DNA of 62,871 bases, counting the filler. It is 6 parts of 6 records of this genome, joined end to end, with 100 filler letters (N's around TTAATTAATTAA, not from the genome) between each part and the next. Parts side by side here need not be neighbours in the genome. Positions count along the whole stretch, not along the records: positions 46,189 to 58,928 come from SRR20825010_4738; 5 more parts are not named here. The stretch is one strand, 5' to 3'. Position 1 is the first letter of the stretch. Each line of letters begins with the position of its first letter. Below are positions 1 to 62,871 of the stretch, one piece after another. The position numbers and the translations under genes are program-made. The notes under the pieces are model-generated. The model ran no database searches. It had not been told where the DNA came from and saw only the letters and a list, made by a program, of their open reading frames with translations.

Positions 1-1092
1 CCACCAGGCCCAGTAGAACGAGGTCCAGCCCTGGGAGAAGTTCGCATCGGAACGCCCGAACGGGTTTGAAAGTGCCGGCAGGTATTCAATATATGCCAGC
101 AGGTTCGAGAAGAACCCGGTCGCGATCGCAAGTGTCGGCCCGACGATGATGACGAAGCCAAGCAGCAGGATCGCCAGCACCATGTTGATCTCGGACAGCC
201 GCTTCACACCAGCATCGAGACCCGCCACGACGGAGATCAGCGCGAGGCCCGTGATCCCGGAGATCAGAATAACCTTGGACGTGTTGTTCACGGGAATGTC
301 GAACAGGAAGTTGAGACCCGCTATTGCCTGCTCCGCACCAATACCAAGCGATGTCGCAAGCCCGAACAGGGTCGCGAAAACCGCCAGCGTATCGATGGCA
401 TGCCCGGTCCAGCCCCAGACCCGCTCTCCGAAAATCGGATAGAAGATCGACCGGATGCTGAGCGGCAGACCTTTATTGTAGGAGAAAAGCGCCAGGGATA
501 GCGCCACAACGGCGTAAATCGCCCACGGGTGAAGCCCCCAGTGGAAGATCGTTGCCGCCATGCCAAGCCGGTGCGCTTCCGCCGGATCGCCTGCGGCCCC
601 TGCAAGCGGTGCCCAACTCTCCGGAGAGCCGGCCCCTTCTGCGAGGGACGAGGAGAAATGGGAAATCGGCTCCGACACGCCATAGAACATCAACCCGATG
701 CCCATGCCCGCTGCGAACAGCATCGAGAACCAGCCCGCATAGGAATAGTCGGGTTTAGCCTCGGTCCCGCCCAGCCTGATCTTGCCGAGCGGCGAGACGA
801 TCAGCGCCAGCGTCAGCAGGACAAAGATGTTACCCGCCGCCAGGAAAAACCAGTCAAAGCTGGAAGTCAGCGTCGGCCGCAGCCAGCCGAAGAATTCTCC
901 TGCTTCCGTTGGCAGAGCCAACGCATAAAAGACCAGCAGCATGATGCCTCCGGCCGAGATGGCGAACACCGGGTTATGGATGTCCATCCCGAACGGGCCG
1001 ATTTGTGGCTGCACATTGTGCTGACCTATCTCATAGTCTGTATCGATAACATTCGCTTCCCCGTCGGGGCCGCGCTCTGTTACTTCGCTCAT
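1..1092 (-). CDS. BCCT family (betaine/carnitine/choline) transporter, 3' end runs off window
   Basis: Not in the ORF track because there is no stop in the window. The minus strand from ATG 1092 (RBS AGGGGAGG) reads MSEVTERGPDGEANVIDTDYEIGQHN..DIHNPVF and ends with the BCCT signature GWTSFYWAWW at base 1. Confidence 0.93.
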   Translation of the reverse strand, partial: MSEVTERGPDGEANVIDTDYEIGQHNVQPQIGPFGMDIHNPVFAISAGGIMLLVFYALALPTEAGEFFGWLRPTLTSSFDWFFLAAGNIFVLLTLALIVSPLGKIRLGGTEAKPDYSYAGWFSMLFAAGMGIGLMFYGVSEPISHFSSSLAEGAGSPESWAPLAGAAGDPAEAHRLGMAATIFHWGLHPWAIYAVVALSLALFSYNKGLPLSIRSIFYPIFGERVWGWTGHAIDTLAVFATLFGLATSLGIGAEQAIAGLNFLFDIPVNNTSKVILISGITGLALISVVAGLDAGVKRLSEINMVLAILLLGFVIIVGPTLAIATGFFSNLLAYIEYLPALSNPFGRSDANFSQGWTSFYWAWW

Positions 1093-1320
1093 AATGCCTC
1101 CCCTGGCACATACCTGCGACGGCGTGCCGGATTCATTGATGTCAAAGTCTTGTCCGGAAAGGGTTTCCGGGCCGACGCGTCGTTTTTCACGCGCTCTCTT
1201 TGCTATCTATTGTTGTCACACAGGATGAGTGAGAGCAAATCGGCCCAATGTCTGCTTTGCGACACAATCTCAATCCCGGGCGCCCAAAATACAGGCCGAT
1301 ATGAATTGACGTGGATCAGT

Positions 1321-2262
1321 TTAAGGCGCGAGAGCCTTGTCGGAGTAGGACGCTCCCCCGCTTGGTTGTGCGAGTTCTGCAAAAACCCAAGCCTCGAACG
1401 ACTGGATCAGGGGATCTGACATTTTCGAGCGCGGATAGACCAGATAATATCCGGCATCCTCCTCGATTTTGACATCAGAGAGCGCAGCCAGCATTCCGCT
1501 GCCAAGCTCCGACTCGGCCAATGCAGGCCGCGCCAGGACCACCCCCTGCCCGGCAACGGCGACGTTCAGGATAGAGGCCGCGTCATGGAACACCGCGCCA
1601 CGCCGGAACCGAAGCCCCGGAGCCCCCGCCTTCTCGAACCAGGTTCGCCAGAACTCCGTCGAATCCTCATGATGCAATGGCAACTCGGCAATCTGTTCCG
1701 GCGTCAGCGGCAGATCATCAAGTGTGTGGCCCGCGCTCTGTAGCAGGGCCGGGCTGGCGAAAGGCTGTGCGAACCCGTCCATGATCCGCTTCGAGATGGT
1801 GCCGGGCCAATCCCCCCTGCCGAAACGCACAGCGACATCAATGCCGTCAGAGACAAAATTCGCCAGCGTCACGGAGTGATGCAGATGCACCTCGACATCC
1901 GGCTCCAGCGCCGCGAAGGAGCCGAGACGCGGCACCAGCAGCTTGTAGGCGACCGACGGCGCGGCGGACACGGTCAGGACCTTCTGGTTCATATCCTCGC
2001 AAACCAGCTCCACAGCGCTCGCGATACCGTCGAAAGCCGCCGAGACCGGACCGAGCAGCTTGGCACCGGCTTCCGTCAGGCGGATCCGCCGGCCGGCCCT
2101 GTCGAAAAGGGATACCCCGAACCATTCTTCGAGCGCGCGGATCTGATGACTGACCGCCGCATGGGTCACGTGAAGCTCATCCGCCGCCTTCGAAACACCG
2201 CCCAGACGGGCTGCGGCCTCAAAGGCCCGGAGAGCAGTAAGAGGGGGAATCTGCCTACTCAT
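1321..2262 (-). CDS. LysR-type transcriptional regulator, GcvA-like
   Basis: PPLTALRAFEAAARL..AADELHVTHAAVSHQIRALE HTH, followed by a GcvA-type substrate domain (DVAVRFG, YYLVYP). Confidence 0.93.
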   Translation of the reverse strand: MSRQIPPLTALRAFEAAARLGGVSKAADELHVTHAAVSHQIRALEEWFGVSLFDRAGRRIRLTEAGAKLLGPVSAAFDGIASAVELVCEDMNQKVLTVSAAPSVAYKLLVPRLGSFAALEPDVEVHLHHSVTLANFVSDGIDVAVRFGRGDWPGTISKRIMDGFAQPFASPALLQSAGHTLDDLPLTPEQIAELPLHHEDSTEFWRTWFEKAGAPGLRFRRGAVFHDAASILNVAVAGQGVVLARPALAESELGSGMLAALSDVKIEEDAGYYLVYPRSKMSDPLIQSFEAWVFAELAQPSGGASYSDKALAP

Positions 2263-2264
2263 TA

Positions 2265-2285
2265 TATGTAAATATATCTAACATA
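2265..2285. promoter_or_regulatory. LysR T-N11-A recognition box
   Basis: Perfect dyad TATGT-N11-ACATA directly upstream of the LysR start in the divergent intergenic region. Confidence 0.7.
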
Positions 2286-2382
2286 ATGGGTGAGAATCAA
2301 TCATTTGTCCCTGTCGTCACGAAAACCGATATTCGGATGTAACAGCGAATTGTCTCCAGCAACCGACAAGTGAGGAAAAGTT

Positions 2383-2658
2383 ATGGAACACGCAATGTAT
2401 CTGTTTCTGAACGGCGCCGGCGGCCTGACCCACGATGTCGCCATCTGGAAAGACTATGCCCGGAACCAGACACGGACCCGGAACCATGCTGGGGAGCCCG
2501 AAGCAACTCCGGCGAAACATTCCGGTCTCAAGGATGCGGCCGAACAGCTTCGGCGTCTTTCCCGTCACGCAAAACTCAGCGCGCAGGAAGCGAAACTGCT
2601 CTGCAAGGCGCTGACAATCGTCGAAACCGAAGCCGGTGCCCGCGGCCAGGCAGCATAG
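2383..2658 (+). CDS. hypothetical protein (91 aa), divergent from LysR
   Basis: GAGGA RBS before the ATG and an intrinsic terminator after the stop. No family recognised. Confidence 0.65.
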   Translation: MEHAMYLFLNGAGGLTHDVAIWKDYARNQTRTRNHAGEPEATPAKHSGLKDAAEQLRRLSRHAKLSAQEAKLLCKALTIVETEAGARGQAA

Positions 2659-2682
2659 AGCCTCTTATGCCAGGCCGCATGA

Positions 2683-2719
2683 GCGGGCGGTGCCACGCAA
2701 GGCGCCGCCCGTCTTTTTT
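2683..2719 (+). terminator. Rho-independent terminator
   Basis: GCGGGCGGTGCC-acgcaa-GGCGCCGCCCGT stem (with G-U pairs) followed by CTTTTTT. Confidence 0.8.
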
Positions 2720-2732
2720 GCCGTGCTTGCGG

Positions 2733-3671
2733 TTAACGTTTCAGCGTGCGCAGCTCACAAAACGGCGAATGCTTGGCAACAACGGTTTCCGAGGAACGCG
2801 ACAGGATATCCGCCTGCGCCACCGTATAGCCCTCCGCCTCGACCAGCTTGACGATTTCCAGCAGATAGTCGAGATCCGCCTCCACCCGGGAAAGCCTGCC
2901 CGCAGCCCTGACCAGGGCCGTCCCGGCCTCGCTCAGCCGGTAGCACGGTAATGTCAGATCCGCCGCAGGATCATCGTGACTAACCCGGACAACCTTGTCC
3001 GCATAGAGCAGATTGGTCGAGAAACGGTCTTTCTTCTGCGATGAGAAAACCTTGCTCAGATCCCGGTTGGTCCGGAGAAGGCCGTACTCTTCTAGCAGCA
3101 GGATGCAATCCCCGGTCAATTCGCGCTTACCGAAAAACTCATCGGAAAGCCTCACCAGGAAATTATTGATCCGGAATTTGGCCAGGATCGCGACCCAACG
3201 GATCATGCTGCGATTGAGCGTGCTCATGACCCGGAAGGTGACCAGCGGGACCGTTCCGCTTTCCTCCGCTTCCATGGTGAGCAGCGCGGCCCACATTTCC
3301 TGGCCGGCCTTGTCGCCGCAATCTGATGCCGCCTCGATAAAGCGCACGCACCAATCCGGATCTACATGCCCATCCTGTGGCGTATCGCTCTTGAGCAGTG
3401 TCAAGGCGAGGGAAAAGACAGCCTCTATATTGCGCTGACGCCGGATATCACGTTCTTCAATCCGGGACAGGGCGCGCTCCGCAAGCCCCGCATCCTCATG
3501 GTCATCGCCCTTGCGTACTGCGTCCAACCAGGTTCGGCCGCTTGAGCCGAGCCCGTAGGCGAGCATCTCGCTAAAACGCAGACAGGCCGGATCATAGGCT
3601 TCTACATCCGCATTCTTGGCACGGCGCGACCGTGATTTCGCGTGAGAATTCTCGCGGTTAACGTCTGTCAT
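2733..3671 (-). CDS. DUF2806 / TIGR03899-like protein
   Basis: RRQRNIEAV..VDPDW..RF...A...MWAALL..E pattern resembles DUF2806. ATG 3671 preferred because of the upstream AAGAGG. Confidence 0.65.
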   Translation of the reverse strand: MTDVNRENSHAKSRSRRAKNADVEAYDPACLRFSEMLAYGLGSSGRTWLDAVRKGDDHEDAGLAERALSRIEERDIRRQRNIEAVFSLALTLLKSDTPQDGHVDPDWCVRFIEAASDCGDKAGQEMWAALLTMEAEESGTVPLVTFRVMSTLNRSMIRWVAILAKFRINNFLVRLSDEFFGKRELTGDCILLLEEYGLLRTNRDLSKVFSSQKKDRFSTNLLYADKVVRVSHDDPAADLTLPCYRLSEAGTALVRAAGRLSRVEADLDYLLEIVKLVEAEGYTVAQADILSRSSETVVAKHSPFCELRTLKR

Positions 3672-3687
3672 TAACACCGCCTCTTAT

Positions 3688-4443
3688 TCATAAAGACGAG
3701 ACTATCACGGTTTTTTCCGCCGCAATCAGAAATTCCTGATTTCCATCACTTCCGAATATAGGTGATTCCGCCTGCCCCAGAAGTGTCCATCCGGCGTCAT
3801 TTTCGAGCCAGCTCACAACATCCCGCAGGGCATCGGCCCGCGCCGCCTCGTCCCGGACAATACCGCCCTTGCCAATGCGGGCCGCCCCGACCTCAAATTG
3901 CGGTTTCACAAGCGCTACCAGCCGGGCGCCCGGCAGTGCGCAGGAAAGCGCCTGCGGTAGTGCCAGCCTGAGAGAAATGAAGCTGACATCGGACACAACC
4001 AGTCCTACCGGCTCTCCAATGGTCTCCGGCGCCAGATGACGGGCATTCAGCCGCTCATAGACCCGGACCCGGTCATCCTCGGCAAGGCGCGGGATCAGTT
4101 GCCCGTGACCGACATCGACGGCATGCACCCGGAGCGCGCCCCGGTCCAGCAACACATCGGTAAAACCGCCGGTCGATGCCCCTATATCGAGGCAAACCAG
4201 ACCGGCCGGATCGATCTTGAAAATATCGAGGGCATGTTCAAGTTTCAGCCCGGCACGGGACGCCCATCTGAGCGCGCCGTCATCGAGCCTGATATCCTGG
4301 GATTGCGAGACTTTCGCCGCGGGTTTGACTGCGGTAACGCCATCGACACTGACCTGCCCCGCCTCGATCAGATGCCGTGCCCGGCTGCGCGTTTCGGCCA
4401 GCCCCCGCTGTACCAGGGCAAGATCGAGACGCTCCGATGCCAT
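3688..4443 (-). CDS. tlyA: TlyA family RNA methyltransferase
   Basis: S4 domain (RLDLALVQRGL), SRAGLKL, LDIGASTGGFTD, DVSFISL, LVKPQFE, GSDGNQEF. Start moved to ATG 4443, after the dxs stop. Confidence 0.95.
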   Translation of the reverse strand: MASERLDLALVQRGLAETRSRARHLIEAGQVSVDGVTAVKPAAKVSQSQDIRLDDGALRWASRAGLKLEHALDIFKIDPAGLVCLDIGASTGGFTDVLLDRGALRVHAVDVGHGQLIPRLAEDDRVRVYERLNARHLAPETIGEPVGLVVSDVSFISLRLALPQALSCALPGARLVALVKPQFEVGAARIGKGGIVRDEAARADALRDVVSWLENDAGWTLLGQAESPIFGSDGNQEFLIAAEKTVIVSSL

Positions 4444-4450
4444 CGGCCGG

Positions 4451-6370
<1,920 letters not shown>

Positions 6371-6392
6371 GGGTCCAATTCAGCCCTGAGGC

Positions 6393-7280
6393 TCAGTGCG
6401 TGCGGTCAACGACGTATGCGGCTACCTGTTTCAGAAGGTCTGCCCGCTCACCGAATAAATCAAGGGCGCGTGCCGCTTGTTCGGCCAGCAGACGGGCCTG
6501 CGACCGGGCCCGCTCTATGCCGAGCACGGAAACGAAGGTCGCTTTTCCGGCAGCGCCATCCTGGCCGACCGGCTTGCCTGTCGTATTGGAATCACCAACA
6601 GCGTCGAGCAGATCGTCGGCGATCTGGAATGCCAGCCCCAGCTCTTGCGCGAAGGAATGCAGGGCGTGGATGTGACGGTCCGTGGCATGTCCCATGATCG
6701 CGCCGGATGTGGCGGCGAACGCGAAAATCTCACCGGTCTTCATCCGCTGCATGCGGGTGATGGCGCCGATATCGAATTCCTGTTCTTCCGCCAACAGATC
6801 TATCATCTGACCGCCGACCATGCCTTCCCCACCCGCCGCCTTGGCGAGCTCGGAGACCAGTTTGGCCCGGACGAAAGCATCGGAGCTGGTTTCCTCCGCC
6901 GCGAGGACCTCGAAGGCCAGCGCCTGCAATCCGTCGCCGGCAAGGATGGCCGTCGCCTCATCGAATTTTTTATGGCAGCTCGGCCGGCCCCGGCGCAGAT
7001 CGCTATCGTCCATGGCAGGCAGATCGTCATGGATCAGTGAATAGCAATGCAGAAACTCGACGGCCGCACCGACCCGCAAGGCGCACCGTTCATCGACGGC
7101 AAACATCTTGGCGGACTGCGTAACGATGAAAGGCCGCAACCGTTTGCCGCCGCCCAGGCAGGAATAGCGCATGGCCTGAAACACACGTGCTTCAGCGTCA
7201 TCCGCTTTCGGCAGCAGGAATTCCATTACGCGCTCAACCTCGCGCGCGGTCGTCGCGATCGCGTCTTCAAGCTGGGTCAT
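6393..7280 (-). CDS. ispA: farnesyl diphosphate synthase (polyprenyl synthetase)
   Basis: GGKRLRP, SLIHDDLPAMDD..RRG, KTG, FQIADDLLD; xseB-ispA-dxs synteny. Confidence 0.95.
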   Translation of the reverse strand: MTQLEDAIATTAREVERVMEFLLPKADDAEARVFQAMRYSCLGGGKRLRPFIVTQSAKMFAVDERCALRVGAAVEFLHCYSLIHDDLPAMDDSDLRRGRPSCHKKFDEATAILAGDGLQALAFEVLAAEETSSDAFVRAKLVSELAKAAGGEGMVGGQMIDLLAEEQEFDIGAITRMQRMKTGEIFAFAATSGAIMGHATDRHIHALHSFAQELGLAFQIADDLLDAVGDSNTTGKPVGQDGAAGKATFVSVLGIERARSQARLLAEQAARALDLFGERADLLKQVAAYVVDRTH

Positions 7281-7321
7281 GTGCGGTGGCGATCCTGATC
7301 TGTGTCGGGAGAATGTGCGGC

Positions 7322-7570
7322 TCAGGCTTCGAACGGCTCGGCGGACACGGCGCCGTCAGCATCCGATTTCCGGATCTTTTCGACCTTCATGCGCGCTTCG
7401 TCCAGCTTCTTCTGGCAGTGGGATTTCAGCTCCGCCCCGCGTGCATAGGCATTGATGGCGTCGTCCAAAGTCCCGCTGCCTGATTCGAGTTTGCCGACGA
7501 TCTCTTCAAGCTGAGTCAGCGCCTCTTCAAAGCTGAGGCCTTTGATTTCAGGGGTAGGTGTCTCACTCAC
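7322..7570 (-). CDS. xseB: exodeoxyribonuclease VII small subunit
   Basis: LSFEEALTQLEEIV.KLESG...LDDAI.AY.RG..L..HC; probable GTG start at 7570. Confidence 0.95.
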   Translation of the reverse strand: MSETPTPEIKGLSFEEALTQLEEIVGKLESGSGTLDDAINAYARGAELKSHCQKKLDEARMKVEKIRKSDADGAVSAEPFEA

Positions 7571-7649
7571 GTCGGTCTCCTTCGGGCCAGAGCCCGACAA
7601 TAGGCGCGGGGAGCCCCCGATACAAGGGAGCCCCGCCCGCTTTTCAATG

Positions 7650-8579
7650 TCAGCCGGCGCTCATCAAACTGCGCACATGAGCCGCTGTCGACTCCGCCAA
7701 TGCCTCAAGGTCATAACCGCCCTCAAGCGTGGAGACGATCTTGCCGTCGCAGACAAGGTCCGCCACCCGCATGAGTTCCTCCGTCACCCAGGAGAAATCC
7801 TCTTCCGTCAGGCAGAGCGAGGCCAATGGATCATCAATATGAGCGTCGAATCCGGCAGAAATCATCAAGAGCTCGGGCTGGAATTCGATCAGGGCCGGGG
7901 AAATGATCTCGGTAATGGCCGCCCGGAACTGCTCGCTGCCGGACATCGGCGGCAGAGGGACATTCACGATATTACCGACACCGCGCTCGCTCTGATGACC
8001 GGTTCCCGGAAACAACGGCGCCTGATGGGTCGATGCATAGAAGACCCCGCCATCCGCCTCGAAAATCGCCTGGGTGCCGTTACCATGATGCACATCGAAA
8101 TCGACAATCGCGACGCGCCGCAACCCGTGCGCCGCGCGAGCATGCTCGGCCCCGACGGCAATCTGGTTGAAAAAGCAGAAGCCCATGGGCGTACGCGGCT
8201 CCGCATGGTGACCCGGCGGACGCATGGCACAGAATGCATTCTGTGCCTCGCCGCCGAGCACGGCATCGACGGCGGCGCAAACGGCCCCTGAGCTGCGCAG
8301 GATAGCCTCGCCGGTGCCCGGCGACATCACCGTATCCCCGTCGATCGACCGCTCGCCGGTCTCGGGCACCGCCTCCAGAATGGCTTCCACATAATCGCGG
8401 GGATGCGCCCTGGCGATCTGATCGACGGTGGCTTTAGGAGACTCCCGGCGTTCAAGCCCGTTGAACTCCTCGGCGGACAGGGCTGTCAGCACGGCTTTCA
8501 GGCGCGCCGGATGTTCCGGGTGCATGCGGCCCGGGTCATGTCCAAAACTATCCGCATGGGTATACAGAATCGTCCCCAT
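7650..8579 (-). CDS. histone deacetylase family protein
   Basis: HPE.P.RL, RPPGHHA, MGFC.FN, DFDVHHGNGTQ, SAGFDAH..DPL, LEGGY. Confidence 0.95.
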   Translation of the reverse strand: MGTILYTHADSFGHDPGRMHPEHPARLKAVLTALSAEEFNGLERRESPKATVDQIARAHPRDYVEAILEAVPETGERSIDGDTVMSPGTGEAILRSSGAVCAAVDAVLGGEAQNAFCAMRPPGHHAEPRTPMGFCFFNQIAVGAEHARAAHGLRRVAIVDFDVHHGNGTQAIFEADGGVFYASTHQAPLFPGTGHQSERGVGNIVNVPLPPMSGSEQFRAAITEIISPALIEFQPELLMISAGFDAHIDDPLASLCLTEEDFSWVTEELMRVADLVCDGKIVSTLEGGYDLEALAESTAAHVRSLMSAG

Positions 8580-8827
8580 GTCCTACCTCCCCAACTTTTT
8601 CCGGTCACCAGCGACGGATTTTATCTCGTCCTTCGTTCTTACCAAGAAGGCCGGAGCTGCATCCAGCATCAACTTGCCGCGAGATAGCTCAAATCCCTCA
8701 TTGATTTAATTGCGATTGGAAAAGATACCCGGCAAAATAGAGCCATCTCCGCTCCCTCCAGAGAAACCAGCCTTGATTTCACCGATGCGGACCTCGTGAG
8801 CTCTTGGCGTCAAAAGGCGTGCGCGAA

Positions 8828-9961
8828 ATGCCAGTACTGATGAAGAACCTTCGTTTTGGTCTCCTTTTCCCGGCACTCGCGGCCGTTCTGATTGCTTTGA
8901 CACCAGCCCCGGCATCGGCTCAGGCCAAGACCAAGGCAAGCCCGGTTGAAGTCGATGAGGTTCGCGAGGACACGCTGACCCAGACGGCCCCATTCACTGC
9001 CCGCTTCGTTGCCGTGCAGCTTGGCCCCGTGGCGACGCGCATATCCGAACGGGTCGCCGATATTGAGGTCCGCGCCGGCGAACGGGTCGAAAAAGGCGCC
9101 GTCCTCGCCCGGCTTTCCGACAATCGCCTCAGGGCTGAGCGGCAGCTCAAGGCCTCCGAAGTGAAAAAGGCGGAAGCCCAGCGCGCCCGCGCAGCGGCCA
9201 ACCGCGCCAAGGCACAGCAAACCCTGGCACGGACAGAACAATTGCGCGGTTCGAACGCTTTCCGCATGAACGCGCTCGAAGATGCCCAGCGCGATCTGGA
9301 AGCCTCGGTTGCCAGTTACACAGAGGCCGAAGCCGAAACCGCGCGGGTTCGTGCAGAGCTGGAGCTGGCCGATATTGCCCTCGCCGACGCCTCCATTCTC
9401 GCGCCGTATAATGGCGTCATCCTCGCCCGTCATGTCGTCACGGGCGATTACGTTCAGGCGGGCGATGCCATCGTGACCCTGATGAACGACAGGGATCTGG
9501 AAATCGAGGCCGATATCCCGGCCCAGCGCCTGACCGGCCTCTATCCCGGCGTGCAGATCAAGGCAATGCTGCAAAACGGACAAGCGCTCGACGTCGCGGT
9601 CCGCGCGATCATCCCGGAAGAAAACCCCCGCACCCGCAGCCGCGCCGTTCGTTTCTCGGCGGCCTTGCCGGAGGATTCTGTCCGGATTGCAGAGAACCAG
9701 AGCGTCACGGTTCATATTCCGATCGGCATGGTGCGGCAGGTCGTCAGCGTCCACAAAGACGCGCTGCTGCTCGATGGCCGCCAACCACGGGTTTATGTGG
9801 TGACGGATGGCACGGTGGAAATGCGTCCGGTCACGATCGGCGAATCTCTCGGCACCCGGTTTGAAGTGACGGATGGCCTCGCCATTGGCGAGGTCGTCGT
9901 GATCAAGGGGAATGAACGTCTGCGTCCCGGCGAGCCGGTGGCCGTTCAGGTCAAGGGCTAA
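8828..9961 (+). CDS. RND efflux periplasmic adaptor (MFP)
   Basis: Signal peptide, lipoyl halves (GERVEKGAVLARL, ILAPYNGVI), coiled hairpin, GLAIGEVVV..G; directly precedes an RND permease. Start uncertain between 8804 and 8840. Confidence 0.9.
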   Translation: MPVLMKNLRFGLLFPALAAVLIALTPAPASAQAKTKASPVEVDEVREDTLTQTAPFTARFVAVQLGPVATRISERVADIEVRAGERVEKGAVLARLSDNRLRAERQLKASEVKKAEAQRARAAANRAKAQQTLARTEQLRGSNAFRMNALEDAQRDLEASVASYTEAEAETARVRAELELADIALADASILAPYNGVILARHVVTGDYVQAGDAIVTLMNDRDLEIEADIPAQRLTGLYPGVQIKAMLQNGQALDVAVRAIIPEENPRTRSRAVRFSAALPEDSVRIAENQSVTVHIPIGMVRQVVSVHKDALLLDGRQPRVYVVTDGTVEMRPVTIGESLGTRFEVTDGLAIGEVVVIKGNERLRPGEPVAVQVKG

Positions 9962-9965
9962 GCCG

Positions 9966-12900
9966 ATGGACACATTGATCCGGCACGCCATCCAGCGCCC
10001 CGTCGCGGTGCTGGCCATTGTCATGATGATCGTGATGTTCGGCATCGTTGCCCTGCAAAGCATCCCGATCCAGCTGGCGCCCGATGTGAACAGACCGGTG
10101 ATCACGGTCACGACCTACTGGAACGGAGCCGCTCCGGCAGAGATCGAACGCGAGATCATCAACCGGCAGGAAGACGAGCTGCGCGGCCTCGAAGCATTGG
10201 AATCGATGATTTCAAGCTCCGAAGATGGGCGCGGCCGGATCACGATGGAATTCTCGCCCGGCACCGACATGGACAAGTCGCTGCTGCTTGTCTCCAACCG
10301 GCTGGACCGGGTCGGCAATTATCCGGACGAAGTGGATGAGCCAACATTCCAGACGGCCGGCTCCGAAGACAATGCCATCGCCTGGGCGGTAATCCTGCGC
10401 AAGGACGGCAACGACACTCCCATGCACACTTACGGCGACTTCGCCGAAGATTATGTCAAAGCCCGGATCGAACGGATTTCCGGGATCGGTGAAGCCCGCA
10501 TCTATGGCGGTGCCGAGCGGGAAATGAGGGTGGAAGTCGACCCGCAATTGCTCGCCCAGTACCAATTGACCATTCCGGATGTGCTCGGCTCCCTGCGCGC
10601 GGCAAACGCCTCGATTTCAGCCGGAGCCGTCGATGAAGGCAAGCGCCGTTACGTGGTCCGTACGGAAGGCGATTTCAAAAACATCGACAATGTCCGCGGC
10701 GTTGTCCTGCGCTCGATAGAAGACCCGATGACCGGCCGCGTCGCCCGCGTTACCGTCTCCGACGTGGCCTCGGTCAGCATCGGCTATAAGGATCCTGTCG
10801 CGCGCATCCGGCAATTCGGCACACCGGCGCTCGCAGTGCCGATGTACCGGGAGACCGGGGCCAACGTGATCGAGGTAATGACCGAGGTCCGCAAAGCCAT
10901 CGACGAGTTGAACAAGGGATATCTCGCCACCCGGGACCTGGAGATGATCCAGGTCTACGACGAGACCACCTATATCAATTCCTCCATCGATCTGGTGCGC
11001 CAGAATATCTGGGTCGGCGGCATTCTGGCCGCGATGGTGCTCTATCTGTTCCTGCGCAGCGGCAACGCCACGCTGGTTGTCAGCCTGGCAATCCCGGTTT
11101 CCATCATCGGCTCGTTCGTCGCCATGGCCGCGCTTGGCCGCTCGATCAACGTCATCTCGCTGGCCGGTATCGCCTTCGCCGTCGGCATGGTGGTCGATGC
11201 GGCCATCGTCGTGCTGGAGAATATTTTCCGCCTGCGGCAACTCGGCCACTCTCCGAACGAGGCCGCCTATCGTGGTGCCCAGCAGGTCTGGGGCGCGGTG
11301 CTGGTGTCCTCCCTGACAACGGTCATGGTGTTCATTCCGATCCTGGTCATGGAACTGGAAGTCGGGCAGCTGTTCCGGGATATCGCCGTCGCCATCTCGG
11401 TCGCGGTCTGTCTTTCCCTGGTCGTCTCCGCAACCGTCGTCCCGGCCCTTGCCAGCCGTTTGCTGAAGAACGAAATCGGCGACCTGAGCGCGGCGCGGCG
11501 TCTGCCACTGGTTGATTCTTTTGCCCATGCTTTCGTGGCCACCGTCATGAAGCAGACCCGCGCCGTGGTGAAAAACCGGGCCCTCGCCCTCACCGTCATT
11601 GCCGGAATGACCGTCGGCAGCATCGCCGCGACATGGGCCATGCTGCCCGAACTCGACTATCTGCCGGAAGGCAACCGCAACCTGATCATCGGCTTCGTCA
11701 AACCACCGCCCGGCTACAATCTCGACACCATGTCCGCGATCGCCACGAAGCTGGAAAACGCGACCAAGCCGATCTGGGATTTCGACGGAACAAGACCCGT
11801 CGCCGAAGACGGCACACCGACCATGTCGCGCTTCTTCTTCGTCGCGCTACGCGCCAATGTCATCGTCGGCTCCGCGGCGTCCGACCCGACCCGGGCCAAA
11901 GAGCTGATACCGGTGCTCCGCCGCTCGCTTTTCACGGAACCCGGAACCTTCGGATTCTTCCGCCAGAGCTCCCTCTTCGGGCGTGGTGTCGGCGGGTCAA
12001 ATTCGATCGATCTGGATATTTCCGGCGGCGAACTGGAAGAACTGACCGAGATCGCCCAGAAAACCTTCTTCAAGGTCAGCCAGGCCTTTCCCCAGGAGGA
12101 AGGCACACAGATACGTCCCCAGCCGTCCCTGTCGCTTGGCGCGCCTGAAGTGCGCGTGGTCCCCAACCGCACCCTGCTGGCGGACAATGGCGTCTCGGCC
12201 CGCGATCTGGGCTTTACGGTCGATGCCTACAATGACGGCATCCGGGTGGCGGAAATCACCGTTCAGGGCGAGCGTATCGACCTGACGCTGACCGGTCCGG
12301 AAGACCATATCGTGCAAACCCAGGGCGTGGCGGACCTGCCTGTGGTGACCAGCGAGGGCAAGATCGTGCCGGCGGGCTCCCTTGCGAACGTCATGGTGAC
12401 AACCGGCCCGACGGAAATCCGCCATGTCGCGCGCGAACGAACCATCACCCTCACCGTCTCGCCCCCCTCCGGCATGCCGCTGGAAGGTGCACTGAACAGG
12501 ATGCGGGATGAAGTCATCACCCCGATGGAAGCGGACGGGCTGCCGCCGGGCGTGAGCATCCGCATGTCCGGAACGGCTGATAAACTGGCGCAGACCTGGA
12601 ACGAGATGGTGGTCGATCTGGTGATGGCCCTGGTCATCGTCTACCTGGTCATGGCCGTCCTGTTCGAGAGCTTCTTCTATCCGTTGGTCATCATCTTCTC
12701 GGTTCCTCTGGCAACGGCCGGCGGCGTGGTCGGACTGGCGACCCTCAACGTCTTCATCCGTCAGAATCTCGACATGCTGACCCTGCTCGGCTTCGTCATC
12801 CTGATCGGCATCGTGGTGAACAACGCGATCCTGCTGGTGCACCAGACACTTCATCACATACGCGAGGACGGCATGGAATCCGGCGCGGCGATCATCGAGG

Positions 12901-13175
12901 CGACACGAAACCGCATCCGGCCGATCTTCATGTCGACATTGACCAGCGTTCTCGGGATGCTCCCTCTTGTGGTGTTCCCCGGTGCCGGCTCGGAACTCTA
13001 TCGCGGGCTTGGGTCCGTCGTGATCGGCGGCCTCTCTCTCTCCGCCGTGCTGACGCTCGCCATCATCCCACCCTTGCTGTCCCTCTGCCTTGCTCTCGTG
13101 GAACCCGGAAAACAGGTTACGGACGAAGCGTCCGGGCGCCCGGCAGACAAGCCGGACAGCCAGGCCGCAGAGTAA
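9966..13175 (+). CDS. RND efflux permease (AcrB/AcrD/AcrF family)
   Basis: GMVVDAAIVVLENI, GIVVNNAILLV, RIRPIFMSTLT, two-repeat 12-TM layout. ATG at 9966. Confidence 0.95.
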   Translation: MDTLIRHAIQRPVAVLAIVMMIVMFGIVALQSIPIQLAPDVNRPVITVTTYWNGAAPAEIEREIINRQEDELRGLEALESMISSSEDGRGRITMEFSPGTDMDKSLLLVSNRLDRVGNYPDEVDEPTFQTAGSEDNAIAWAVILRKDGNDTPMHTYGDFAEDYVKARIERISGIGEARIYGGAEREMRVEVDPQLLAQYQLTIPDVLGSLRAANASISAGAVDEGKRRYVVRTEGDFKNIDNVRGVVLRSIEDPMTGRVARVTVSDVASVSIGYKDPVARIRQFGTPALAVPMYRETGANVIEVMTEVRKAIDELNKGYLATRDLEMIQVYDETTYINSSIDLVRQNIWVGGILAAMVLYLFLRSGNATLVVSLAIPVSIIGSFVAMAALGRSINVISLAGIAFAVGMVVDAAIVVLENIFRLRQLGHSPNEAAYRGAQQVWGAVLVSSLTTVMVFIPILVMELEVGQLFRDIAVAISVAVCLSLVVSATVVPALASRLLKNEIGDLSAARRLPLVDSFAHAFVATVMKQTRAVVKNRALALTVIAGMTVGSIAATWAMLPELDYLPEGNRNLIIGFVKPPPGYNLDTMSAIATKLENATKPIWDFDGTRPVAEDGTPTMSRFFFVALRANVIVGSAASDPTRAKELIPVLRRSLFTEPGTFGFFRQSSLFGRGVGGSNSIDLDISGGELEELTEIAQKTFFKVSQAFPQEEGTQIRPQPSLSLGAPEVRVVPNRTLLADNGVSARDLGFTVDAYNDGIRVAEITVQGERIDLTLTGPEDHIVQTQGVADLPVVTSEGKIVPAGSLANVMVTTGPTEIRHVARERTITLTVSPPSGMPLEGALNRMRDEVITPMEADGLPPGVSIRMSGTADKLAQTWNEMVVDLVMALVIVYLVMAVLFESFFYPLVIIFSVPLATAGGVVGLATLNVFIRQNLDMLTLLGFVILIGIVVNNAILLVHQTLHHIREDGMESGAAIIEATRNRIRPIFMSTLTSVLGMLPLVVFPGAGSELYRGLGSVVIGGLSLSAVLTLAIIPPLLSLCLALVEPGKQVTDEASGRPADKPDSQAAE

Positions 13176-13420
13176 GATCGGGGCACCAGGAAACATAAAC
13201 GCCCAAAAAACGTCTAGAATTTTTGAGTAAATTTTATCTACATTAACGTAAGGCACTAAATACGCAGTTCCATTTGGGAATGCGAAGGTGCTCCAGACTG
13301 CAGACTGGCTGATGGCGCTTCCACACATGCCATCCGGCGGCTATTGTTCAGTGTGGAATTTTACATAAGTTTACACGCGCTCCCGCAAGAGCGTCTTGAA
13401 CATGGACACGGTTCGCTGAA

Positions 13421-14677
13421 ATGACGCCTCAGGAAATCGCGAATATCCTGGACGAACACGAAAAATGGCTGAGCCGCGCCCATAGCGGATCTCGGGCAAA
13501 TCTGGCACGCGCCAACCTTTCCGGTTTCACGCTCGAAAAGGTAAACCTCAAATCCGCCAAAATGTCCGGTGCGAACCTGCAGAAGACGATCCTGGTCGGC
13601 AGCAACCTCAGCCATACGGATCTGTTCTGTGCGGTGCTTGATGGCGCCGATCTGAGGGATGCCGACCTGCAGAATGCCGATCTGCGCGGCGCCTCCATTC
13701 GTAACGTCGCCTTCAAGGGCGCCAATCTTGTCGGCGCCGATTTCCGCGGCGGCACGCTCATGTTCGGCACCGACGATGACGAGGGGCAGAGGGACGGGCC
13801 GACATCGAACCAGCAAGGCGCCGACCTGAGCTATTCGGCCATGCCGAATGCGAGCCTTGCGGGCGCGCATCTGGCCGGAGCGAACCTTTCCGGGGTGAAC
13901 CTGCGCAATGCGGACCTGAAGGGAGCTGATCTTTCCAACTGTGTGCTGGTTGAAGCAGACCTTTCCGGCGCGGACTTGCAGGATGCCAATCTGTCCGGCG
14001 CCCGGCTCGACAATACGATTCTCAAGCATGCCAATCTGTCCGGAGCCAACCTGGACGGCTGCGACCTTTCCGGAGCGGATGTCACCGGCGCCAACATGGT
14101 TCGACACGAAGATTCCCTGCCTTTCGAGGTCCGCGAAGTCCTCAACATGCACTACGTCTGGATCCGGGAAGACGGACGCCTTGGCGACCGCGCGATCCTG
14201 AAGAATGCCGACCTGAGCTTTATTGATCTTGCCGCCGTGAATCTGTCCGGCGCGGATCTGCACGGGGCCAATATGAGCGGGGCCAACCTCTCGAACGTCC
14301 TGCTTGTGATGTCGGATCTGTCCGATACGAACCTGAAGGGGGCGAACCTGAGTGGCGCGACGCTGGAGGGGATCAACCTCGCAAATGCCGACATGACGGA
14401 TGCGGATCTTTCGCATGCGGGGATAGGGCCGGTCGACCTGAAGGATCAGAAAGGCCAGCTTACCGGACGGAAATGGCCCGCAAACCTTTCCGGCGCCAAA
14501 CTGGTGAATGCAAACCTCAAGGATGCTGACCTGCAAAATGCCAACCTGGCCGGAGCAGATCTTACAGGTGCGGATCTTTCCGGCGCGGATCTTACGCGCG
14601 CGAATCTTACGGATGCGGTCTTTAAGACCGAGCAGATCTCAACCGCAAAAACCGGCGTGAACGCCGACAATAAATAA
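13421..14677 (+). CDS. pentapeptide repeat protein (two capped beta-helix modules)
   Basis: Dozens of A(D/N)LxG pentapeptides; the HxxW(L/I)..G.RA cap occurs twice. Confidence 0.92.
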   Translation: MTPQEIANILDEHEKWLSRAHSGSRANLARANLSGFTLEKVNLKSAKMSGANLQKTILVGSNLSHTDLFCAVLDGADLRDADLQNADLRGASIRNVAFKGANLVGADFRGGTLMFGTDDDEGQRDGPTSNQQGADLSYSAMPNASLAGAHLAGANLSGVNLRNADLKGADLSNCVLVEADLSGADLQDANLSGARLDNTILKHANLSGANLDGCDLSGADVTGANMVRHEDSLPFEVREVLNMHYVWIREDGRLGDRAILKNADLSFIDLAAVNLSGADLHGANMSGANLSNVLLVMSDLSDTNLKGANLSGATLEGINLANADMTDADLSHAGIGPVDLKDQKGQLTGRKWPANLSGAKLVNANLKDADLQNANLAGADLTGADLSGADLTRANLTDAVFKTEQISTAKTGVNADNK

Positions 14678-14793
14678 CATAAACAAATTATGGAATTAAG
14701 CGATACAAACGGTATGACCGGCCCGTTTCAAAGGAAATTCTTCTTGACCCTTGGACATGGAAGCGTGCGAATGCTTCGTTCTAACGAAATTTA

Positions 14794-15189
14794 ATGTCTT
14801 ACTCTGCAGACTGGCCATTCGGGGTTGCCTCCGCATTGACTGATGAAGCGCAAAAAACCGAACAACTCGACAAACTCAGCAACGAGATCGAAAAACTTAT
14901 TGCTCGCGTTGCCGATGATGTACGGGAACAACGAGGCGCGGAGGAAGAACGACGGGCGAGCGGATTTGTGATCTATCTGCTAAGAAACCCGGACAACACA
15001 CCGATTCAGACACTTCTGCTCAAGAAAGCCGGTATTGCAACGAACGATATCGTCCAAACGCGCGGCTTTACGGCCCTCAAGAACCATTGTGAGCGTCTCA
15101 GCCTGCAGGCGCGCGTTGAGGATGCCGTGAGACCATCGCGGGAATACGTCAATCCCTGCCTTGGCATTATCGTGGATGGCTGGCCATGA
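14794..15189 (+). CDS. hypothetical protein (131 aa)
   Basis: Only sensible ORF filling the gap between the two pentapeptide genes, on the same strand, with protein-like composition. Confidence 0.65.
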   Translation: MSYSADWPFGVASALTDEAQKTEQLDKLSNEIEKLIARVADDVREQRGAEEERRASGFVIYLLRNPDNTPIQTLLLKKAGIATNDIVQTRGFTALKNHCERLSLQARVEDAVRPSREYVNPCLGIIVDGWP

Positions 15190-15292
15190 TAAGTGTTGAG
15201 TTGAAACGAGCCTCCAAAGGTTCACTGCCCAGGGGGGCACTGCATTGTCTGCTTATCGGCAGCCCCGCGCTGATGGAAAGAAACCAGAGTCG

Positions 15293-16543
15293 ATGACGCC
15301 GGAAGATATTCTTCAAGCCATTGAGAGCCATCAGCGTTGGCTGAAACGCAAGCCGGGCGGCGTGCGTGCGGACCTGTCTGGACTTGACGTCGCGGGCTTT
15401 CAGCTGTCACGCGTGAACCTTCAGTCCGCACGTCTGTCAGGCGTCAATTTCTCGGGCACCTTCCTGTCCGCCGCCGATCTCAGTTATGCGGATCTGTTTT
15501 GCGCCAATCTGGATAATTCGGACCTGTCCAACGCCGTCCTGATGCGGGCAGACCTGCGCGGCGCAACCATCAGGGGGTCCAACCTCGGTGGCGCCAACCT
15601 GAAGGAAGCCGACATGCGCGGCGGCGCCATCATCAACGACCTGGCGGATGAGCGCCCGACCTTTATCCGGGCAGACGTATCCTCCTCGACCATGGACGAG
15701 GCGGATATCAATAACGCCAATCTGTCCGGAACCAATCTGTCCAATTCCAGCATGATCGGCACCAACCTTGAGAACACCCTGCTTTGCGGTGCCAATCTCA
15801 GCGGGGTGAATCTCGAGAATGCAAACCTGACCGGAGCGGATCTGTCCGGCGCCAATCTGGCGAACGCAAAAATTATCGGGGCCAACCTCAGGGGCGCAAA
15901 CCTGCGCGGCGCCCTGATATCCGAAACCAGCTTTGCCAAATCCGATCTCAGCAGCGCAATTCTCGAGCGGGTCAACCTGTCGACGGCCAATCTCACTGGC
16001 GCCCAGCTGGTGACCGAGAACGGGGACCGCAGCCGTTCCCTCCGGGATATCGTCAATGATCATGAACTGTGGATACGCGAGCAGGGTCGCGGCGGTACCC
16101 GGGCGCAGCTTGCCGGGGCCAATCTCAAGGATGTCGATCTGAGCGATATCAACCTGTCGGGCGCGGACCTGCGCGAAGTGGATCTGTCCGGCGCCAAGAT
16201 GCGCCGCACCCAGCTGGTGATGACAGACCTTACCGGCGCCAAGCTTCCCCGGGCCGATCTCAGGGATTCCGATCTGTCCGGCACCAAGCTGATCTCCGCC
16301 GACCTGACGGATGCGCAGATGAATGGCGCACTGTTTTATCCGGTCGAGCTGAAAGACGCCAATGGCAACCCGACCGGACGGTTCTGGCCGTCCGATCTGG
16401 AAGGTGCCTTGCTCCGCAATGCGGATCTTACCGGAGCCCGTTTCAAAGGCGCCAACCTCACCGGCACGGATCTGAAAGGTGCCCGGACCGCCGGCGCCCA
16501 GTTTACGGACACGGACCTCGACCAGGCAGTGACGGACGCCTGA
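15293..16543 (+). CDS. pentapeptide repeat protein, paralog of 13421-14677
   Basis: MTPEDILQAIESHQRWL aligns with MTPQEIANILDEHEKWL, so the start is set at ATG 15293. Same repeat and loop layout. Confidence 0.92.
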   Translation: MTPEDILQAIESHQRWLKRKPGGVRADLSGLDVAGFQLSRVNLQSARLSGVNFSGTFLSAADLSYADLFCANLDNSDLSNAVLMRADLRGATIRGSNLGGANLKEADMRGGAIINDLADERPTFIRADVSSSTMDEADINNANLSGTNLSNSSMIGTNLENTLLCGANLSGVNLENANLTGADLSGANLANAKIIGANLRGANLRGALISETSFAKSDLSSAILERVNLSTANLTGAQLVTENGDRSRSLRDIVNDHELWIREQGRGGTRAQLAGANLKDVDLSDINLSGADLREVDLSGAKMRRTQLVMTDLTGAKLPRADLRDSDLSGTKLISADLTDAQMNGALFYPVELKDANGNPTGRFWPSDLEGALLRNADLTGARFKGANLTGTDLKGARTAGAQFTDTDLDQAVTDA

Positions 16544-16549
16544 CGCCGG

Positions 16550-17614
16550 TCAGGCGGCTCCCATCACAGCCTTGAGCGCAGTCAATGCCAGCTCAATCCC
16601 GCTGCGCGTGACATCGATATGGGTCACGGCACGCATCCGGCGCGGCCCCATCGGGCCAATCCGCACCTTATGCTCACGCATCAGACGCTCCGACAAACTC
16701 GCCGCATCGAAGGCCGGCGACTCAATGTCGAAATACACCATGTTGGTCTCGATCTCGTCGACCGCTACGGTCAATCCCGGGATCGATGCAATCCCTTCGG
16801 CAAGATACCGGGCATTGGCATGATCCTCGGCCAACCGGTCGATATGGTGATCAAGTGCATGAACCCCGGCGGCGGCGATAATCCCGGCCTGCCGCATCGC
16901 CCCTCCGAACTGGTGCTTGAAGAGCCAGCTTCGCTCGATGAATTCTGCGCTGCCGGCCAGCACGCCGCCAACCGGGCATCCCAGTCCCTTCGAAAGATCG
17001 ATCCAGAGAGAGTCGCATAACGCGCCATAGGACGAGGCCGGTGTTCCGGACGCGACCACCGCGTTCAGCAGCCGCGCACCATCCATATGAACCTTGAGGC
17101 CATGACTGCGGGCGCATTCGGCAACGCCGGAAACGGTTGCAAGCGGCCAGACAGCGCCCCCACCGAGATTGGCCGTGTTCTCGATATTCACCAGTTTCTG
17201 GCGCTGGCCATGGTGGCCCCGCGGCACACGAATGACGGTTTCCAGGCCGGTTGCATCGAAAATGCCGCGCTTGCCCTTCAGTGTCCGGACCATCGCCCCG
17301 GCGAGAGCTGCAGGCCCGCCCGCCTCGAAATGCAGTGCATGGGCGCTTTCTTCCAGAATGATCTCCTCACCCCTGTCAACCCAGACCCGGTATGCGATCT
17401 CGTTACACATGGTTCCGGAAGGCAGGAAGATCGCGGCTTCCTTGCCGAGCAAATTGGCGACCTTTTCACACAGAAAGTTGACCGTCGGGTCTTCCATCGC
17501 CTGCTCATTGCCGACTTCCGCCTCGGCCATGGCCTGCCGCATCGCTGCCGTCGGACGCGAGACCGTGTCGCTATAAAGATCGACCGCCGGACCGTTTCCT
17601 TCATTCGTCATCAT
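16550..17614 (-). CDS. ltaE: low-specificity L-threonine aldolase family PLP enzyme
   Basis: DLYSDTV..PT..MR, F.PSGTMCN, IENT.N..GG, HMDGARL.NA, LSKGLGCPVG, GGAMRQAG. Confidence 0.88.
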   Translation of the reverse strand: MMTNEGNGPAVDLYSDTVSRPTAAMRQAMAEAEVGNEQAMEDPTVNFLCEKVANLLGKEAAIFLPSGTMCNEIAYRVWVDRGEEIILEESAHALHFEAGGPAALAGAMVRTLKGKRGIFDATGLETVIRVPRGHHGQRQKLVNIENTANLGGGAVWPLATVSGVAECARSHGLKVHMDGARLLNAVVASGTPASSYGALCDSLWIDLSKGLGCPVGGVLAGSAEFIERSWLFKHQFGGAMRQAGIIAAAGVHALDHHIDRLAEDHANARYLAEGIASIPGLTVAVDEIETNMVYFDIESPAFDAASLSERLMREHKVRIGPMGPRRMRAVTHIDVTRSGIELALTALKAVMGAA

Positions 17615-17752
17615 CGCCACGCTTCCTCTTCCCCCACCCGCCGCAGCGAGCCTATTGAATGCCCTGCCCGCCACAGCGGGCCTATTGAATGATCAGCTTA
17701 CCGGGCCAACGTTAAGGTCCAGCACGGCACAGGGAAAGGAACAGAACCGCAC

Positions 17753-18166
17753 ATGGCCGAAACAAATCCGAACAACGGCAATCAGGTTACCCGGCCGCGG
17801 ACCCTGCCCTTTTCCCTCGGGCTTTCGGAGAACGACCGCCTTGCCGTGCATATCGTCTACGGGCTCTATGGAGCGGCGATCGTCTTCGGTCTGCCCTCCA
17901 TCTTCGGGGTGATTCTCGCCTATCTGAAGCGCGGAGATCTTGAGGGAACACCCTTGGCCGGACATATTACCTGGCAGATCAGGACATTCTGGATCCAGGT
18001 CATCACCATCGTTCTGACGGCGGCACTGACCGCAACCTGGATCCTGATTCCCTTCGCCTGGCTGATCGGCGGGCTCGGCTGGCTCTGGTTTGTCTACCGG
18101 GTCGTCAAGGGCTGGATCCGGCACTCGAACGACGCACCGATCAAGGATCCTTACGCACTGTTCTGA
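17753..18166 (+). CDS. small membrane protein, DUF4870-like
   Basis: Hydrophobic helices with GVILAYLKR..H..WQIRTFW..W..YR..KGW pattern; AGGA RBS. Confidence 0.8.
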   Translation: MAETNPNNGNQVTRPRTLPFSLGLSENDRLAVHIVYGLYGAAIVFGLPSIFGVILAYLKRGDLEGTPLAGHITWQIRTFWIQVITIVLTAALTATWILIPFAWLIGGLGWLWFVYRVVKGWIRHSNDAPIKDPYALF

Positions 18167-18182
18167 CCCAGTGCGTAAGGAT
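18147..18182. terminator. perfect 14-bp hairpin between convergent genes (possible bidirectional terminator)
   Basis: ATCCTTACGCACTG-ttctgacc-CAGTGCGTAAGGAT; no U tract. Confidence 0.5.
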
Positions 18183-18187
18183 GCGGG

Positions 18188-18691
18188 CTATTCCGGGGCC
18201 GAGTCCGGGCCCAGCTCTCTTGCCATCAAGCACACTTCCTTGGATCCGCCTTCCGTTTCCTGCCGTCCGACTTCGGCGAATCCGAAAGCATGGTGAAAAC
18301 GCAGAGACCCTTCGTTGCTCGGCCGCACGTTGACCTCGCATGTCAGCCGCTCGGCCTTGCCTGAAGCAAACCTGGCGAAGTCCGTATAAAGGCTCTGCCC
18401 GACACCGCGCCCGCGTGCCTCTGACGAGACCACGATGCGGTCGACATACAGAAACGATGAATAGCGTTCGCTAAACCATTTGTAATTGAGGCTGTCATAG
18501 GGACGCCCCGGCAGGAACCCGATCAGAAAGCCAGCGAGCAAATCACCGTCCCTGGCGACACGAAAATAATCCGCCTTCTCCAGGAACCAGACAAAACCAT
18601 CTGTATCGATGCTGTTCACGTGGGGAATTTCAGCTTCATTGAGAAGACCGATTATCGCCAAATCTTCTCTCAGAGCGTCTTCAATTTGCAT
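18188..18691 (-). CDS. GNAT family N-acetyltransferase
   Basis: Y.SLNY.WF..RY..FLYVDRIVV...ARGRGVG..LY, CEVN..P.N..SL.FH..FGF.EVG. Start ATG 18691. Confidence 0.9.
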   Translation of the reverse strand: MQIEDALREDLAIIGLLNEAEIPHVNSIDTDGFVWFLEKADYFRVARDGDLLAGFLIGFLPGRPYDSLNYKWFSERYSSFLYVDRIVVSSEARGRGVGQSLYTDFARFASGKAERLTCEVNVRPSNEGSLRFHHAFGFAEVGRQETEGGSKEVCLMARELGPDSAPE

Positions 18692-19154
18692 TCTACGTCC
18701 TTTTTTGAATAGTCGCGGACACATCGATATTCCGAACGGATATCATCAATTTTCTGCCGCCCGGCGGCCCATGCTTCTTATAGATAAATTCTTTGACATC
18801 GACATTCCGCGTTGCTCATGATGATTATTAATGAACGAAACGCAGCGTCTTCATGACCATTCGGGAATGAATGTCTGTCATGTCGCCATTTTCGAATCTG
18901 CGTTCATAATTGAACAGTGAGATTAATACATAACGAACAAAGTCCGCTCACACGTTCGATTTCAACGGATCTGAACTGGAGGCGAAATTCCGGCAGGAAT
19001 GTTCTGAATCTCTTGGACATTTGCTGCAGCGTCACATTTCACTATTGGTGATCGTATGTTCTAAAAACGACACTTTAGATGTCGCTTTGAGAGCACTATG
19101 ATCCGGGCCACGCGTGCTCCGGGGCGCACCTTTGCACAACAGGGAGACAAAGAT

Positions 19155-19869
19155 ATGAACAGGGAATTGCAGGACCGTTCAGGACGGCCGCTGAACCAGA
19201 TCGTCAGCAGTTGGGCGGCAGACACCAAAAAAGGCAAGATGGACCGGCGTGAATTCCTCGCGCTTGCCAGCGCGCTTGGTGCGACAACGGCAACGGCCTA
19301 TGGCCTGCTCGGCATGGCAGCGCCGAAAACAGCTCATGCGGCGGGTAAGAAGGGCGGCACCCTCAAAGTCTCCATGTCTGTACGCCGGGTTGTCGACCCG
19401 CGGATCTTCGACTGGTCCGAAATGGGCAACGTCGCCCGTCAGGTTTGCGAGAACCTGGTGTCCTACACTTCGGCCTACACGTTCGAGCCGGCCCTGCTGG
19501 AAGGCTGGGAGGTCAATGACGACGCGACCGAATATGTTCTCAAGGTCCGCAAGGGCGTGACCTGGAACAATGGCGACGTGTTCGACGCGGACGACGTGAT
19601 CTACAACCTTGAGCGCTGGTGCGAGAAGGACGTCGAGGGCAACTCGATGGCCGGCCGCATGGCGACCATGATCGACCCGGAGACCAACAAGGCGCTCGCG
19701 GGCTCGATCACCAAGGTCGACAGCCACACGGTGAAACTGACCCTGCCGAAGTCGGACATCAGCATTATCCCGGGCATGACCGATTATCCGGCACTGATCG
19801 TCCATCGCGACTTCGACAAGAACGGCGCCGATCTTTCCAAGAACCCGATCGGCACCGGCCCGTTCGAAC
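19155..19869 (+). CDS. ABC transporter substrate-binding protein family 5 (peptide/nickel type), Tat-like signal, truncated by contig end
   Basis: [62 protein letters not shown]. Confidence 0.9.
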
Positions 19870-19969
19870 NNNNNNNNNNNNNNNNNNNNNNNNNNNNNNN
19901 NNNNNNNNNNNNNTTAATTAATTAANNNNNNNNNNNNNNNNNNNNNNNNNNNNNNNNNNNNNNNNNNNN
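19870..19969. other. artificial contig linker
   Basis: N44-TTAATTAATTAA-N44, giving stops in all six frames. Confidence 0.98.
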
Positions 19970-19970
19970 T

Positions 19971-22900
19971 GTTCAGGAATATCAAATTGATGTAAACCCG
20001 GACGCACTTAAAGCTTACAACATCCCCTTGCATCAGGTGATGCAGGCGGTGAGAAAATCCAACCGGGATGTGGGCGCAAAAACAATTGAAATAAATCAGG
20101 CCGAATACCTGGTTCGTGGATTGGGTTACATTAAAAGTGTTGAAGATATTGAAAAAGCCATGGTTTCGGTTCAGGACAATGTGCCTATTCGAATCAAGGA
20201 TATTGCCATTGTTTCGCTAGGCCCGGCTACACGACGTGGCGCACTGGACAAGGGAGGTGCAGAAGTAGTTGGCGGTGTGGTCGTGGCACGTTACGGTTCC
20301 AATCCTTTAGAGGTCATCAACAATGTTAAAAAGAAAATGGAAGAGATCGCCCCAGGCCTTCCCAAGAAAACATTGGCCGATGGCACGGAAACACAACTGA
20401 CTATTGTGCCCTTTTATGACCGCACTCAGCTAATCCATGAAACCATTGGTACACTGGAAACGGCACTTTCACATGAGGTGTTGATCAGCATTATCGTTGT
20501 ACTTATACTCTTGCTGAACCTTAGAGCTTCCATTATCATTTCAAGCTTGTTGCCGGTTGGTGTATTGATGACTTTCATCTTGATGCGCTACACCGGAGTG
20601 GATGCCAATGTGGTAGCGCTTTCCGGTATTGCCATAGCCATCGGCGTGATGGTCGATGTAGGGATTGTGTTTGTAGAAAATATCATCCGCCATCTGGAAA
20701 TGCCTGAAAACCACGGTGCAAAGGGCAAAAACCTGATGAAAGCCATCTATGAGGCCACTAAAGAAGTTGCTTCAGCCATTACCACCGCGTTGGCAACAAC
20801 CGTAGTGAGTTTTGTGCCTGTATTCGCTATGGAGTCGGCAGAAGGCAAATTGTTCAAACCCCTTGCCTTCACCAAGACCTATGCCTTGATGGGTTCCTTT
20901 GTTCTTGGCTTGGTGGTGCTCCCAACACTGGCCTATTTCATTTTTGGTATCAATTACGACAAAAAAAGGGTCCGAACTATTTGGAACATCGCATTCATCG
21001 CAGGTGGGATCATTGTAGCTGCTTATGCTCAACTCTGGTTGCCCCTGGTGATCTGTCTTGTGGGGATCAACAACATGTTCGAGTCAAAATGGAGCGTGCG
21101 TTTTAAGCGGTTACCGGAATACATCAACATCATTCTTGCCTTGTTCATTGCCAGCTTCTATCTGGCCGAAGAATGGATGCCGCTTGGAGTTCAACTACCA
21201 ATAGTGGTCAATTACCTGTTTGTATTGCTATTGATTGGATTCATTTTGGCTTGCCTGTTAGCCGTTGTGCATTTTTATGAGCCTATACTGGGATGGTGCC
21301 TGGTAAACAAAGGCAAATTTCTATTGCTTCCCCTATTCACCATCATACTTGGAGTTGTTATCTGGTTGGGGTTTGACAAAGTGTTTGGTTTTGTTCCTGA
21401 TCCGGTCAGAGAGTCCAAACCGTGGAAATCCATCTCAAGTACTTTTCCGGGCATTGGTTCCGAATTTATGCCATCGCTAAATGAAGGGAGTTATCTACTC
21501 ATGCCTACGTCCATGCCGCATGCTGGTGTAGAGCAAAACCGAAAGGTGGTAGCTCAGCTAGATATGTTGGTAAGCCAAATCCCTGAGGTATCCATGGTAG
21601 TTGGTAAGATGGGCAGAGTCGAGTCGGCGCTGGATCCTGCCCCGGTTTCGATGTATGAAAATGTGATCAATTACAAGCCGGAGTATATCATCGATGAGGA
21701 TGGACACAGGGTTCGGTTCAAAGTGGATGAGAATGGAAATTATTTATTGAAAAGCCAGAAGATAGAAGATACAGTCCGGAGGTTAGACAAAAATAAAGTG
21801 TGGTTTTTTGATGGAAAGGATACGGTCAATCTAACTTCTAGCTTCCAACACCTAACCTCTAATCTAATAGAAGATCCTGATGGTCAATACTTCAGAAACT
21901 GGCGCTCGCACATCAAATCACCCGATGACATCTGGGGCGAAATAGTGCAGGTAACTAAGATTCCCGGAGTGACTTCAGCACCCAAACTGCAACCAATTGA
22001 AACACGACTCGTGATGCTGCAAACAGGCATGCGGGCACCAATGGGAATTAAGGTATATGGACCCGACTTGAAAACGATACAGGATTTTGGTTTTCAACTG
22101 GAAAACACACTCAAAGAAGTGAATTCCGTGAAAGCCGAAGCGGTATTTGCCGATCGGATCGTTGGTAAACCCTATCTGCACCTGAATATCAACAGGGATG
22201 AAATTGCCCGTTATGGTTTGAGTGTTGAAGATGTGCAGCAAACCATCGAAACAGCTATCGGGGGAATGAAAATAACATCAACCGTGGAAGGCCGTGAGCG
22301 GTTTCCCGTGAGAGTGCGCTATCCAAGGGAATTACGTGACGATCCGGAATCATTGGGAAGAATTTTACTCCCTACCCCTTCGGGTGCACAAATCCCATTG
22401 AGCCAGGTGGTCGACTTTGAGTATGTGCGGGGACCACAAATGATTCGGAGCGAGGAGACCTTTTTGGTGGGTTATGTCCTCTTTGATAAGCGAGAAGGTT
22501 TTGCTGAAGTGGATGTGGTGAACGCCTCTCAACAGGCAATCAGAGCCAAAATTGAATCAGGTGACCTCATTGTTCCAGCCGGTATAAGCTACAAGTTTTC
22601 AGGAACTTATGAAAACCAGGTTCGAGCTATTAAGCGGCTTTCTATCGTAATCCCGATTAGTTTGCTGGTGATCTTCCTGCTGCTCTATTTTCAGTTCAAA
22701 ACCGTCATTGCGTCATCTATTCACTTCTCAGGAGTCTTTGTTGCTTTTGCAGGTGGGTTTATCATGCTCTGGCTCTACGGACAAGGTTGGTTCCTGAATT
22801 TCTCCATCGCAGAAACGAACATGCGGGATCTTTTTCAAATGGATCCTGTCAACCTGAGTGTGGCCGTTTGGGTTGGTTTCATCGCCTTGTTTGGTATTGC

Positions 22901-23219
22901 CACCGACGATGGTGTGATCATGGGGACCTACATCCATCAGGTTTTTGAAGAGCGAAAACCGAATACCGTTGCTGAGGTTCGGGCAGCCGTATTGGAGGCT
23001 GGAAAAAAACGGGTACGACCCGCCATGATGACCGCAGCAGTGGCCATCATCGCCTTGCTCCCCGTCCTATCTTCAACGGGAAAAGGTTCCGATATCATGG
23101 TGCCAATGGCTATCCCAACATTTGGTGGAATGACGATTCAGATCATGACCATGTTTGTTGTCCCTGTCTTACAGGCGTTCTGGCGGGAGACGGTTATTAA
23201 ACGAGAGATTGGTAGTTAG
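19971..23219 (+). CDS. cusA: CusA/CzcA family heavy-metal RND permease, 5' truncated
   Basis: Frame open from the contig edge (VQEYQIDVNP); SNRDVGA, IAIAIGVMVD, FKPLAFTKT, EFMPSLNEG, EGRERFPVRVRYPR, RVRPAMMT. Confidence 0.93.
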   Translation, partial: VQEYQIDVNPDALKAYNIPLHQVMQAVRKSNRDVGAKTIEINQAEYLVRGLGYIKSVEDIEKAMVSVQDNVPIRIKDIAIVSLGPATRRGALDKGGAEVVGGVVVARYGSNPLEVINNVKKKMEEIAPGLPKKTLADGTETQLTIVPFYDRTQLIHETIGTLETALSHEVLISIIVVLILLLNLRASIIISSLLPVGVLMTFILMRYTGVDANVVALSGIAIAIGVMVDVGIVFVENIIRHLEMPENHGAKGKNLMKAIYEATKEVASAITTALATTVVSFVPVFAMESAEGKLFKPLAFTKTYALMGSFVLGLVVLPTLAYFIFGINYDKKRVRTIWNIAFIAGGIIVAAYAQLWLPLVICLVGINNMFESKWSVRFKRLPEYINIILALFIASFYLAEEWMPLGVQLPIVVNYLFVLLLIGFILACLLAVVHFYEPILGWCLVNKGKFLLLPLFTIILGVVIWLGFDKVFGFVPDPVRESKPWKSISSTFPGIGSEFMPSLNEGSYLLMPTSMPHAGVEQNRKVVAQLDMLVSQIPEVSMVVGKMGRVESALDPAPVSMYENVINYKPEYIIDEDGHRVRFKVDENGNYLLKSQKIEDTVRRLDKNKVWFFDGKDTVNLTSSFQHLTSNLIEDPDGQYFRNWRSHIKSPDDIWGEIVQVTKIPGVTSAPKLQPIETRLVMLQTGMRAPMGIKVYGPDLKTIQDFGFQLENTLKEVNSVKAEAVFADRIVGKPYLHLNINRDEIARYGLSVEDVQQTIETAIGGMKITSTVEGRERFPVRVRYPRELRDDPESLGRILLPTPSGAQIPLSQVVDFEYVRGPQMIRSEETFLVGYVLFDKREGFAEVDVVNASQQAIRAKIESGDLIVPAGISYKFSGTYENQVRAIKRLSIVIPISLLVIFLLLYFQFKTVIASSIHFSGVFVAFAGGFIMLWLYGQGWFLNFSIAETNMRDLFQMDPVNLSVAVWVGFIALFGIATDDGVIMGTYIHQVFEERKPNTVAEVRAAVLEAGKKRVRPAMMTAAVAIIALLPVLSSTGKGSDIMVPMAIPTFGGMTIQIMTMFVVPVLQAFWRETVIKREIGS
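21753..21864. repeat. inverted pair of degenerate 7-bp tandem arrays inside cusA
   Basis: AGCCAGA AGATAGA AGATACA GTCCGGA GGTTAGA (21753-21787) and TCTAACT TCTAGCT TCCAACA CCTAACC TCTAATC (21830-21864). Confidence 0.6.
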
Positions 23220-23238
23220 TAGTTTGATATAAGAAATT

Positions 23239-24522
23239 ATGAAAAAGTATTATAAAAAGTGGAAAGCGGAAAGTGGAAAATGGAAGGTCAGGGAATCTAT
23301 TATTATTTACCTGCTAACCTCTAGCCTCTACCTTCTAAGTGCCAACGTCGAGGCGCAATCGCTGCAGGAATACCAAACATTGGCAACAGAACAAAATCCG
23401 GGTTTGCAGTCGAAGCACAAAGAATTTGAAGCAGCAATGCAGCGTGTGGCTCAGTCCAAAGGACTTCCCGATCCAACACTATCAATTAGCGCGTTTGGCC
23501 AAATGACAGAAACACGCGTTGGTCAGCAACAGGCACGATTCACATTGACGCAGATGTTTCCCTGGTTTGGGACGCTCCGGGCACAGGGAGACATGTCAAC
23601 AGCTTTGGCTGAAGCCAACTTTCAGCGGTATCTGGATGAGCGAAACAAGCTGAACTATCAGGTTGCGAAAGCCTATTATCCTTTGGTCGAATTGGAGTTA
23701 TTGCTGGCTATTCAGGAACAGAACCTCGCTGTACTGGAGTCCTGGAAGACGTTGGCAACAGCCAACTATGAGAATGGTAAAACAAGTTTGGCGGATGTGC
23801 TTCGGGTGGATTTGATGATACAGGAACAACGAACTGAAATCAACCTGATAAGTCAGCAAAAACGTCCCTTAAGTATTGTATTCAATAACCTTCTCAACCG
23901 TTCCGACACGGCATCTATTGATGTAAGTGATGGTTTAGACCCTGTTATAGCTACAGCGGCTATTGAAAATGATTGGAATGAACATCCACTCATTCAGGAG
24001 CTACAACTAAAAACAGAAGCTAAAAGGCGGCAATCGCTGGTTATTGAAAAGCAATCGCTTCCAAAAATTGGTGTAGGCCTGGACTATATAGTAGTAGCTG
24101 AACGGAACGATATGAATGTGCCCGGAAACGGAAAGGACGCATTCATGCCGATGGTATCTCTGAGTTTACCGCTCTATAGAAAGAAGTACAACGCAGCATT
24201 AAAAGAAGTCGATTTACAAATGGAAGCTTACGAATGGATGATGGAGGCCACAAAAAATGAATTGGAAACTAGTCTTGAGAATTTGAAATACGACATTCAG
24301 AAGGAAAATCAACTGCTCCAATTGTATCAAAACCAAACCACGGAAACAGAACAAATTCAGCGCTTGCTGCTCTCAGAATTTAGCAATTCCGGAAAGGATC
24401 TTGTAGAGCTGCTGCGCATTCAAATGCAGCTTCTGAATTATCAAAAACAACAGGTGAAATCCAAAACAAAACTTTCAATTACGTTGGCCAATGTGGACTA
24501 TGTCCTTGGCTCTGACAATTAA
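23239..24522 (+). CDS. TolC family outer membrane efflux protein
   Basis: A.EQNPGL...LPDP...TQMFPWFGTL, SLPLYRKKY; lies between cusA and the adaptor gene. Confidence 0.9.
   Translation: MKKYYKKWKAESGKWKVRESIIIYLLTSSLYLLSANVEAQSLQEYQTLATEQNPGLQSKHKEFEAAMQRVAQSKGLPDPTLSISAFGQMTETRVGQQQARFTLTQMFPWFGTLRAQGDMSTALAEANFQRYLDERNKLNYQVAKAYYPLVELELLLAIQEQNLAVLESWKTLATANYENGKTSLADVLRVDLMIQEQRTEINLISQQKRPLSIVFNNLLNRSDTASIDVSDGLDPVIATAAIENDWNEHPLIQELQLKTEAKRRQSLVIEKQSLPKIGVGLDYIVVAERNDMNVPGNGKDAFMPMVSLSLPLYRKKYNAALKEVDLQMEAYEWMMEATKNELETSLENLKYDIQKENQLLQLYQNQTTETEQIQRLLLSEFSNSGKDLVELLRIQMQLLNYQKQQVKSKTKLSITLANVDYVLGSDN
23259..23334. repeat. 7-bp tandem arrays in the TolC signal-peptide coding region
   Basis: GTGGAAA GCGGAAA GTGGAAA ATGGAAG (23259-23286) and TTACCTG CTAACCT CTAGCCT CTACCTT (23307-23334). 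Confidence 0.55.
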
Positions 24523-24534
24523 ATAAAACTGGCA

Positions 24535-26313
24535 ATGAAAAATATATTGAATAACAAATTTATCCTTATTACCATGACACTGGTCATTGGTCTGGGACTG
24601 GGCTGGTTAATCAAACCATCCTCATATCAGATGATCGAATCCTCAACGTCATCCCATGATCATGCGAGTGAAAACGAAATTTACACGTGTAGCATGCATC
24701 CTCAAATACGACAAAACGAGCCGGGCTCCTGCCCCATTTGTGGTATGGATCTGATCCCATTGGATTCAGACACGGACATGTCTGACCCAATGACCATTCG
24801 TATGTCGCCAACAGCTATGAAGTTGGCCACTGTGGAAACCATGATGGTGAGTACTTCCGGCGCAATAAAAACCATTCGTCTTAATGGAAAAGTAATGGAA
24901 AACGAGCGTCGGGTATTCACCCAATCTTCTCACATTCCTGGTCGGGTTGAAAGCCTCAACGTTGATTTTACAGGTGAATACGTAACGAAAGGACAGGTGA
25001 TTGCTACCATTTATTCGCCGGAACTTGTCACCGCACAGCAGGAGCTTTTCGAGGCACAGAAAATTATTTCCAGCCAACCAGCGCTTTTTGAAGCTGCAAA
25101 AGGGAAGCTGGCTAATTGGAAACTGTCAAGTGCTCAAATTGATGCTATTCTGGCCAATGGAAAACCTTTGGAGAACCTGGCCATTCGTGCCGAGAAGTCC
25201 GGATATGTTAAAGAAAAAATGGTGAACCTTGGGGATTACATAAAACAAGGTGCCCCACTCTATATGGTTGCCGACTTATCTGAAATTTGGGTGATGTTCG
25301 AAGGATACGAGTCGGACATGCAATGGATTCGAAGGGAGTCTGTCATCGATTTCACCGTTTCCTCCCTTCCTGGACAAACATTTTCAGGAAAAATCGCTTA
25401 CATCGATCCGGTAATCAGCCCGAAAACCCGTGTTTCTAAACTCCGTCTCGAGATCAAAAACCCTGATATGGTACTTAAACCCGAAATGTTCGTTTCTGGC
25501 GTTCTGAAATCGCCGGGCACGACGAAGAATCCTACCATAGTAGTACCCAAATCCGCAGTTATGTGGACGGGAAAAAGATCAGTCGTCTATGTGAAAACAA
25601 ATGACACAAATGGCCCAGCTTTTCAAATGCGGATGGTGACTTTGGGTTCGCAGCTCGGTGAAAGCTATGTGATCAAAGAGGGGTTGAAAGCAGGTGAAGA
25701 AATTGTGGTGAATGGAACGTTCAGCATCGACGCAGCAGCCCAATTAGCAGGCAAACCAAGTATGATGTCGCCGGAAGGCGGAGCAGCTATGACCGGACAC
25801 AATCACGGTGGCATGACGGCTCCAACAACAGCAGTGGCTCAAAACCCAAAACCATCCATGCAATTAAGCGCTTCGGCCAAGAGCGCTTTACAGCCTCTTT
25901 TCACTAAATATTTAGAATACAAAGAAGCCCTGGTTAACGATGATATGAGTGTCGCAAAAACACAAGGTGCTGAATTGAACCGATTTATCGGATCCGTTGA
26001 TATGTCGCTCTTTAAAGGAGATCCCCACAATAAATGGATGGATTATCACTCCAAATTAAAACAATCGTTGGAGCACCTAGCTCATTTTGAGAACCTGACC
26101 GAATTAAGAGCGGCATTTAAGCAGACATCCGATGTGATGATCGCTATCGGGCATGACTTCATGCCGAACGATCAACCGCTTTATGTGCAGTTCTGTCCTA
26201 TGGCAGATGGCAACAAAGGGGCCAATTGGCTAAGCGATAGTAAGGAGATAGAGAACCCCTACTTTGGAGCGACTATGCTCACCTGTGGAGAAGTAACCGA
26301 AACTATAAAATGA
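24535..26313 (+). CDS. cusB: CusB-like RND adaptor with N-terminal heavy-metal-binding domain and C-terminal DUF3347-like domain
   Basis: YTCSMHPQI...[28 protein letters not shown], and C-terminal FCPMA...GANWLS....I.NPYFG..MLTCG. Confidence 0.9.
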   Translation: MKNILNNKFILITMTLVIGLGLGWLIKPSSYQMIESSTSSHDHASENEIYTCSMHPQIRQNEPGSCPICGMDLIPLDSDTDMSDPMTIRMSPTAMKLATVETMMVSTSGAIKTIRLNGKVMENERRVFTQSSHIPGRVESLNVDFTGEYVTKGQVIATIYSPELVTAQQELFEAQKIISSQPALFEAAKGKLANWKLSSAQIDAILANGKPLENLAIRAEKSGYVKEKMVNLGDYIKQGAPLYMVADLSEIWVMFEGYESDMQWIRRESVIDFTVSSLPGQTFSGKIAYIDPVISPKTRVSKLRLEIKNPDMVLKPEMFVSGVLKSPGTTKNPTIVVPKSAVMWTGKRSVVYVKTNDTNGPAFQMRMVTLGSQLGESYVIKEGLKAGEEIVVNGTFSIDAAAQLAGKPSMMSPEGGAAMTGHNHGGMTAPTTAVAQNPKPSMQLSASAKSALQPLFTKYLEYKEALVNDDMSVAKTQGAELNRFIGSVDMSLFKGDPHNKWMDYHSKLKQSLEHLAHFENLTELRAAFKQTSDVMIAIGHDFMPNDQPLYVQFCPMADGNKGANWLSDSKEIENPYFGATMLTCGEVTETIK

Positions 26314-26456
26314 AAGCATGTTGTAAAACTGGGGACGAAAAACCTCGATTTCCACAAATAAAATGTGCTGCTAAAATCTTCTGGGGGTTGATAATCCTTC
26401 TGATTATTGGAATCGCCACCATTCAAATTTTTAATCTTAAACATCAAACAAAATGA
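26310..26456 (+). CDS. 48-aa single-TM peptide with Cys-Cys motif (not in ORF track)
   Basis: Reads MKACCKTGDEKPRFPQIKCAAKIFWGLIILLIIGIATIQIFNLKHQTK, with ATGA overlaps to both neighbouring genes. Confidence 0.7.
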   Translation: MKACCKTGDEKPRFPQIKCAAKIFWGLIILLIIGIATIQIFNLKHQTK

Positions 26457-27070
26457 AAAAATCAAATTCAATTCACAAACAATTCATCGTTATTGGCATC
26501 AGTTCCATGCTATTTTCGTGTGGTTCCGGAAAAACGGCTAATCAAGAAGAAAAAGCCCATGAACATGATCACAGTGAGATGGATCATTCGGCAGATCATA
26601 AAATGACCGAAGGTTCGGAAATGAGTATGAGTGAGACGAAAACCATCGCTCATCTAATTGACAACTACCTTTTGATCAAAGATGCATTGGTCAATGATGA
26701 TTCCAAAGCAGCAGCTATAGCAGGGCAAAAACTGGCAAATGCATCTCTTCGGCTTGACATTAGCTCAGTTGATAATTCGAAACAGTCTGAAGTCAAAGAA
26801 ATACTTGAAGTCCTTGTGGCAAATGGAGTGCATATAGCCGAAAAGGAAATTGATCTCCAAAGGGAGCATTTTGAAAGTATCGGAAAGGATTTTATGGATT
26901 TGCTAGAAATAGCTGGAACCGACAGAACGCTTTACCAGCAGTACTGTCCCATGTATGCCAAAGGTAAAGGTGGCAGTTGGTTAAGTGCTTCTAGTGAAAT
27001 CAGAAATCCACTATTTGGTAGCAAAATGCTCACCTGTGGTTCTGTGAAGGAAACCATTTCCATGAATTGA
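26453..27070 (+). CDS. DUF3347 lipoprotein with His/Met-rich linker
   Basis: Lipobox LFSC, HEHDHSEMDH, YL.IKDALV.DD, YCPM....KGGSWLS....IRNP.FG.KMLTCG. Confidence 0.85.
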   Translation: MKKSNSIHKQFIVIGISSMLFSCGSGKTANQEEKAHEHDHSEMDHSADHKMTEGSEMSMSETKTIAHLIDNYLLIKDALVNDDSKAAAIAGQKLANASLRLDISSVDNSKQSEVKEILEVLVANGVHIAEKEIDLQREHFESIGKDFMDLLEIAGTDRTLYQQYCPMYAKGKGGSWLSASSEIRNPLFGSKMLTCGSVKETISMN

Positions 27071-27130
27071 AAAGTTGGATTAAAACTTTGCTTGAGGTGG
27101 ATTTTCAATTGGTTTTAACATTTCGAATGG

Positions 27131-27161
27131 AATCATATAACACAATCTCAAAATTGTGTAA
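27131..27161 (+). promoter_or_regulatory. candidate AraC-type operator (21-bp-spaced direct repeat) upstream of first Cu ATPase
   Basis: AATCATATAA (27131) and AATTGTGTAA (27152); the same motif occurs at 32277 and 32914. Confidence 0.6.
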
Positions 27162-27209
27162 CTGGAACAATTACCAAGTTTGGAACTTAGCAGAATGAAT
27201 ACTATCAGT

Positions 27210-29699
27210 ATGCAACACACGTATCAAATCACTGGAATGACCTGCAATGGCTGCAGGGATCATGTAAAAGAAACACTTTCCAAAGTGGATGGAGTTTCTG
27301 ATGTTTCTGTGGATCTAAGCAAGAAAGAAGCTATCGTCCATATGGAAAGCCATGTGCCGATCGAAGAGCTAAAGGAAGCACTGAAGAATGATGGTGGACG
27401 ATACGACATCCATCTTCCCGGTGAACATGTTCATCACCATCCCCTGCCTGAAATCAAAAAAAAGGACAAATCTGATCCTGGCAAGTACTATTGTCCGATG
27501 CTCTGCGAAGGAGATAAGAAATACGACAAGCCCGGAGACTGTCCGAAATGTGGGATGCACTTAGAAAAGGAAGCCTCTAGCACGAAGACCAGGCAATACA
27601 CCTGCCCGATGCACCCCGAAATTTTGCAGGATGTGCCAGGAAGCTGTCCGATTTGCGGGATGGACCTGGAACCTAAAAACGCCTCATCCCAAGAGGATGA
27701 CCAAGAAAAAAAGGCCTATCAGAACATGCTTAAGAAGTTCTGGATCGCTGTTGGTTTCACTTTGCCCGTATTCTTTATCGCCATGAGTGAAATGGTAGGT
27801 GTCTCGCTGAAAGGCATTGCGAGCGATATCACCTGGGGATGGATACAGTTTGCCCTCTCCGCTCCTGTCATTTTCTATGCATGTAGAGAATTTTTCGTTC
27901 GAGGTTTTAAATCAGTTATCAATCGCTCGCCCAATATGTGGACGCTGATCACGCTGGGAGCTGGATCGGCCTATGTTTTTAGCATCATTGCATTGATTTT
28001 TCCAGAATTATTCCCTGATCAATTCAAATCGGAAAGTGGTGCGGTGCATCTCTATTTTGAAGCTGCCACTGTGATTCTAACTTTAATTTTATTAGGTCAA
28101 GTGATGGAGTCTAAAGCCAGAAATCAAACCAATTCAGCCATTCGCGAACTGCTCAATCTGGTTCCGCCCGAAGCGACTGTCATTCGAGGTGGACAGGAAA
28201 TCACCATTTCCTTAGAGGAAGTAAAATTGAACGATATCATCAAAATCAAACCAGGGGAAAAGATTCCTGTGGACGGGGAAATCATGGACGGAAAAAGCAC
28301 CATCGATGAATCGATGATTACCGGCGAACCGGTTCCGGTAGAGAAATCCTCAGGAGACCCTGTAATTGGAGGAACCATCAACGGAACCAGTACTTTTCAA
28401 ATGAAAGCCTTGAAAGTTGGCAATGACACCCTGCTTTCTCAGATCATTGACATGGTCAATAAGGCCAGTCGTACCAAAGCGCCCATTCAGAATTTAGCGG
28501 ATAAAGTATCCAGCTACTTCGTGCCGACAGTGGTCACTATCTCCCTCATTTCCTTTGCAGTTTGGGCCATTTGGGGCCCAGACCCAAAATTGGTCTATGC
28601 ATTTGCGAGTGCGGTTACGGTGTTGATCATTGCTTGCCCGTGTGCACTGGGCTTGGCCACTCCCATGTCCATCATGGTCGGTACAGGAAAGGGCGCCAAA
28701 CAAGGCGTGCTGGTAAAAGATGCCAGAGCCATCGAAGAGATGCACAAAGTCACGACGTTGGTCATTGACAAAACAGGTACAATCACCCAAGGAAAACCTT
28801 CTCTTCAGCATGTCGCGTCATTGAATGAAAAGCATTCCGAAGAAGAAGTGCTAAAAATAGCAGCCTCATTGGAGCAAAGTAGCGAGCATCCCCTGGCACA
28901 TGCAATCGTAACGGGTGCCGAAGCAAAAGGACTCTCATTCGAGAAGGTGGATGACTTTAACTCTCTCACAGGCAAAGGCATACGAGGAAAAGTGAAAGGA
29001 ACTGAAGTAGCCATCGGAAACAAGAAATTGTTGGAAGAATTCAATCTCTCCTTAGAAGACAAGCATCATCAGGAGGTTGAAAAACGTCAACTGGATGGCG
29101 AAACGGTCATGTTTGTGGTGATCGATCAGGCAGTGGCTGGGTTCATTAGCGTTGCTGATCCGATTAAGGAAGCATCCGCAGCAGCCATCAAAGAGCTTCA
29201 GGATCAAGGGTTGGAAGTGATCATGCTAACGGGTGACAATAAGAATACGGCTAAAGCAGTCGCTGACAAATTGGGATTAGATGGATACGAAGCAGACATG
29301 CTTCCTGAAAACAAATACGAAAAAGTAAAAGCGCTTCAAGCTGAAGGTAAAATCGTAGCGATGGCGGGTGATGGCATCAACGATGCTCCTGCCCTGGCAC
29401 AAGCGAATGTCGGTATTGCAATGGGAACGGGTACAGATGTAGCGATAGAGAGCGCCAGTCTTACTTTGGTAAAAGGGGAATTGGATGGAATAGTGAGAGC
29501 CCGGAAACTGAGCACCGATGTGATGCGAAACATCAAACAGAATTTGTTCTTTGCCTTTGTCTATAATATGGTTGGAGTGCCAGTAGCAGCCGGTTTATTG
29601 TTTCCGCTTTTCGGAATTCTATTAAGTCCGATGCTAGCCGCTCTGGCCATGAGTTTGAGTTCGGTTTCAGTAATTGGAAACAGTTTAAGGCTGAGATAA
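27210..29699 (+). CDS. copA: P1B-1 copper-exporting P-type ATPase
   Basis: GMTCNGC HMA, His patch, two CPM..CP.CGM domains, [20 protein letters not shown] and MSLSS. ATG at 27210. Confidence 0.95.
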
Positions 29700-29770
29700 A
29701 ATAGCCTAGTGGGTTGGGAGAAACGTATTCTGCCGACCCTTACATCCTATTCTTCTAACGATTCTAAAAT

Positions 29771-31408
29771 TTACTCTTTTATGAATCGGTGCACGCTGGT
29801 ATTTTCTGCGTTGGTGGTTATCAGGAGATAAACCCCGGCCTTTAATGAAGAGACATCCAATGCGCTTTGATTTCCATTCATTGCTGTTTTTAATATGGAT
29901 CGCCCTTGCTCATCAATTATCTCCAACTGTGATTCCTTATCAAAGCTATCCTTACCAAGATCAATAGTTAACCATTCAGACGTTGGAGAAGGAAACAAAG
30001 AAATAGAAGCTTTCGATTGTTGCGACTGAGTTCCCGTTATCACTTTCCCGTTGATCACATGAAAAGTCTGAGTGGTCACCGCTCCACACGAATTGGTAAA
30101 CACCGCTGTTACAGTCCTTAATTCATCCGTATTAATCAATTGCTCCGTTTCAGAATTGTCGGGGTTATTGCTGACGCCATCGCCACTCCACTCCCAAGAG
30201 CCTTCATCTTCCGATTCCACCCGAAGTTTTAAATTAGATGCTTCTCCTTTACCAATCTTATTCAATGCACGCCAATCTCCATTACCCGCCTGGATGGAGG
30301 CAGTAATCGTGCTTGGAGCACAATCATCGTCCCAATTGTACAGCGCCATGATATCTGGCAATTCGTCTAATGTTAGCACCAAATGACTTTCATAGACTTC
30401 TTTCAAATAATCATCTTCAATATCCTGCAACCAACTGGTGTGCCAAGTCATCCACCAGGACCACATGGCACCATCCACGATACATTCTTCCGGATTGGGT
30501 GGATTGCCATTTTCATGAAAAGCGATGGGGTAATTGTTTCCGTGGATAGATTCTATTACATCCTCATACATTGTCAAATGTGAATCGGTGGTATTATCAT
30601 AGGTGTCTGCACCAGCAATGTCCACATATTCATTCCCCGGGAACCACTCAGCCTCCGAGTCTGCAGTGTAACACAACACCCATATCAAGTTGTTTAGCTT
30701 CCGTTCATACACCAAATAATCATACATGGTAATCCATAGGTTTTTGAATTGCTCCGGGCCGCCTTTGCTCCACCAAAACCAGGTTCCATTCAGTTCGTGA
30801 AAGGGTCTCCAAAGAACAGGCACATTTGCTTCTTTCAATTCCTCCAACCAATCCGCAATACGGACCAAATCTTCCCAGAAGTCAATATTTTGAGGAGTCC
30901 CCTCAATGTAACATTGGTTGATGTCAATTTTGGCTTTACTGTTCTCATAGCCCTCACCTACTCCAGGGGCTCCCCAGTGCCACATCATGGTCACGATACC
31001 ACCGTCATTCCAGTATGCTATTGCTCGTTGGTTTTCAGTAGCATTGGCCGGTTCATTGATATAATCAAAACCTGCAATGGCCGGCTTTTTCCCAGTTCGG
31101 GCTTCAACATAGTTAATCTCGTTTATACCCCAAGGCACCCACATCTGTCCCGATAAAGTTTGTTTCCCAAACTGGTCTTGCAGAAACCGATAGAGAGCTA
31201 CCGCTTCTCTGGAGGGGTTCGGCGTGCTTAATGTGTTGGTAGGTGTGAAACTGATCGCCCTATGATCCGTTGCACTTCGATTAGAAGACTGCCGGTCTTC
31301 TATCTGATTACGTTCCACCTCCACATCCGATATCGAATAGTTCACAGGGTTTTGAGCTTGAGCCAAAGAAAAAAACAGGAAGAATACTATGACCAGTTGG
31401 TATTTCAT
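29771..31408 (-). CDS. glycoside hydrolase family 26 (beta-mannanase-like) with T9SS C-terminal sorting domain
   Basis: Signal peptide, MWHW, PVLWRPFHELNGTWFWW, NNLIWV, PG.EYVDI.G.DTY, and tail LFPSPT..W...LDVSSLKAGVYLL...FIKE. Confidence 0.88.
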   Translation of the reverse strand: MKYQLVIVFFLFFSLAQAQNPVNYSISDVEVERNQIEDRQSSNRSATDHRAISFTPTNTLSTPNPSREAVALYRFLQDQFGKQTLSGQMWVPWGINEINYVEARTGKKPAIAGFDYINEPANATENQRAIAYWNDGGIVTMMWHWGAPGVGEGYENSKAKIDINQCYIEGTPQNIDFWEDLVRIADWLEELKEANVPVLWRPFHELNGTWFWWSKGGPEQFKNLWITMYDYLVYERKLNNLIWVLCYTADSEAEWFPGNEYVDIAGADTYDNTTDSHLTMYEDVIESIHGNNYPIAFHENGNPPNPEECIVDGAMWSWWMTWHTSWLQDIEDDYLKEVYESHLVLTLDELPDIMALYNWDDDCAPSTITASIQAGNGDWRALNKIGKGEASNLKLRVESEDEGSWEWSGDGVSNNPDNSETEQLINTDELRTVTAVFTNSCGAVTTQTFHVINGKVITGTQSQQSKASISLFPSPTSEWLTIDLGKDSFDKESQLEIIDEQGRSILKTAMNGNQSALDVSSLKAGVYLLITTNAENTSVHRFIKE

Positions 31409-31699
31409 TGTTGAATAATCTTTTGTTCTTTTCTTGAAATTAGGTCAGCCAACACCGAAACGCCATTCAGATTGATTTTAAGTTTCCATAATTAACAAAT
31501 GAAGTACTAATAATAGCAAAACGATCCATCTAAGGTTCGAATGGGGAAAGGTTTTCAAACGCAATAGCATTAAGTACACAATGGCAGGTTGATAGCAAAC
31601 AGGTTCAACACTATCTCATTTTTACATTTTAATGGCGGCAAACATTGAACCAATGCGCTAGGTCTTTTGTATCTTTAGTCCCGTTAAAACTTCGCTAAT

Positions 31700-32278
31700 A
31701 TGAAGAGTTCCGTCTATATCAAAAACATGGTTTGTGATCGCTGCGTCATGGTTGTTGAACAGATCTTCAATCAAACAGCCATTGCTACGGGGGGTATCAC
31801 CCTTGGAGAAGTGAAACTATCAGGCGAACAGCCAAGCCCTGCACAACTGGAGCAACTTGATAAACAACTTATACTTAACGGCTTTGAACGAATCGATGAC
31901 AAAAAGAGCAAGCTTCTTGAGCGTGTAAAAACGTTGATTATAGACACCATTCATCACCACGATTCTTTCGAGATGACCATCAACTGGTCACATTACATTT
32001 CCGGTAAAATGGATTATGATTATTCTCATCTAAGCAGTCTTTTTTCTGAGGTTACTGGTATCACTTTGGAGCAATACATCATCAAACAGAAAATAGAGAA
32101 AGTGAAAGAGTATTTGTTTTACGACGAATTATCCGTGAAAGAAATCGCCTATAAACTTGGCTACAGCAGCGTGGCGCACCTTTCCTCCCAGTTCAAAAAA
32201 GTAACAGGACTCACTCCTACGGCCTTCAAATCGGCCAGAGAAACCAACACCCGAATAGCGCTCGACAACATCCGGTAA
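31700..32278 (+). CDS. AraC family regulator with N-terminal HMA-like CxxC domain
   Basis: IKNMVCDRC; C-terminal EIAYKLGYSSVAHLSSQFKKVTGLTP. Confidence 0.92.
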   Translation: MKSSVYIKNMVCDRCVMVVEQIFNQTAIATGGITLGEVKLSGEQPSPAQLEQLDKQLILNGFERIDDKKSKLLERVKTLIIDTIHHHDSFEMTINWSHYISGKMDYDYSHLSSLFSEVTGITLEQYIIKQKIEKVKEYLFYDELSVKEIAYKLGYSSVAHLSSQFKKVTGLTPTAFKSARETNTRIALDNIR

Positions 32279-32337
32279 TCTTATAAGCCCGAACGGTTAT
32301 TATGTAATAACTCCAAGAGCAATTGTTCTCAATTTTG
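32277..32337 (+). promoter_or_regulatory. candidate operator plus -7-like promoter element upstream of second AraC
   Basis: AATCTTATAA (32277), TATTATGTAA (32298), CAATTTTG (32330). Confidence 0.6.
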
Positions 32338-32354
32338 TATCAAACACGTATAAA

Positions 32355-32906
32355 ATGGAAACAATCACAGAGCTTAACGTCAAAGGCATGGTCTGTAATC
32401 GCTGCATTCTGACCATACGAGAACAATTCCTAAATAAGGGATATTTGATAGGTGCCATTAGCCTTGGAAAAGTGGAGTTTGATAAACCAATAGACGCCAG
32501 CAAAAAGGAAGAAATCCGACAGCTTCTATCTGCGCTTGGTTTCGAATTGATCTCAGATAAAAACCAACAATTATTATCCAAGATGAAGGCAGCTGTTGAA
32601 ACATGGTCTGAGCAAAATGAATCCGGACACAAATCAATCAAGCTTTCGGACTATCTCTCCGATCAGTTCAACAAGAGTTATGATTCGCTCAGTGAATTTT
32701 TTTCGCGATATGAAGAGAAGACCATTGAAAAGTATTTCCTCGACAAGCGTATGGATAAAGTGAAGGAATTGCTGGTATACACTGATTTATCCCTGTCAGA
32801 AATAGCCTTCAAAACGGGCTTTAGCAGTGCTCATCACCTTTCTTCACAATTTAAGAAGCTATCTGGATTCAACCCTTCCGAATTAAGAGACATCCGAAGA
32901 GGCTGA
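32355..32906 (+). CDS. second HMA-AraC regulator
   Basis: VKGMVCNRC; LSEIAFKTGFSSAHHLSSQFKKLSGFNP. Confidence 0.92.
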   Translation: METITELNVKGMVCNRCILTIREQFLNKGYLIGAISLGKVEFDKPIDASKKEEIRQLLSALGFELISDKNQQLLSKMKAAVETWSEQNESGHKSIKLSDYLSDQFNKSYDSLSEFFSRYEEKTIEKYFLDKRMDKVKELLVYTDLSLSEIAFKTGFSSAHHLSSQFKKLSGFNPSELRDIRRG

Positions 32907-32913
32907 AAAGGAT

Positions 32914-32974
32914 AACTATATAAGCATCCCCCTAAATAGTATAAAACAGACGGTTCACGCACCTCCTAGTTTTG
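32914..32974 (+). promoter_or_regulatory. candidate operator plus Bacteroidota -7 promoter element upstream of second Cu ATPase
   Basis: AACTATATAA (32914), AATAGTATAA (32935), TAGTTTTG (32967) matching TAnnTTTG. Confidence 0.65.
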
Positions 32975-32989
32975 TTAAAAAAACTCAAA

Positions 32990-35251
32990 ATGGAAACAAT
33001 AGAAGCAACTAAAGAACGAACCTTAACCTCCGGTTCGGGCAATGTCACCAAACAAAGATTTCCCGTTACAGGCATGACCTGTGCTGCGTGTGCTGTGAGT
33101 GTCGAGTCGATGCTAGCAGGCACTCCTGGTGTGACCAGTGCGGGAGTAAACTTTGCCACACAAACCGCGTGGGCAGAATATGATAGCTCTAAGACCAGCC
33201 AGGACGAGCTACGCAAGTCCGTACAATCCATCGGTTATGATTTGATTATGGATGTGGCAGACCCTGCACAAAAGCAAGCAGAACTTCAAGCGGAGCATTA
33301 TCGCTCCATCAAAACCCGATTGACCTGGTCCGCAATTCTAACCCTACCTGTATTCATTATCGGCATGTTTTTTATGGATTGGGAGCCAGGTAATTGGATT
33401 TCCATGGGCTTGTCGTTTGTCATTCTCTTTTATTTTGGCAAGCATTTTTATACCACAGCATGGAAGCAAGCTCGCCATGGCAAGGCGAATATGGATACAT
33501 TGGTGGCTTTAAGCACCGGTATTGCCTTCATCTTCAGCGTTTTCAACACCCTATTTCCCGAATTTTGGCACAGCCGTGGTATTCATGCGCACGTCTATTA
33601 CGAAGCTGCTGTAGTCATTATCACCTTCATATCATTGGGTAAACTGCTGGAAGAAAAAGCCAAGTCCAACACTTCATCGGCCATCAAAAAGCTTATGGGC
33701 CTGCAACCCAAAACCGTGAAAGCAGTGATTGATGGCGCAGAAGTAGAAATACCCATCGCGTCCGTCAAGGAAGGTTATATCCTAATTGTTCGTCCCGGAG
33801 AAAAGATCCCTGTGGATGGTACCGTAGCTGAGGGGCGATCCTTCGTGGATGAAAGCATGATCACAGGAGAACCCGTTCCAGTGGAAAAAACGAAAGACGA
33901 CCAGGTTTTCGCTGGAACAATTAATCAAAAAGGAAGTTTCCAAATGACTGCTCTGAAAGTGGGTGGGGAAACCGTCCTGGCCAGCATCATTAAAATGGTT
34001 CAGGAAGCGCAGGGTAGTAAAGCACCAGTCCAAAAGCTCGTTGATAAAATTGCGGGAATTTTTGTTCCAGTTGTGCTTGGATTGGCCGTACTGACCTTTG
34101 CGGTTTGGATGCTATTCGGTGGCGACAATGCCTTCACCATGGCGCTTTTGGCATCTATAACTGTGTTGGTTATCGCATGTCCGTGTGCGCTAGGTCTGGC
34201 TACTCCTACCGCAATCATGGTTGGGGTGGGTAAAGGTGCTGAAAACAATATCTTGATCAAAGACGCTGAGAGTTTGGAATTGGGTTATAAGGTTAATGCG
34301 ATCATTCTAGACAAAACGGGTACGATAACAGAAGGTAAACCGGAAGTCACAGATGCATTTTGGTTGGAGAGCAACGAGCTTCCTTTGCTAAAAGGCATTC
34401 TCCTAAGTATGGAATCGCAAAGCGAACATCCGTTGGCTGAAGCAGTAGTTAAGATACTTAAAAAAGAAGCCAGCTCCCCTGCCCAGATAACTGGGTTTGA
34501 AAGTTTAACCGGACGAGGCGTATCTGCGAAAGCAGTTGATCACACCTTTTTTGTTGGTAATCGAAAACTAATCGATGAGAACCAAATTACCATTGACCAT
34601 GCCCTGTCGGCAAACGCCACACAATGGCAAAAGCAGGCTAAAACCGTAATCTACTTCGCCAATACGGTGCAGGTACTAGCAGTCTTAGCTATTGCCGACA
34701 AAATAAAAGCCACTTCCAAACAAGCCATTGAAACCCTTCAGAACAGGGGTATCGAGGTGTACATGCTCACTGGTGACAATAAGGAAACAGCTGCTGCTGT
34801 CTCCTTACAGGTCGGGATCAAAAAATACCGGGCTGAGGTGCTTCCTGCAGACAAAGCGGAATTTACAAAAGAGCTGCAGGATCAAGGTAAAATTGTAGCC
34901 ATGGTTGGTGATGGAATCAACGATTCTCACGCCCTCGCTCAGGCGGATGTAAGCATAGCCATGGGCAAAGGATCAGATATCGCCATGGATGTGGCTAAAA
35001 TAACGCTGATTACCTCCGACTTAAACAGCATTCCGAAAGCCTTACTTTTATCCAAAAAAACAGTCCTTGGCATTCGGCAAAACCTGTTCTGGGCCTTTAT
35101 TTATAATTTGATTGGGATTCCATTGGCTGCTGGTGTATTGTATCCGATCAATGGTTTTCTCCTGGACCCAATGATTGCCGGAGCAGCCATGGCCTTTAGT
35201 TCTGTTTCAGTTGTCCTGAACAGCCTAAGACTGAAAGCCTCTAAAATCTAA
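32990..35251 (+). CDS. copA: second P1B-1 copper-translocating P-type ATPase
   Basis: [40 protein letters not shown] and MAFSS. ATG at 32990. Confidence 0.95.
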
Positions 35252-35334
35252 AAATTTAAAATACTTAAAGCGCTATGAACCAGCACAATCTGATGCTGGT
35301 TCAGGATAACGCTGTTCTTAATTCATTCGAAATC

Positions 35335-35432
35335 ATGGAAAACACAGTTAAAATACGAAATGTCGTTCAGGAAACTGAGGATGCAATCACGGTCTATCTG
35401 GACAAGCATCCATCCTTGAATCATTATAGTTC
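35335..35432 (+). CDS. N-terminal fragment of a ferredoxin-reductase-type FAD-binding oxidoreductase (truncated)
   Basis: VKIRNVVQETEDAITVYL resembles the first strands of FNR-like domains. Only about 32 codons are visible; an alternative start lies at 35275. Confidence 0.5.
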
Positions 35433-35532
35433 NNNNNNNNNNNNNNNNNNNNNNNNNNNNNNNNNNNNNNNNNNNNTTAATTAATTAANNNNNNNNNNNN
35501 NNNNNNNNNNNNNNNNNNNNNNNNNNNNNNNN
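35433..35532. other. artificial contig linker
   Basis: N44-TTAATTAATTAA-N44. Confidence 0.98.
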
Positions 35533-35567
35533 GTACTGTCTTGAAGGGTTGCGCTTGCCGGCGGGGT

Positions 35568-36533
35568 TCAGGCCGGCGTCGGTTCACTGGCGGCGTGGTG
35601 CTGCAATAGCGCGGCCGCCATGGAGGAAGTGGTCACCAGATGGGTGAAAAAACGGCCGGCGATGGCGGCCTTGAGAGGTTCGAGCTTCTCGTCCTCCTGC
35701 ACCACCATCAGGCGCTTCGGAATGGCGCGGATGGCGTCGAAATCGGCCGAGATCATGCGCCGGTTGTAATCGCAGTCGAGCAGTTTGCCATCGGCGGTGA
35801 TGATTTGTCCCGCAATGACGCCGGTGGCGCCCATCGCTTTCAGCCGCCCAAGCTCTTCGATGCTGAGCGCGCCGCACTTTATGACATGGCTGTCGGTGTC
35901 TAGCGCTCCGACGGTGAAGAGAGCGAGATCGCAGGCGCCGATACCGTCGAGCTGTTCGCGGATGACCGGCTCTTCGCGCAGAGCCTGAGCCAGTCCCTCG
36001 GTGCTCAGGACCAGCGGTGCGTAGAAGTTGAGCCCCTTGGCGTTGAGCCGGCGGGCAATCTCCATGGTGCACTGGTCGGGACGGTAGGCATAGGGCGAGC
36101 CGAGATTGCCGCACATCTCGACAACCGTCACGCCTTCGCGGTCGGCATAGCTCATGGCGTCGGCAATGTCGTAGACGGTGCGGCCCCAGGCGACGCAGAC
36201 CCGATTCCCGTTCTCGACCATTTCGAGAAAGACATTGGCAGCCAGCGTCGGAATTTCGGAGGCTGGGGAGGGTGAAAGGGAATCCTCCCCCACGAGCCAC
36301 ACGGTTTCGAGGCCGAACGTATCTTCCATCTGGCGCGCGAGGCGCTCGCCGCTGAAAAGATGCGTGGAGGTGGAGATGTTGACGATACCGGCCTCACGGG
36401 CCTTGCGCAGATAGAGCGCCACGGATGCGCGCGAGATGCTCAGCCGCTGCGCCACCTCGTCCTGACGCAGGCCGTGCGTGTAATATAGCCAGGCGGCCTT
36501 GTGTATGATCTGCTCTGCAGGACGATAAGCCAT
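35568..36533 (-). CDS. SorC/DeoR/LsrR-type sugar-binding transcriptional regulator
   Basis: AAWLYY..GL.Q.EVA.RL.ISRA.V...L..AR..GIV.I HTH, VAWGRT. ATG 36533 follows AGGAGG. Confidence 0.92.
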   Translation of the reverse strand: MAYRPAEQIIHKAAWLYYTHGLRQDEVAQRLSISRASVALYLRKAREAGIVNISTSTHLFSGERLARQMEDTFGLETVWLVGEDSLSPSPASEIPTLAANVFLEMVENGNRVCVAWGRTVYDIADAMSYADREGVTVVEMCGNLGSPYAYRPDQCTMEIARRLNAKGLNFYAPLVLSTEGLAQALREEPVIREQLDGIGACDLALFTVGALDTDSHVIKCGALSIEELGRLKAMGATGVIAGQIITADGKLLDCDYNRRMISADFDAIRAIPKRLMVVQEDEKLEPLKAAIAGRFFTHLVTTSSMAAALLQHHAASEPTPA

Positions 36534-36689
36534 TCCGCGCCTCCTTTCGACATTATTCATGGCGATTGACAAAAGTCAATTCGCAGCCGGGAAGAACCGG
36601 GAGACCGGGGAAGGCGGTCCCGTCAAGGCGCGGCTCGCTTGTCCTTGGCGGACGGTTGATCGGGTCGCACGGGGGGATGCAGGTATGAG

Positions 36690-36722
36690 AAAGGCCGGGA
36701 TGCGCGATGCATCCCGGCCTTT
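36690..36722 (-). terminator. intrinsic terminator downstream of lipoprotein gene
   Basis: Perfect 14-bp stem AAAGGCCGGGATGC / GCATCCCGGCCTTT with a 5-nt loop. Confidence 0.75.
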
Positions 36723-36768
36723 GCCGTGTTGTCTGCTGCCAGGCAGCGCAGGTTGCGCTGCCGGACGA

Positions 36769-37038
36769 TCAGTAACCGCGCGGGCAACGGGCCTCGTAGC
36801 GGCGGCCGTATTCGTCGCGATAGATGCAGCGGTTGCTGTTTTCCGATGCGCGACCGACCAGAGCGCCGGCCACCGTGCCGATGGCACCGCCGATGATGGC
36901 GCCTTCAACCTTGTTGCCGGAAGCGAGCGCGCCGATGGCCGCACCACTGGCGCCGCCAAATGCCGCGCCCTGTTCAGTTGGGGTGCAGGCAGCAACACCG
37001 AGAAGCAGTGCCGGCACGAGAAGCAGTGACTTTTTCAT
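36769..37038 (-). CDS. glycine-zipper lipoprotein
   Basis: MKKSLLLVPALLLGVAAC lipobox, GAAFGGASGAAIG..GAIIGGAIG..AGALVG, C.YRD..G..Y...C tail; GGAGAGG RBS. Confidence 0.88.
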   Translation of the reverse strand: MKKSLLLVPALLLGVAACTPTEQGAAFGGASGAAIGALASGNKVEGAIIGGAIGTVAGALVGRASENSNRCIYRDEYGRRYEARCPRGY

Positions 37039-37460
37039 GTGTCCTCTCCAAATGGTTTTCATCATAAGCTACAGACATCGATTTGGTTCCATCTGAAGCT
37101 ATGCAGTTAATGGTGTCCCTATAGCCGTATAACATGGACATAAAATCCGGCAAAAGTCCGAGAGACAAGCGTAGTTTGTGTCGATTTCTCGTCTTGTTGT
37201 GTGAAAATGACCGTTGATTGCAGGCTATTTGCACGCCTCGCCAGTGGAATTTGGCGATTTCCGGGCGGAATTTTGGTGAAAAAGGGTTCCATCCATCTCC
37301 GATTTGCGTGAGTCTGGTCTCAATCCGCACGGACAAGGTCGCATACAGACCATGCGCGATCATGTGTTTTGGTTCACGGTCCCGAGTGTGGAGGAATGTT
37401 CCGGGGACGGGCGGCCATTCTGTCATTTGCTTCCAGCCTCGGACAGATATGGAGTGAGAC

Positions 37461-38839
37461 ATGTCCAATGAAATCGTTGAGGAGGACCACGGGCTCGAGC
37501 CCGGGCAGGATAACATTCGGCTGCTTGGTCTGGACGTTCACAACCCTGTTTTCTTCGTTTCCGCTGTTCTGATCATTGCCTTCGTGATCATCGCCCTGAT
37601 GTTTCAGGAAGCGTCGGGAAGTGCACTTGGCGGACTGCGGGTCTGGCTGACTTCGACCTTTGACTGGGTCTTCATGCTGTCAGCAAATCTATTCGTGGTG
37701 TTTTGTGTTCTTGTCGCGGCAACGCCACTGGGCAAAGTCAGGCTGGGCGGCAAGGATGCAGTGCCCGAATATTCCTATTCCGGCTGGTTCGCGATGCTCT
37801 TTGCGGCTGGCATGGGTATCGGCCTGATGTTTTTCGGCGTGCTTGAGCCGATGTATCATTTCAACAACCCGCCGCTTGGTCTGGAGGCACCATTGGCCGA
37901 TGGCGAACTCGTGGCGAGCGCGGTGCCGGCGGCCCGTGAAATGGGCATGGCGGCAACCATCTTTCACTGGGGGCTTCATCCCTGGGCGATTTACGCGGTT
38001 CTGGCGCTGTCGCTCTCGCTTGCCGCTTACAACAAGGGGCTGCCGCTATCCATCCGCTCGGCGTTCTACCCGATTCTGGGCGAACGGGTGCGCGGCTGGC
38101 CCGGTCACCTGATCGACATCATGGCGGTTTTCGCAACACTCTTTGGCCTTGCAACGTCGCTCGGCTTCGGTGCCTCGCAGGCGCTTGCCGGCTTGAATGA
38201 GCTATATGGTGTTCCGAACACTGACACGATCAAGGTCCTGCTCATCATGGGGATCACCGGCATTGCTTTGATCTCCGTCGTGGCGGGACTGGATGCGGGC
38301 GTCAAGCGTCTCTCCGAGATCAACATGGTGCTCGCCATTCTTCTACTTCTGTTTGTGATCATCTTCGGTCCCACACTGGCAATCATCACCGGCTTTTTCT
38401 CCAACACATGGTCTTATCTGAAGGAGTTGCCGGAACTCTCGAACTGGGTCGGCCGCGAAGACACGGGCTTCATGCACGGATGGACCACCTTTTACTGGGC
38501 CTGGTGGATTTCCTGGTCACCTTTCGTGGGCATGTTCATCGCCCGTGTTTCCAAGGGGCGGACCGTGCGCGAGTTCATTACCTGTGTTCTGATCATTCCC
38601 ACACTCGTATCGATCCTCTGGATGACGACGTTCGGCGGCACTGCAATGGAGCAGTTCCTGGCCGATGGATACACGGGCGTTCAGGAGACAGTGGTCGATT
38701 ACGTGCCAGAACTTTCGCTGTTTGCGATGCTGGCCGACCTGCCGCTGGCCGGTGTGAGCTCGCTCATCGGAATCATTCTGGTCATCGTATTTTTCGTTAC
38801 GTCGTCGGATTCCGGCTCGCTGGTCATCGACACGATCAC
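37461..38839 (+). CDS. BCCT family transporter, 3' truncated
   Basis: WFAMLFAAGMGIGL, FHWGLHPWAIY, WTTFYWAWWISWSPFVG.FIAR.SKGRT.REF, FFVTSSDSG. Confidence 0.95.
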
Positions 38840-38939
38840 NNNNNNNNNNNNNNNNNNNNNNNNNNNNNNNNNNNNNNNNNNNNTTAATTAATTAANNNNN
38901 NNNNNNNNNNNNNNNNNNNNNNNNNNNNNNNNNNNNNNN
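38840..38939. other. artificial contig linker
   Basis: N44-TTAATTAATTAA-N44. Confidence 0.98.
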
Positions 38940-39757
38940 CCGCCCTGATCGATGGCGACATCGACCAGCACAGAGCCGCGCCGCATCTTCTCAACCAGCG
39001 CGTCCGTCACCAGTTTCGGCGCAGCAGCCCCCGGCACCAGCACGGCACCGACCACGAGATCCGCCGCCATCACATGCTCTTCGATCGCATCCACCGTGGA
39101 ATAGATCGTGTTCAGCATCGGCCCGAACTGAAGATCCAGCTCATAAAGCCGCTCCAAACTCCGGTCGATCACGGTGACCTTGGCTTCCAGCCCCATCGCC
39201 ATGCGCGCCGCATTGGTCCCGACCACGCCACCGCCGATGACAACGACATTGCCCGCGGGCACACCCGGCACACCGCCAAGCAGCGTCCCGCTTCCGCCCT
39301 GGGTTTTCTCCAGGCAGTGTGCTCCGGCCTGTATTGCCATACGCCCAGCCACCTCGCTCATCGGCGCCAGCAACGGCAGGCCGCCTCGGGCATTCGTGAC
39401 GGTCTCATAGGCGATGGCTATCGCGCCACTGTCGATCAGGCCCTTTGTCTGGGCCAGATCGGGGGCCAGATGCAGATAGGTGAAAAGGATCTGTCCCTCG
39501 CGCAGCATCTTGCATTCGGCCGCTTGCGGCTCCTTCACCTTGACCACCATATCCGCCTTGGCGAATACCTCTGCGGCATCCGCCGCAATATCGGCGCCGG
39601 CGGCAACATACTGGTCGTCATCGAGACCGATGCCGTAACCGGCATGGGTCTCGACAAGAACCTGATGGCCGTGATGGACAAGCTCCCGAACGCTGGACGG
39701 GATCAGACCGACCCGGTTTTCATCCGCCTTTATTTCCTTCGGCACGCCGATCAGCAT
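38940..39757 (-). CDS. ald: alanine dehydrogenase, 3' truncated
   Basis: [48 protein letters not shown]. Confidence 0.97.
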
Positions 39758-39987
39758 GGTGTCCTCCCTGCTTGGGTTCGAATTTCAACGCCCTTGCCAA
39801 GTCGTGCATCACGCGGCTGGCACGGGATCACCGTACCGTGACAGCAAATCATCCCCTGCCACAATACGGTCACGATCGATCACGAGAATTTCTTTTGTCA
39901 GCGTGACGAGCGGCTCCTAGGCTGTTCACATCAAGGTGCCTCTGCCCGTCTCAATCGGGAAAGCAGAGTGACACGGGGGAGAGGGTC

Positions 39988-40095
39988 ATGGCCATGAAAG
40001 CCGAAAATCTGAAACGCTCTTGCGTCGTTCTTGGCGCGATTGTTTTCAATGTTCTGGTCTGGCTGACCGCCGCCCTGCCGCATCTGGTGGTTTAA
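39988..40095 (+). CDS. putative 35-aa hydrophobic small protein (not in ORF track)
   Basis: GGGGGAGAGGG RBS then MAMKAENLKRSCVVLGAIVFNVLVWLTAALPHLVV. Confidence 0.5.
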   Translation: MAMKAENLKRSCVVLGAIVFNVLVWLTAALPHLVV

Positions 40096-40231
40096 GCACG
40101 GCAGAGTGCGATCAAGCAGCTGGCCTGTTCGTATCTGAACAGTAGCTGTTTACCAAAAATTCTTACGGACACTGGAAGCGGTGCCCGAACGGAACTAGGA
40201 TTCCGGCAGTTTCAATGCCGGAGAATTTCTT

Positions 40232-41398
40232 ATGTACCGCCATATCATCGTGGGCCGTGGCCTGATCGGCTCCGCCGCAGCACGCCATCTCTCCTCCTGG
40301 CAGGATGGAGTGGCCGTTATCGGCCCCGATGAGCCATCGGACCGGCAGCAACATGAAGGCGTCTTCGCCAGTCATTACGACGAAGGACGCATAACCCGTG
40401 TCTACGATCCTTCTCCGGAATGGTCGATCACCGCAGCACGCTCCATCGAACGCTACTCCGAAATAGAATCCGAAAGCGGTATCAGCTTCTTCACCCCCGC
40501 GGGCTTCCTCAAGATCGTTGGCGAAGAAGACCCGGACATCAAACCCACCGTCGCCCTGACACGGGAAAATGGCGGTAATGCCACGACCATTTCGGCCCGC
40601 ATCATGCGCGAGCTTTATCCCTTTCTTTCCTTGCCGGACAATTGCGCCGGTATTCAGGAAACCGAAACCGCCGGCTATCTAAGCCCGCGCAATCTGGTGA
40701 AGGCGCAAACCGCCATCGCCGAGAAACAGGGCGTCCATATCGTGCGGGCGGCAGCGACATCTATTTCAGTGAATAGTACGTCCGTTTCCGTAACAACCGA
40801 TGACGGACAGACTCTGGAGGCAGAACGGGTTCTGGTCGCGACCGGCGGTTATACAGGCGCCTGCAAGCTGCTGCCACGGCAACTCGCTATCACCGTTTAC
40901 GGCAGAACCGTCCTGCTCATTAAGATAACGGACATGGCAGCGGAAGTTCTTTCCCGCATGCCAACCGTCATCGACAGATATTCCGGCTCCTATATTCTGC
41001 CGCCAATCCGGTACCCGGACGGAAATCTCTATCTCAAGCTCGGTATGGGTACCGAAGCCGATCCAAAGCTGACAACCCGTGAGGATTTGACGAGTTGGTT
41101 TCGTTCAACAGGCTCCGAGCGCAACAGGCTCGAACTTACCGAAGCCGTCGAGCGCCTAATCCCGGTACTCAAGGAATGCCCCGAGCGCCATACCGATACC
41201 TGCGTGACCACCTATAGCCCGTCGGGCCTGCCCTATATCGACTATGTCGCGGGCGATCGCCTTGCCGTCGCGACATGCGGCAACGGCATGGGAGCGAAAG
41301 GCTCGGACGATTGGGGCTATGCCGCCGCCCGGCTGCTTGAAGGCGGGGACTGGGATCACCCGGTCCCGCGCTTCAAGCTGAAAGCCGCGTTTGCCTGA
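40232..41398 (+). CDS. FAD-dependent oxidoreductase (DAO / monomeric sarcosine oxidase-like)
   Basis: IIVGRGLIGSAAA Rossmann motif, SHYDEGRITR, VLVATGGY, GNGMGAK. Confidence 0.88.
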   Translation: MYRHIIVGRGLIGSAAARHLSSWQDGVAVIGPDEPSDRQQHEGVFASHYDEGRITRVYDPSPEWSITAARSIERYSEIESESGISFFTPAGFLKIVGEEDPDIKPTVALTRENGGNATTISARIMRELYPFLSLPDNCAGIQETETAGYLSPRNLVKAQTAIAEKQGVHIVRAAATSISVNSTSVSVTTDDGQTLEAERVLVATGGYTGACKLLPRQLAITVYGRTVLLIKITDMAAEVLSRMPTVIDRYSGSYILPPIRYPDGNLYLKLGMGTEADPKLTTREDLTSWFRSTGSERNRLELTEAVERLIPVLKECPERHTDTCVTTYSPSGLPYIDYVAGDRLAVATCGNGMGAKGSDDWGYAAARLLEGGDWDHPVPRFKLKAAFA

Positions 41399-41407
41399 GA
41401 CTGACGC

Positions 41408-43783
41408 TCAGACCGCCATCGGTATGCCCCGCGCCTTGTCGACACAGGCCGCCGCCACCGCGTCCATGATCGATTCAGCATCGAGGCCGTAGGTCTGGTA
41501 GAGGTCCGGCAGATCACCGGATTGACCAAAGCCGGTGACACCAAGCGGGAACAGACGGCGGCCGAGGGCGCTGCCGATCCAGCTCAGGTTCGCCGGATGG
41601 CCGTCCTGCACCGTGATGATCCGGGTTTCCGGTCCGAGATCGCCCATCAGTTTCTCAAGGTGAGAGACCGGCGTGTTCGGCCGCCGGACACGCGCCTGCC
41701 AACCGGAATAAAGCCGATCCGCACTGGTAACCGCCAGCACACCGACGCCCGGCAATTCTTCCTCCAGCATCTCGCGCGCCAGCAGCACTTCAGGCACCAC
41801 TGCCCCGGTATAGACGATCACGGCCGGGGCCTGCGGGTCAGGCTCACGCAGCCAGTATCCGCCGGAGACGATATCGTGCCTGAGCTCGGCGGTCATCTCC
41901 CGCTCCGGCTGCTCCTGCGGGCGTGTGGAAAGCCGGAGGTAAACCGCTCCACCGTCATCCGCCTGCATGTAGTTGAAGCCCCAGGCCATGATCTCCGCCA
42001 CCTCATCCGCATAGGCCGGCTCGAAGCTGAGCAAGCCCGGCTGCCCCATGCCGATCAGCGGCGTCGAGACGGACTGGTGCGCGCCGCCTTCCGGAGCAAG
42101 CGAGATCCCGGACGGTGTTGCCACCACCATGAACCGAGCGCCCTGGTAGCAGGCGTAATTCAGGGAATCGAGCCCGCGGGCGATGAACGGGTCATAGAGT
42201 GTGCCGACCGGCAAAAGCCGCGTTCCGAACAGCGGCCCGGAAAGGCCGAGCGAGGCCAGCATCAGGAAGAGGTTGCTCTCCGCGATACCGAGCTCGAAAT
42301 GCTGCCCGCCACCATGTCGCAGCCATTTTTGCGCCGAAGCCACCTTCTCGTCCCGGAACACATCGTTCCGCATGTCGAGGCTGAAGATACCGCGCTGATT
42401 CACCCAGGGACCAAGATTGGTCGAAACCGTCACGTCCGGCGAGGTGGTAACGATGCGGGAGGCGAGCGCCGAATTGCCACGCGCCAGCTCGTTCAGCACG
42501 GCGCCGAAAGCCTGCTGCGTCGACGTCTTCGCCGCGCGCTTCGGGACTATGCTCTCCGGCAGCTCCACTTTCGCTGCGTGATGCACCCGCGATCCGCCCC
42601 GATTGAAGGAAACACCCGCGAGATAATCCCGGACCTCTTCCGCCGGCATGTCGAGATTGGCGAACGGGTCCCACTCATCCCCTTCCGGCACGCCCATATG
42701 GGTGCGGAAGAACTCCATCTGGTCCGGCGTCATCAAACCCGCATGGTTGTCCTTGTGCCCGGCCAGCGGTGTATTGAAACCCTTCACCGTGTAGGCGATG
42801 AAACATTGCGGGCTGTCATCCTTCACGCCATGGAAGGCATCCAGCACCGCCTCCATGTCGTGCCCGGCGAGGTTCGTCATCAGGGCATGCAGGGTCTCGT
42901 CATCGTGGTCGTCGAGGATCGACTTGATGCCTTTGACCCCGTGCAGGTCGCGCTTCAGGTTATCCCGCCAGGTGCTGTCGCCACCGGCCTGCCCCTTGAA
43001 GGTCAGCGCGCTGTAGAGATCGTTCGGGCATTCGTCGATCCAGTTCCTCAGCGCTTCGCCGCCCGGCTGCTGGAATACCTGCTCCAGCTTCTTGCCGTAT
43101 TTCAGCATATTGACGTTCCAGTCGACCGTGCCGAAGAACTGTCGGATCTTCTGGAACAGACCGTCCGAGACCACACCGTCGAGGCTCTGTCTGTTGTAGT
43201 CGATCACCCACCAGAGGTTCCGGACGTCGTATTTCCAGCCCTCCAGCATGGCCTCGTAGATATTGCCCTCATCCAGCTCCGCATCCCCCATGATGGCGAT
43301 CATCCGGCCGGCCGGTTGCTGCTGCAGTCCCTGGTCCTGCACCAGATGATGCAGCCGCACGTAATCCTGCACCATGGAGGCAAACAGAGTCATGGCAACG
43401 CCAAGGCCGACGGAGCCGGTGGAAAAATCCACCTCGTCCCGGTCCTTGGTGCGGGAGGGATAGGACTGTGCGCCGCCGAGCGCCCGAAAGCTCTCCAGCG
43501 CAGACTGATCCTGCCGCCCCATCATGTACTGGATGGCATGGAAGACCGGGCTGGCATGCGGCTTCACCGCGATCCGGTCCTGCGGCTTGAGAACGTCGAA
43601 ATAAAGCGCCGTCATCAGCGTCGCCACGGACGCACAGGAAGCCTGATGCCCGCCAACCTTGATCCCGTCACGCGACGGCCGAACATGGTTCGCGTTATGG
43701 ATCATCCACATGGCAAGCCAGAGAACTTTCTTCTCCAGCTCACGCAAAGTTTCGATCTTGTTCTGCGGCTCTACCAGGCCCAT
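41408..43783 (-). CDS. ThDP-dependent homodimeric 2-oxoacid dehydrogenase E1 / transketolase-like (AceE/MdeB-related)
   Basis: KVGGHQAS, KPHASP, QSYPS, FSTGSVGLG, GDAELDEG..N, ELGIAE, EGGAHQS. ATG 43783 follows CAGGAGG. Confidence 0.9.
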   Translation of the reverse strand: MGLVEPQNKIETLRELEKKVLWLAMWMIHNANHVRPSRDGIKVGGHQASCASVATLMTALYFDVLKPQDRIAVKPHASPVFHAIQYMMGRQDQSALESFRALGGAQSYPSRTKDRDEVDFSTGSVGLGVAMTLFASMVQDYVRLHHLVQDQGLQQQPAGRMIAIMGDAELDEGNIYEAMLEGWKYDVRNLWWVIDYNRQSLDGVVSDGLFQKIRQFFGTVDWNVNMLKYGKKLEQVFQQPGGEALRNWIDECPNDLYSALTFKGQAGGDSTWRDNLKRDLHGVKGIKSILDDHDDETLHALMTNLAGHDMEAVLDAFHGVKDDSPQCFIAYTVKGFNTPLAGHKDNHAGLMTPDQMEFFRTHMGVPEGDEWDPFANLDMPAEEVRDYLAGVSFNRGGSRVHHAAKVELPESIVPKRAAKTSTQQAFGAVLNELARGNSALASRIVTTSPDVTVSTNLGPWVNQRGIFSLDMRNDVFRDEKVASAQKWLRHGGGQHFELGIAESNLFLMLASLGLSGPLFGTRLLPVGTLYDPFIARGLDSLNYACYQGARFMVVATPSGISLAPEGGAHQSVSTPLIGMGQPGLLSFEPAYADEVAEIMAWGFNYMQADDGGAVYLRLSTRPQEQPEREMTAELRHDIVSGGYWLREPDPQAPAVIVYTGAVVPEVLLAREMLEEELPGVGVLAVTSADRLYSGWQARVRRPNTPVSHLEKLMGDLGPETRIITVQDGHPANLSWIGSALGRRLFPLGVTGFGQSGDLPDLYQTYGLDAESIMDAVAAACVDKARGIPMAV

Positions 43784-44014
43784 TGCGACCTCCTGAAAAC
43801 GGATGATTTCGGGAGGACTATGGGGAGCGCGTAATAATCCGTCGATAGGGGGATGCAAGTTCGCAATGATCTGTCCAATCACGCAAATCCACCGCTATTA
43901 TCGCCGGTAAGAAAACTGATTCGACTTCATTTTGTATTTTTGCGAAGCAATCAGATCAAGCAACAGCACTCAGAACCATCACCCCGGCACTGAATCACCA
44001 AAAAGCGGGAATAC

Positions 44015-45562
44015 ATGTTTATCTGCCAGATAGCCGATAGCCCTTTCGGTAAACTCGATGGGAAATTATTTTCGCCGATTGCAAGCGTCAGGTTGCGGGC
44101 ATTGCAGATTGCACCGGAACTGGCCCGGTTAAATTGCCGTGTCAACGTGGTGCCGATAGAAACCGTCAACGACCGCATCTGCGAAGGCCGTTTCTTTGAT
44201 GCAGACATATTCGTGCTGCAGAAAATGCTGCATGATGTCTCTCCATTGCTCGACCAGATCATGGCCGCAAATAAACCGATCGTGGTCGATGTCTGTGATG
44301 ATATCGCGTCTGCTCCGCACCTCCGTGACTTCTATCCCAACCTGCTCAAGCGTGCCGACATTGTGACAGCGTCATCCGAGTCTCTGGCCTCCAGGCTCAA
44401 AGAATTTACCAGCGCGGAAATTATAGTCATTCCCGACAGCGTCGAACTGCAGAAGGGGCATGCGCGCGCCCCCGAAGGCGATCGCCTGGAACTCATCTGG
44501 TTCGGCCGCAGCTCCAACATACATCCTCTGATGGAAGTATTGCCGAGCTTGCAGGATCTTGCTTGGGGGGCAGAACTCGGTTTAACCATTGTTTCGGATC
44601 TCCCGGACAGCCTACTTTCCGACATACGTCAGCGGGCCGGTAAAATCCTGATAAAGAACGAGGAATGGTCACCCGCCACGCTCAGCACCGCGCTGGAGCG
44701 GACCGACATCGCAATTCTGCCGCTGTCGGACTCCGTTTCAGACATGGCCAAGTCATCCAACCGACTGCAAGAGGCTCTTTGGGCAGGGCGCTGCGTGGTT
44801 GCCACTGAAAATCCCAGCAATGCGGTATTTTCCGACAGTGCATTCCTGTCAGACAACATTGCGGAAGGCATTCGCGCCGCCTTGGCAGACAAGGGCGAAA
44901 CGCTACGCCGCATTGAGCTCGGTCAACAAAGCATCGCGTCAGCATCGACACCGGAAGCCCTGGCACCAATCTGGCAAGAGGCTTTCCAAAAAGCCTCCAA
45001 AATCAGACAGGGCAAACCCGCCGGGGCAAGTTTCATGCGGACTCGCCTCAATCTCGGCTGCGGGGACAAACCTATGCCCGGTTATGTCAATGTCGACATA
45101 GCGAGCAGCAGAAAAGACCGATCGCCGGATGTACTTAGTGATTTACGGGATTTGAGCCATTTCAAAGATGGTGTTGCCGATGAGATCATCGCAATCCATG
45201 TGATTGAGCATTTTTATCGCTGGGAAATTGACGCTCTGCTCAAGGAATGGTGCCGCGTCCTTCGTCCCGGCGGCACCCTGACGCTGGAATGCCCAAATAT
45301 CATCACCGCCTGTGAAGAGCTGTTGCGCAACCCGGCACTTGCAAAGAATGCCGACACAGACGGATCCGAGGCCATGTGGCCTCTCTATGGTGATCCATCC
45401 TGGCACGACCCGTTAATGGTTCATCGCTGGGGATATACGCCCGACTCTCTGGAAGAGGTGATGAGCCAAGTCGGTCTGGTCAAGATTCGGCGTGAACATG
45501 CTCAATTCAAGCGCCGTGAGCCACGTGACATGCGCCTGACCGGAGAGAAACCGATCAGCTAG
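44015..45562 (+). CDS. glycosyltransferase-like domain fused to class I SAM methyltransferase
   Basis: N-terminal ASVRLR..VDVCDD..IWFG..SN..KSSNRL (GT-B-like); C-terminal LNLGCG..PGYVNVD, HVIEHF, RVLRPGG.L.LECP, HRWGYT. Confidence 0.78.
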
Positions 45563-46088
45563 TAACAGGCTGTAATTTCTCAACATTTACTTCAACCGGA
45601 TCCGCCACGGACTGCTCCCGCATCTGCTGCCGCCACATCGCCGCATAGATCCCGTCCTGTGACAGCAGGGCGTCATGATTGCCACGTTCGGCAATCTCGC
45701 CCTCGCGCAACACGATGATCTCGTGCGCGTCGACCACGGTCGAGAGCCGGTGGGCGATGACCAGGGTTGTGTAATCCTGGCTAACCTCGGAGAGGCTGGT
45801 CTGGATTGCCTTTTCGGTCTGGCTATCGAGTGCCGATGTCGCTTCGTCGAAGAGGAAAATTTTCGGCTGTTTCAGTAATGTCCGGGCAATCGCCACACGC
45901 TGTTTTTCACCGCCAGAGAGCTTCAGGCCACGCTCGCCAACCGTGCTTTCGTACCCGTCCGGAAGGCTGATGATGAAGTCGTGAATACGGGCCAGGCGGG
46001 CCGCCTCCTCGATCTCCTGCGTACTGGCTCCGGGCCTGCCGTAAGCGATGTTGTAGTAGATCGTGTCGTTGAACAGCACCGTGTCCTG
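45555..46088 (-). CDS. C-terminal NBD of ABCB (Atm1-like) ABC exporter, 5' truncated
   Basis: [52 protein letters not shown]. Confidence 0.92.
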
Positions 46089-46188
46089 NNNNNNNNNNNN
46101 NNNNNNNNNNNNNNNNNNNNNNNNNNNNNNNNTTAATTAATTAANNNNNNNNNNNNNNNNNNNNNNNNNNNNNNNNNNNNNNNNNNNN
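46089..46188. other. artificial contig linker
   Basis: N44-TTAATTAATTAA-N44. Confidence 0.98.
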
Positions 46189-46189
46189 A

Positions 46190-46840
46190 CAGCAACTGTG
46201 CCCCGCAAGTGACCGCATGTGCATTACCAGGCACTGGCTGGACTTCGGTATTGAGCAAGGTCGACAAGGCAGTGGTGGTTTCAGCCTGCATGGCTACATG
46301 GACCGATACCCCGACTTACAAAATGCATTCGGCCAGGAAAATTATGAAGCCGGCATTGATCATTGGTTCGACAACGGCGAAGACGAAGGCCGCAACACCG
46401 CTGCAACCATTGCAGGCAACGGGCCTGTTTCCGGACCTGCCCGTGTAGGCGGCGGTGGGGGGGGTGCCTGGAGCGACATGGCCACCTGTAAAAACCAGCA
46501 AGTGACAGGCTTCCGGATTGGTGCAGGCCGCCTTGTTGACCGCGTACAGTTCAAATACCCCAGCGGTTGGGCGCCCCGCCAAGGTGGAGGAAATGGCTGG
46601 AATGCGGATGTGAATTTGCCCGACGGCCAATATATTGTGCGGGTTGATTACCGCAACGGCAGCATGGTCGACCAGGTTAGCTTTACCACCAACACCGGTG
46701 TGAAGTACGGCCCCTATGGCGGCGGTGGCGGTAGCCCAGGTACTTACTTGGTAACCCCAGGCCAGAAATTGGGCTGTATGCGCGGTCGGGCAGGTTCATC
46801 CATGGACCGCCTTACATTCACCTCCACAGGGCCACGTTAA
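46190..46840 (+). CDS. repeat protein with C-terminal jacalin-like lectin domain, 5' truncated
   Basis: Frame open from the contig edge. Two HW...G..(Q/E)GR repeats, then GGGGG.AWSD..VDRVQF.Y..VDQVSFTTNTG..YGPYGG.GG..GRAG..MDRL.F (beta-prism I pattern). Confidence 0.8.
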   Translation, partial: QQLCPASDRMCITRHWLDFGIEQGRQGSGGFSLHGYMDRYPDLQNAFGQENYEAGIDHWFDNGEDEGRNTAATIAGNGPVSGPARVGGGGGGAWSDMATCKNQQVTGFRIGAGRLVDRVQFKYPSGWAPRQGGGNGWNADVNLPDGQYIVRVDYRNGSMVDQVSFTTNTGVKYGPYGGGGGSPGTYLVTPGQKLGCMRGRAGSSMDRLTFTSTGPR

Positions 46841-46843
46841 ACC

Positions 46844-48730
46844 ATGAATACATTCATTCAAAAAGCACGCCTTGGCAAATTGGCGGCGGCTGTGGCACTG
46901 GCAGTGTGCATTGAGCAACCCGTACAGGCTGCACAAGAAAATACGGCACAATCTTTCGTGGACATGGTGAAAGAAGTGCCGCTGGTACCCGCCAACATGC
47001 GCGATTCAGAAATGCTGGTGAAGGTCACTGAGGCGGTTAAGTACATCAAACGCCTTGAATTGCCCCAAGCGCACTTTGCCGTAAACGAAGCTTTGCAGCT
47101 GGACCCACGCAATTCGCACTTGCATTTTTTGAATGGTTTTGTGTACCACCTGCAAGCCCGCCAGGGCGACACGCAAAAAGGCGAAATGGCTTTGGAGGGC
47201 TATGAGCAAGCCCTGCGCATCGACCCCAGCAACTGGATTGCGCAAGAATTTCTGGGCCTCGCCCACATGGATTTGAAACAGTTTGACAAAGCCAAACTGG
47301 CCTTCTCGGAAGTGCTGCTGCTAACGCCAGAAAGTGCGGTGTCTATTTATGGTTTGATGGTGGCTTCATACGTAACAGGCGACGCAAAAACCGCCTGCGC
47401 CATGGCCACACAGTTCAGAAAAGTATCCACTGGCTTGTCGCACGGATTCATTCGATCAAGCATTGCAGTGTATGCCTCGTGTGCAGATTTCGAACGTGCC
47501 GGCATTATGCGGGAGGTGTTGAAGGAATTGAACAATGAAGGCCCCGAAGTGGAACGGGCCGACCGCCGTGTTGCGCAGTGGAAGAGCTTCTACAGCAAAC
47601 CTGCTGCATACAGGCAAGGCGGCGAACAACTGGCACAGGCCTTCGACATGCCAGCAGTGCCCTACCCCACGCCACCAGCGGCTGTCGCAACGCCCACAAC
47701 CCCGGAAACTGTTGAAGTTACAACCGCAGTTGCGCCTGTTGCCACGGAAGCCGGCAACGGCCCGCGCATGTTGTTGATTGATGTGGTGTTGTTGTCTACC
47801 CAGGAATTGATTTCAACGTCCAAGGGCGTGAACCTGCTAAACGCACTAACCCTGCAACTGGGCAATGTGGCCGGCAATGTGGCAGCTTATGCACGTGTGA
47901 ACAATTCTACGGTGACCAACGGCGGCGCAGCCGATGTAAGCACCGCCATTACCCGCGCGGTGACCATTCCGGCATTGTCATATTCGCTGAACATAGCCAA
48001 TGCCAACAGTTCACTGAACGAAGTGCTGGCCCGCCCCACACTGGCAGCCATTGAAGGCTTGCCCTCGGAATTTTTCTCGGGAACGAATTTGAGTGCCGGT
48101 TTTGTTTCAACCAGCGTGCAAGGCGGCACTACCGTGGTGCCACTGGAAAAACGCATTGGCATCAAGCTGGCCGTTACACCAGTGTTTTTGCCGCAAGGCC
48201 GAATACAACTGAAAGTTGAAGCGCAGCGCACCAACCTGAACGCCACCACCGAAAACCCGCGCGTGGCCTACCAAATTGAAATAGGCGAAACCACTGCGAA
48301 CGCCAATGTGGTGATGAACCTTGGCGACACACTGGTGTTAAGTGGTTTGAGCGAAAAATCAAGCGCCAGCAACCGCGACGGTGTACCGGGTCTGCAAGAC
48401 GTACCGGGTTTGCAATACCTGTTTTCAAACAAAAGAACCAACGAACTTCAACGCTCGGTGCTGATACTGGTCACCCCCCGTTCGCCTGTACAAATTGCAA
48501 GCGCTGCGCAAAGTGAAAGCGAATCCGTGGACAGCCGCATGAAAATGCTGCGCGACAAGTTTGGATTTTCAAACAGCATGCCGGGCAATATTGAAGCGGT
48601 AATGACTCAGCTTGATTCGAATGACTTCTTCCGCGAATTCAGGCAAGGCGATGTGTCGATGGAGCGTTGGGAACGGATGAGAACGACTGGTGACCGGCTA
48701 AAGGAAGCGCTGGAGTTTTTGTACTACTAG
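46844..48730 (+). CDS. TPR-repeat protein fused to a type II/III secretin core domain
   Basis: Signal peptide, TPRs (EALQLDPRNS, YEQALRIDPSNW), Pro/Thr linker, then EVLARPTL...G....FFSG, GIKLAVTP, LGDTLVLSGL, GVPGLQDVPGLQYLFS, LILVTPR. Confidence 0.85.
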   Translation: MNTFIQKARLGKLAAAVALAVCIEQPVQAAQENTAQSFVDMVKEVPLVPANMRDSEMLVKVTEAVKYIKRLELPQAHFAVNEALQLDPRNSHLHFLNGFVYHLQARQGDTQKGEMALEGYEQALRIDPSNWIAQEFLGLAHMDLKQFDKAKLAFSEVLLLTPESAVSIYGLMVASYVTGDAKTACAMATQFRKVSTGLSHGFIRSSIAVYASCADFERAGIMREVLKELNNEGPEVERADRRVAQWKSFYSKPAAYRQGGEQLAQAFDMPAVPYPTPPAAVATPTTPETVEVTTAVAPVATEAGNGPRMLLIDVVLLSTQELISTSKGVNLLNALTLQLGNVAGNVAAYARVNNSTVTNGGAADVSTAITRAVTIPALSYSLNIANANSSLNEVLARPTLAAIEGLPSEFFSGTNLSAGFVSTSVQGGTTVVPLEKRIGIKLAVTPVFLPQGRIQLKVEAQRTNLNATTENPRVAYQIEIGETTANANVVMNLGDTLVLSGLSEKSSASNRDGVPGLQDVPGLQYLFSNKRTNELQRSVLILVTPRSPVQIASAAQSESESVDSRMKMLRDKFGFSNSMPGNIEAVMTQLDSNDFFREFRQGDVSMERWERMRTTGDRLKEALEFLYY

Positions 48731-49359
48731 AAAAGCCATGGCTCAAGCTTGCGGCGTTTCATTTCGTAGGCTTCTATGCGGTCGATATTACCCAAGGTAA
48801 TGTCGATGTCGTCGAGCCCCTGGATCAAACGTGATTTGTAATACGGATCGATGTCGAAGTGATGCTGAGCATCGTCTTCCAGAATCAATTGCTGTGGCAA
48901 ATCTATGGTCAAATAATAGCCCTCGCGTTCCTGTGTCTTGGCCATGATCTGCTTGAGCAAATCCGCAGGCAGGTGAATCGGCAAAATACCGTTCTTGAAG
49001 CAGTTTGCGTAAAAAATTTCAGCAAAACTTGGGGCAACAATGGCGCGAATACCGTAATCGTCTAACGCCCAAACAGCATGTTCACGGCTGGAACCACAGC
49101 CAAAATTATCTTGCGCAATCAATATTTGCGCACCCTTGTAGCGGGCCTGGTTCAAGCTGAACCCTGGGTTTTTCTGCCGCTCGTGTTCCTCAATACCTGG
49201 ATAACCTTTGTCCAGGTATCGCCATTCATCAAACAGGTAACGGCCAAAACCAGTGCGGTCCACCATCTTGATGTATTGCTTGGGAATAAGCGCATCCGTG
49301 TCAACATTTGAACGGTCCACAGGAACCACCAGGCTGTGCAGTGAAGTAAATGGTTTCAT
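48727..49359 (-). CDS. leuD: LeuD-like (isopropylmalate isomerase family) small subunit
   Basis: NVDTDALIPKQ, NFGCGSSREHAVWAL, SFAEIF..N..KNG.LP, GLDDI..TL. Confidence 0.92.
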   Translation of the reverse strand: MKPFTSLHSLVVPVDRSNVDTDALIPKQYIKMVDRTGFGRYLFDEWRYLDKGYPGIEEHERQKNPGFSLNQARYKGAQILIAQDNFGCGSSREHAVWALDDYGIRAIVAPSFAEIFYANCFKNGILPIHLPADLLKQIMAKTQEREGYYLTIDLPQQLILEDDAQHHFDIDPYYKSRLIQGLDDIDITLGNIDRIEAYEMKRRKLEPWLF

Positions 49360-49372
49360 CGCGCTCCCCGTT

Positions 49373-50801
49373 TCAATGCAAATCCAGAATTGTTACATCC
49401 ACAAAATGGCCATACACTGCGGCAGCAGCAGCCATCGCCGGGCTGACCAAATGGCTTCTGCCACCCGCGCCTTGCCTGCCTTCGAAATTCCTGTTTGAAG
49501 TAGACGCACAACGCTCGCCAGGCAGAAGGTGGTCTTCATTCATGCCCAAGCACATGGAGCAACCGGGCTCGCGCCACTCGAAGCCCGCATCCAGAAACAC
49601 GCGGTGCAAGCCCTCCGCTTCTGCCTGTGCCTTCACAAGGCCCGAACCCGGAACAGCCAAAGCCTGCACAATGCCGGGGTGAACCTTGCGCCCTTTCAAA
49701 ACGCGTGCGGCCAGCCGAAGGTCTTCAATGCGCGAATTCGTACACGAACCAATAAACACTTTGTCCAGCCACAAATCGGTCAACTTCGTGCCCGGCTTAA
49801 TGTCCATGTATTGCAATGCAGCTGCCGAGGCCTGTCGTTTCACAGGGTCACTGATTTCATCCAGCAATGGTACTGATGCGATTACATCGGCCACCATTTC
49901 CGGCGAGGTGCCCCAGGTCACCATGGGGCGCACCGTGGCGGCATCCACGTGCACCACGCGGTCAAACTTCGCGCCGGGGTCTGAATGCAATGTACGCCAA
50001 TAGGTCACTGCCTTCTTCCACATTTCGCCAGCAGGCGCGTAAGGGCGGCCTTTCAAATAATCGATGGTGGTTTCATCCACCGCCACCAAACCGACCCGCG
50101 CACCCGCTTCAATGGCCATGTTGCACAGGGTCATGCGGGCTTCCATACTTAAATTGCGCACCGTACTGCCAGCGAATTCAATTGCAAAACCAGTGCCACC
50201 CGCCGTACCAATTTTTCCGATCAGCGACAACACCAAATCTTTTGCAGTCACCATGCCGGGAAGCTGGCCTTCGATATTGACCAGCATTGCACGCATTTTC
50301 GGCACAGCCAGGCACTGGGTGGCCAACACATACATGTTCCACTTCCGAAGTACCCACACCAAAAGCGAGTGCCGCGAAAGCACCATGCGTGCAGGTGTGC
50401 GAATCACCAGCCACCACCGTCATTCCGGGCAATGTGGCACCCTGCTCCGGGCCGATCACATGGATGATGCCCTGGCGCTTGTCTTTCAAATCGAACAGCG
50501 TAATTCCAAATTCGTCGCAGTTGCGTTCAAGCTGCGCAACCTGTGCGCGGGAAAACGCATCAGCAATGCCAAGCGTGCGACCCACAGTGGGCACATTGTG
50601 ATCTGCGGTGGCCAGTACGGTGCTGGGGCGATGCGGCTTTCGATGTTGCAGCCGCATGCTTTCAAACGCCTGAGGGCTGGTTACTTCGTAAACCAGGTGG
50701 CGGTCCACGTACAACAGGTTGGGGCCACCTTCCTGGCCTTTGGGGGGTGGCATCACCAAGTGGCGATCCCACAGCTTCTCAAGAAGAGTTTTTGCCTGCA
50801 T
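49373..50801 (-). pseudogene. leuC: LeuC-like large subunit split by a frameshift (4-bp duplication at 50328-50335)
   Basis: The 5' frame ends [21 protein letters not shown] and the 3' frame resumes [30 protein letters not shown]. Removing one ACAT restores EVEHVLATQ. Confidence 0.85.
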
Positions 50802-50812
50802 GTTTACACCTG

Positions 50813-51766
50813 CTATGCAATGCGTTGCCTGGGCACGTGCCGCAGGTGGCTCGCGGTTTGGCCACCGGGCAAGCTGGCGATCAAATCAGCCGCCTCAAGC
50901 AATCGGTTCAAATCAATACCACACTGAATGTTTGCACCGTTCAAGGCATACACAAGGTCTTCAGTGGCAGTGTTGCCCGTGGCACCCGGCGCGAAGGGGC
51001 AACCACCCAAACCTGCGGCGGAAGCATCCAGCACAGTGGCGCCATGTTGAATTGCAAACAATGCATTGGCCACGCCCATGCCATACGTGTCGTGCCCATG
51101 AAAAGCCCAGACAATGCCCGACTTGCCATGCACCCGTTGAAGATTCAGAAAATAATCGGCCACCTGCAAAGGCGTTGCCCGCCCGGTGGTGTCGCAAAAG
51201 GCCACCTCCAGGTTGATCCCATGCGTCAACTTGAGCGCCTTGTCCAGCACGGCTGACACCTGCTGCCAACTGACCAGTCCGTCGTAGGGACAATCAAAAC
51301 TGGTACCCAAGTCCAAGCGCATGGTTGGGCGCAATTCACCAGCATGCTCGCGCACGCGTTGTGCAATATTGGCCAAGCCATCCAGCGACGCGTCTACCGA
51401 TTGGCGCACGTTTTTCTGGTTGTGCGCTTCCGAAACCGACACCACGTACACCAGCTCATTCACGCCCGCTTCCAGCGCATTGTCTGCGCCCCGCAAATTG
51501 GGTACCAATGCCGACAAACGCAAACCGGGCACATTGCAGAATTGCTTGAACAACTCTGCTGTGTCGGCCATCTGCGGAATGGCTTTCGGGCTTACAAACG
51601 ATCCAATCTCAATGCGTTTTACACCTGCATGAATCAATGCCTCAATACACCGGGCTTTGTCCGCCGTGGGCAAAGGGTTTGAAATCGATTGAAAGCCATC
51701 ACGTGGCGCTACTTCAACAATTTCAACCTCACTTACTTTTCGAACTACGCTGGATATTTCACTCAT
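50813..51766 (-). CDS. HMG-CoA lyase family enzyme (DRE-TIM)
   Basis: [59 protein letters not shown]. Start set at ATG 51766 with GAGG RBS. Confidence 0.92.
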
Positions 51767-51813
51767 TGAACAACACCTCTTGCACATCACCAAATTCAGC
51801 TGCAGCAACCGAA

Positions 51814-52308
51814 TCAGGTTTTCAATAACTTTTTGACATCCGCAAGCAAATCGACCAGAAACTGCAAACCCAATGCGCCAAACCCTACGGGAAGAATTGC
51901 AAAGGGAATGACCATGGGCGTTCCAAAATCGCTGGACACGCGCTCGCCAAACTCCAAAGCCTGCGACGCCATGATGAAACCGCGCCACACCATGATGCTG
52001 CAAAATAACAAACCAAATGCACTGGTCAGAACGCCAACAACGGCTTTGCCCCTGTCGGAGCAACTTTCAGGAAACAAGTCGATTCGAATGTGGGCTTGGG
52101 CGCGTTGCGCTTCAGCCGCTCCCATCACAGCCATGTACACAATCAGGAATGAATTGATTTCCAGGCTCCAGCTTGTGGGGGCAGAAAACAAATATCGCAT
52201 TACGGTGTCGTAGAAAATGCTGAGCATCATGAACAACAACACCGCAATCGATGTGCCCCGAAGCAAGGCATGCATGCCCCGCCAGGCAGTAAGTGTGAGC
52301 GAGCTCAT
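51814..52308 (-). CDS. dctQ: TRAP transporter small permease
   Basis: VMRYLF..PTSWS.E...HIRID; four TM helices. Confidence 0.9.
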   Translation of the reverse strand: MSSLTLTAWRGMHALLRGTSIAVLLFMMLSIFYDTVMRYLFSAPTSWSLEINSFLIVYMAVMGAAEAQRAQAHIRIDLFPESCSDRGKAVVGVLTSAFGLLFCSIMVWRGFIMASQALEFGERVSSDFGTPMVIPFAILPVGFGALGLQFLVDLLADVKKLLKT

Positions 52309-52325
52309 TGAATCACCTGCTCCCT

Positions 52326-53369
52326 TTAAGCCTTGCCCAGGGCCAGGGCAATGGCGCGGCTACCCAGCTCTTCGCCCACTTGTTTTTTCCACTCGTCCCA
52401 AACAGCCACAGCCGCAGCGTCAAACTTTTTCATGTCATCCGCGCTGGGTTCAATCACTTGCACACCCGCCTGTTGCACCTTGGGCCAGTGCTGCTTGGGG
52501 TACACATTCTGGTTGGCGTTTTTGGCGAAGTTGGCCTCGTACCATGCGCTTGCACTTTCCAGCGCAGCCTTGGCATCGGGGTTTAGTTTGTCCCAACGGT
52601 CGCGCAACATGAACGGGCAAATTGCATAACCGGTGGTCGGAATTTTCAGACAGTAGGCCAGTTGTTCCTGCAGGCTTCGACCCACCACTGTGGAAATGTT
52701 GAATACACCGGCATCCACTGTGCCACGCTGCAAAGCGAGATAGGTTTCAGACGACGGCACACGCACAGCGGAAGACTTGAACGTGGCCAAAGCCTGCGTT
52801 GCTTCAAAGCCCACCACCCGCACTTTCTTGCCTTGCAGGTCTGCCAGCGAACGGATTGGATTGGCCTTGGTACTCCAGATGAATTCTGGTTCAAACAATC
52901 CACCACCCGCGCTTAGCATGTACAGGTTTTCTTTGGCCAACTGGGCATTAATCAATTCAAACAAGGGGCTGCCCTTGGCCAGCCGCTCGGGGTGTGCATA
53001 CAACTCGCCCACAATACCGGGCAAACCCGTGATGCCCAACACAGGCACCGACCGCGTAATGTACGACACAGTGTGAAACATCAAATCAACTGACCGCGAA
53101 CGCAGTGCCGGCAGTTGTTCATCGGCTTTCACCAACTGGCTGGCCGGGTAGTAATCGATCTCTACCTTGCCGCCACTGTTTTTCTTCACCAAGCTGACAA
53201 AACCGTCCGGGCCGTAACTAAGGTCGCCATAAGACGGCGGAATGTAATACACCCCTGTCAGCTTGGTGGCAGCCATTGCCTGCTGGGGCATAAAGCTGCC
53301 TGCACCGGTCACCGCGAGTGCGGCGGCGCCCACTCCAAATTTCAGCGTTTCTCTGCGCTTTGTATCCAT
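52326..53369 (-). CDS. dctP: TRAP transporter substrate-binding protein, Tat signal
   Basis: KRRETLK signal, SGGKV.IDYYPA.QL, DLQGKKVRV, ETYLALQRGTVD. Confidence 0.9.
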   Translation of the reverse strand: MDTKRRETLKFGVGAAALAVTGAGSFMPQQAMAATKLTGVYYIPPSYGDLSYGPDGFVSLVKKNSGGKVEIDYYPASQLVKADEQLPALRSRSVDLMFHTVSYITRSVPVLGITGLPGIVGELYAHPERLAKGSPLFELINAQLAKENLYMLSAGGGLFEPEFIWSTKANPIRSLADLQGKKVRVVGFEATQALATFKSSAVRVPSSETYLALQRGTVDAGVFNISTVVGRSLQEQLAYCLKIPTTGYAICPFMLRDRWDKLNPDAKAALESASAWYEANFAKNANQNVYPKQHWPKVQQAGVQVIEPSADDMKKFDAAAVAVWDEWKKQVGEELGSRAIALALGKA

Positions 53370-53412
53370 GATGTCTCTCTCCTTCCTTGTGGTTATTGTC
53401 AGGTGCCGGGTG

Positions 53413-54705
53413 TCATATCAAACCGGGCAGCCACAAACTAAGCTGCGGGAACAATACAAACACCATCAACACCAAAAATTGCACCATCACGAACGGGATG
53501 GCACTGCGGATGATTTCCTCGATCCGCAAATCCGGGCATACCCCGCGAAGGGCATACAAGTTCAGCCCCACCGGCGGGGTAACTACAGCAATCTCCAAAT
53601 TCAAAACCATAACAATGCCGAACCACAACGGGTCGTAGCCCAGCGCAACAATGACAGGCAACAAAATAGGCGTGGTCACCACGATCAGCGACACCGCATC
53701 CACCAACATACCCAACAAAACCAGCAACAACATGATGCCCAGCAAGATGGCCCAACCAGGCATTTGCGAACCCACCAGCAAATCGGTAAGGGCTTGCGGC
53801 ACACGCACCATATTCAGGTAATCACCGAAAATTTTTGCAGCGCCCATGATGAGAAGAATGGCACCGCTGACACGCGCTGACGAAGCAAGTATGTCAATGA
53901 ATTTTCGCCAGGTCAGCATGCGGAAAATTGCCCCTGCGATGAACAAAGCACCCATTGCACCAATGCCGGCGGCTTCACTGGGGGTGGCCATGCCTGAATA
54001 GATGGAACCCAGCACAATCAACACAAGAAGCGCGGAATGCCAAATGTTGCCAAGGCTTTCAAAGCGTTCGGCCCAAGTGTATTTGGTGTGATCCGGTGGA
54101 GCTTCGTGTGGGTTGGCCAACACGCGCAGGTAAATGTAAAGCGACAGTGCCAGGGCAAGCACAATGCCGGGAATAATGCCGCCGATAAAAAGATCGCCCA
54201 CCGACACACCGGAAACCGCGCCATAAATGATGAAGGGCACACTGGGCGGAATCAACATGGCCAACGCGCCTGCAGTAACCACCGAACCAGCGGCCAGGCG
54301 GCGGCTGTAACCGCGTTCCAGCATTTGCGGCACGGCAATTGAACCAATCGCTGCAACACCGGCAATGCTTACGCCTGACACCGCACCAAACATGGCCGAT
54401 GCACCCACAGAGGAAATGGCAAGGCTTCCGCGCAACCAGTTCAACCACCGCGTGGCGGCAATAAACAGGCTACTGCCCACCGGTGTGGCCGACAGCAAAT
54501 TACCCATCAACACAAACAGTGGCAGCGCAATCAATTCAAAGCTGTTGAGCTGCCCGAACAGGGAAGACGGCGCAAAGAAAAACGCCAGTGAACCTTTGGC
54601 CATGTAAAAGCCAAGCAAGCCAGATAAACCCAAGGATAGAAAAATCGGAAAGCCGATTCCGATCATTACCAGCAACACAACCAACACGACAATGGGTTCA
54701 AACAT
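53413..54705 (-). CDS. dctM: TRAP transporter large permease
   Basis: ALPLFVLMG, LIPPS..FIIYG, ATPSEAA, TPPVGLNLY. Confidence 0.93.
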   Translation of the reverse strand: MFEPIVVLVVLLVMIGIGFPIFLSLGLSGLLGFYMAKGSLAFFFAPSSLFGQLNSFELIALPLFVLMGNLLSATPVGSSLFIAATRWLNWLRGSLAISSVGASAMFGAVSGVSIAGVAAIGSIAVPQMLERGYSRRLAAGSVVTAGALAMLIPPSVPFIIYGAVSGVSVGDLFIGGIIPGIVLALALSLYIYLRVLANPHEAPPDHTKYTWAERFESLGNIWHSALLVLIVLGSIYSGMATPSEAAGIGAMGALFIAGAIFRMLTWRKFIDILASSARVSGAILLIMGAAKIFGDYLNMVRVPQALTDLLVGSQMPGWAILLGIMLLLVLLGMLVDAVSLIVVTTPILLPVIVALGYDPLWFGIVMVLNLEIAVVTPPVGLNLYALRGVCPDLRIEEIIRSAIPFVMVQFLVLMVFVLFPQLSLWLPGLI

Positions 54706-54718
54706 CTCGATGCGCCGT

Positions 54719-55942
54719 TTAAATAACGCCTGCTATGCGCAGGGTTTCAATTTCAGAGGAACTCATGCCGAGCCATTGCTGTAACGCATGATCAGTATTT
54801 GCTCCCAGTGCAGGCCCCGCACTGCGAACCTTGCCTGGCGACCTGGACAAACGCGGAAACACGTTTTGCATGGGAATGATTTGCCCCTGTTCATCTTCAA
54901 CATTCACGATAGACTGGCGGGCGCGGAAGTGTTCGTCGTCCAGCATTTCTGGGGCGCTGTAGATCAAACCGCATGGAACACCCGCAGCCGCGAGCAAATC
55001 CACAATTTGTTTGGCCGGCAGGGTGCGGGTCCAAGTGGCCACAATTGCATCCAGTTCGGCTTGATTGTCGCCACGTGTGCGGTGCGAAAAAAAACGGGGA
55101 TCGTGCGCCAAACCAGCCTGCCCCATGACTTCGCATAAGCGGGAAAACACAGTGTCCTGATTTGCACCAATCACCACATCGCGACCATCGCTTGCAGGGT
55201 ATGCATTCGAAGGGGCAATACCGGGCAGGAAGCTTCCGCTGCGTTCGCGGACTTTGCCAGCCAGCACGTAATCGGGAATGATGCTTTCCATCATGCCAAA
55301 CACCGATTCAAAAATACTGCTGTCCACCACCTGGCCACGGTCAGTTCGTGAACGGTCATGCAACGCCATCATGGTGCCCAAGGCCGCATGCAAACCAGCC
55401 AAGGTATCGCCCAGCGAAATACCCACACGCACCGGCGGCCGGTCAGGGTAGCCCGACACGTAACGCAAACCGCCCATGGCTTCACACACCGAGGCGTACC
55501 CGGCGCGTTGGGAATAAGGGCCGTCTTGCCCGAACCCGGTGACGCGCACCATGACCAGTTTTGGATTGATTTCAGAAAGGGCCTGGTAACCAAGGCCCCA
55601 TTTTTCGAGTGTGCCAGGACGGAAGTTTTCGATCAACACATCGACATGCCTGATCAACTTGCGCAGCACATTCTGGCCCGCTTCCTTGCGAAGATCGAGC
55701 GTCATTGACCGCTTGTTGCGGGCAATCACATTCCACCAGATGGGTTTGCCGCTGGGGTCGCTTTGTCCCCATTGGCGCATGGCATCGCCCTTGCCAGGGG
55801 GTTCAATTTTCAGAACGTCGGCGCCGAAATCTGCCAGCACCTGCCCACAATAGGGGCCTGCAATCAGCTGACCCAGTTCAATGACTTTGATGTCCGAAAG
55901 CGGCAATCCGGACGCTGTGTTGGTGGTTTCCAAGGGCAGCAA
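54719..55942 (-). CDS. class III CoA-transferase (CaiB/BaiF family)
   Basis: ELGQLIAGP..LADFGADV.KIEPP..GD.MR, RNKRS..LDLR, ENFRPGTLEKWGL, GFGQDGPY, catalytic Asp in LGDTLAG. TTG start at 55942 or 55933. Confidence 0.93.
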   Translation of the reverse strand: MLPLETTNTASGLPLSDIKVIELGQLIAGPYCGQVLADFGADVLKIEPPGKGDAMRQWGQSDPSGKPIWWNVIARNKRSMTLDLRKEAGQNVLRKLIRHVDVLIENFRPGTLEKWGLGYQALSEINPKLVMVRVTGFGQDGPYSQRAGYASVCEAMGGLRYVSGYPDRPPVRVGISLGDTLAGLHAALGTMMALHDRSRTDRGQVVDSSIFESVFGMMESIIPDYVLAGKVRERSGSFLPGIAPSNAYPASDGRDVVIGANQDTVFSRLCEVMGQAGLAHDPRFFSHRTRGDNQAELDAIVATWTRTLPAKQIVDLLAAAGVPCGLIYSAPEMLDDEHFRARQSIVNVEDEQGQIIPMQNVFPRLSRSPGKVRSAGPALGANTDHALQQWLGMSSSEIETLRIAGVI

Positions 55943-55973
55943 CCTTTTTATTTATTGAACGATTTTTTGCAAT

Positions 55974-56047
55974 ATCGCATACAATTTTTAAAAAGAAAAC
56001 CCTTAATGCTCATTTTTTAAGCATTTTTTAGGAAAGTTGCATACAAT
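55974..56047. promoter_or_regulatory. two candidate GntR/FadR-type operator sites
   Basis: ATCGCATACAAT (55974-55985) and GTTGCATACAAT (56036-56047), near-palindromes of TTGTATACAA, in the AT-rich gap upstream of the CoA-transferase. Confidence 0.55.
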
Positions 56048-56056
56048 CGTGCCGAT

Positions 56057-56743
56057 TTACCCTTCGTCAGAAAACTGTGTGTGCAGTTCACGCGCGGCCA
56101 GCAAATGGGTACGCATCATGCATTCGGCCCAGGCCGAATTTCGGGCCTCCAGTGCTTGCAGAATCTCTGCATGGTGTTGCATGCTGCGCTGCAAATGTTC
56201 GCGCTTGTACTGCCCCATGTTCCGCCGAATCACTGAATTCGGAACGATGTTGGACAACAGTTGGCTTAACCGCTGATTGCCGCTGGATTCAATCAACATG
56301 CGGTGAAATTCGTGGTTGAGCTTGGACACCTCGTTGCGAACATCCACATCTTGCGGCATATCACGCACCAATGTTTCCATCTGCGTTGCAAGCTGCTTAA
56401 GGTGCTGCAGTTGCACCGCATCAATGTGCTGACAGGCTGCTGCAACGGCAAGGGGTTCCAGCACAAGTCGAATTTCAAATACCTCGCATGCGTCGCGGTG
56501 TGTCCATTCAACCACCCGGGCACCCGCGTGTGGAATTGCCTCTAGCCACCCCTCCGAAATTAATTCTCGCAACGCCTCTCGAACCGGGGTACGGCTTATC
56601 TTCAGTTCCGCAGCCACTGCCGACTCGCGAATGTATTCATGCGGCTGGTACGCACCCTCAAGAATCCGCTCGCGGATCAGCTCGTAAGCATCGGCCGCCG
56701 CTGTTTTACGTTCGCTGGGTGTGGTGTCGTGGATAACCTTCAT
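56057..56743 (-). CDS. GntR family regulator with FCD domain
   Basis: AYELIRERIL.G...E..VA.EL.ISRTPVREAL..L..EG, IRLVLE, NHEFH, HH..I..A. ATG at 56743. Confidence 0.93.
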   Translation of the reverse strand: MKVIHDTTPSERKTAAADAYELIRERILEGAYQPHEYIRESAVAAELKISRTPVREALRELISEGWLEAIPHAGARVVEWTHRDACEVFEIRLVLEPLAVAAACQHIDAVQLQHLKQLATQMETLVRDMPQDVDVRNEVSKLNHEFHRMLIESSGNQRLSQLLSNIVPNSVIRRNMGQYKREHLQRSMQHHAEILQALEARNSAWAECMMRTHLLAARELHTQFSDEG

Positions 56744-56836
56744 TGGCCTGTTGTTCGGAATGGGTGATAAACAGTGCAATCGTGTACCACTGCACTTTCT
56801 TTGGCAAGAACTGCGTACTCCGCAGATTCGGGATTT

Positions 56837-58177
56837 TCACAGCTTCTCTCTGGAACCTGATAAACGCCGGGCTTGAACACGCAAACCTTCAAAAATTGGC
56901 GCAGCAACACTTTGAGGGAAACCTGTGGGCAGGTTTGTGTTGACTGAATTGATCACATCGGGTGTTTTCTTCAAAATGTCCTGTATTGCATCTTCGAAAT
57001 CGAGCCCCATTGCATTGCGCTTGGCCACTACATTCCAATGGCGGCGCTGAATGCTCTGCATGCGGTAATGAGCATTCTTGGATCGCAACGCCATGGCCAT
57101 TTTCACCTTCTGCCATTGAAACTGATTTGCGCCTTTTCCAATGACAGGCCAAGCCGACAATACATCGTACAACGGGGTCAGTGAAAACTGCCCACCCGGC
57201 AACAGGTGGATGCTGAAGTTCTTGGCATGACCATCGGGCGCAGCCAACATCCAGAACAAAAGCTGTGCGCTTAAAAAAGTATGTCGATCTTGTTCTGCAT
57301 TCTCGCTGCCACGCAGTTTACCAAGAATTTGATCAATACCTGGGCCACCTTTCTCCTCGTATTTCCGGGCCGATGGGACACCGAAAACCTGGCAAAAGTC
57401 TTCTTGCGGCAAACGCGCAATCCAGTTGCCCGTGGTCCATTTGCGATCGAAACGTTCAACGACCAGAACCTTGTGACGACCAAACCAGGCAATCTCGCAA
57501 TTCGCAACCGGCAAGCCATACGCGCGAAGAATATGCGCACACAACCACTCGTTCTCGACCGATGTTGAAAAGTCTGCGCGCGATGCACCCACCTCCCCCA
57601 TGGGCAGCTTCAGTATGTGGGTTGTCGGTGTGGCCCCCAAGGGCATGTGCCAACGCCCATCAAGGCGCAGCAACGCTGTTTTTTCCTGCGCACCGGCAAG
57701 CGATATTCTTAGCTCGTCTTCTTGTGGTGCACCAAAGCTGCCTTGCGCAACAGTTGTATCCAGAAGCGCCTCAATTTCAACTTCAGTAAGGGGCCGGCTT
57801 CGAACTTTCCTCACGTTTGGCTGCGGGCTACCTGCAGGCAGCAATTGCACTGCACCCACACAATCACGCCCTACTTTCTCCAGCAGATCAAACGCGTCTG
57901 TTGACGCTGCGCCATAGCGACTTGCCACCCGGCTACGAATGTCCAGGCTATCGGGCAGCAAGTTCTCAAAATAGGCGCTTACATTGGGGCCAGATTCGCC
58001 ACGTATACCGACAGTAAAAGGCAAAGACAATGAAATGGGACGACCCGCACGGTTGCCGAGCCAGGCTGCGTCGTAGATAAACTGTTGCACGCCTGCAGCC
58101 GTGATGCGCCATTGCCCCACAGGCTCAGCATTCATCCACACATCCAGGGCACGGGTTTTTGATGGACGGCCTGCCAT
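56837..58177 (-). CDS. hipA: HipA family toxin kinase
   Basis: YFENLLPD..IR..VGRDCVGA, P-loop ISLAGAQEK, PTTHILK, VERFDR, QEDFCQ, DGHAKNFS, PLYDV. Its ATG overlaps the hipB stop (TAATG). Confidence 0.96.
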   Translation of the reverse strand: MAGRPSKTRALDVWMNAEPVGQWRITAAGVQQFIYDAAWLGNRAGRPISLSLPFTVGIRGESGPNVSAYFENLLPDSLDIRSRVASRYGAASTDAFDLLEKVGRDCVGAVQLLPAGSPQPNVRKVRSRPLTEVEIEALLDTTVAQGSFGAPQEDELRISLAGAQEKTALLRLDGRWHMPLGATPTTHILKLPMGEVGASRADFSTSVENEWLCAHILRAYGLPVANCEIAWFGRHKVLVVERFDRKWTTGNWIARLPQEDFCQVFGVPSARKYEEKGGPGIDQILGKLRGSENAEQDRHTFLSAQLLFWMLAAPDGHAKNFSIHLLPGGQFSLTPLYDVLSAWPVIGKGANQFQWQKVKMAMALRSKNAHYRMQSIQRRHWNVVAKRNAMGLDFEDAIQDILKKTPDVINSVNTNLPTGFPQSVAAPIFEGLRVQARRLSGSREKL

Positions 58178-58437
58178 TACCACTCGCTCGCGGAGTTGGG
58201 GAATTTTTTGCTGCCTGCCGTGGGCTTTGCTTCTACAGTGAGCGTGGCATTCAACGCCATCAATACAGTGAGTATTTGATCGAGCGTGACGGTTTCCGGA
58301 TGATTTTCAATGCGGGAAATGCGTTCTTGCGACAAACCAATTTTCATGCCCAGTGCGGCTTGCGACAACCCTTGCTGTGCCCGCATGTGCTTTAGGAAAG
58401 GGCTAAGTTGCCCTGAAGTGGTGATACTGGTTTTCAT
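58177..58437 (-). CDS. hipB: HipB-like XRE HTH antitoxin
   Basis: LK..R...GLSQAALG..IGLSQERISRIE..P..VTLDQI; coupled to hipA. Confidence 0.92.
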   Translation of the reverse strand: MKTSITTSGQLSPFLKHMRAQQGLSQAALGMKIGLSQERISRIENHPETVTLDQILTVLMALNATLTVEAKPTAGSKKFPNSASEW

Positions 58438-58458
58438 GATTGCACCTAGCCAATAGTT

Positions 58459-58530
58459 TATGCTGCTTAGAGAATAAATTAATTATATGCCTTTAAACAA
58501 ATAAATAACATATATTCTTTATTGAGCATA
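58459..58530. promoter_or_regulatory. three HipB-type operators at 27-bp period
   Basis: TATGC-N8-GAATA (58459), TATGC-N8-AAATA (58486), TATTC-N8-GCATA (58513); compare E. coli TATCC-N8-GGATA. Confidence 0.75.
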
Positions 58531-58630
58531 ATTAGGCCACCCAGGGTGATGGGCTGAACATCCCTCGATTTGTTGAATTGCAAGGCCTGCGAAATACTTG
58601 CAGCTTCAGATGCAAACGACGGGAAATACA

Positions 58631-58928
58631 ATGGCAGCAAGAATGCTGGTTGATGGCCGGGCGCAGGTTGTGGTGGGCGACACCACCAGCCACGGCGGCA
58701 AAGTGATTTCAGGCAGCCCCACCACGTTTTTTGGTCCAGGCAACATTCCAATTGCGCGGGTAGGCGACATGACCACCTGCCCCATTTGCAAGCCCCACGT
58801 ATTCCCGATCGTCGAAGGCCATGCCCTCATGACCGACAACCACATGCAAGTGGCCTTGCATGGCCACAAAACAGCCTGTGGTGCCACCTTGATTGCATCG
58901 GCAACCCCAGCGCCGCCTGCCCCACCCA
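58631..58928 (+). CDS. PAAR domain protein with Pro-rich C-terminal extension, truncated
   Basis: GDTTSHGGKVISGS, PIARVGD...CP.C, IVEG, VALHGHKTACGATLIAS, then PAPPAPP. Confidence 0.9.
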
Positions 58929-59028
58929 NNNNNNNNNNNNNNNNNNNNNNNNNNNNNNNNNNNNNNNNNNNNTTAATTAATTAANNNNNNNNNNNNNNNN
59001 NNNNNNNNNNNNNNNNNNNNNNNNNNNN
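58929..59028. other. artificial contig linker
   Basis: N44-TTAATTAATTAA-N44. Confidence 0.98.
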
Positions 59029-60144
59029 CTGGCTGCCGTCCATGGCGATCTGCCAGGTGCGGTGGCGGATCGCGGGATTGGAGTAACGCCTGAACAGCGC
59101 GTCAGCATAGGCCTCCAGATCGACCCCTTCCGGCGGCGCGAAGGAGGGCATGATCTCCTGCCGCCACAGCCGCTTGACGAAGCCGGCGAAAACCGGGTCC
59201 GCCACGGTCTCGGCAATGGTTTCGTGGCCGGCCAGGTAACCGAGATAGGCGAGCGAGGAGTGCGTGCCGTTGAGCATCCTGAGCTTCATGTTTTCGTAGG
59301 GCGTGACATCCTGAACCATCTCGGCGCCGGCGGCGGCGAGATCCGGGCGGGCGTCAGTGCCATAGGCCTCGACGAAATCATCCTCGACGACCCATTGTCG
59401 GAACGGCTCGCACATCACCGGCGCTTCATCGCGGTAGCCGGTCTTCTGCGCCAGCCGCTCGATATCCTCGGGCTTCGTCGCCGGCGTGATCCGGTCGACC
59501 ATCGTCGCCGGAAACCGGCCCTCGACCGCGATCCAGTCGGCAAGCGAGGGATCGATCCTGCCGGCGAATTCCAGCACGGCGCGGCGGACCAGCCTGCCGT
59601 TCTCCGGAAGATTGTCGCAGGTCAGCACGGTGAAAGGCGGTAGCCCCGCATCGCGCCGCCGTTGCAGCGCACGAACCAGGAAGCCGGGAGCCGATCGGGG
59701 CAGCGGATTGTCCAGATCGTGCACGATGTCGGGATGCTCGAGGTTCAGCCTTCCGGTGGCCGGATCATGGCAGTAGCCCTTTTCCGTCACCGTCAGCGTC
59801 ACGATACGGATCGCCGGATCGGACATCCAGGCCAGCACCGCTTCCGGGTTTTCAGGCGCCACGAGAACGTCCTGGACGATCTCGACCTTGCGGAAGGTTT
59901 CACCCCCGTCGGCATTCTGCGTCACGGCTGTGTAGACGAAGTCCTGCGGCGCAAGCCTGTCCCGTGTCGACGGGCTTTGCAGGCTGACGCCGAGGATGCC
60001 CCAGTCGCCGCCGGACAACCTGACCGCGTCCTCGACATAGATCGCCCCGAAGGCCCGGAAAAAGGCGCCCAGCCCGAGATGCACGATCCCCGGCCCCGGT
60101 CTTACGGCATCCGAGCGGCGCAGTCTTTGCTCGTCAGCGCGCAA
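59029..60144 (-). CDS. uxuB: mannitol dehydrogenase family protein (D-mannonate oxidoreductase-like), 3' truncated
   Basis: GIVHLGLGAF.RA, TVTEKGY, CDNLPENG, MVDRITP, KLRMLNGTHS, QIAMDGSQ. Probable TTG start at 60144 after GGAGG. Confidence 0.88.
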
Positions 60145-60862
60145 GCCAGCCTCCGTCCACATTGAGGATGGCGCCATGAATGTATTTCGCCGCCGGCGAG
60201 GCCAGGAACACCGCCGTCTCGCCGATATCGTCGGGCTCGCCCCAGCGCCCGGCCGGAATCCGCTCGATGATCGCCCTGTTGCGCGCCTCGTCCCTGATCA
60301 GCGCTTCGGTGTTGTTGGTGGCAATATAGCCTGGCGCAATCGCATTCACATTGATGCCCTTGGCCGCCCATTCATTGGCGAGCAGTTTCGTGATCCCCGC
60401 AACGCCGTGCTTGGAAGCCGTGTAGGAGGCAACCCGGATGCCGCCCTGCAGCGACAGAAGCGAGGCAATGTTGACGATCGCGCCAGTCCCCTGGCGGTCG
60501 AACACCGCGCGCCCGAACGCCTGGCAGGTGAAGAACACCGCCTTCAGGTTCACGTCCAGCACATCGTCCCAGTCACTTTCGCTGAAATCGACGGCCGCAT
60601 TGCGGCGGATGGTCCCTGCGTTGTTGACCAGGATATCGATTTGATCATTCGCGAACACGTCACGCGCGGCCATCGGATCGGACAAGTCGAGAATGATCTC
60701 GCGGGCTTCTGCAATCTGGCTCACGGTCTCGGCGCAGGATTGGCGTCCCGCACAGATGACGCTCGCCCCCGCCCGGCCCATCGCCAGCGCGATGGCCTGG
60801 CCGATGCCGGTGTTGGCGCCGGTCACCAGCGCCGTCTTGCCAGCCAGTGAAAATGGGTTCAC
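60134..60862 (-). CDS. kduD: 2-dehydro-3-deoxy-D-gluconate 5-dehydrogenase (SDR)
   Basis: TGANTGIG, NNAGTIRR, ASLLS.QGGIRV.SYTASK, VDGGWLAR. GTG start overlaps the kduI stop. Confidence 0.95.
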   Translation of the reverse strand: MNPFSLAGKTALVTGANTGIGQAIALAMGRAGASVICAGRQSCAETVSQIAEAREIILDLSDPMAARDVFANDQIDILVNNAGTIRRNAAVDFSESDWDDVLDVNLKAVFFTCQAFGRAVFDRQGTGAIVNIASLLSLQGGIRVASYTASKHGVAGITKLLANEWAAKGINVNAIAPGYIATNNTEALIRDEARNRAIIERIPAGRWGEPDDIGETAVFLASPAAKYIHGAILNVDGGWLAR

Positions 60863-61683
60863 CGAAGATCTCCCATCGCCACCATGTCCATGTCGGTGAA
60901 ATCGACATTGTCGCCGGCCATGGCCCAGCAGAAAGTGTAGGCGCCGGTGCCCGCGCCGCAATGGATCGACCAGGGCGGTGAAATCACCGCGTCTTCGTTG
61001 GCAATCACGATATGGCGGGTTTCATCGGGCTGGCCCATGATATGGAACACGCGCTGCTCCGGCCCCATGTCGAAATAGAGGTAGGCTTCCATGCGCCGGT
61101 CATGCACATGCGCCGGCATGGTGTTCCAGACGGAGCCCGGTGCAAATTGCGTGTAACCCATCAAGAGCTGGCAGCTCTCGGCCACCTCGGGATGCAGGAA
61201 TTGCAGGATGACCCGCTTGTTGGAGGTTTCCGCCGATCCCATTTCCACCCGCCGCGCGTCCTCGATGCGGATCAGCCTGCTCGGGCATTTGCGGTGCGCC
61301 GGCGCCGACAGGATGTAGAAACGGCCGTCGCCTGAAAACGTCACCGGGCCCGAGCCCATGCCGAGAAAGAGCACGTCACCCTTGTTGACGGTGTAGTCGG
61401 TGCCGCCGGCCGACACCATGCCGCTGCCGCCGACGTTGAGAATGCCCATCTCGCGCCGGTCGAGAATCGAGGCGGTACCGCATTCCTTGACCTGGTCCAG
61501 CGTCAGCTTTCCGGCGCCCGGAACAGCGCCGCCGAGGATCAGCCGGTCGTAATGGGTGTAGACGAGCCGGATTTCGCCGTCGGCAAAGATCCCGCCGGCG
61601 TGGAAATGCGAACGCAATCCCGCCGTGTCGAGGCCCTTGGCCGTGGCCGGATCGATTGCGTGCCGGGTTTCGACGGTCAGCAT
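60859..61683 (-). CDS. kduI: 5-dehydro-4-deoxy-D-glucuronate isomerase
   Basis: YTHYDR, SCQLLMG.T...GSVWNTMPAHVHDRRMEAYLYF, SPPWSIHCG.G, F.DMD. Confidence 0.96.
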   Translation of the reverse strand: MLTVETRHAIDPATAKGLDTAGLRSHFHAGGIFADGEIRLVYTHYDRLILGGAVPGAGKLTLDQVKECGTASILDRREMGILNVGGSGMVSAGGTDYTVNKGDVLFLGMGSGPVTFSGDGRFYILSAPAHRKCPSRLIRIEDARRVEMGSAETSNKRVILQFLHPEVAESCQLLMGYTQFAPGSVWNTMPAHVHDRRMEAYLYFDMGPEQRVFHIMGQPDETRHIVIANEDAVISPPWSIHCGAGTGAYTFCWAMAGDNVDFTDMDMVAMGDLR

Positions 61684-61696
61684 GGATGGTCTCCCT

Positions 61697-62026
61697 TCAA
61701 GGATTGGGCGTCAGAAAATCGTCGCGCCGCGGCGCGAACGTGTCGATCAGGGTTCCGGGCTCCAGGCACCGGCAGCCATGCACCGCATTGGACGGGATGA
61801 CGAAACTGTCCCCGGGTCCGACGTCGAATGTCTCGCCGCCCACGGTGAACGTGAACCGCCCGGATTGGACATAGGTCGACTGCACATGCGGATGGCTGTG
61901 CAGCTTGCCCTCGGCCCCTTCGGCCTGGAACCGGAAGGCCACGACCATCAGTTCCGGGCTGTCGCTCAGCACCTGCCGCTTGACGCCGGCATCGGCGGCG
62001 ACTTCGGGATAGGACTTCAGGATCAT
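61697..62026 (-). CDS. kdgF: cupin protein, KdgF-like
   Basis: GV.RQVL...ELM.V.F.F, HSHPHVQSTYV.SG.F, HG..CLE.G.LID.F.P.R.DFL; adjacent to kduI. Confidence 0.82.
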   Translation of the reverse strand: MILKSYPEVAADAGVKRQVLSDSPELMVVAFRFQAEGAEGKLHSHPHVQSTYVQSGRFTFTVGGETFDVGPGDSFVIPSNAVHGCRCLEPGTLIDTFAPRRDDFLTPNP

Positions 62027-62036
62027 GTCTTCTTCC

Positions 62037-62870
62037 TTATCGGAACAGCGATGGCAGCCACAGCGACAATGCCGGGATGTAGGTCACCAGGATGAGCGTG
62101 AAGAGGGCAGCCCCATAGAACGGCCAGATCGTCCGGATCGCATCCCAGACCGATATTCGCCCGACTGCGCAGCCGACGAACAGCACCGTCCCGACCGGCG
62201 GCGTGCAAAGGCCTATGCCAAGGTTGAGCACCAGGATGACGCCGAAATGCACCGGATCGACGCCGAAGGCGACGGCGACCGGCAGGAAGATCGGCGTGGT
62301 GATGACGATCAGCGGCGACATGTCCATGAAGGTGCCGAGCATCAAGAGGACCAGGTTGATCATCAGCAGGATGATGATCGGGTTGTCGGAAACCGCCTTG
62401 AGCAGCGACACGAGCTCGGCCGGAATTTTCAGGAAGGCCAGCAGCCAGCCGAACGAACCGGCACACCCGATCACCAGCAGCACCATGGCGGTGGTGCGCA
62501 CCGCAGCCTTCGTTGCCTCCACGAAACCGTTCCAGCTCATGGTGCGATAGGCAAGCGTTGTGACGAGCAGGGCATAGACCGCGGCGATGCAGGAACTCTC
62601 GGAAGCGGTAAAGATGCCCGAGCGCACCCCCCCGAAGATGATGACGATCAGCAGGATGCCGGGCAGCGCGTTGACGAAGATCGCGCCGAGCATGCGCATG
62701 CCGGGAAACTCCTCGGTGGGATACCCCGCCTTGCGGGCGACGAACCAGGCGGTCACCATCAGCGACACCGCCAAGAGCAGGCCGGGGATGATGCCGGCCG
62801 TAAACAGGTCGGCGATCGACAGCCGGCCACCCGCCGAGATCGAATAGATGATCATGTTGTGCGACGGCGG
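62037..62870 (-). CDS. dctM: TRAP transporter large permease, 5' end outside window
   Basis: PPSHNMIIYS, GIFTASE, LGTFMD..P, GVDPVHFG, TPPVG..LF. Confidence 0.93.
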   Translation of the reverse strand, partial: PPSHNMIIYSISAGGRLSIADLFTAGIIPGLLLAVSLMVTAWFVARKAGYPTEEFPGMRMLGAIFVNALPGILLIVIIFGGVRSGIFTASESSCIAAVYALLVTTLAYRTMSWNGFVEATKAAVRTTAMVLLVIGCAGSFGWLLAFLKIPAELVSLLKAVSDNPIIILLMINLVLLMLGTFMDMSPLIVITTPIFLPVAVAFGVDPVHFGVILVLNLGIGLCTPPVGTVLFVGCAVGRISVWDAIRTIWPFYGAALFTLILVTYIPALSLWLPSLFR

Positions 62871-62871
62871 C

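Follow-up and report, generated by a model that had tools for sequence, protein, structure and literature searches.

An eight-gene proteobacterial operon that joins a LeuCD paralogue to a TRAP transporter, a CoA-transferase and an HMG-CoA-lyase-type enzyme, and its probable role in the breakdown of citraconate-like acids

Eight co-oriented genes on the minus strand (48727-56779) of the DNA analysed here, a stretch of 62,871 nucleotides referred to as the window, appear to form a self-contained uptake-and-breakdown operon, whose probable function is to break down citraconate-like acids, with acetyl-CoA and a 2-oxoacid as the products. They code, in order, for a GntR-type regulator, a class III CoA-transferase, the three components of a TRAP transporter (dctM-dctP-dctQ), a lyase of the HMG-CoA lyase family, LeuC and LeuD (Table 1), with intergenic gaps of 114, 13, 43, 17, 50, 11 and 13 bp. 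This arrangement exceeds chance, since two metagenome contigs, L142 and L143, keep all eight genes in identical order and, of the 80 lyase loci retained from genome contigs, 17 include an aconitase-family hydratase. We found no description of such a route in the published literature.

The sequence-only reading of this DNA had described eight co-oriented genes with neither leuA nor leuB, which the ORF calls and the profile matches on the minus strand confirm. LeuA and LeuB are absent from the operon itself and from the scanned flanks of L142 and L143, and a Pfam scan of 30 other ORFs of the window (smaller ORFs left out) gave no LeuA or LeuB domain. Judged by linkage to leuA or leuB, the locus is not a leuABCD operon of leucine biosynthesis. 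The window as a whole is a compositional mosaic.

Table 1. Features of the operon (positions along the window)
Feature	Position	Strand	Basis or remark
gntR, GntR/FadR-type regulator, first gene	56057-56779 (probable ATG 56743)	-	NCBIfam GntR-family matches, best E 4e-31
Operator-like half-palindrome ATTGTATGCAA, in the AT-rich gntR-transferase spacer	56037-56047	-	read from sequence
Second operator-like motif ATTGTATGCGAT, ~30-40 bp upstream of the transferase start	55974-55985	-	read from sequence
Class III (CaiB/BaiF) CoA-transferase	54719-55942	-	NF052585 E 2e-86, residues 11-388
dctM, TRAP large permease	53413-54705	-	TIGR00786 375 bits, cut-off 268
dctP, TRAP periplasmic solute-binding protein	52326-53369	-	NF037995 85.6 bits, cut-off 50; twin-arginine leader
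dctQ, TRAP small permease	51814-52308	-	28.9 bits to YiaM (weak); size and position fit
HMG-CoA-lyase-family (DRE-TIM) acyl-CoA lyase	50813-51763	-	PRK05692 287.2 bits, cut-off 246
leuC, bacterial-type LeuC large subunit, broken	49373-50801	-	two halves match TIGR00170
ATGTATGT, 4-bp ATGT tandem duplication shifting the leuC frame	50328-50335	-	directly after SEVEHV
leuD, bacterial-type LeuD small subunit, last gene	48727-49359	-	TIGR00171 241.9 bits, cut-off 116.25

The two contigs L142 and L143, whose flanks are unrelated, encode proteins that are 92-99% and 64-87% identical, respectively, to those of the window operon; they provide the intact orthologous operons, leuC included, that the sequence-only reading had suggested looking for. 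The dN/dS values of 0.02-0.12 obtained for every gene of the operon (0.037 for gntR against L142, 0.044 and 0.056 for the two parts of leuC) indicate purifying selection. The comparison supports the idea that the eight genes, those for the regulator and the transporter included, are conserved and selected together as a single unit. The regulator gene is in the matching position on L142 (95-97% identity) and L143 (68%). Operator-like motifs are found in two copies in L142 and three in L143, and ATTGGATACAAT occurs upstream of the transferase gene twice in L006 (Fulvimarina) and also in L007; the GntR protein would presumably bind such motifs.

The leuC gene of the window has no intact reading frame, owing to the 4-bp duplication: its two parts lie in different frames, at 50178-50801 and 49373-50407. 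As a consequence of the split, neither half reaches the TIGR00170 cut-off by itself (220.9 and 482.5 bits, for a cut-off of 560.25), although the two exceed it when they are summed; LeuD passes the cut-off of TIGR00171. The blocks GDSHT, GSCTNSR and GCSMCLG (the last two Cys-bearing), which we take to be the Fe-S cluster and active-site motifs of LeuC, are all found across the two halves. L142 (476 aa ORF), L143 (477 aa) and P0121 have an uninterrupted leuC frame, and the four bases at 50328 are missing in the contigs of all four public runs (summed depth without the four bases: X1 8.55/8.55, X2 12.2/12.2, X3 4.6/4.6, X4 52.6/139.7). The leuC step is knocked out in the window genome by this very recent duplication. 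The frame break was absent from the description given in the sequence-only reading.

LeuD, which is 92% identical to its counterpart in L142 and 64% to that in L143, has the beta/gamma-proteobacterial insertion and an IPKQYIKM loop that departs from that of biosynthetic LeuDs by just an F-to-Y and an L-to-I change. With such a near-canonical substrate loop, ordinary LeuCD substrates, i.e. 2-alkylmaleates, are expected. The stop of leuD overlaps a convergent secretin gene. In the tree, the LeuC of the window is nested among beta/gamma-proteobacterial LeuCs, in a clade (support 0.993) with P0121, P0122, P0123 and P0156 (the protein of L143), within which the operon context is known for the window, L142 (P0121-like) and L143. 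It is about 74% identical to LeuCs named from Burkholderia and Ralstonia and 71% identical to its clade-mate P0156. In sphingomonads, the same lyase and transferase are found linked with other LeuCD paralogues, and each of the five genomes searched has, in addition to the lyase-linked LeuC (518-746 bits), a separate LeuC with a higher score (761-786 bits). The absence of leuA and leuB from the operon, the LeuC clade and the presence of a second LeuC beside the lyase-linked one in sphingomonads lead us to consider the LeuCD of the operon as a putative functional paralogue of the biosynthetic enzyme.

The nearest orthologous operons, from Halomonadaceae, Marinobacter and Fulvimarina, have a fused aconitase-family hydratase in place of LeuCD, a non-orthologous replacement. 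The lyase is present in 13 of the 81 Halomonadaceae genomes of our sample; in 8 of these 13, a fused 647-aa gene lies between dctQ and the lyase gene, and a fused gene occupies this place in L195 (putative Marinobacter) and L006 too. The fused protein passes the NCBIfam aconitate hydratase model (851 bits, cut-off 612). In 4 of the 13 Halomonadaceae operons the hydratase is missing from the locus, which suggests that the core may act directly on a hydroxy-acid. The 17 lyase loci with a hydratase include 10 with a bacterial LeuCD, 3 with the fused form and 4 with a type-2 LeuCD-like enzyme. The distribution of the operon is patchy, since it occurs in 13/81 Halomonadaceae and in 6/401 genomes of the order sample. 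The recurrence of the hydratase with the transferase and the lyase across lineages, either in the fused form or as LeuCD, makes it look like a real step of the pathway.

The lyase belongs to the HMGL-like DRE-TIM family both by its score and by its catalytic blocks: RDGFQ, HGHD and a 14-residue block are invariant among 16 aligned relatives, in which R21, D22, H222, H224 and C255 are unchanged. Its nearest solved relatives in the PDB are HMG-CoA lyases (2ftp, 203 bits; 2cw6, 195 bits). The transferase is similar to class III enzymes over its full length. It matches the NCBIfam models of succinate-glutarate CoA-transferase (E 2e-86) and succinyl-CoA:mesaconate CoA-transferase (8e-71), all below the equivalog cut-offs, and its solved relatives are a CaiB/BaiF family protein (4ed9, 253 bits) and SUGCT (9br6, 200 bits). 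An HMG-lyase-family lyase and a class III CoA-transferase, the combination expected for the pair EC 4.1.3.46/EC 2.8.3.20, are encoded together in this operon. At a tblastn threshold of E 1e-10, the transferase has a match (27-71% identity) at 56 of the 80 lyase loci, and many of these matches directly adjoin the lyase. The three TRAP components are also encoded together, DctM and DctP scoring above the cut-offs and DctQ being weakly matched. DctM is 99% identical to that of L142, 87% to that of L143 and 78-81% to those of the Halomonadaceae operons, in all of which dctQ is conserved too. The best solved relatives of DctP score at most 64 bits, and the nearest named ones are lactate- and ketoacid-binding proteins.

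Our proposal, which we make tentatively and hold at a little below an even chance, is that of a catabolic operon, induced by its substrate, which would serve for the use of a small branched C4-dicarboxylate, most likely one of the C5 set formed by citraconate (methylmaleate), (R)-citramalate, which arises from it by hydration, and the isomeric 3-methylmalate. The acid would be imported by DctPQM. The LeuCD paralogue would then hydrate an alkylmaleate, or isomerise a 3-alkylmalate, to a 2-alkylmalate, and the class III CoA-transferase would put CoA on the C4 carboxyl, the donor probably being succinyl-CoA or acetyl-CoA. The 2-alkylmalyl-CoA would be cleaved by the HMG-CoA-lyase-type enzyme to acetyl-CoA and a 2-oxoacid (pyruvate for the C5 set), the net result being a reversal of the CimA/LeuA reaction via a CoA ester. 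The GntR protein would probably act as a repressor of the operon at the ATTGYATRCAAT sites, with effector binding to relieve the repression. From the priority rules we infer that (R)-citramalate and (2S)-2-isopropylmalate produced by LeuCD share their spatial arrangement with (S)-HMG-CoA, which fits a lyase of the HMG type rather than of the CitE type.

The sequence of TRAP uptake, hydration, CoA transfer and cleavage had been put forward in the sequence-only reading, and, with isomerisation as an alternative to hydration, it is the best-supported interpretation of what these gene families would do together. The conserved unit, the LeuCD without leuA or leuB and the recurrent hydratase support it; the choice of citraconate is not singled out by the evidence, which fits citraconate, other alkylmaleates or alkylmalates, maleate/D-malate and HMG alike. 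The activities have precedents: a review (PMC8307300) lists both (R)-citramalyl-CoA lyase (EC 4.1.3.46) and succinyl-CoA:(R)-citramalate CoA-transferase (EC 2.8.3.20), and it reports a leuC-encoded enzyme with maleate hydratase activity. According to another article (PMC9875883), the known itaconate cluster confers no growth on (R)-citramalate or citraconate, which leaves a niche open for such a route.

Among known systems, the transferase and lyase resemble the EC 2.8.3.20/EC 4.1.3.46 pair of Chloroflexus aurantiacus, a class III CoA-transferase and a lyase by which 2-alkylmalyl-CoA gives acetyl-CoA and pyruvate. The Chloroflexus (R)-citramalyl-CoA lyase is a member of the HMG-CoA lyase family, and the pair has been described in the context of carbon fixation, whereas that of the window belongs to an uptake operon of proteobacteria, together with TRAP genes, a gene for a GntR regulator and one for an aconitase-family hydratase; we liken the two by function, not by sequence, and the NCBIfam hits included no model of the Chloroflexus enzymes. 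The itaconate Ict-Ich-Ccl cluster of Pseudomonas aeruginosa (PA0878-PA0883), which also has a linked transporter (PA0884-0886), degrades a branched C5 dicarboxylate and ends with the cleavage of citramalyl-CoA to acetyl-CoA and pyruvate. In the itaconate route, however, CoA activation comes first, the CoA ester is hydrated and the lyase is of the (S)-specific CitE type, while the window operon would hydrate the free acid by means of an Fe-S enzyme and use an HMG-CoA-lyase-type lyase. No itaconyl-CoA hydratase or CitE-type family is found among the eight genes, so that the likeness is one of outline. The LeuCD of the window resembles the biosynthetic enzyme (of LeuABCD and CimA-LeuCD-LeuB) by its equivalog-level family match, its LeuD loop and its insertion, but it has no leuA/leuB partner, it lies in an operon that holds a transporter, a transferase and a lyase, and it is interchangeable with the fused aconitase-like enzyme in orthologous operons.

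The same three-step chemistry may apply to another substituent, isopropylmalate or ethylmalate giving 2-oxoisovalerate or 2-oxobutyrate plus acetyl-CoA, or maleate/D-malate giving glyoxylate plus acetyl-CoA, a variant that we find unlikely, yet worth serious attention. The 2-/3-isopropylmalate or ethylmalate would then be leaked intermediates of the leucine and isoleucine pathways. The profile scores, which place LeuC and LeuD with the true isopropylmalate isomerase subunits, and a LeuD loop with just two substitutions argue for this variant, as do the leuC-encoded maleate hydratase and the listing of EC 2.8.3.20 for (R)-malate besides (R)-citramalate in PMC8307300. In sphingomonads the module adjoins P450, oxidoreductase, SnoaL-like and glyoxalase-type proteins, which suggests larger branched substrates there. 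However, no data point favours a large substituent over methyl, and in the literature consulted we found no documented natural source of free isopropylmalate as a growth substrate. The usual fate of D-malate is oxidation by a LeuB-like dehydrogenase, and the operon encodes none. It is quite improbable that the transferase and lyase break down imported 3-hydroxy-3-methylglutarate (or another 3-hydroxy-dicarboxylate) to acetoacetate and acetyl-CoA, the hydratase being accessory, with a separate or minor role. HMG-CoA lyase (EC 4.1.3.4; LiuE, human HMGCL) and SUGCT-type transferases are indeed of the same two families, with the lyase catalytic blocks kept; the lyase scores above the NCBIfam cut-off for the HMG-CoA lyase subfamily (287 vs 246 bits) and has HMG-CoA lyases as its best solved relatives, the transferase matches the human-type succinate-hydroxymethylglutarate CoA-transferase (200 bits), and the hydratase is missing in 4/13 Halomonadaceae operons. 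On the contrary, the hydratase is tightly linked here (gaps of 11-13 bp) and conserved, LeuCD is replaced by another member of the superfamily in 8/13 Halomonadaceae operons, and recruitment of the hydratase has taken place separately in at least three clades of LeuC. The substrates of aconitase-family enzymes are malate-type 2-hydroxy acids, not HMG, and to our knowledge the aconitase-family hydratases linked to this operon type cannot act on HMG. Moreover, the operon has no acetoacetate-activating gene, and gene calls and profile search revealed no liu-type leucine-catabolic genes in it or nearby.

We hold it very improbable that the substrate is a tricarboxylate, such as an isomer of aconitate, homocitrate/homoaconitate or an acid of the methylcitrate type, which would be turned into a tertiary alcohol resembling citrate, then activated and cleaved to acetyl-CoA and oxaloacetate or 2-oxoglutarate, even if the hydratase found in the closest operons, a fused aconitase-like protein, has mitochondrial aconitase as its best solved relative (274 bits). 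The window operon has a canonical LeuCD, the known LeuCD substrates bear hydrophobic or no substituents, and aerobes have no need of such a route for citrate or aconitate. The loop that follows STDDIMPAG in the fused protein, ARVLPIW, has no arginine at the position where, in a by-eye and therefore weak alignment, we take the arginine of the homoaconitase YLRT motif to fall. We give almost no credence to operation in the synthetic direction, from acetyl-CoA and a 2-oxoacid to alkylmalyl-CoA, alkylmalate and 3-alkylmalate, i.e. a synthase-free elongation of 2-oxoacids: according to PMC8307300 both the lyase and the transferase can in principle work in reverse, but the operon contains no dehydrogenase, its transporter dedicated to uptake and its GntR-type regulator are of a kind typically found in catabolic operons, and the patchy distribution fits an accessory nutrient trait.

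The operons with a fused aconitase-family enzyme count against the breakdown of citraconate-like acids, which we favour: the substrate shared by all these operons could be another one, or each of the two operon types could have a substrate of its own. The Halomonadaceae operons that lack a hydratase, the solved relatives of the lyase, the transferase and DctP, and the LeuC of the window being about as close to LeuCs named from Burkholderia and Ralstonia as to P0156 weigh against it as well. It is possible, though on balance doubtful, that citraconate and (R)-citramalate have here their first bacterial route to be defined genetically, an R-specific counterpart of the itaconate pathway that hydrates the free acid, in which interchangeable hydratases of the aconitase superfamily (LeuCD, after recruitment, or the fused aconitase-like enzyme) supply the CoA-transferase and the HMG-lyase-type enzyme, the two of which jointly reverse citramalate synthase. 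If so, the carriers of the operon would be marine or saline Gamma- and Alphaproteobacteria, and the operon may allow them to scavenge intermediates of the branched-chain pathways shed by other organisms.

The eight genes that the sequence-only reading had described as a co-oriented set (gntR, a class III CoA-transferase, dctM-dctP-dctQ, an HMG-CoA-lyase-family gene, leuC and leuD) all lie on the minus strand, within 48727–56779, and are separated, in the order gntR to leuD, by 114, 13, 43, 17, 50, 11 and 13 bp. The absence of leuA and leuB is also borne out, in that a Pfam scan of thirty other ORFs of the window returned no LeuA- or LeuB-type protein.

Genes of the operon, from gntR to leuD
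Gene	Position	Strand	Remarks
gntR	56057–56779	minus	first gene of eight
class III CaiB/BaiF CoA-transferase	54719–55942	minus	E 1e-70 to 1e-86 against several class III families; no equivalog cut-off reached
dctM	53413–54705	minus	passes NCBIfam cut-off
dctP	52326–53369	minus	passes NCBIfam cut-off; twin-arginine leader
dctQ	51814–52308	minus	
HMG-CoA-lyase-family gene	50813–51763	minus	passes NCBIfam cut-off
leuC	49373–50801	minus	two frames; halves sum to 703 bits on TIGR00170 (cut-off 560)
leuD	48727–49359	minus	passes NCBIfam cut-off

A metagenome scan with LeuD as the query led to two contigs, L142 and L143, in which all eight genes are present in the same order and leuC is a single ORF: the intact orthologous operons by which the earlier reading proposed to check itself do exist. 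The proteins of L142 are 92–99% identical to those of the window, and its DNA is 89–90% identical and collinear over window 46211–56831; the proteins of L143 are 64–87% identical, and its LeuC is exactly the recorded protein P0156. The flanks of L143 (DUF3750 and a LysR-type gene at one end, FolD and LacI-type genes at the other) differ from those common to L142 and the window (a secretin gene and a jacalin-domain gene), which shows that the conserved unit starts at gntR and ends at leuD. No plasmid match was found for the operon DNA.

Immediately upstream of gntR, at window 56832–58537, stands a hipBA-type toxin–antitoxin pair (HipA, 56837–58183; HTH protein, 58177–58437) that is missing from the otherwise collinear L142, and was either inserted in the window or deleted in L142. 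At the other end, where collinearity stops at window 46211, the 207-aa jacalin-domain ORF beside the secretin gene (window 46217–46840) is what remains, at the C-terminal end, of an ORF of 914 aa that L142 has complete (10476–13220).

The gntR–transferase spacer of the window contains two copies of an operator-like motif, ATTGYATRCAAT (56037–56047 and 55974–55985); L142 has two and L143 three, and a variant, ATTGGATACAAT, is found upstream of the transferase in two other lyase loci, L006 and L007. Where 4.7 sigma-70-like promoters would be expected, the scan gave a single one, on the wrong strand; it gave 21 terminator-like sites where 12.5 would be expected, with none convincing after leuD.

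In the window, leuC is split into two frames by the tandem ATGTATGT at 50328–50335, immediately after SEVEHV. When Logan contigs of four public sequencing runs (X1–X4) from four studies were aligned to window 48727–52308, each run contained a contig that lacks exactly four letters at 50328. The summed depth without these four bases was 8.55 of 8.55 in X1, 12.2 of 12.2 in X2, 4.6 of 4.6 in X3 and 52.6 of 139.7 in X4, the rest of the X4 depth at this position showing no difference from the window; intact and frameshifted alleles may coexist in X4, or that run may have some relation to the source of the window. An intact LeuC of 474 aa, 96% identical, is on record (P0121). The dN/dS values against the near-identical L142 are 0.044 and 0.056 for the two parts of leuC, within the range of 0.02–0.12 across the eight genes, so that leuC shows no decay by this comparison. 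The break looks private and recent, and reflects either a very young mutation or an error in the assembly.

The window itself is a compositional mosaic, with junctions near 19–20 kb, 36 kb, 46.2 kb and 58.9 kb. The GC content is about 60–63% at 1–18 kb (where the encoded Dxs matches the Nisaea denitrificans one at 97% identity), 42–47% at 19–36 kb, 52–55% at 44–59 kb, including the operon block (46.2–58.9 kb), whose relatives are labelled Gammaproteobacteria or Marinobacterium, and 64% at 59–62.9 kb. Genes are cut at the joins: an RND pump at 20028 begins at profile position 201, an ABC ATPase fragment lies at 45555–46079 and the mannitol-dehydrogenase C domain at 58981–60177 is cut. This makes the window a chimeric or concatenated assembly, or else an island region that has been heavily rearranged; its ends are no guide to the taxonomy of the operon host. 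The low-GC block (19000–36000) encodes two heavy-metal P-type ATPases, two RND/HlyD (Cus/Czc-like) efflux sets and an outer-membrane factor. It also contains, at 29771–31408, the gene for a GH26 glycosidase that bears a type IX secretion sorting tail; such tails typify Bacteroidota and are out of place next to alphaproteobacterial genes. Two large pentapeptide-repeat proteins stand side by side at 13421–14677 and 15245–16543 (323 and 242 bits on PF00805).

Outside the group of L142 and L143, the nearest relatives of the lyase (65–72% identical) come from Halomonadaceae, Marinobacter and Oceanospirillaceae. We profiled the lyase loci in genome contigs for the best 80 of 599 confirmed relatives; the top loci contain gntR, the transferase, dctMPQ and the lyase. 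In three of them (L001, L004 and L006) a 647-aa fused aconitase-family gene lies between dctQ and the lyase gene, in place of leuCD. This fused hydratase scores 851 bits on NF005558 (cut-off 612); its NCBIfam name would be aconitate hydratase, and its best solved relative is mitochondrial aconitase. The lyase is found in 13 of 81 sampled Halomonadaceae genomes, with the fused gene beside it in eight of the 13; four others have the TRAP genes, the transferase and the lyase with no hydratase match, and in the last the lyase stands by itself. Six of 401 sampled genomes of the order have the lyase, none of them with a LeuCD-type operon, and the sole new carrier (L195) also has the fused gene. Nor was a LeuCD-type operon seen in reference genomes among the top matches (56–68% identity) of the best 80 of 599 relatives, which have the fused hydratase or none.

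Elsewhere in the same best 80 of 599, bacterial-type LeuCD adjoins the lyase and the transferase at 10 loci (L014, L018, L022, L038, L044, L045, L047, L055, L071 and L080), and type-2 LeuCD-like pairs lie near the lyase at four more (L025, L033, L049 and L078); with the fused genes counted, an aconitase-family hydratase is present at 17 of the 80. Hence a hydratase of the aconitase superfamily recurs with this lyase and transferase, different members being used in different lineages, and this recurrence is strong evidence that the leuCD of the window belongs to the pathway. We also considered that leuCD might be a mere neighbouring biosynthetic locus, and rejected it: the gaps are of 11–13 bp and leuB is lacking, the same order is kept at the divergence of L143 (64–87% protein identity) with different flanks, and the fused hydratase takes its place in sister operons. 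In the lyase tree the hydratase-linked lyases do not form one clade, so that context gives no simple subfamily rule.

The fused enzyme has ARVLPIW after STDDIMPAG, conserved in 10 loci. Aligned by eye, this loop has no arginine at what we take to be the position of the arginine of the homoaconitase YLRT motif, and so it may lean away from tricarboxylates.

Several of these loci have features of their own. At L003 5935–7219, from a record of Halomonas olivaria, the dctM orthologue is broken into three and further genes of the operon seem to be truncated, which could reflect poor assembly or decay. In L007 (Acuticoccus; 5997–8929 and 10086–12086), the space between transferase and lyase that TRAP genes occupy elsewhere holds three ORFs (327, 183 and 503 aa), whose sizes suggest a tripartite tricarboxylate-type transporter. 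The gene next after the lyase in L007 encodes a Cache/PAS methyl-accepting chemotaxis protein, which could be a chemoreceptor for the same substrate. In the sphingomonad loci L014 (4747–12613) and L022 (5164–11351), the transferase–lyase–LeuC–LeuD block is accompanied by a cytochrome P450, a GFO/IDH/MocA oxidoreductase, a SnoaL-like protein, a glyoxalase-type protein and LuxR/LysR-type regulators; there the module may serve the lower steps in the breakdown of some larger branched compound.

All five sphingomonad genomes searched have, alongside the lyase-linked LeuC (518–746 bits), another LeuC (761–786 bits). A single LeuC (744–770 bits) is found in two Halomonadaceae genomes, in which the operon has the fused hydratase, and in one other gammaproteobacterial genome, which has no hydratase by the lyase. 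In the LeuC tree, the window protein and the recorded proteins P0121, P0122, P0123 and P0156 form one clade (support 0.993), nested in a 31-leaf group (support 0.947) whose sources name Burkholderia, Ralstonia, Cupriavidus and Paraburkholderia. In 288 of 301 Burkholderiales genomes (a tally that takes in three genomes flagged unpublished), most having a single match, the best LeuC is 64–69% identical to P0121; two recorded proteins, P0174 and P0147, are about 74% identical to it. L014/L018/L022 and L038/L045/L047/L055/L080 form two further separate clades, and three separate lyase-linked clades point to at least three recruitments of LeuCD to the module.

In the LeuD of the window, the beta/gamma-type insertion is retained and the loop (IPKQYIKM for IPKQFLKS) is near-canonical. 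Together with the place of LeuC in the tree, this makes the operon LeuCD a recent offshoot of ordinary biosynthetic LeuCD, and it probably keeps the ordinary substrate range. A search of LeuD for changes in specificity turned up modest differences (Y29, I30, Q83, V96 and E114), which we do not take as a sign of a switch; V96 is common to one other lyase-linked clade and is not found in L014/L018/L022.

The reactions of these families fit one linear route, whose every catalytic step we infer, while gene content, linkage, conservation and selection are observed. A dicarboxylate would be taken up by the TRAP system, LeuCD would convert a 2-alkylmaleate or 3-alkylmalate into a 2-alkylmalate, the class III transferase would form its 4-CoA ester, and the HMG-lyase-type enzyme would cleave the latter into acetyl-CoA and a 2-oxoacid. 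By priority rules, the LeuCD products (R)-citramalate and (2S)-2-isopropylmalate share their spatial arrangement with (S)-HMG-CoA, so that an HMG-lyase-type rather than a CitE-type partner would be expected. Among known systems, the Chloroflexus transferase–lyase pair for (R)-citramalate comes nearest. In logic the window operon most resembles the Ict-Ich-Ccl itaconate route, but it does not belong to it: it has neither an itaconyl-CoA hydratase nor a CitE-type lyase.

C5 acids are our first choice of substrate, because pyruvate and acetyl-CoA need no further genes and because LeuCD hydrates citraconate in the CimA pathway. They are also favoured because (R)-citramalate and citraconate are not used by the known itaconate clusters: according to PMC9875883, that of Pseudomonas handles neither compound. 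On the other side, the lyase and the transferase are as close to HMG-CoA lyase and to succinate-hydroxymethylglutarate transferase as to any other solved protein, and the operons without a hydratase and the aconitate-hydratase name of the fused enzyme also weigh against the route or its proposed substrate. The best solved relative of DctP scores 64 bits, and the named ones bind lactate, sialic acid or ketoacids, too distant for a ligand call.

The isomeric acids citraconate, mesaconate and itaconate have immunomodulatory and antibacterial activity and also serve as polymer building blocks; breakdown genes are known for itaconate, mesaconate and methylsuccinate. None was named for citraconate or (R)-citramalate in the literature searched, and a search of the full texts found no description of an operon of this kind. 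If the proposed route is true, the operon would fill this gap, and it would show a biosynthetic iron–sulfur isomerase put to catabolic use and exchanged for another member of the aconitase family. Annotators would then have reason to avoid the names leuC, leuD, HMG-CoA lyase and aconitate hydratase for such genes. The loci L001, L004 and L195, all of the fused-hydratase type, come from strains of Modicisalibacter xianhensis, Halomonas and Marinobacter. Since culturable carriers exist (Modicisalibacter, Halomonas, Marinobacter and Fulvimarina), the idea is directly testable.

Follow-up and report, generated by a model that had tools for sequence, protein, structure and literature searches.

The window, i.e. 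the whole stretch of 62 871 nt of DNA analysed here, consists of contigs chained by N spacers, with GC content varying among contigs from 0.44 to 0.64. The contig spanning positions 46189–58928 carries a gene for a 628-aa protein in which TPRs and a secretin barrel are joined in one chain (hereafter TPR-secretin). The features of the locus are listed in Table 1.

Table 1. Features at the TPR-secretin locus (positions in the window)
Feature	Position	Strand	Evidence
Artificial inter-contig spacer, N runs around TTAATTAATTAA	46089–46188	.	Genes on the left unrelated
Partner gene, 3′ end (last 216 codons, cut by contig edge)	46189–46840	+	Pfam, identity
Jacalin-like beta-prism lectin domain of partner	~46445–46813	+	Pfam Jacalin, E 9.7e-13
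TPR-secretin gene, 628 aa	46844–48730	+	ORF, Pfam, AlphaFold2
Sec-type signal peptide	46844–46933	+	By eye: basic N-region, Ala/Leu core, AxA at ~28–30
TPR superhelix, residues 56–251, ~five TPRs	47009–47596	+	Pfam and AlphaFold2 model
Pro/Ala/Thr-rich disordered linker where N0–N3 would be	47597–47764	+	pLDDT, alignment
Secretin beta-barrel core, residues 308–546, nearest to Tad RcpA	47765–48481	+	Pfam, PDB matches, tree
Helical C-terminal tail, ending in FLYY (48716–48727)	48482–48727	+	Alignment
leuD-like gene, convergent, local neighbour outside the module	48727–49359	−	ORF; flanks differ among homologous loci

The first-pass annotation assumed that a contig break hid any partner gene of the secretin. 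In fact, the same contig carries the last part of a gene for a jacalin lectin, whose stop codon is 3 bp upstream of the ATG of the TPR-secretin gene. At the other end, the stop codon of TPR-secretin overlaps by 4 bp (48727–48730) with that of the convergent, putatively leuD-like gene, as noted earlier. The adjacent leuC-like gene (49373–50801, minus strand) is split into two overlapping ORFs of 344 aa and 207 aa, while its counterpart at homologous locus L002 is a single 476-aa ORF; judging by these sequences, the split is due to a frameshift or an assembly error. Locus L002 has the same downstream genes as the window; scans of L002 for promoters and terminators gave results no better than chance.

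Architecture of the TPR-secretin and its lectin partner

The TPRs, the Pro/Thr/Ala linker, the secretin core and the helical tail, all proposed in the first-pass annotation, were confirmed by Pfam, AlphaFold2 and alignment; the signal peptide, also proposed there, was read by eye. The Pfam Secretin model (PF00263) matched residues 388–546 with E-value 1.7e-27 and 96.5 bits (cut-off 27.5), and the Pfam TPR matches fell within residues 74–164; the models of Secretin_N, BON and T2SS-T3SS_pil_N produced no match at E ≤ 1. Foldseek matched chains of GspD/InvG.

An AlphaFold2 monomer model (pTM 0.49) was built from an alignment of 127 sequences. Its TPR helices (residues 56–251) have pLDDT of ~90, most of residues 255–303 have pLDDT below 50 and the helical tail (562–627) has pLDDT of 50–66; pLDDT is modest in both the barrel and the tail. 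The first barrel strand begins at residue 308, therefore there is no space for an N3 domain. Among the 127 relatives the linker varies from 48 to 96 aa, with 21% Ala and 15.5% Pro, and its mean identity is 29%, compared with 74% in the TPR region, 83% in the barrel and 79% in tail residues 581–628. A linker that is disordered, variable in length and Ala/Pro-rich indicates that N3 is absent rather than just diverged. The N-terminal domains of RcpA are also absent (Pfam scan and AlphaFold2). Thus, the earlier statement that canonical N-domains are missing holds, and the standard N3 domain named as a check was found neither in the model nor by the HMM scan.

In a VIA structural comparison the TPR domain matched PilW with Z 17.1 (rmsd 4.5 over 199 aligned positions) and MamA equally well (17.4); TadD gave 13.8. 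Likeness of the superhelix to pilotins is generic, with MamA and designed TPRs scoring equally high.

Of 7995 candidates that were scored, 685 were homologs of TPR-secretin at E ≤ 1e-3. Among the matches listed the nearest relative was a Limnobacter protein (96% identity), and annotations of family members were ‘CpaC’, ‘GspD’ or ‘secretion protein’. Cultured isolates with relatives include Limnobacter, Herminiimonas and Paucimonas.

The partner fragment in the window comprises the last aromatic repeat unit and the jacalin-like domain; it is 85% identical to residues 693–908 of partner P0123 and 90% identical to the L002 partner. Complete partners are 750–960 aa long and include a signal peptide, a 500-aa beta-sheet domain, a long Ala/Lys helix, a basic patch, aromatic WD(Y/F)Y repeats and, in some of them, a jacalin tip; the helix takes 92–158 aa between conserved anchors (112 of 138 rows). 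The structure model of the partner is confident (mean pLDDT 84), and its sole clear structural match is the jacalin domain, which aligns to ZG16 with Z 20.7 (rmsd 2.4, 139 aligned), i.e. has a beta-prism I fold. Griffithsin was the top match of this domain in two further comparisons. Partner P0002 has three GG loops and three G-x3-D motifs, which bear on its putative sugar binding. In the reading favoured below, the window's partner is likely a glycan adhesin.

The partner N-domain (residues 32–530) matched no family in Pfam or NCBIfam. Its only other similarities were to unnamed Atlas clusters (0.87) and DUF6603 (0.79); the best structural Z was 7.9 (porins, with rmsd of 18–20) for the domain modelled within the whole partner rather than alone. 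This beta-sheet domain recurs in distant, almost Pfam-free proteins having other C-terminal halves (P0261, P0265–P0269, P0271, P0276, P0279, P0288, P0330, P0341 and P0390). The WD(Y/F)Y...HW...G..EGR repeat (P0123, residues 636–765) is matched by thousands of proteins, yet has no Pfam model: the P0123 profile had 12 972 matches at E ≤ 1e-3, and the majority of the matches listed fell on this repeat. It also terminates unrelated partners, e.g. the one at L225:11207–12949. Protein P0251, with a TPR region joined to a partner C-half, was considered as a fusion clue and rejected as a deletion or assembly chimera.

Relationship to RcpA and TadD

By sequence, the best PDB secretin match of the barrel is RcpA. 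The family barrel HMMs ranked three RcpA rows well over PilQ, GspD and SctC: three of four RcpA rows scored 81–86 bits (the fourth 56) versus 51–54 bits for PilQ and GspD. Models of the established classes matched TPR-secretin far under their cut-offs, with 53 bits against 351 for GspD (TIGR02517), 76 against 284 for PilQ (TIGR02515) and 42.5 against 238 for SctC (TIGR02516); the same was true for the MshL model.

Three trees set the family next to RcpA. In the tree with deep members the family formed its own clade (100/99), sister to four RcpA rows (97/94); with 14 reference rows from few genomes, and pIV and RhcC2 not among them, this thinly sampled tree speaks for a sister placement. Grouping of the family with PilQ was rejected (p-AU 0.005 in an earlier tree, 0.008 with deep members), as were groupings with SctC (0.019 and 0.037, respectively) and with MshL (0.038, tree with deep members). 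Grouping with GspD was rejected in the earlier tree (p 0.005) but not in the deeper one (p-AU 0.068). The first-pass annotation would have counted placement within the GspD, PilQ, RcpA or SctC clades against a distinct type of channel; the family stands outside PilQ and SctC, but its position as sister to RcpA comes near to such a placement.

A lipobox is present in ~20 of 47 deeper members (16 by pattern, one of them likely false, and 5 by eye). The pattern was found in 1 of 127 close relatives, and TPR-secretin of the window has no canonical lipobox. The close clade keeps Cys22 (LAVC), which approximately aligns with the lipobox Cys of the deeper members and is followed by the AxA site; Cys22 is possibly a vestige of a switch from lipoprotein to SPI.

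The C-terminal end is conserved as well. The last four residues are FLYY, FLFY, FLYF, FLFF or FIFY, i.e. F[LI][YF][YF], in 117 of 132 distinct copies; FLYY was counted in 103 of 127 close relatives, an undercount as 14 alignment rows are one residue short. When the model is compared with p67phox, CTR9/PAF1 and TadD, the structural alignments continue from the TPR into residues 602–628, which suggests that the model packs the tail, a low-confidence region, on the TPR. The aligned end of p67phox presumably sits in the p67phox TPR groove. Covariation within the secretin (237 rows, Neff 69) was powerless here, with TPR–tail pairs making 5 of the top 100 versus a 12% background.

Among the closest known systems is the Tad pair RcpA and TadD (PDB 8odn), with RcpA being, as said, both the best PDB match and the tree sister. 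According to PMC10499894, TadD is a TPR lipoprotein holding the last four RcpA residues in its groove, and formation of the ring needs TadD. Our family, for its part, has a conserved aromatic tip of four residues. Also, TadD is a lipoprotein pilotin and the deeper family members are predicted lipoproteins, whereas the window's clade has no lipobox. The differences are evident: RcpA and TadD are two proteins, while here the TPR and the barrel are in one chain with no RcpA N-domain; RcpA has a coil S-domain, while TPR-secretin has a long helical tail; and Tad includes the Flp pilin, TadA/B/C and CpaB, while the family has Tad genes nearby at 1 of 157 loci only.

Such components were re-used before. 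As described in PMC4311626, rhizobial T3SS co-opted the RcpA-type secretin RhcC2 and the TadD-like TPR protein Y4yS, so that, like here, an RcpA-derived secretin and a TadD-like TPR serve outside Tad; unlike here, they are encoded by separate genes in a full T3SS cluster where RhcC1 gives the N-terminal domains. Fusion of a TPR to a secretin is known too, in a different family: in PMC4960237 the Akkermansia Amuc_1098 ‘PilQ’ has an N-terminal TPR region likened to a built-in pilotin, with the secretin C-terminal to it in one chain, as in TPR-secretin. Amuc_1098 has 907 aa and was assigned to type IV pili, unlike the 628-aa TPR-secretin, which scored 24.3 bits, over the barrel end only, with the Amuc_1098 model NF042912 (cut-off 750). 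That a secretin may have an N-terminal TPR region was thus already on record, which counts in part against the interpretation in the first-pass annotation.

The RcpA-sister barrel and the lipobox of the deeper members make it likely, on sequence grounds, that TPR-secretin arose by fusion of a TadD-type pilotin to RcpA. Taken together with the aromatic tip, the tail alignments and the TadD–RcpA binding reported in PMC10499894, they point, indirectly, to a pilotin–secretin fusion that may be self-piloting.

Gene pairing and exchangeable neighbours

The secretin is paired with a 750–960 aa signal-peptide partner at 48 of 58 genome loci. The partner N-domain adjoins the secretin at 43 loci; at two further loci the partner C-part is at the contig edge, and at three more the partner is on an adjoining contig (directly at L107 and L108, by inference at L109). 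The other 10 loci include three with a different signal-peptide partner (L028, L052 and L039), three with a BON lipoprotein, one with a putatively phospholipase-A-like neighbour, and three that stop at a contig edge. At locus L040 the secretin has no partner.

In one subclade a small single-BON lipoprotein-like gene is located upstream of the secretin (L023, L029, L030, L036, L043 and L152); the lectin is present at L036 and L043 and absent from the rest. Search for the lectin in three genomes with BON-lipoprotein-only secretin copies gave no match. At L029 the intact gene is preceded by a second copy of the secretin C-terminal tail (1479–1757), perhaps left over from a duplication or produced by misassembly.

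A deeper circle of relatives was reached by profile searches: of 400 further genomes from the order 8 had a member, as did 8 of 400 further genomes from elsewhere in the phylum Pseudomonadota; 469 metagenome stretches had family matches, of which 80 were kept. The TPR, linker, barrel and tail are common to all deeper members. No family relatives were found in viral contigs, and none in PLSDB plasmids at E ≤ 1e-30.

We then counted types of genes within 3.5 kb of the secretin at 157 loci, equal to 132 distinct copies at 95%. The counts are given as ranges because neighbour typing errs in both directions: the loose filter over-calls a few and the strict filter mislabels L014, L016, L027 and L155. 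A lectin of the window type was observed next to 59–63 of the 132 copies, pentapeptide-repeat and/or TAXI proteins next to 33–35, other lectin-like proteins (tectonin, jacalin and Gly-rich type) next to 14–15, and a BON lipoprotein as the only neighbour in four; 15–22 copies, mostly at contig edges, had no recognised partner. Ricin-B and acanthaporin-like signal-peptide proteins adjoin other members. In a quick tree of 79 rows, which included one in three lectin-type rows and was rooted at the midpoint only, the window-type clade (support 100) nests among pentapeptide/TAXI lineages with one change of neighbour state, the pentapeptide/TAXI arrangement being deeper. Across the family, different proteins can occupy the partner slot.

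The pentapeptide partners (L192:9921–10766 and relatives) have a conserved CxxCDLRY after the signal peptide and a C-terminal Cys; in several cases a TAXI or another binding domain is part of the same chain. At L235 (3–8756, minus strand) the gene after a deep lipobox member encodes a signal-peptide protein of at least 2918 aa.

Could the pairing reflect co-regulation or co-transfer of cell-surface genes, with the secretin not handling its neighbours at all? In favour of this, the partners are exchangeable, and among 66 copies with full flanks 4–5 have no recognisable partner and three more have a BON neighbour only. However, the pairing is kept in both gene orders, with different flanking genes, across 40–96% identity and with spacing down to 3 bp; the partner was present in 2 of 401 genomes of the order Burkholderiales, both also carrying the secretin, and in none of the secretin-free genomes among the 401. 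We consider mere linkage improbable.

Another explanation is that the neighbours are structural subunits: the partner N-domain, or in deeper lineages the pentapeptide protein, would stand in for the N domains as a ring or plug in the periplasm, and the complex would let through something else, such as polymer, or small solutes that TAXI/periplasmic binding proteins then take over. It agrees with the pentapeptide proteins (~280 aa) flanking 30 of 132 copies, TAXI proteins flanking 25 and both flanking 21, as well as with the dicarboxylate symporters and other transporters near deeper members. There is also a parallel in cyanobacterial PilQ: PMC12475490, which assigns secretins to slime secretion, describes a 30 kDa pentapeptide protein, NIES39_A07680, that co-purifies with the PilQ ring and fits its lower ring. 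The association seen there resembles that of our 30 copies, known in our case by gene neighbourhood; but the cyanobacterial system is PilQ, the partner in the window's clade is a lectin and the pentapeptide likeness is at the level of repeats. Given that the partner in the window's clade has an extracellular-type lectin tip, that one secretin may have two or three tandem partner paralogs (L009, L019, L024, L026, L036 and L108), with a partner also in trans (a second copy away from the secretin in genome G001), and that unrelated lectin folds replace the partner in other lineages, we regard the structural-subunit explanation as unlikely.

Tandem partners and the extra copy in G001 fit what is expected for cargo. 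In two-partner secretion (TpsB/TpsA, type Vb) a gene for an outer-membrane transporter is located beside gene(s) for a Sec-exported, beta-rich, adhesin-like protein; TpsB is an Omp85 barrel with POTRA domains. The gene pairing here is similar, but the transporter is a multimeric secretin, not Omp85, and the TPS domain was looked for in the partner and not found.

Proposed export with or without a dedicated machine

Genes of the Gsp, Pil, Tad or Sct type were found near 1 of the 157 loci, and gsp genes near none, with queries taken from two genomes and with many metagenome loci being short. The homologs are therefore situated outside T2SS, T4P, Tad and T3SS operons, in line with the first-pass annotation. 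The exception is a lone copy at L048 (2548–8412), where the contig ends on the upstream side, beside a Tad operon (cpaB, rcpA, cpaF and tadC) having its own RcpA.

TPR-secretin could also be an accessory cargo-specific secretin that borrows a pilus or T2SS platform encoded elsewhere in the genome, with the TPR as an adaptor. A GspF/PilC/TadB-type platform protein was present in 49 of 49 carrier genomes tested, which counts against machine independence; the same protein was present in 13 of 14 controls, and near-universal presence makes it weak evidence. Of 45 carriers, 36 gave a PilM match. The apparent lack of PilM in Limnobacter was rejected, as a divergent pilMNOPQ operon is present; Limnobacter PilM is too divergent for TIGR01175 at 1e-30 (G001, G003, G006 and G007), and these genomes have ~7 secretins each (PilQ, GspD, RcpA, SctC, MshL-like and others). 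T2SSK matches in Herminiimonas, in frames of 784–1067 aa, were not accepted as GspK. The RcpA/TadD pair re-used as RhcC2/Y4yS (PMC4311626) is a precedent for such borrowing.

On the other hand, GspL was not found in 10 of 45 carriers. In five GspL-free carriers the secretins were PilQ-like, RcpA-like (three of five) and the family secretin only; hence T2SS is not required, and the carriers do not all share a T2SS or a Tad system. Inspection of pilMNOPQ, T2SS and Tad loci showed that these have secretins of their own. According to PMC8134430, the N0 domain is the contact with GspC, and its absence argues against ordinary docking of TPR-secretin. Borrowing of a platform appears rather unlikely; for the window, T2SS and pilus content was judged from close relatives. 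The minimal, poorly described channel suggested in the first-pass annotation fares accordingly: the two-gene module exists, but a platform gene is present elsewhere in all carriers tested.

We favour, tentatively and a little short of thinking it probable, that TPR-secretin is a dedicated outer-membrane pore that exports or displays the neighbouring partner without an inner-membrane machine of its own. Fusion of a TadD-type TPR lipoprotein pilotin with an RcpA-type barrel would have come first, followed by loss of the lipid anchor in the window's clade. The TPR may bind the conserved FLYY tail, its own or that of the next subunit, and this contact may chaperone ring assembly, replacing N3 and a separate pilotin; N3 is reported as necessary for GspD pore assembly (PMC8134430), so the TPR–tail contact would have to substitute for it. 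The partner would pass the inner membrane via Sec and fold in the periplasm. The folded partner, which TPR-secretin may bind, would traverse the pore or remain threaded in it; the long helix and the basic patch would lead the way outward for the aromatic repeats and the jacalin domain, and the displayed jacalin domain would adhere to glycans. Among the points against this reading, no energy source or gate-opening step was found for a stand-alone pore, and the pentapeptide-repeat and TAXI solute-binding neighbours look periplasmic.

A broader proposal, that the self-piloting family constitutes a ‘two-partner secretin’ pathway, in which a single TPR-secretin gene serves to export or anchor folded lectins and other exoproteins brought by Sec, with no pseudopilus, ATPase or platform and with repeated cargo swaps across Pseudomonadota, is more doubtful still, though possible. 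No description of the TPR-secretin family or its modules was found in open-licence PMC/bioRxiv texts; large secretin phylogenies may contain unnamed members.

Secretins are commonly regarded as needing N-domains, mostly a separate pilotin, and an energised inner-membrane machine. The TPR-secretin family lacks N0–N3, has a pilotin-like domain on the same chain as the barrel and is accompanied by varying exoprotein genes. It raises the questions of whether a ring forms without N3, what would open the gate if there is no piston and whether a secretin by itself can transport a protein of 80–100 kDa in folded form. If the export reading is true, the family would add a minimal route to the known ways of secretion and provide a compact tool for surface display; if not, it is still an unannotated, mislabelled family, probably derived from RcpA.
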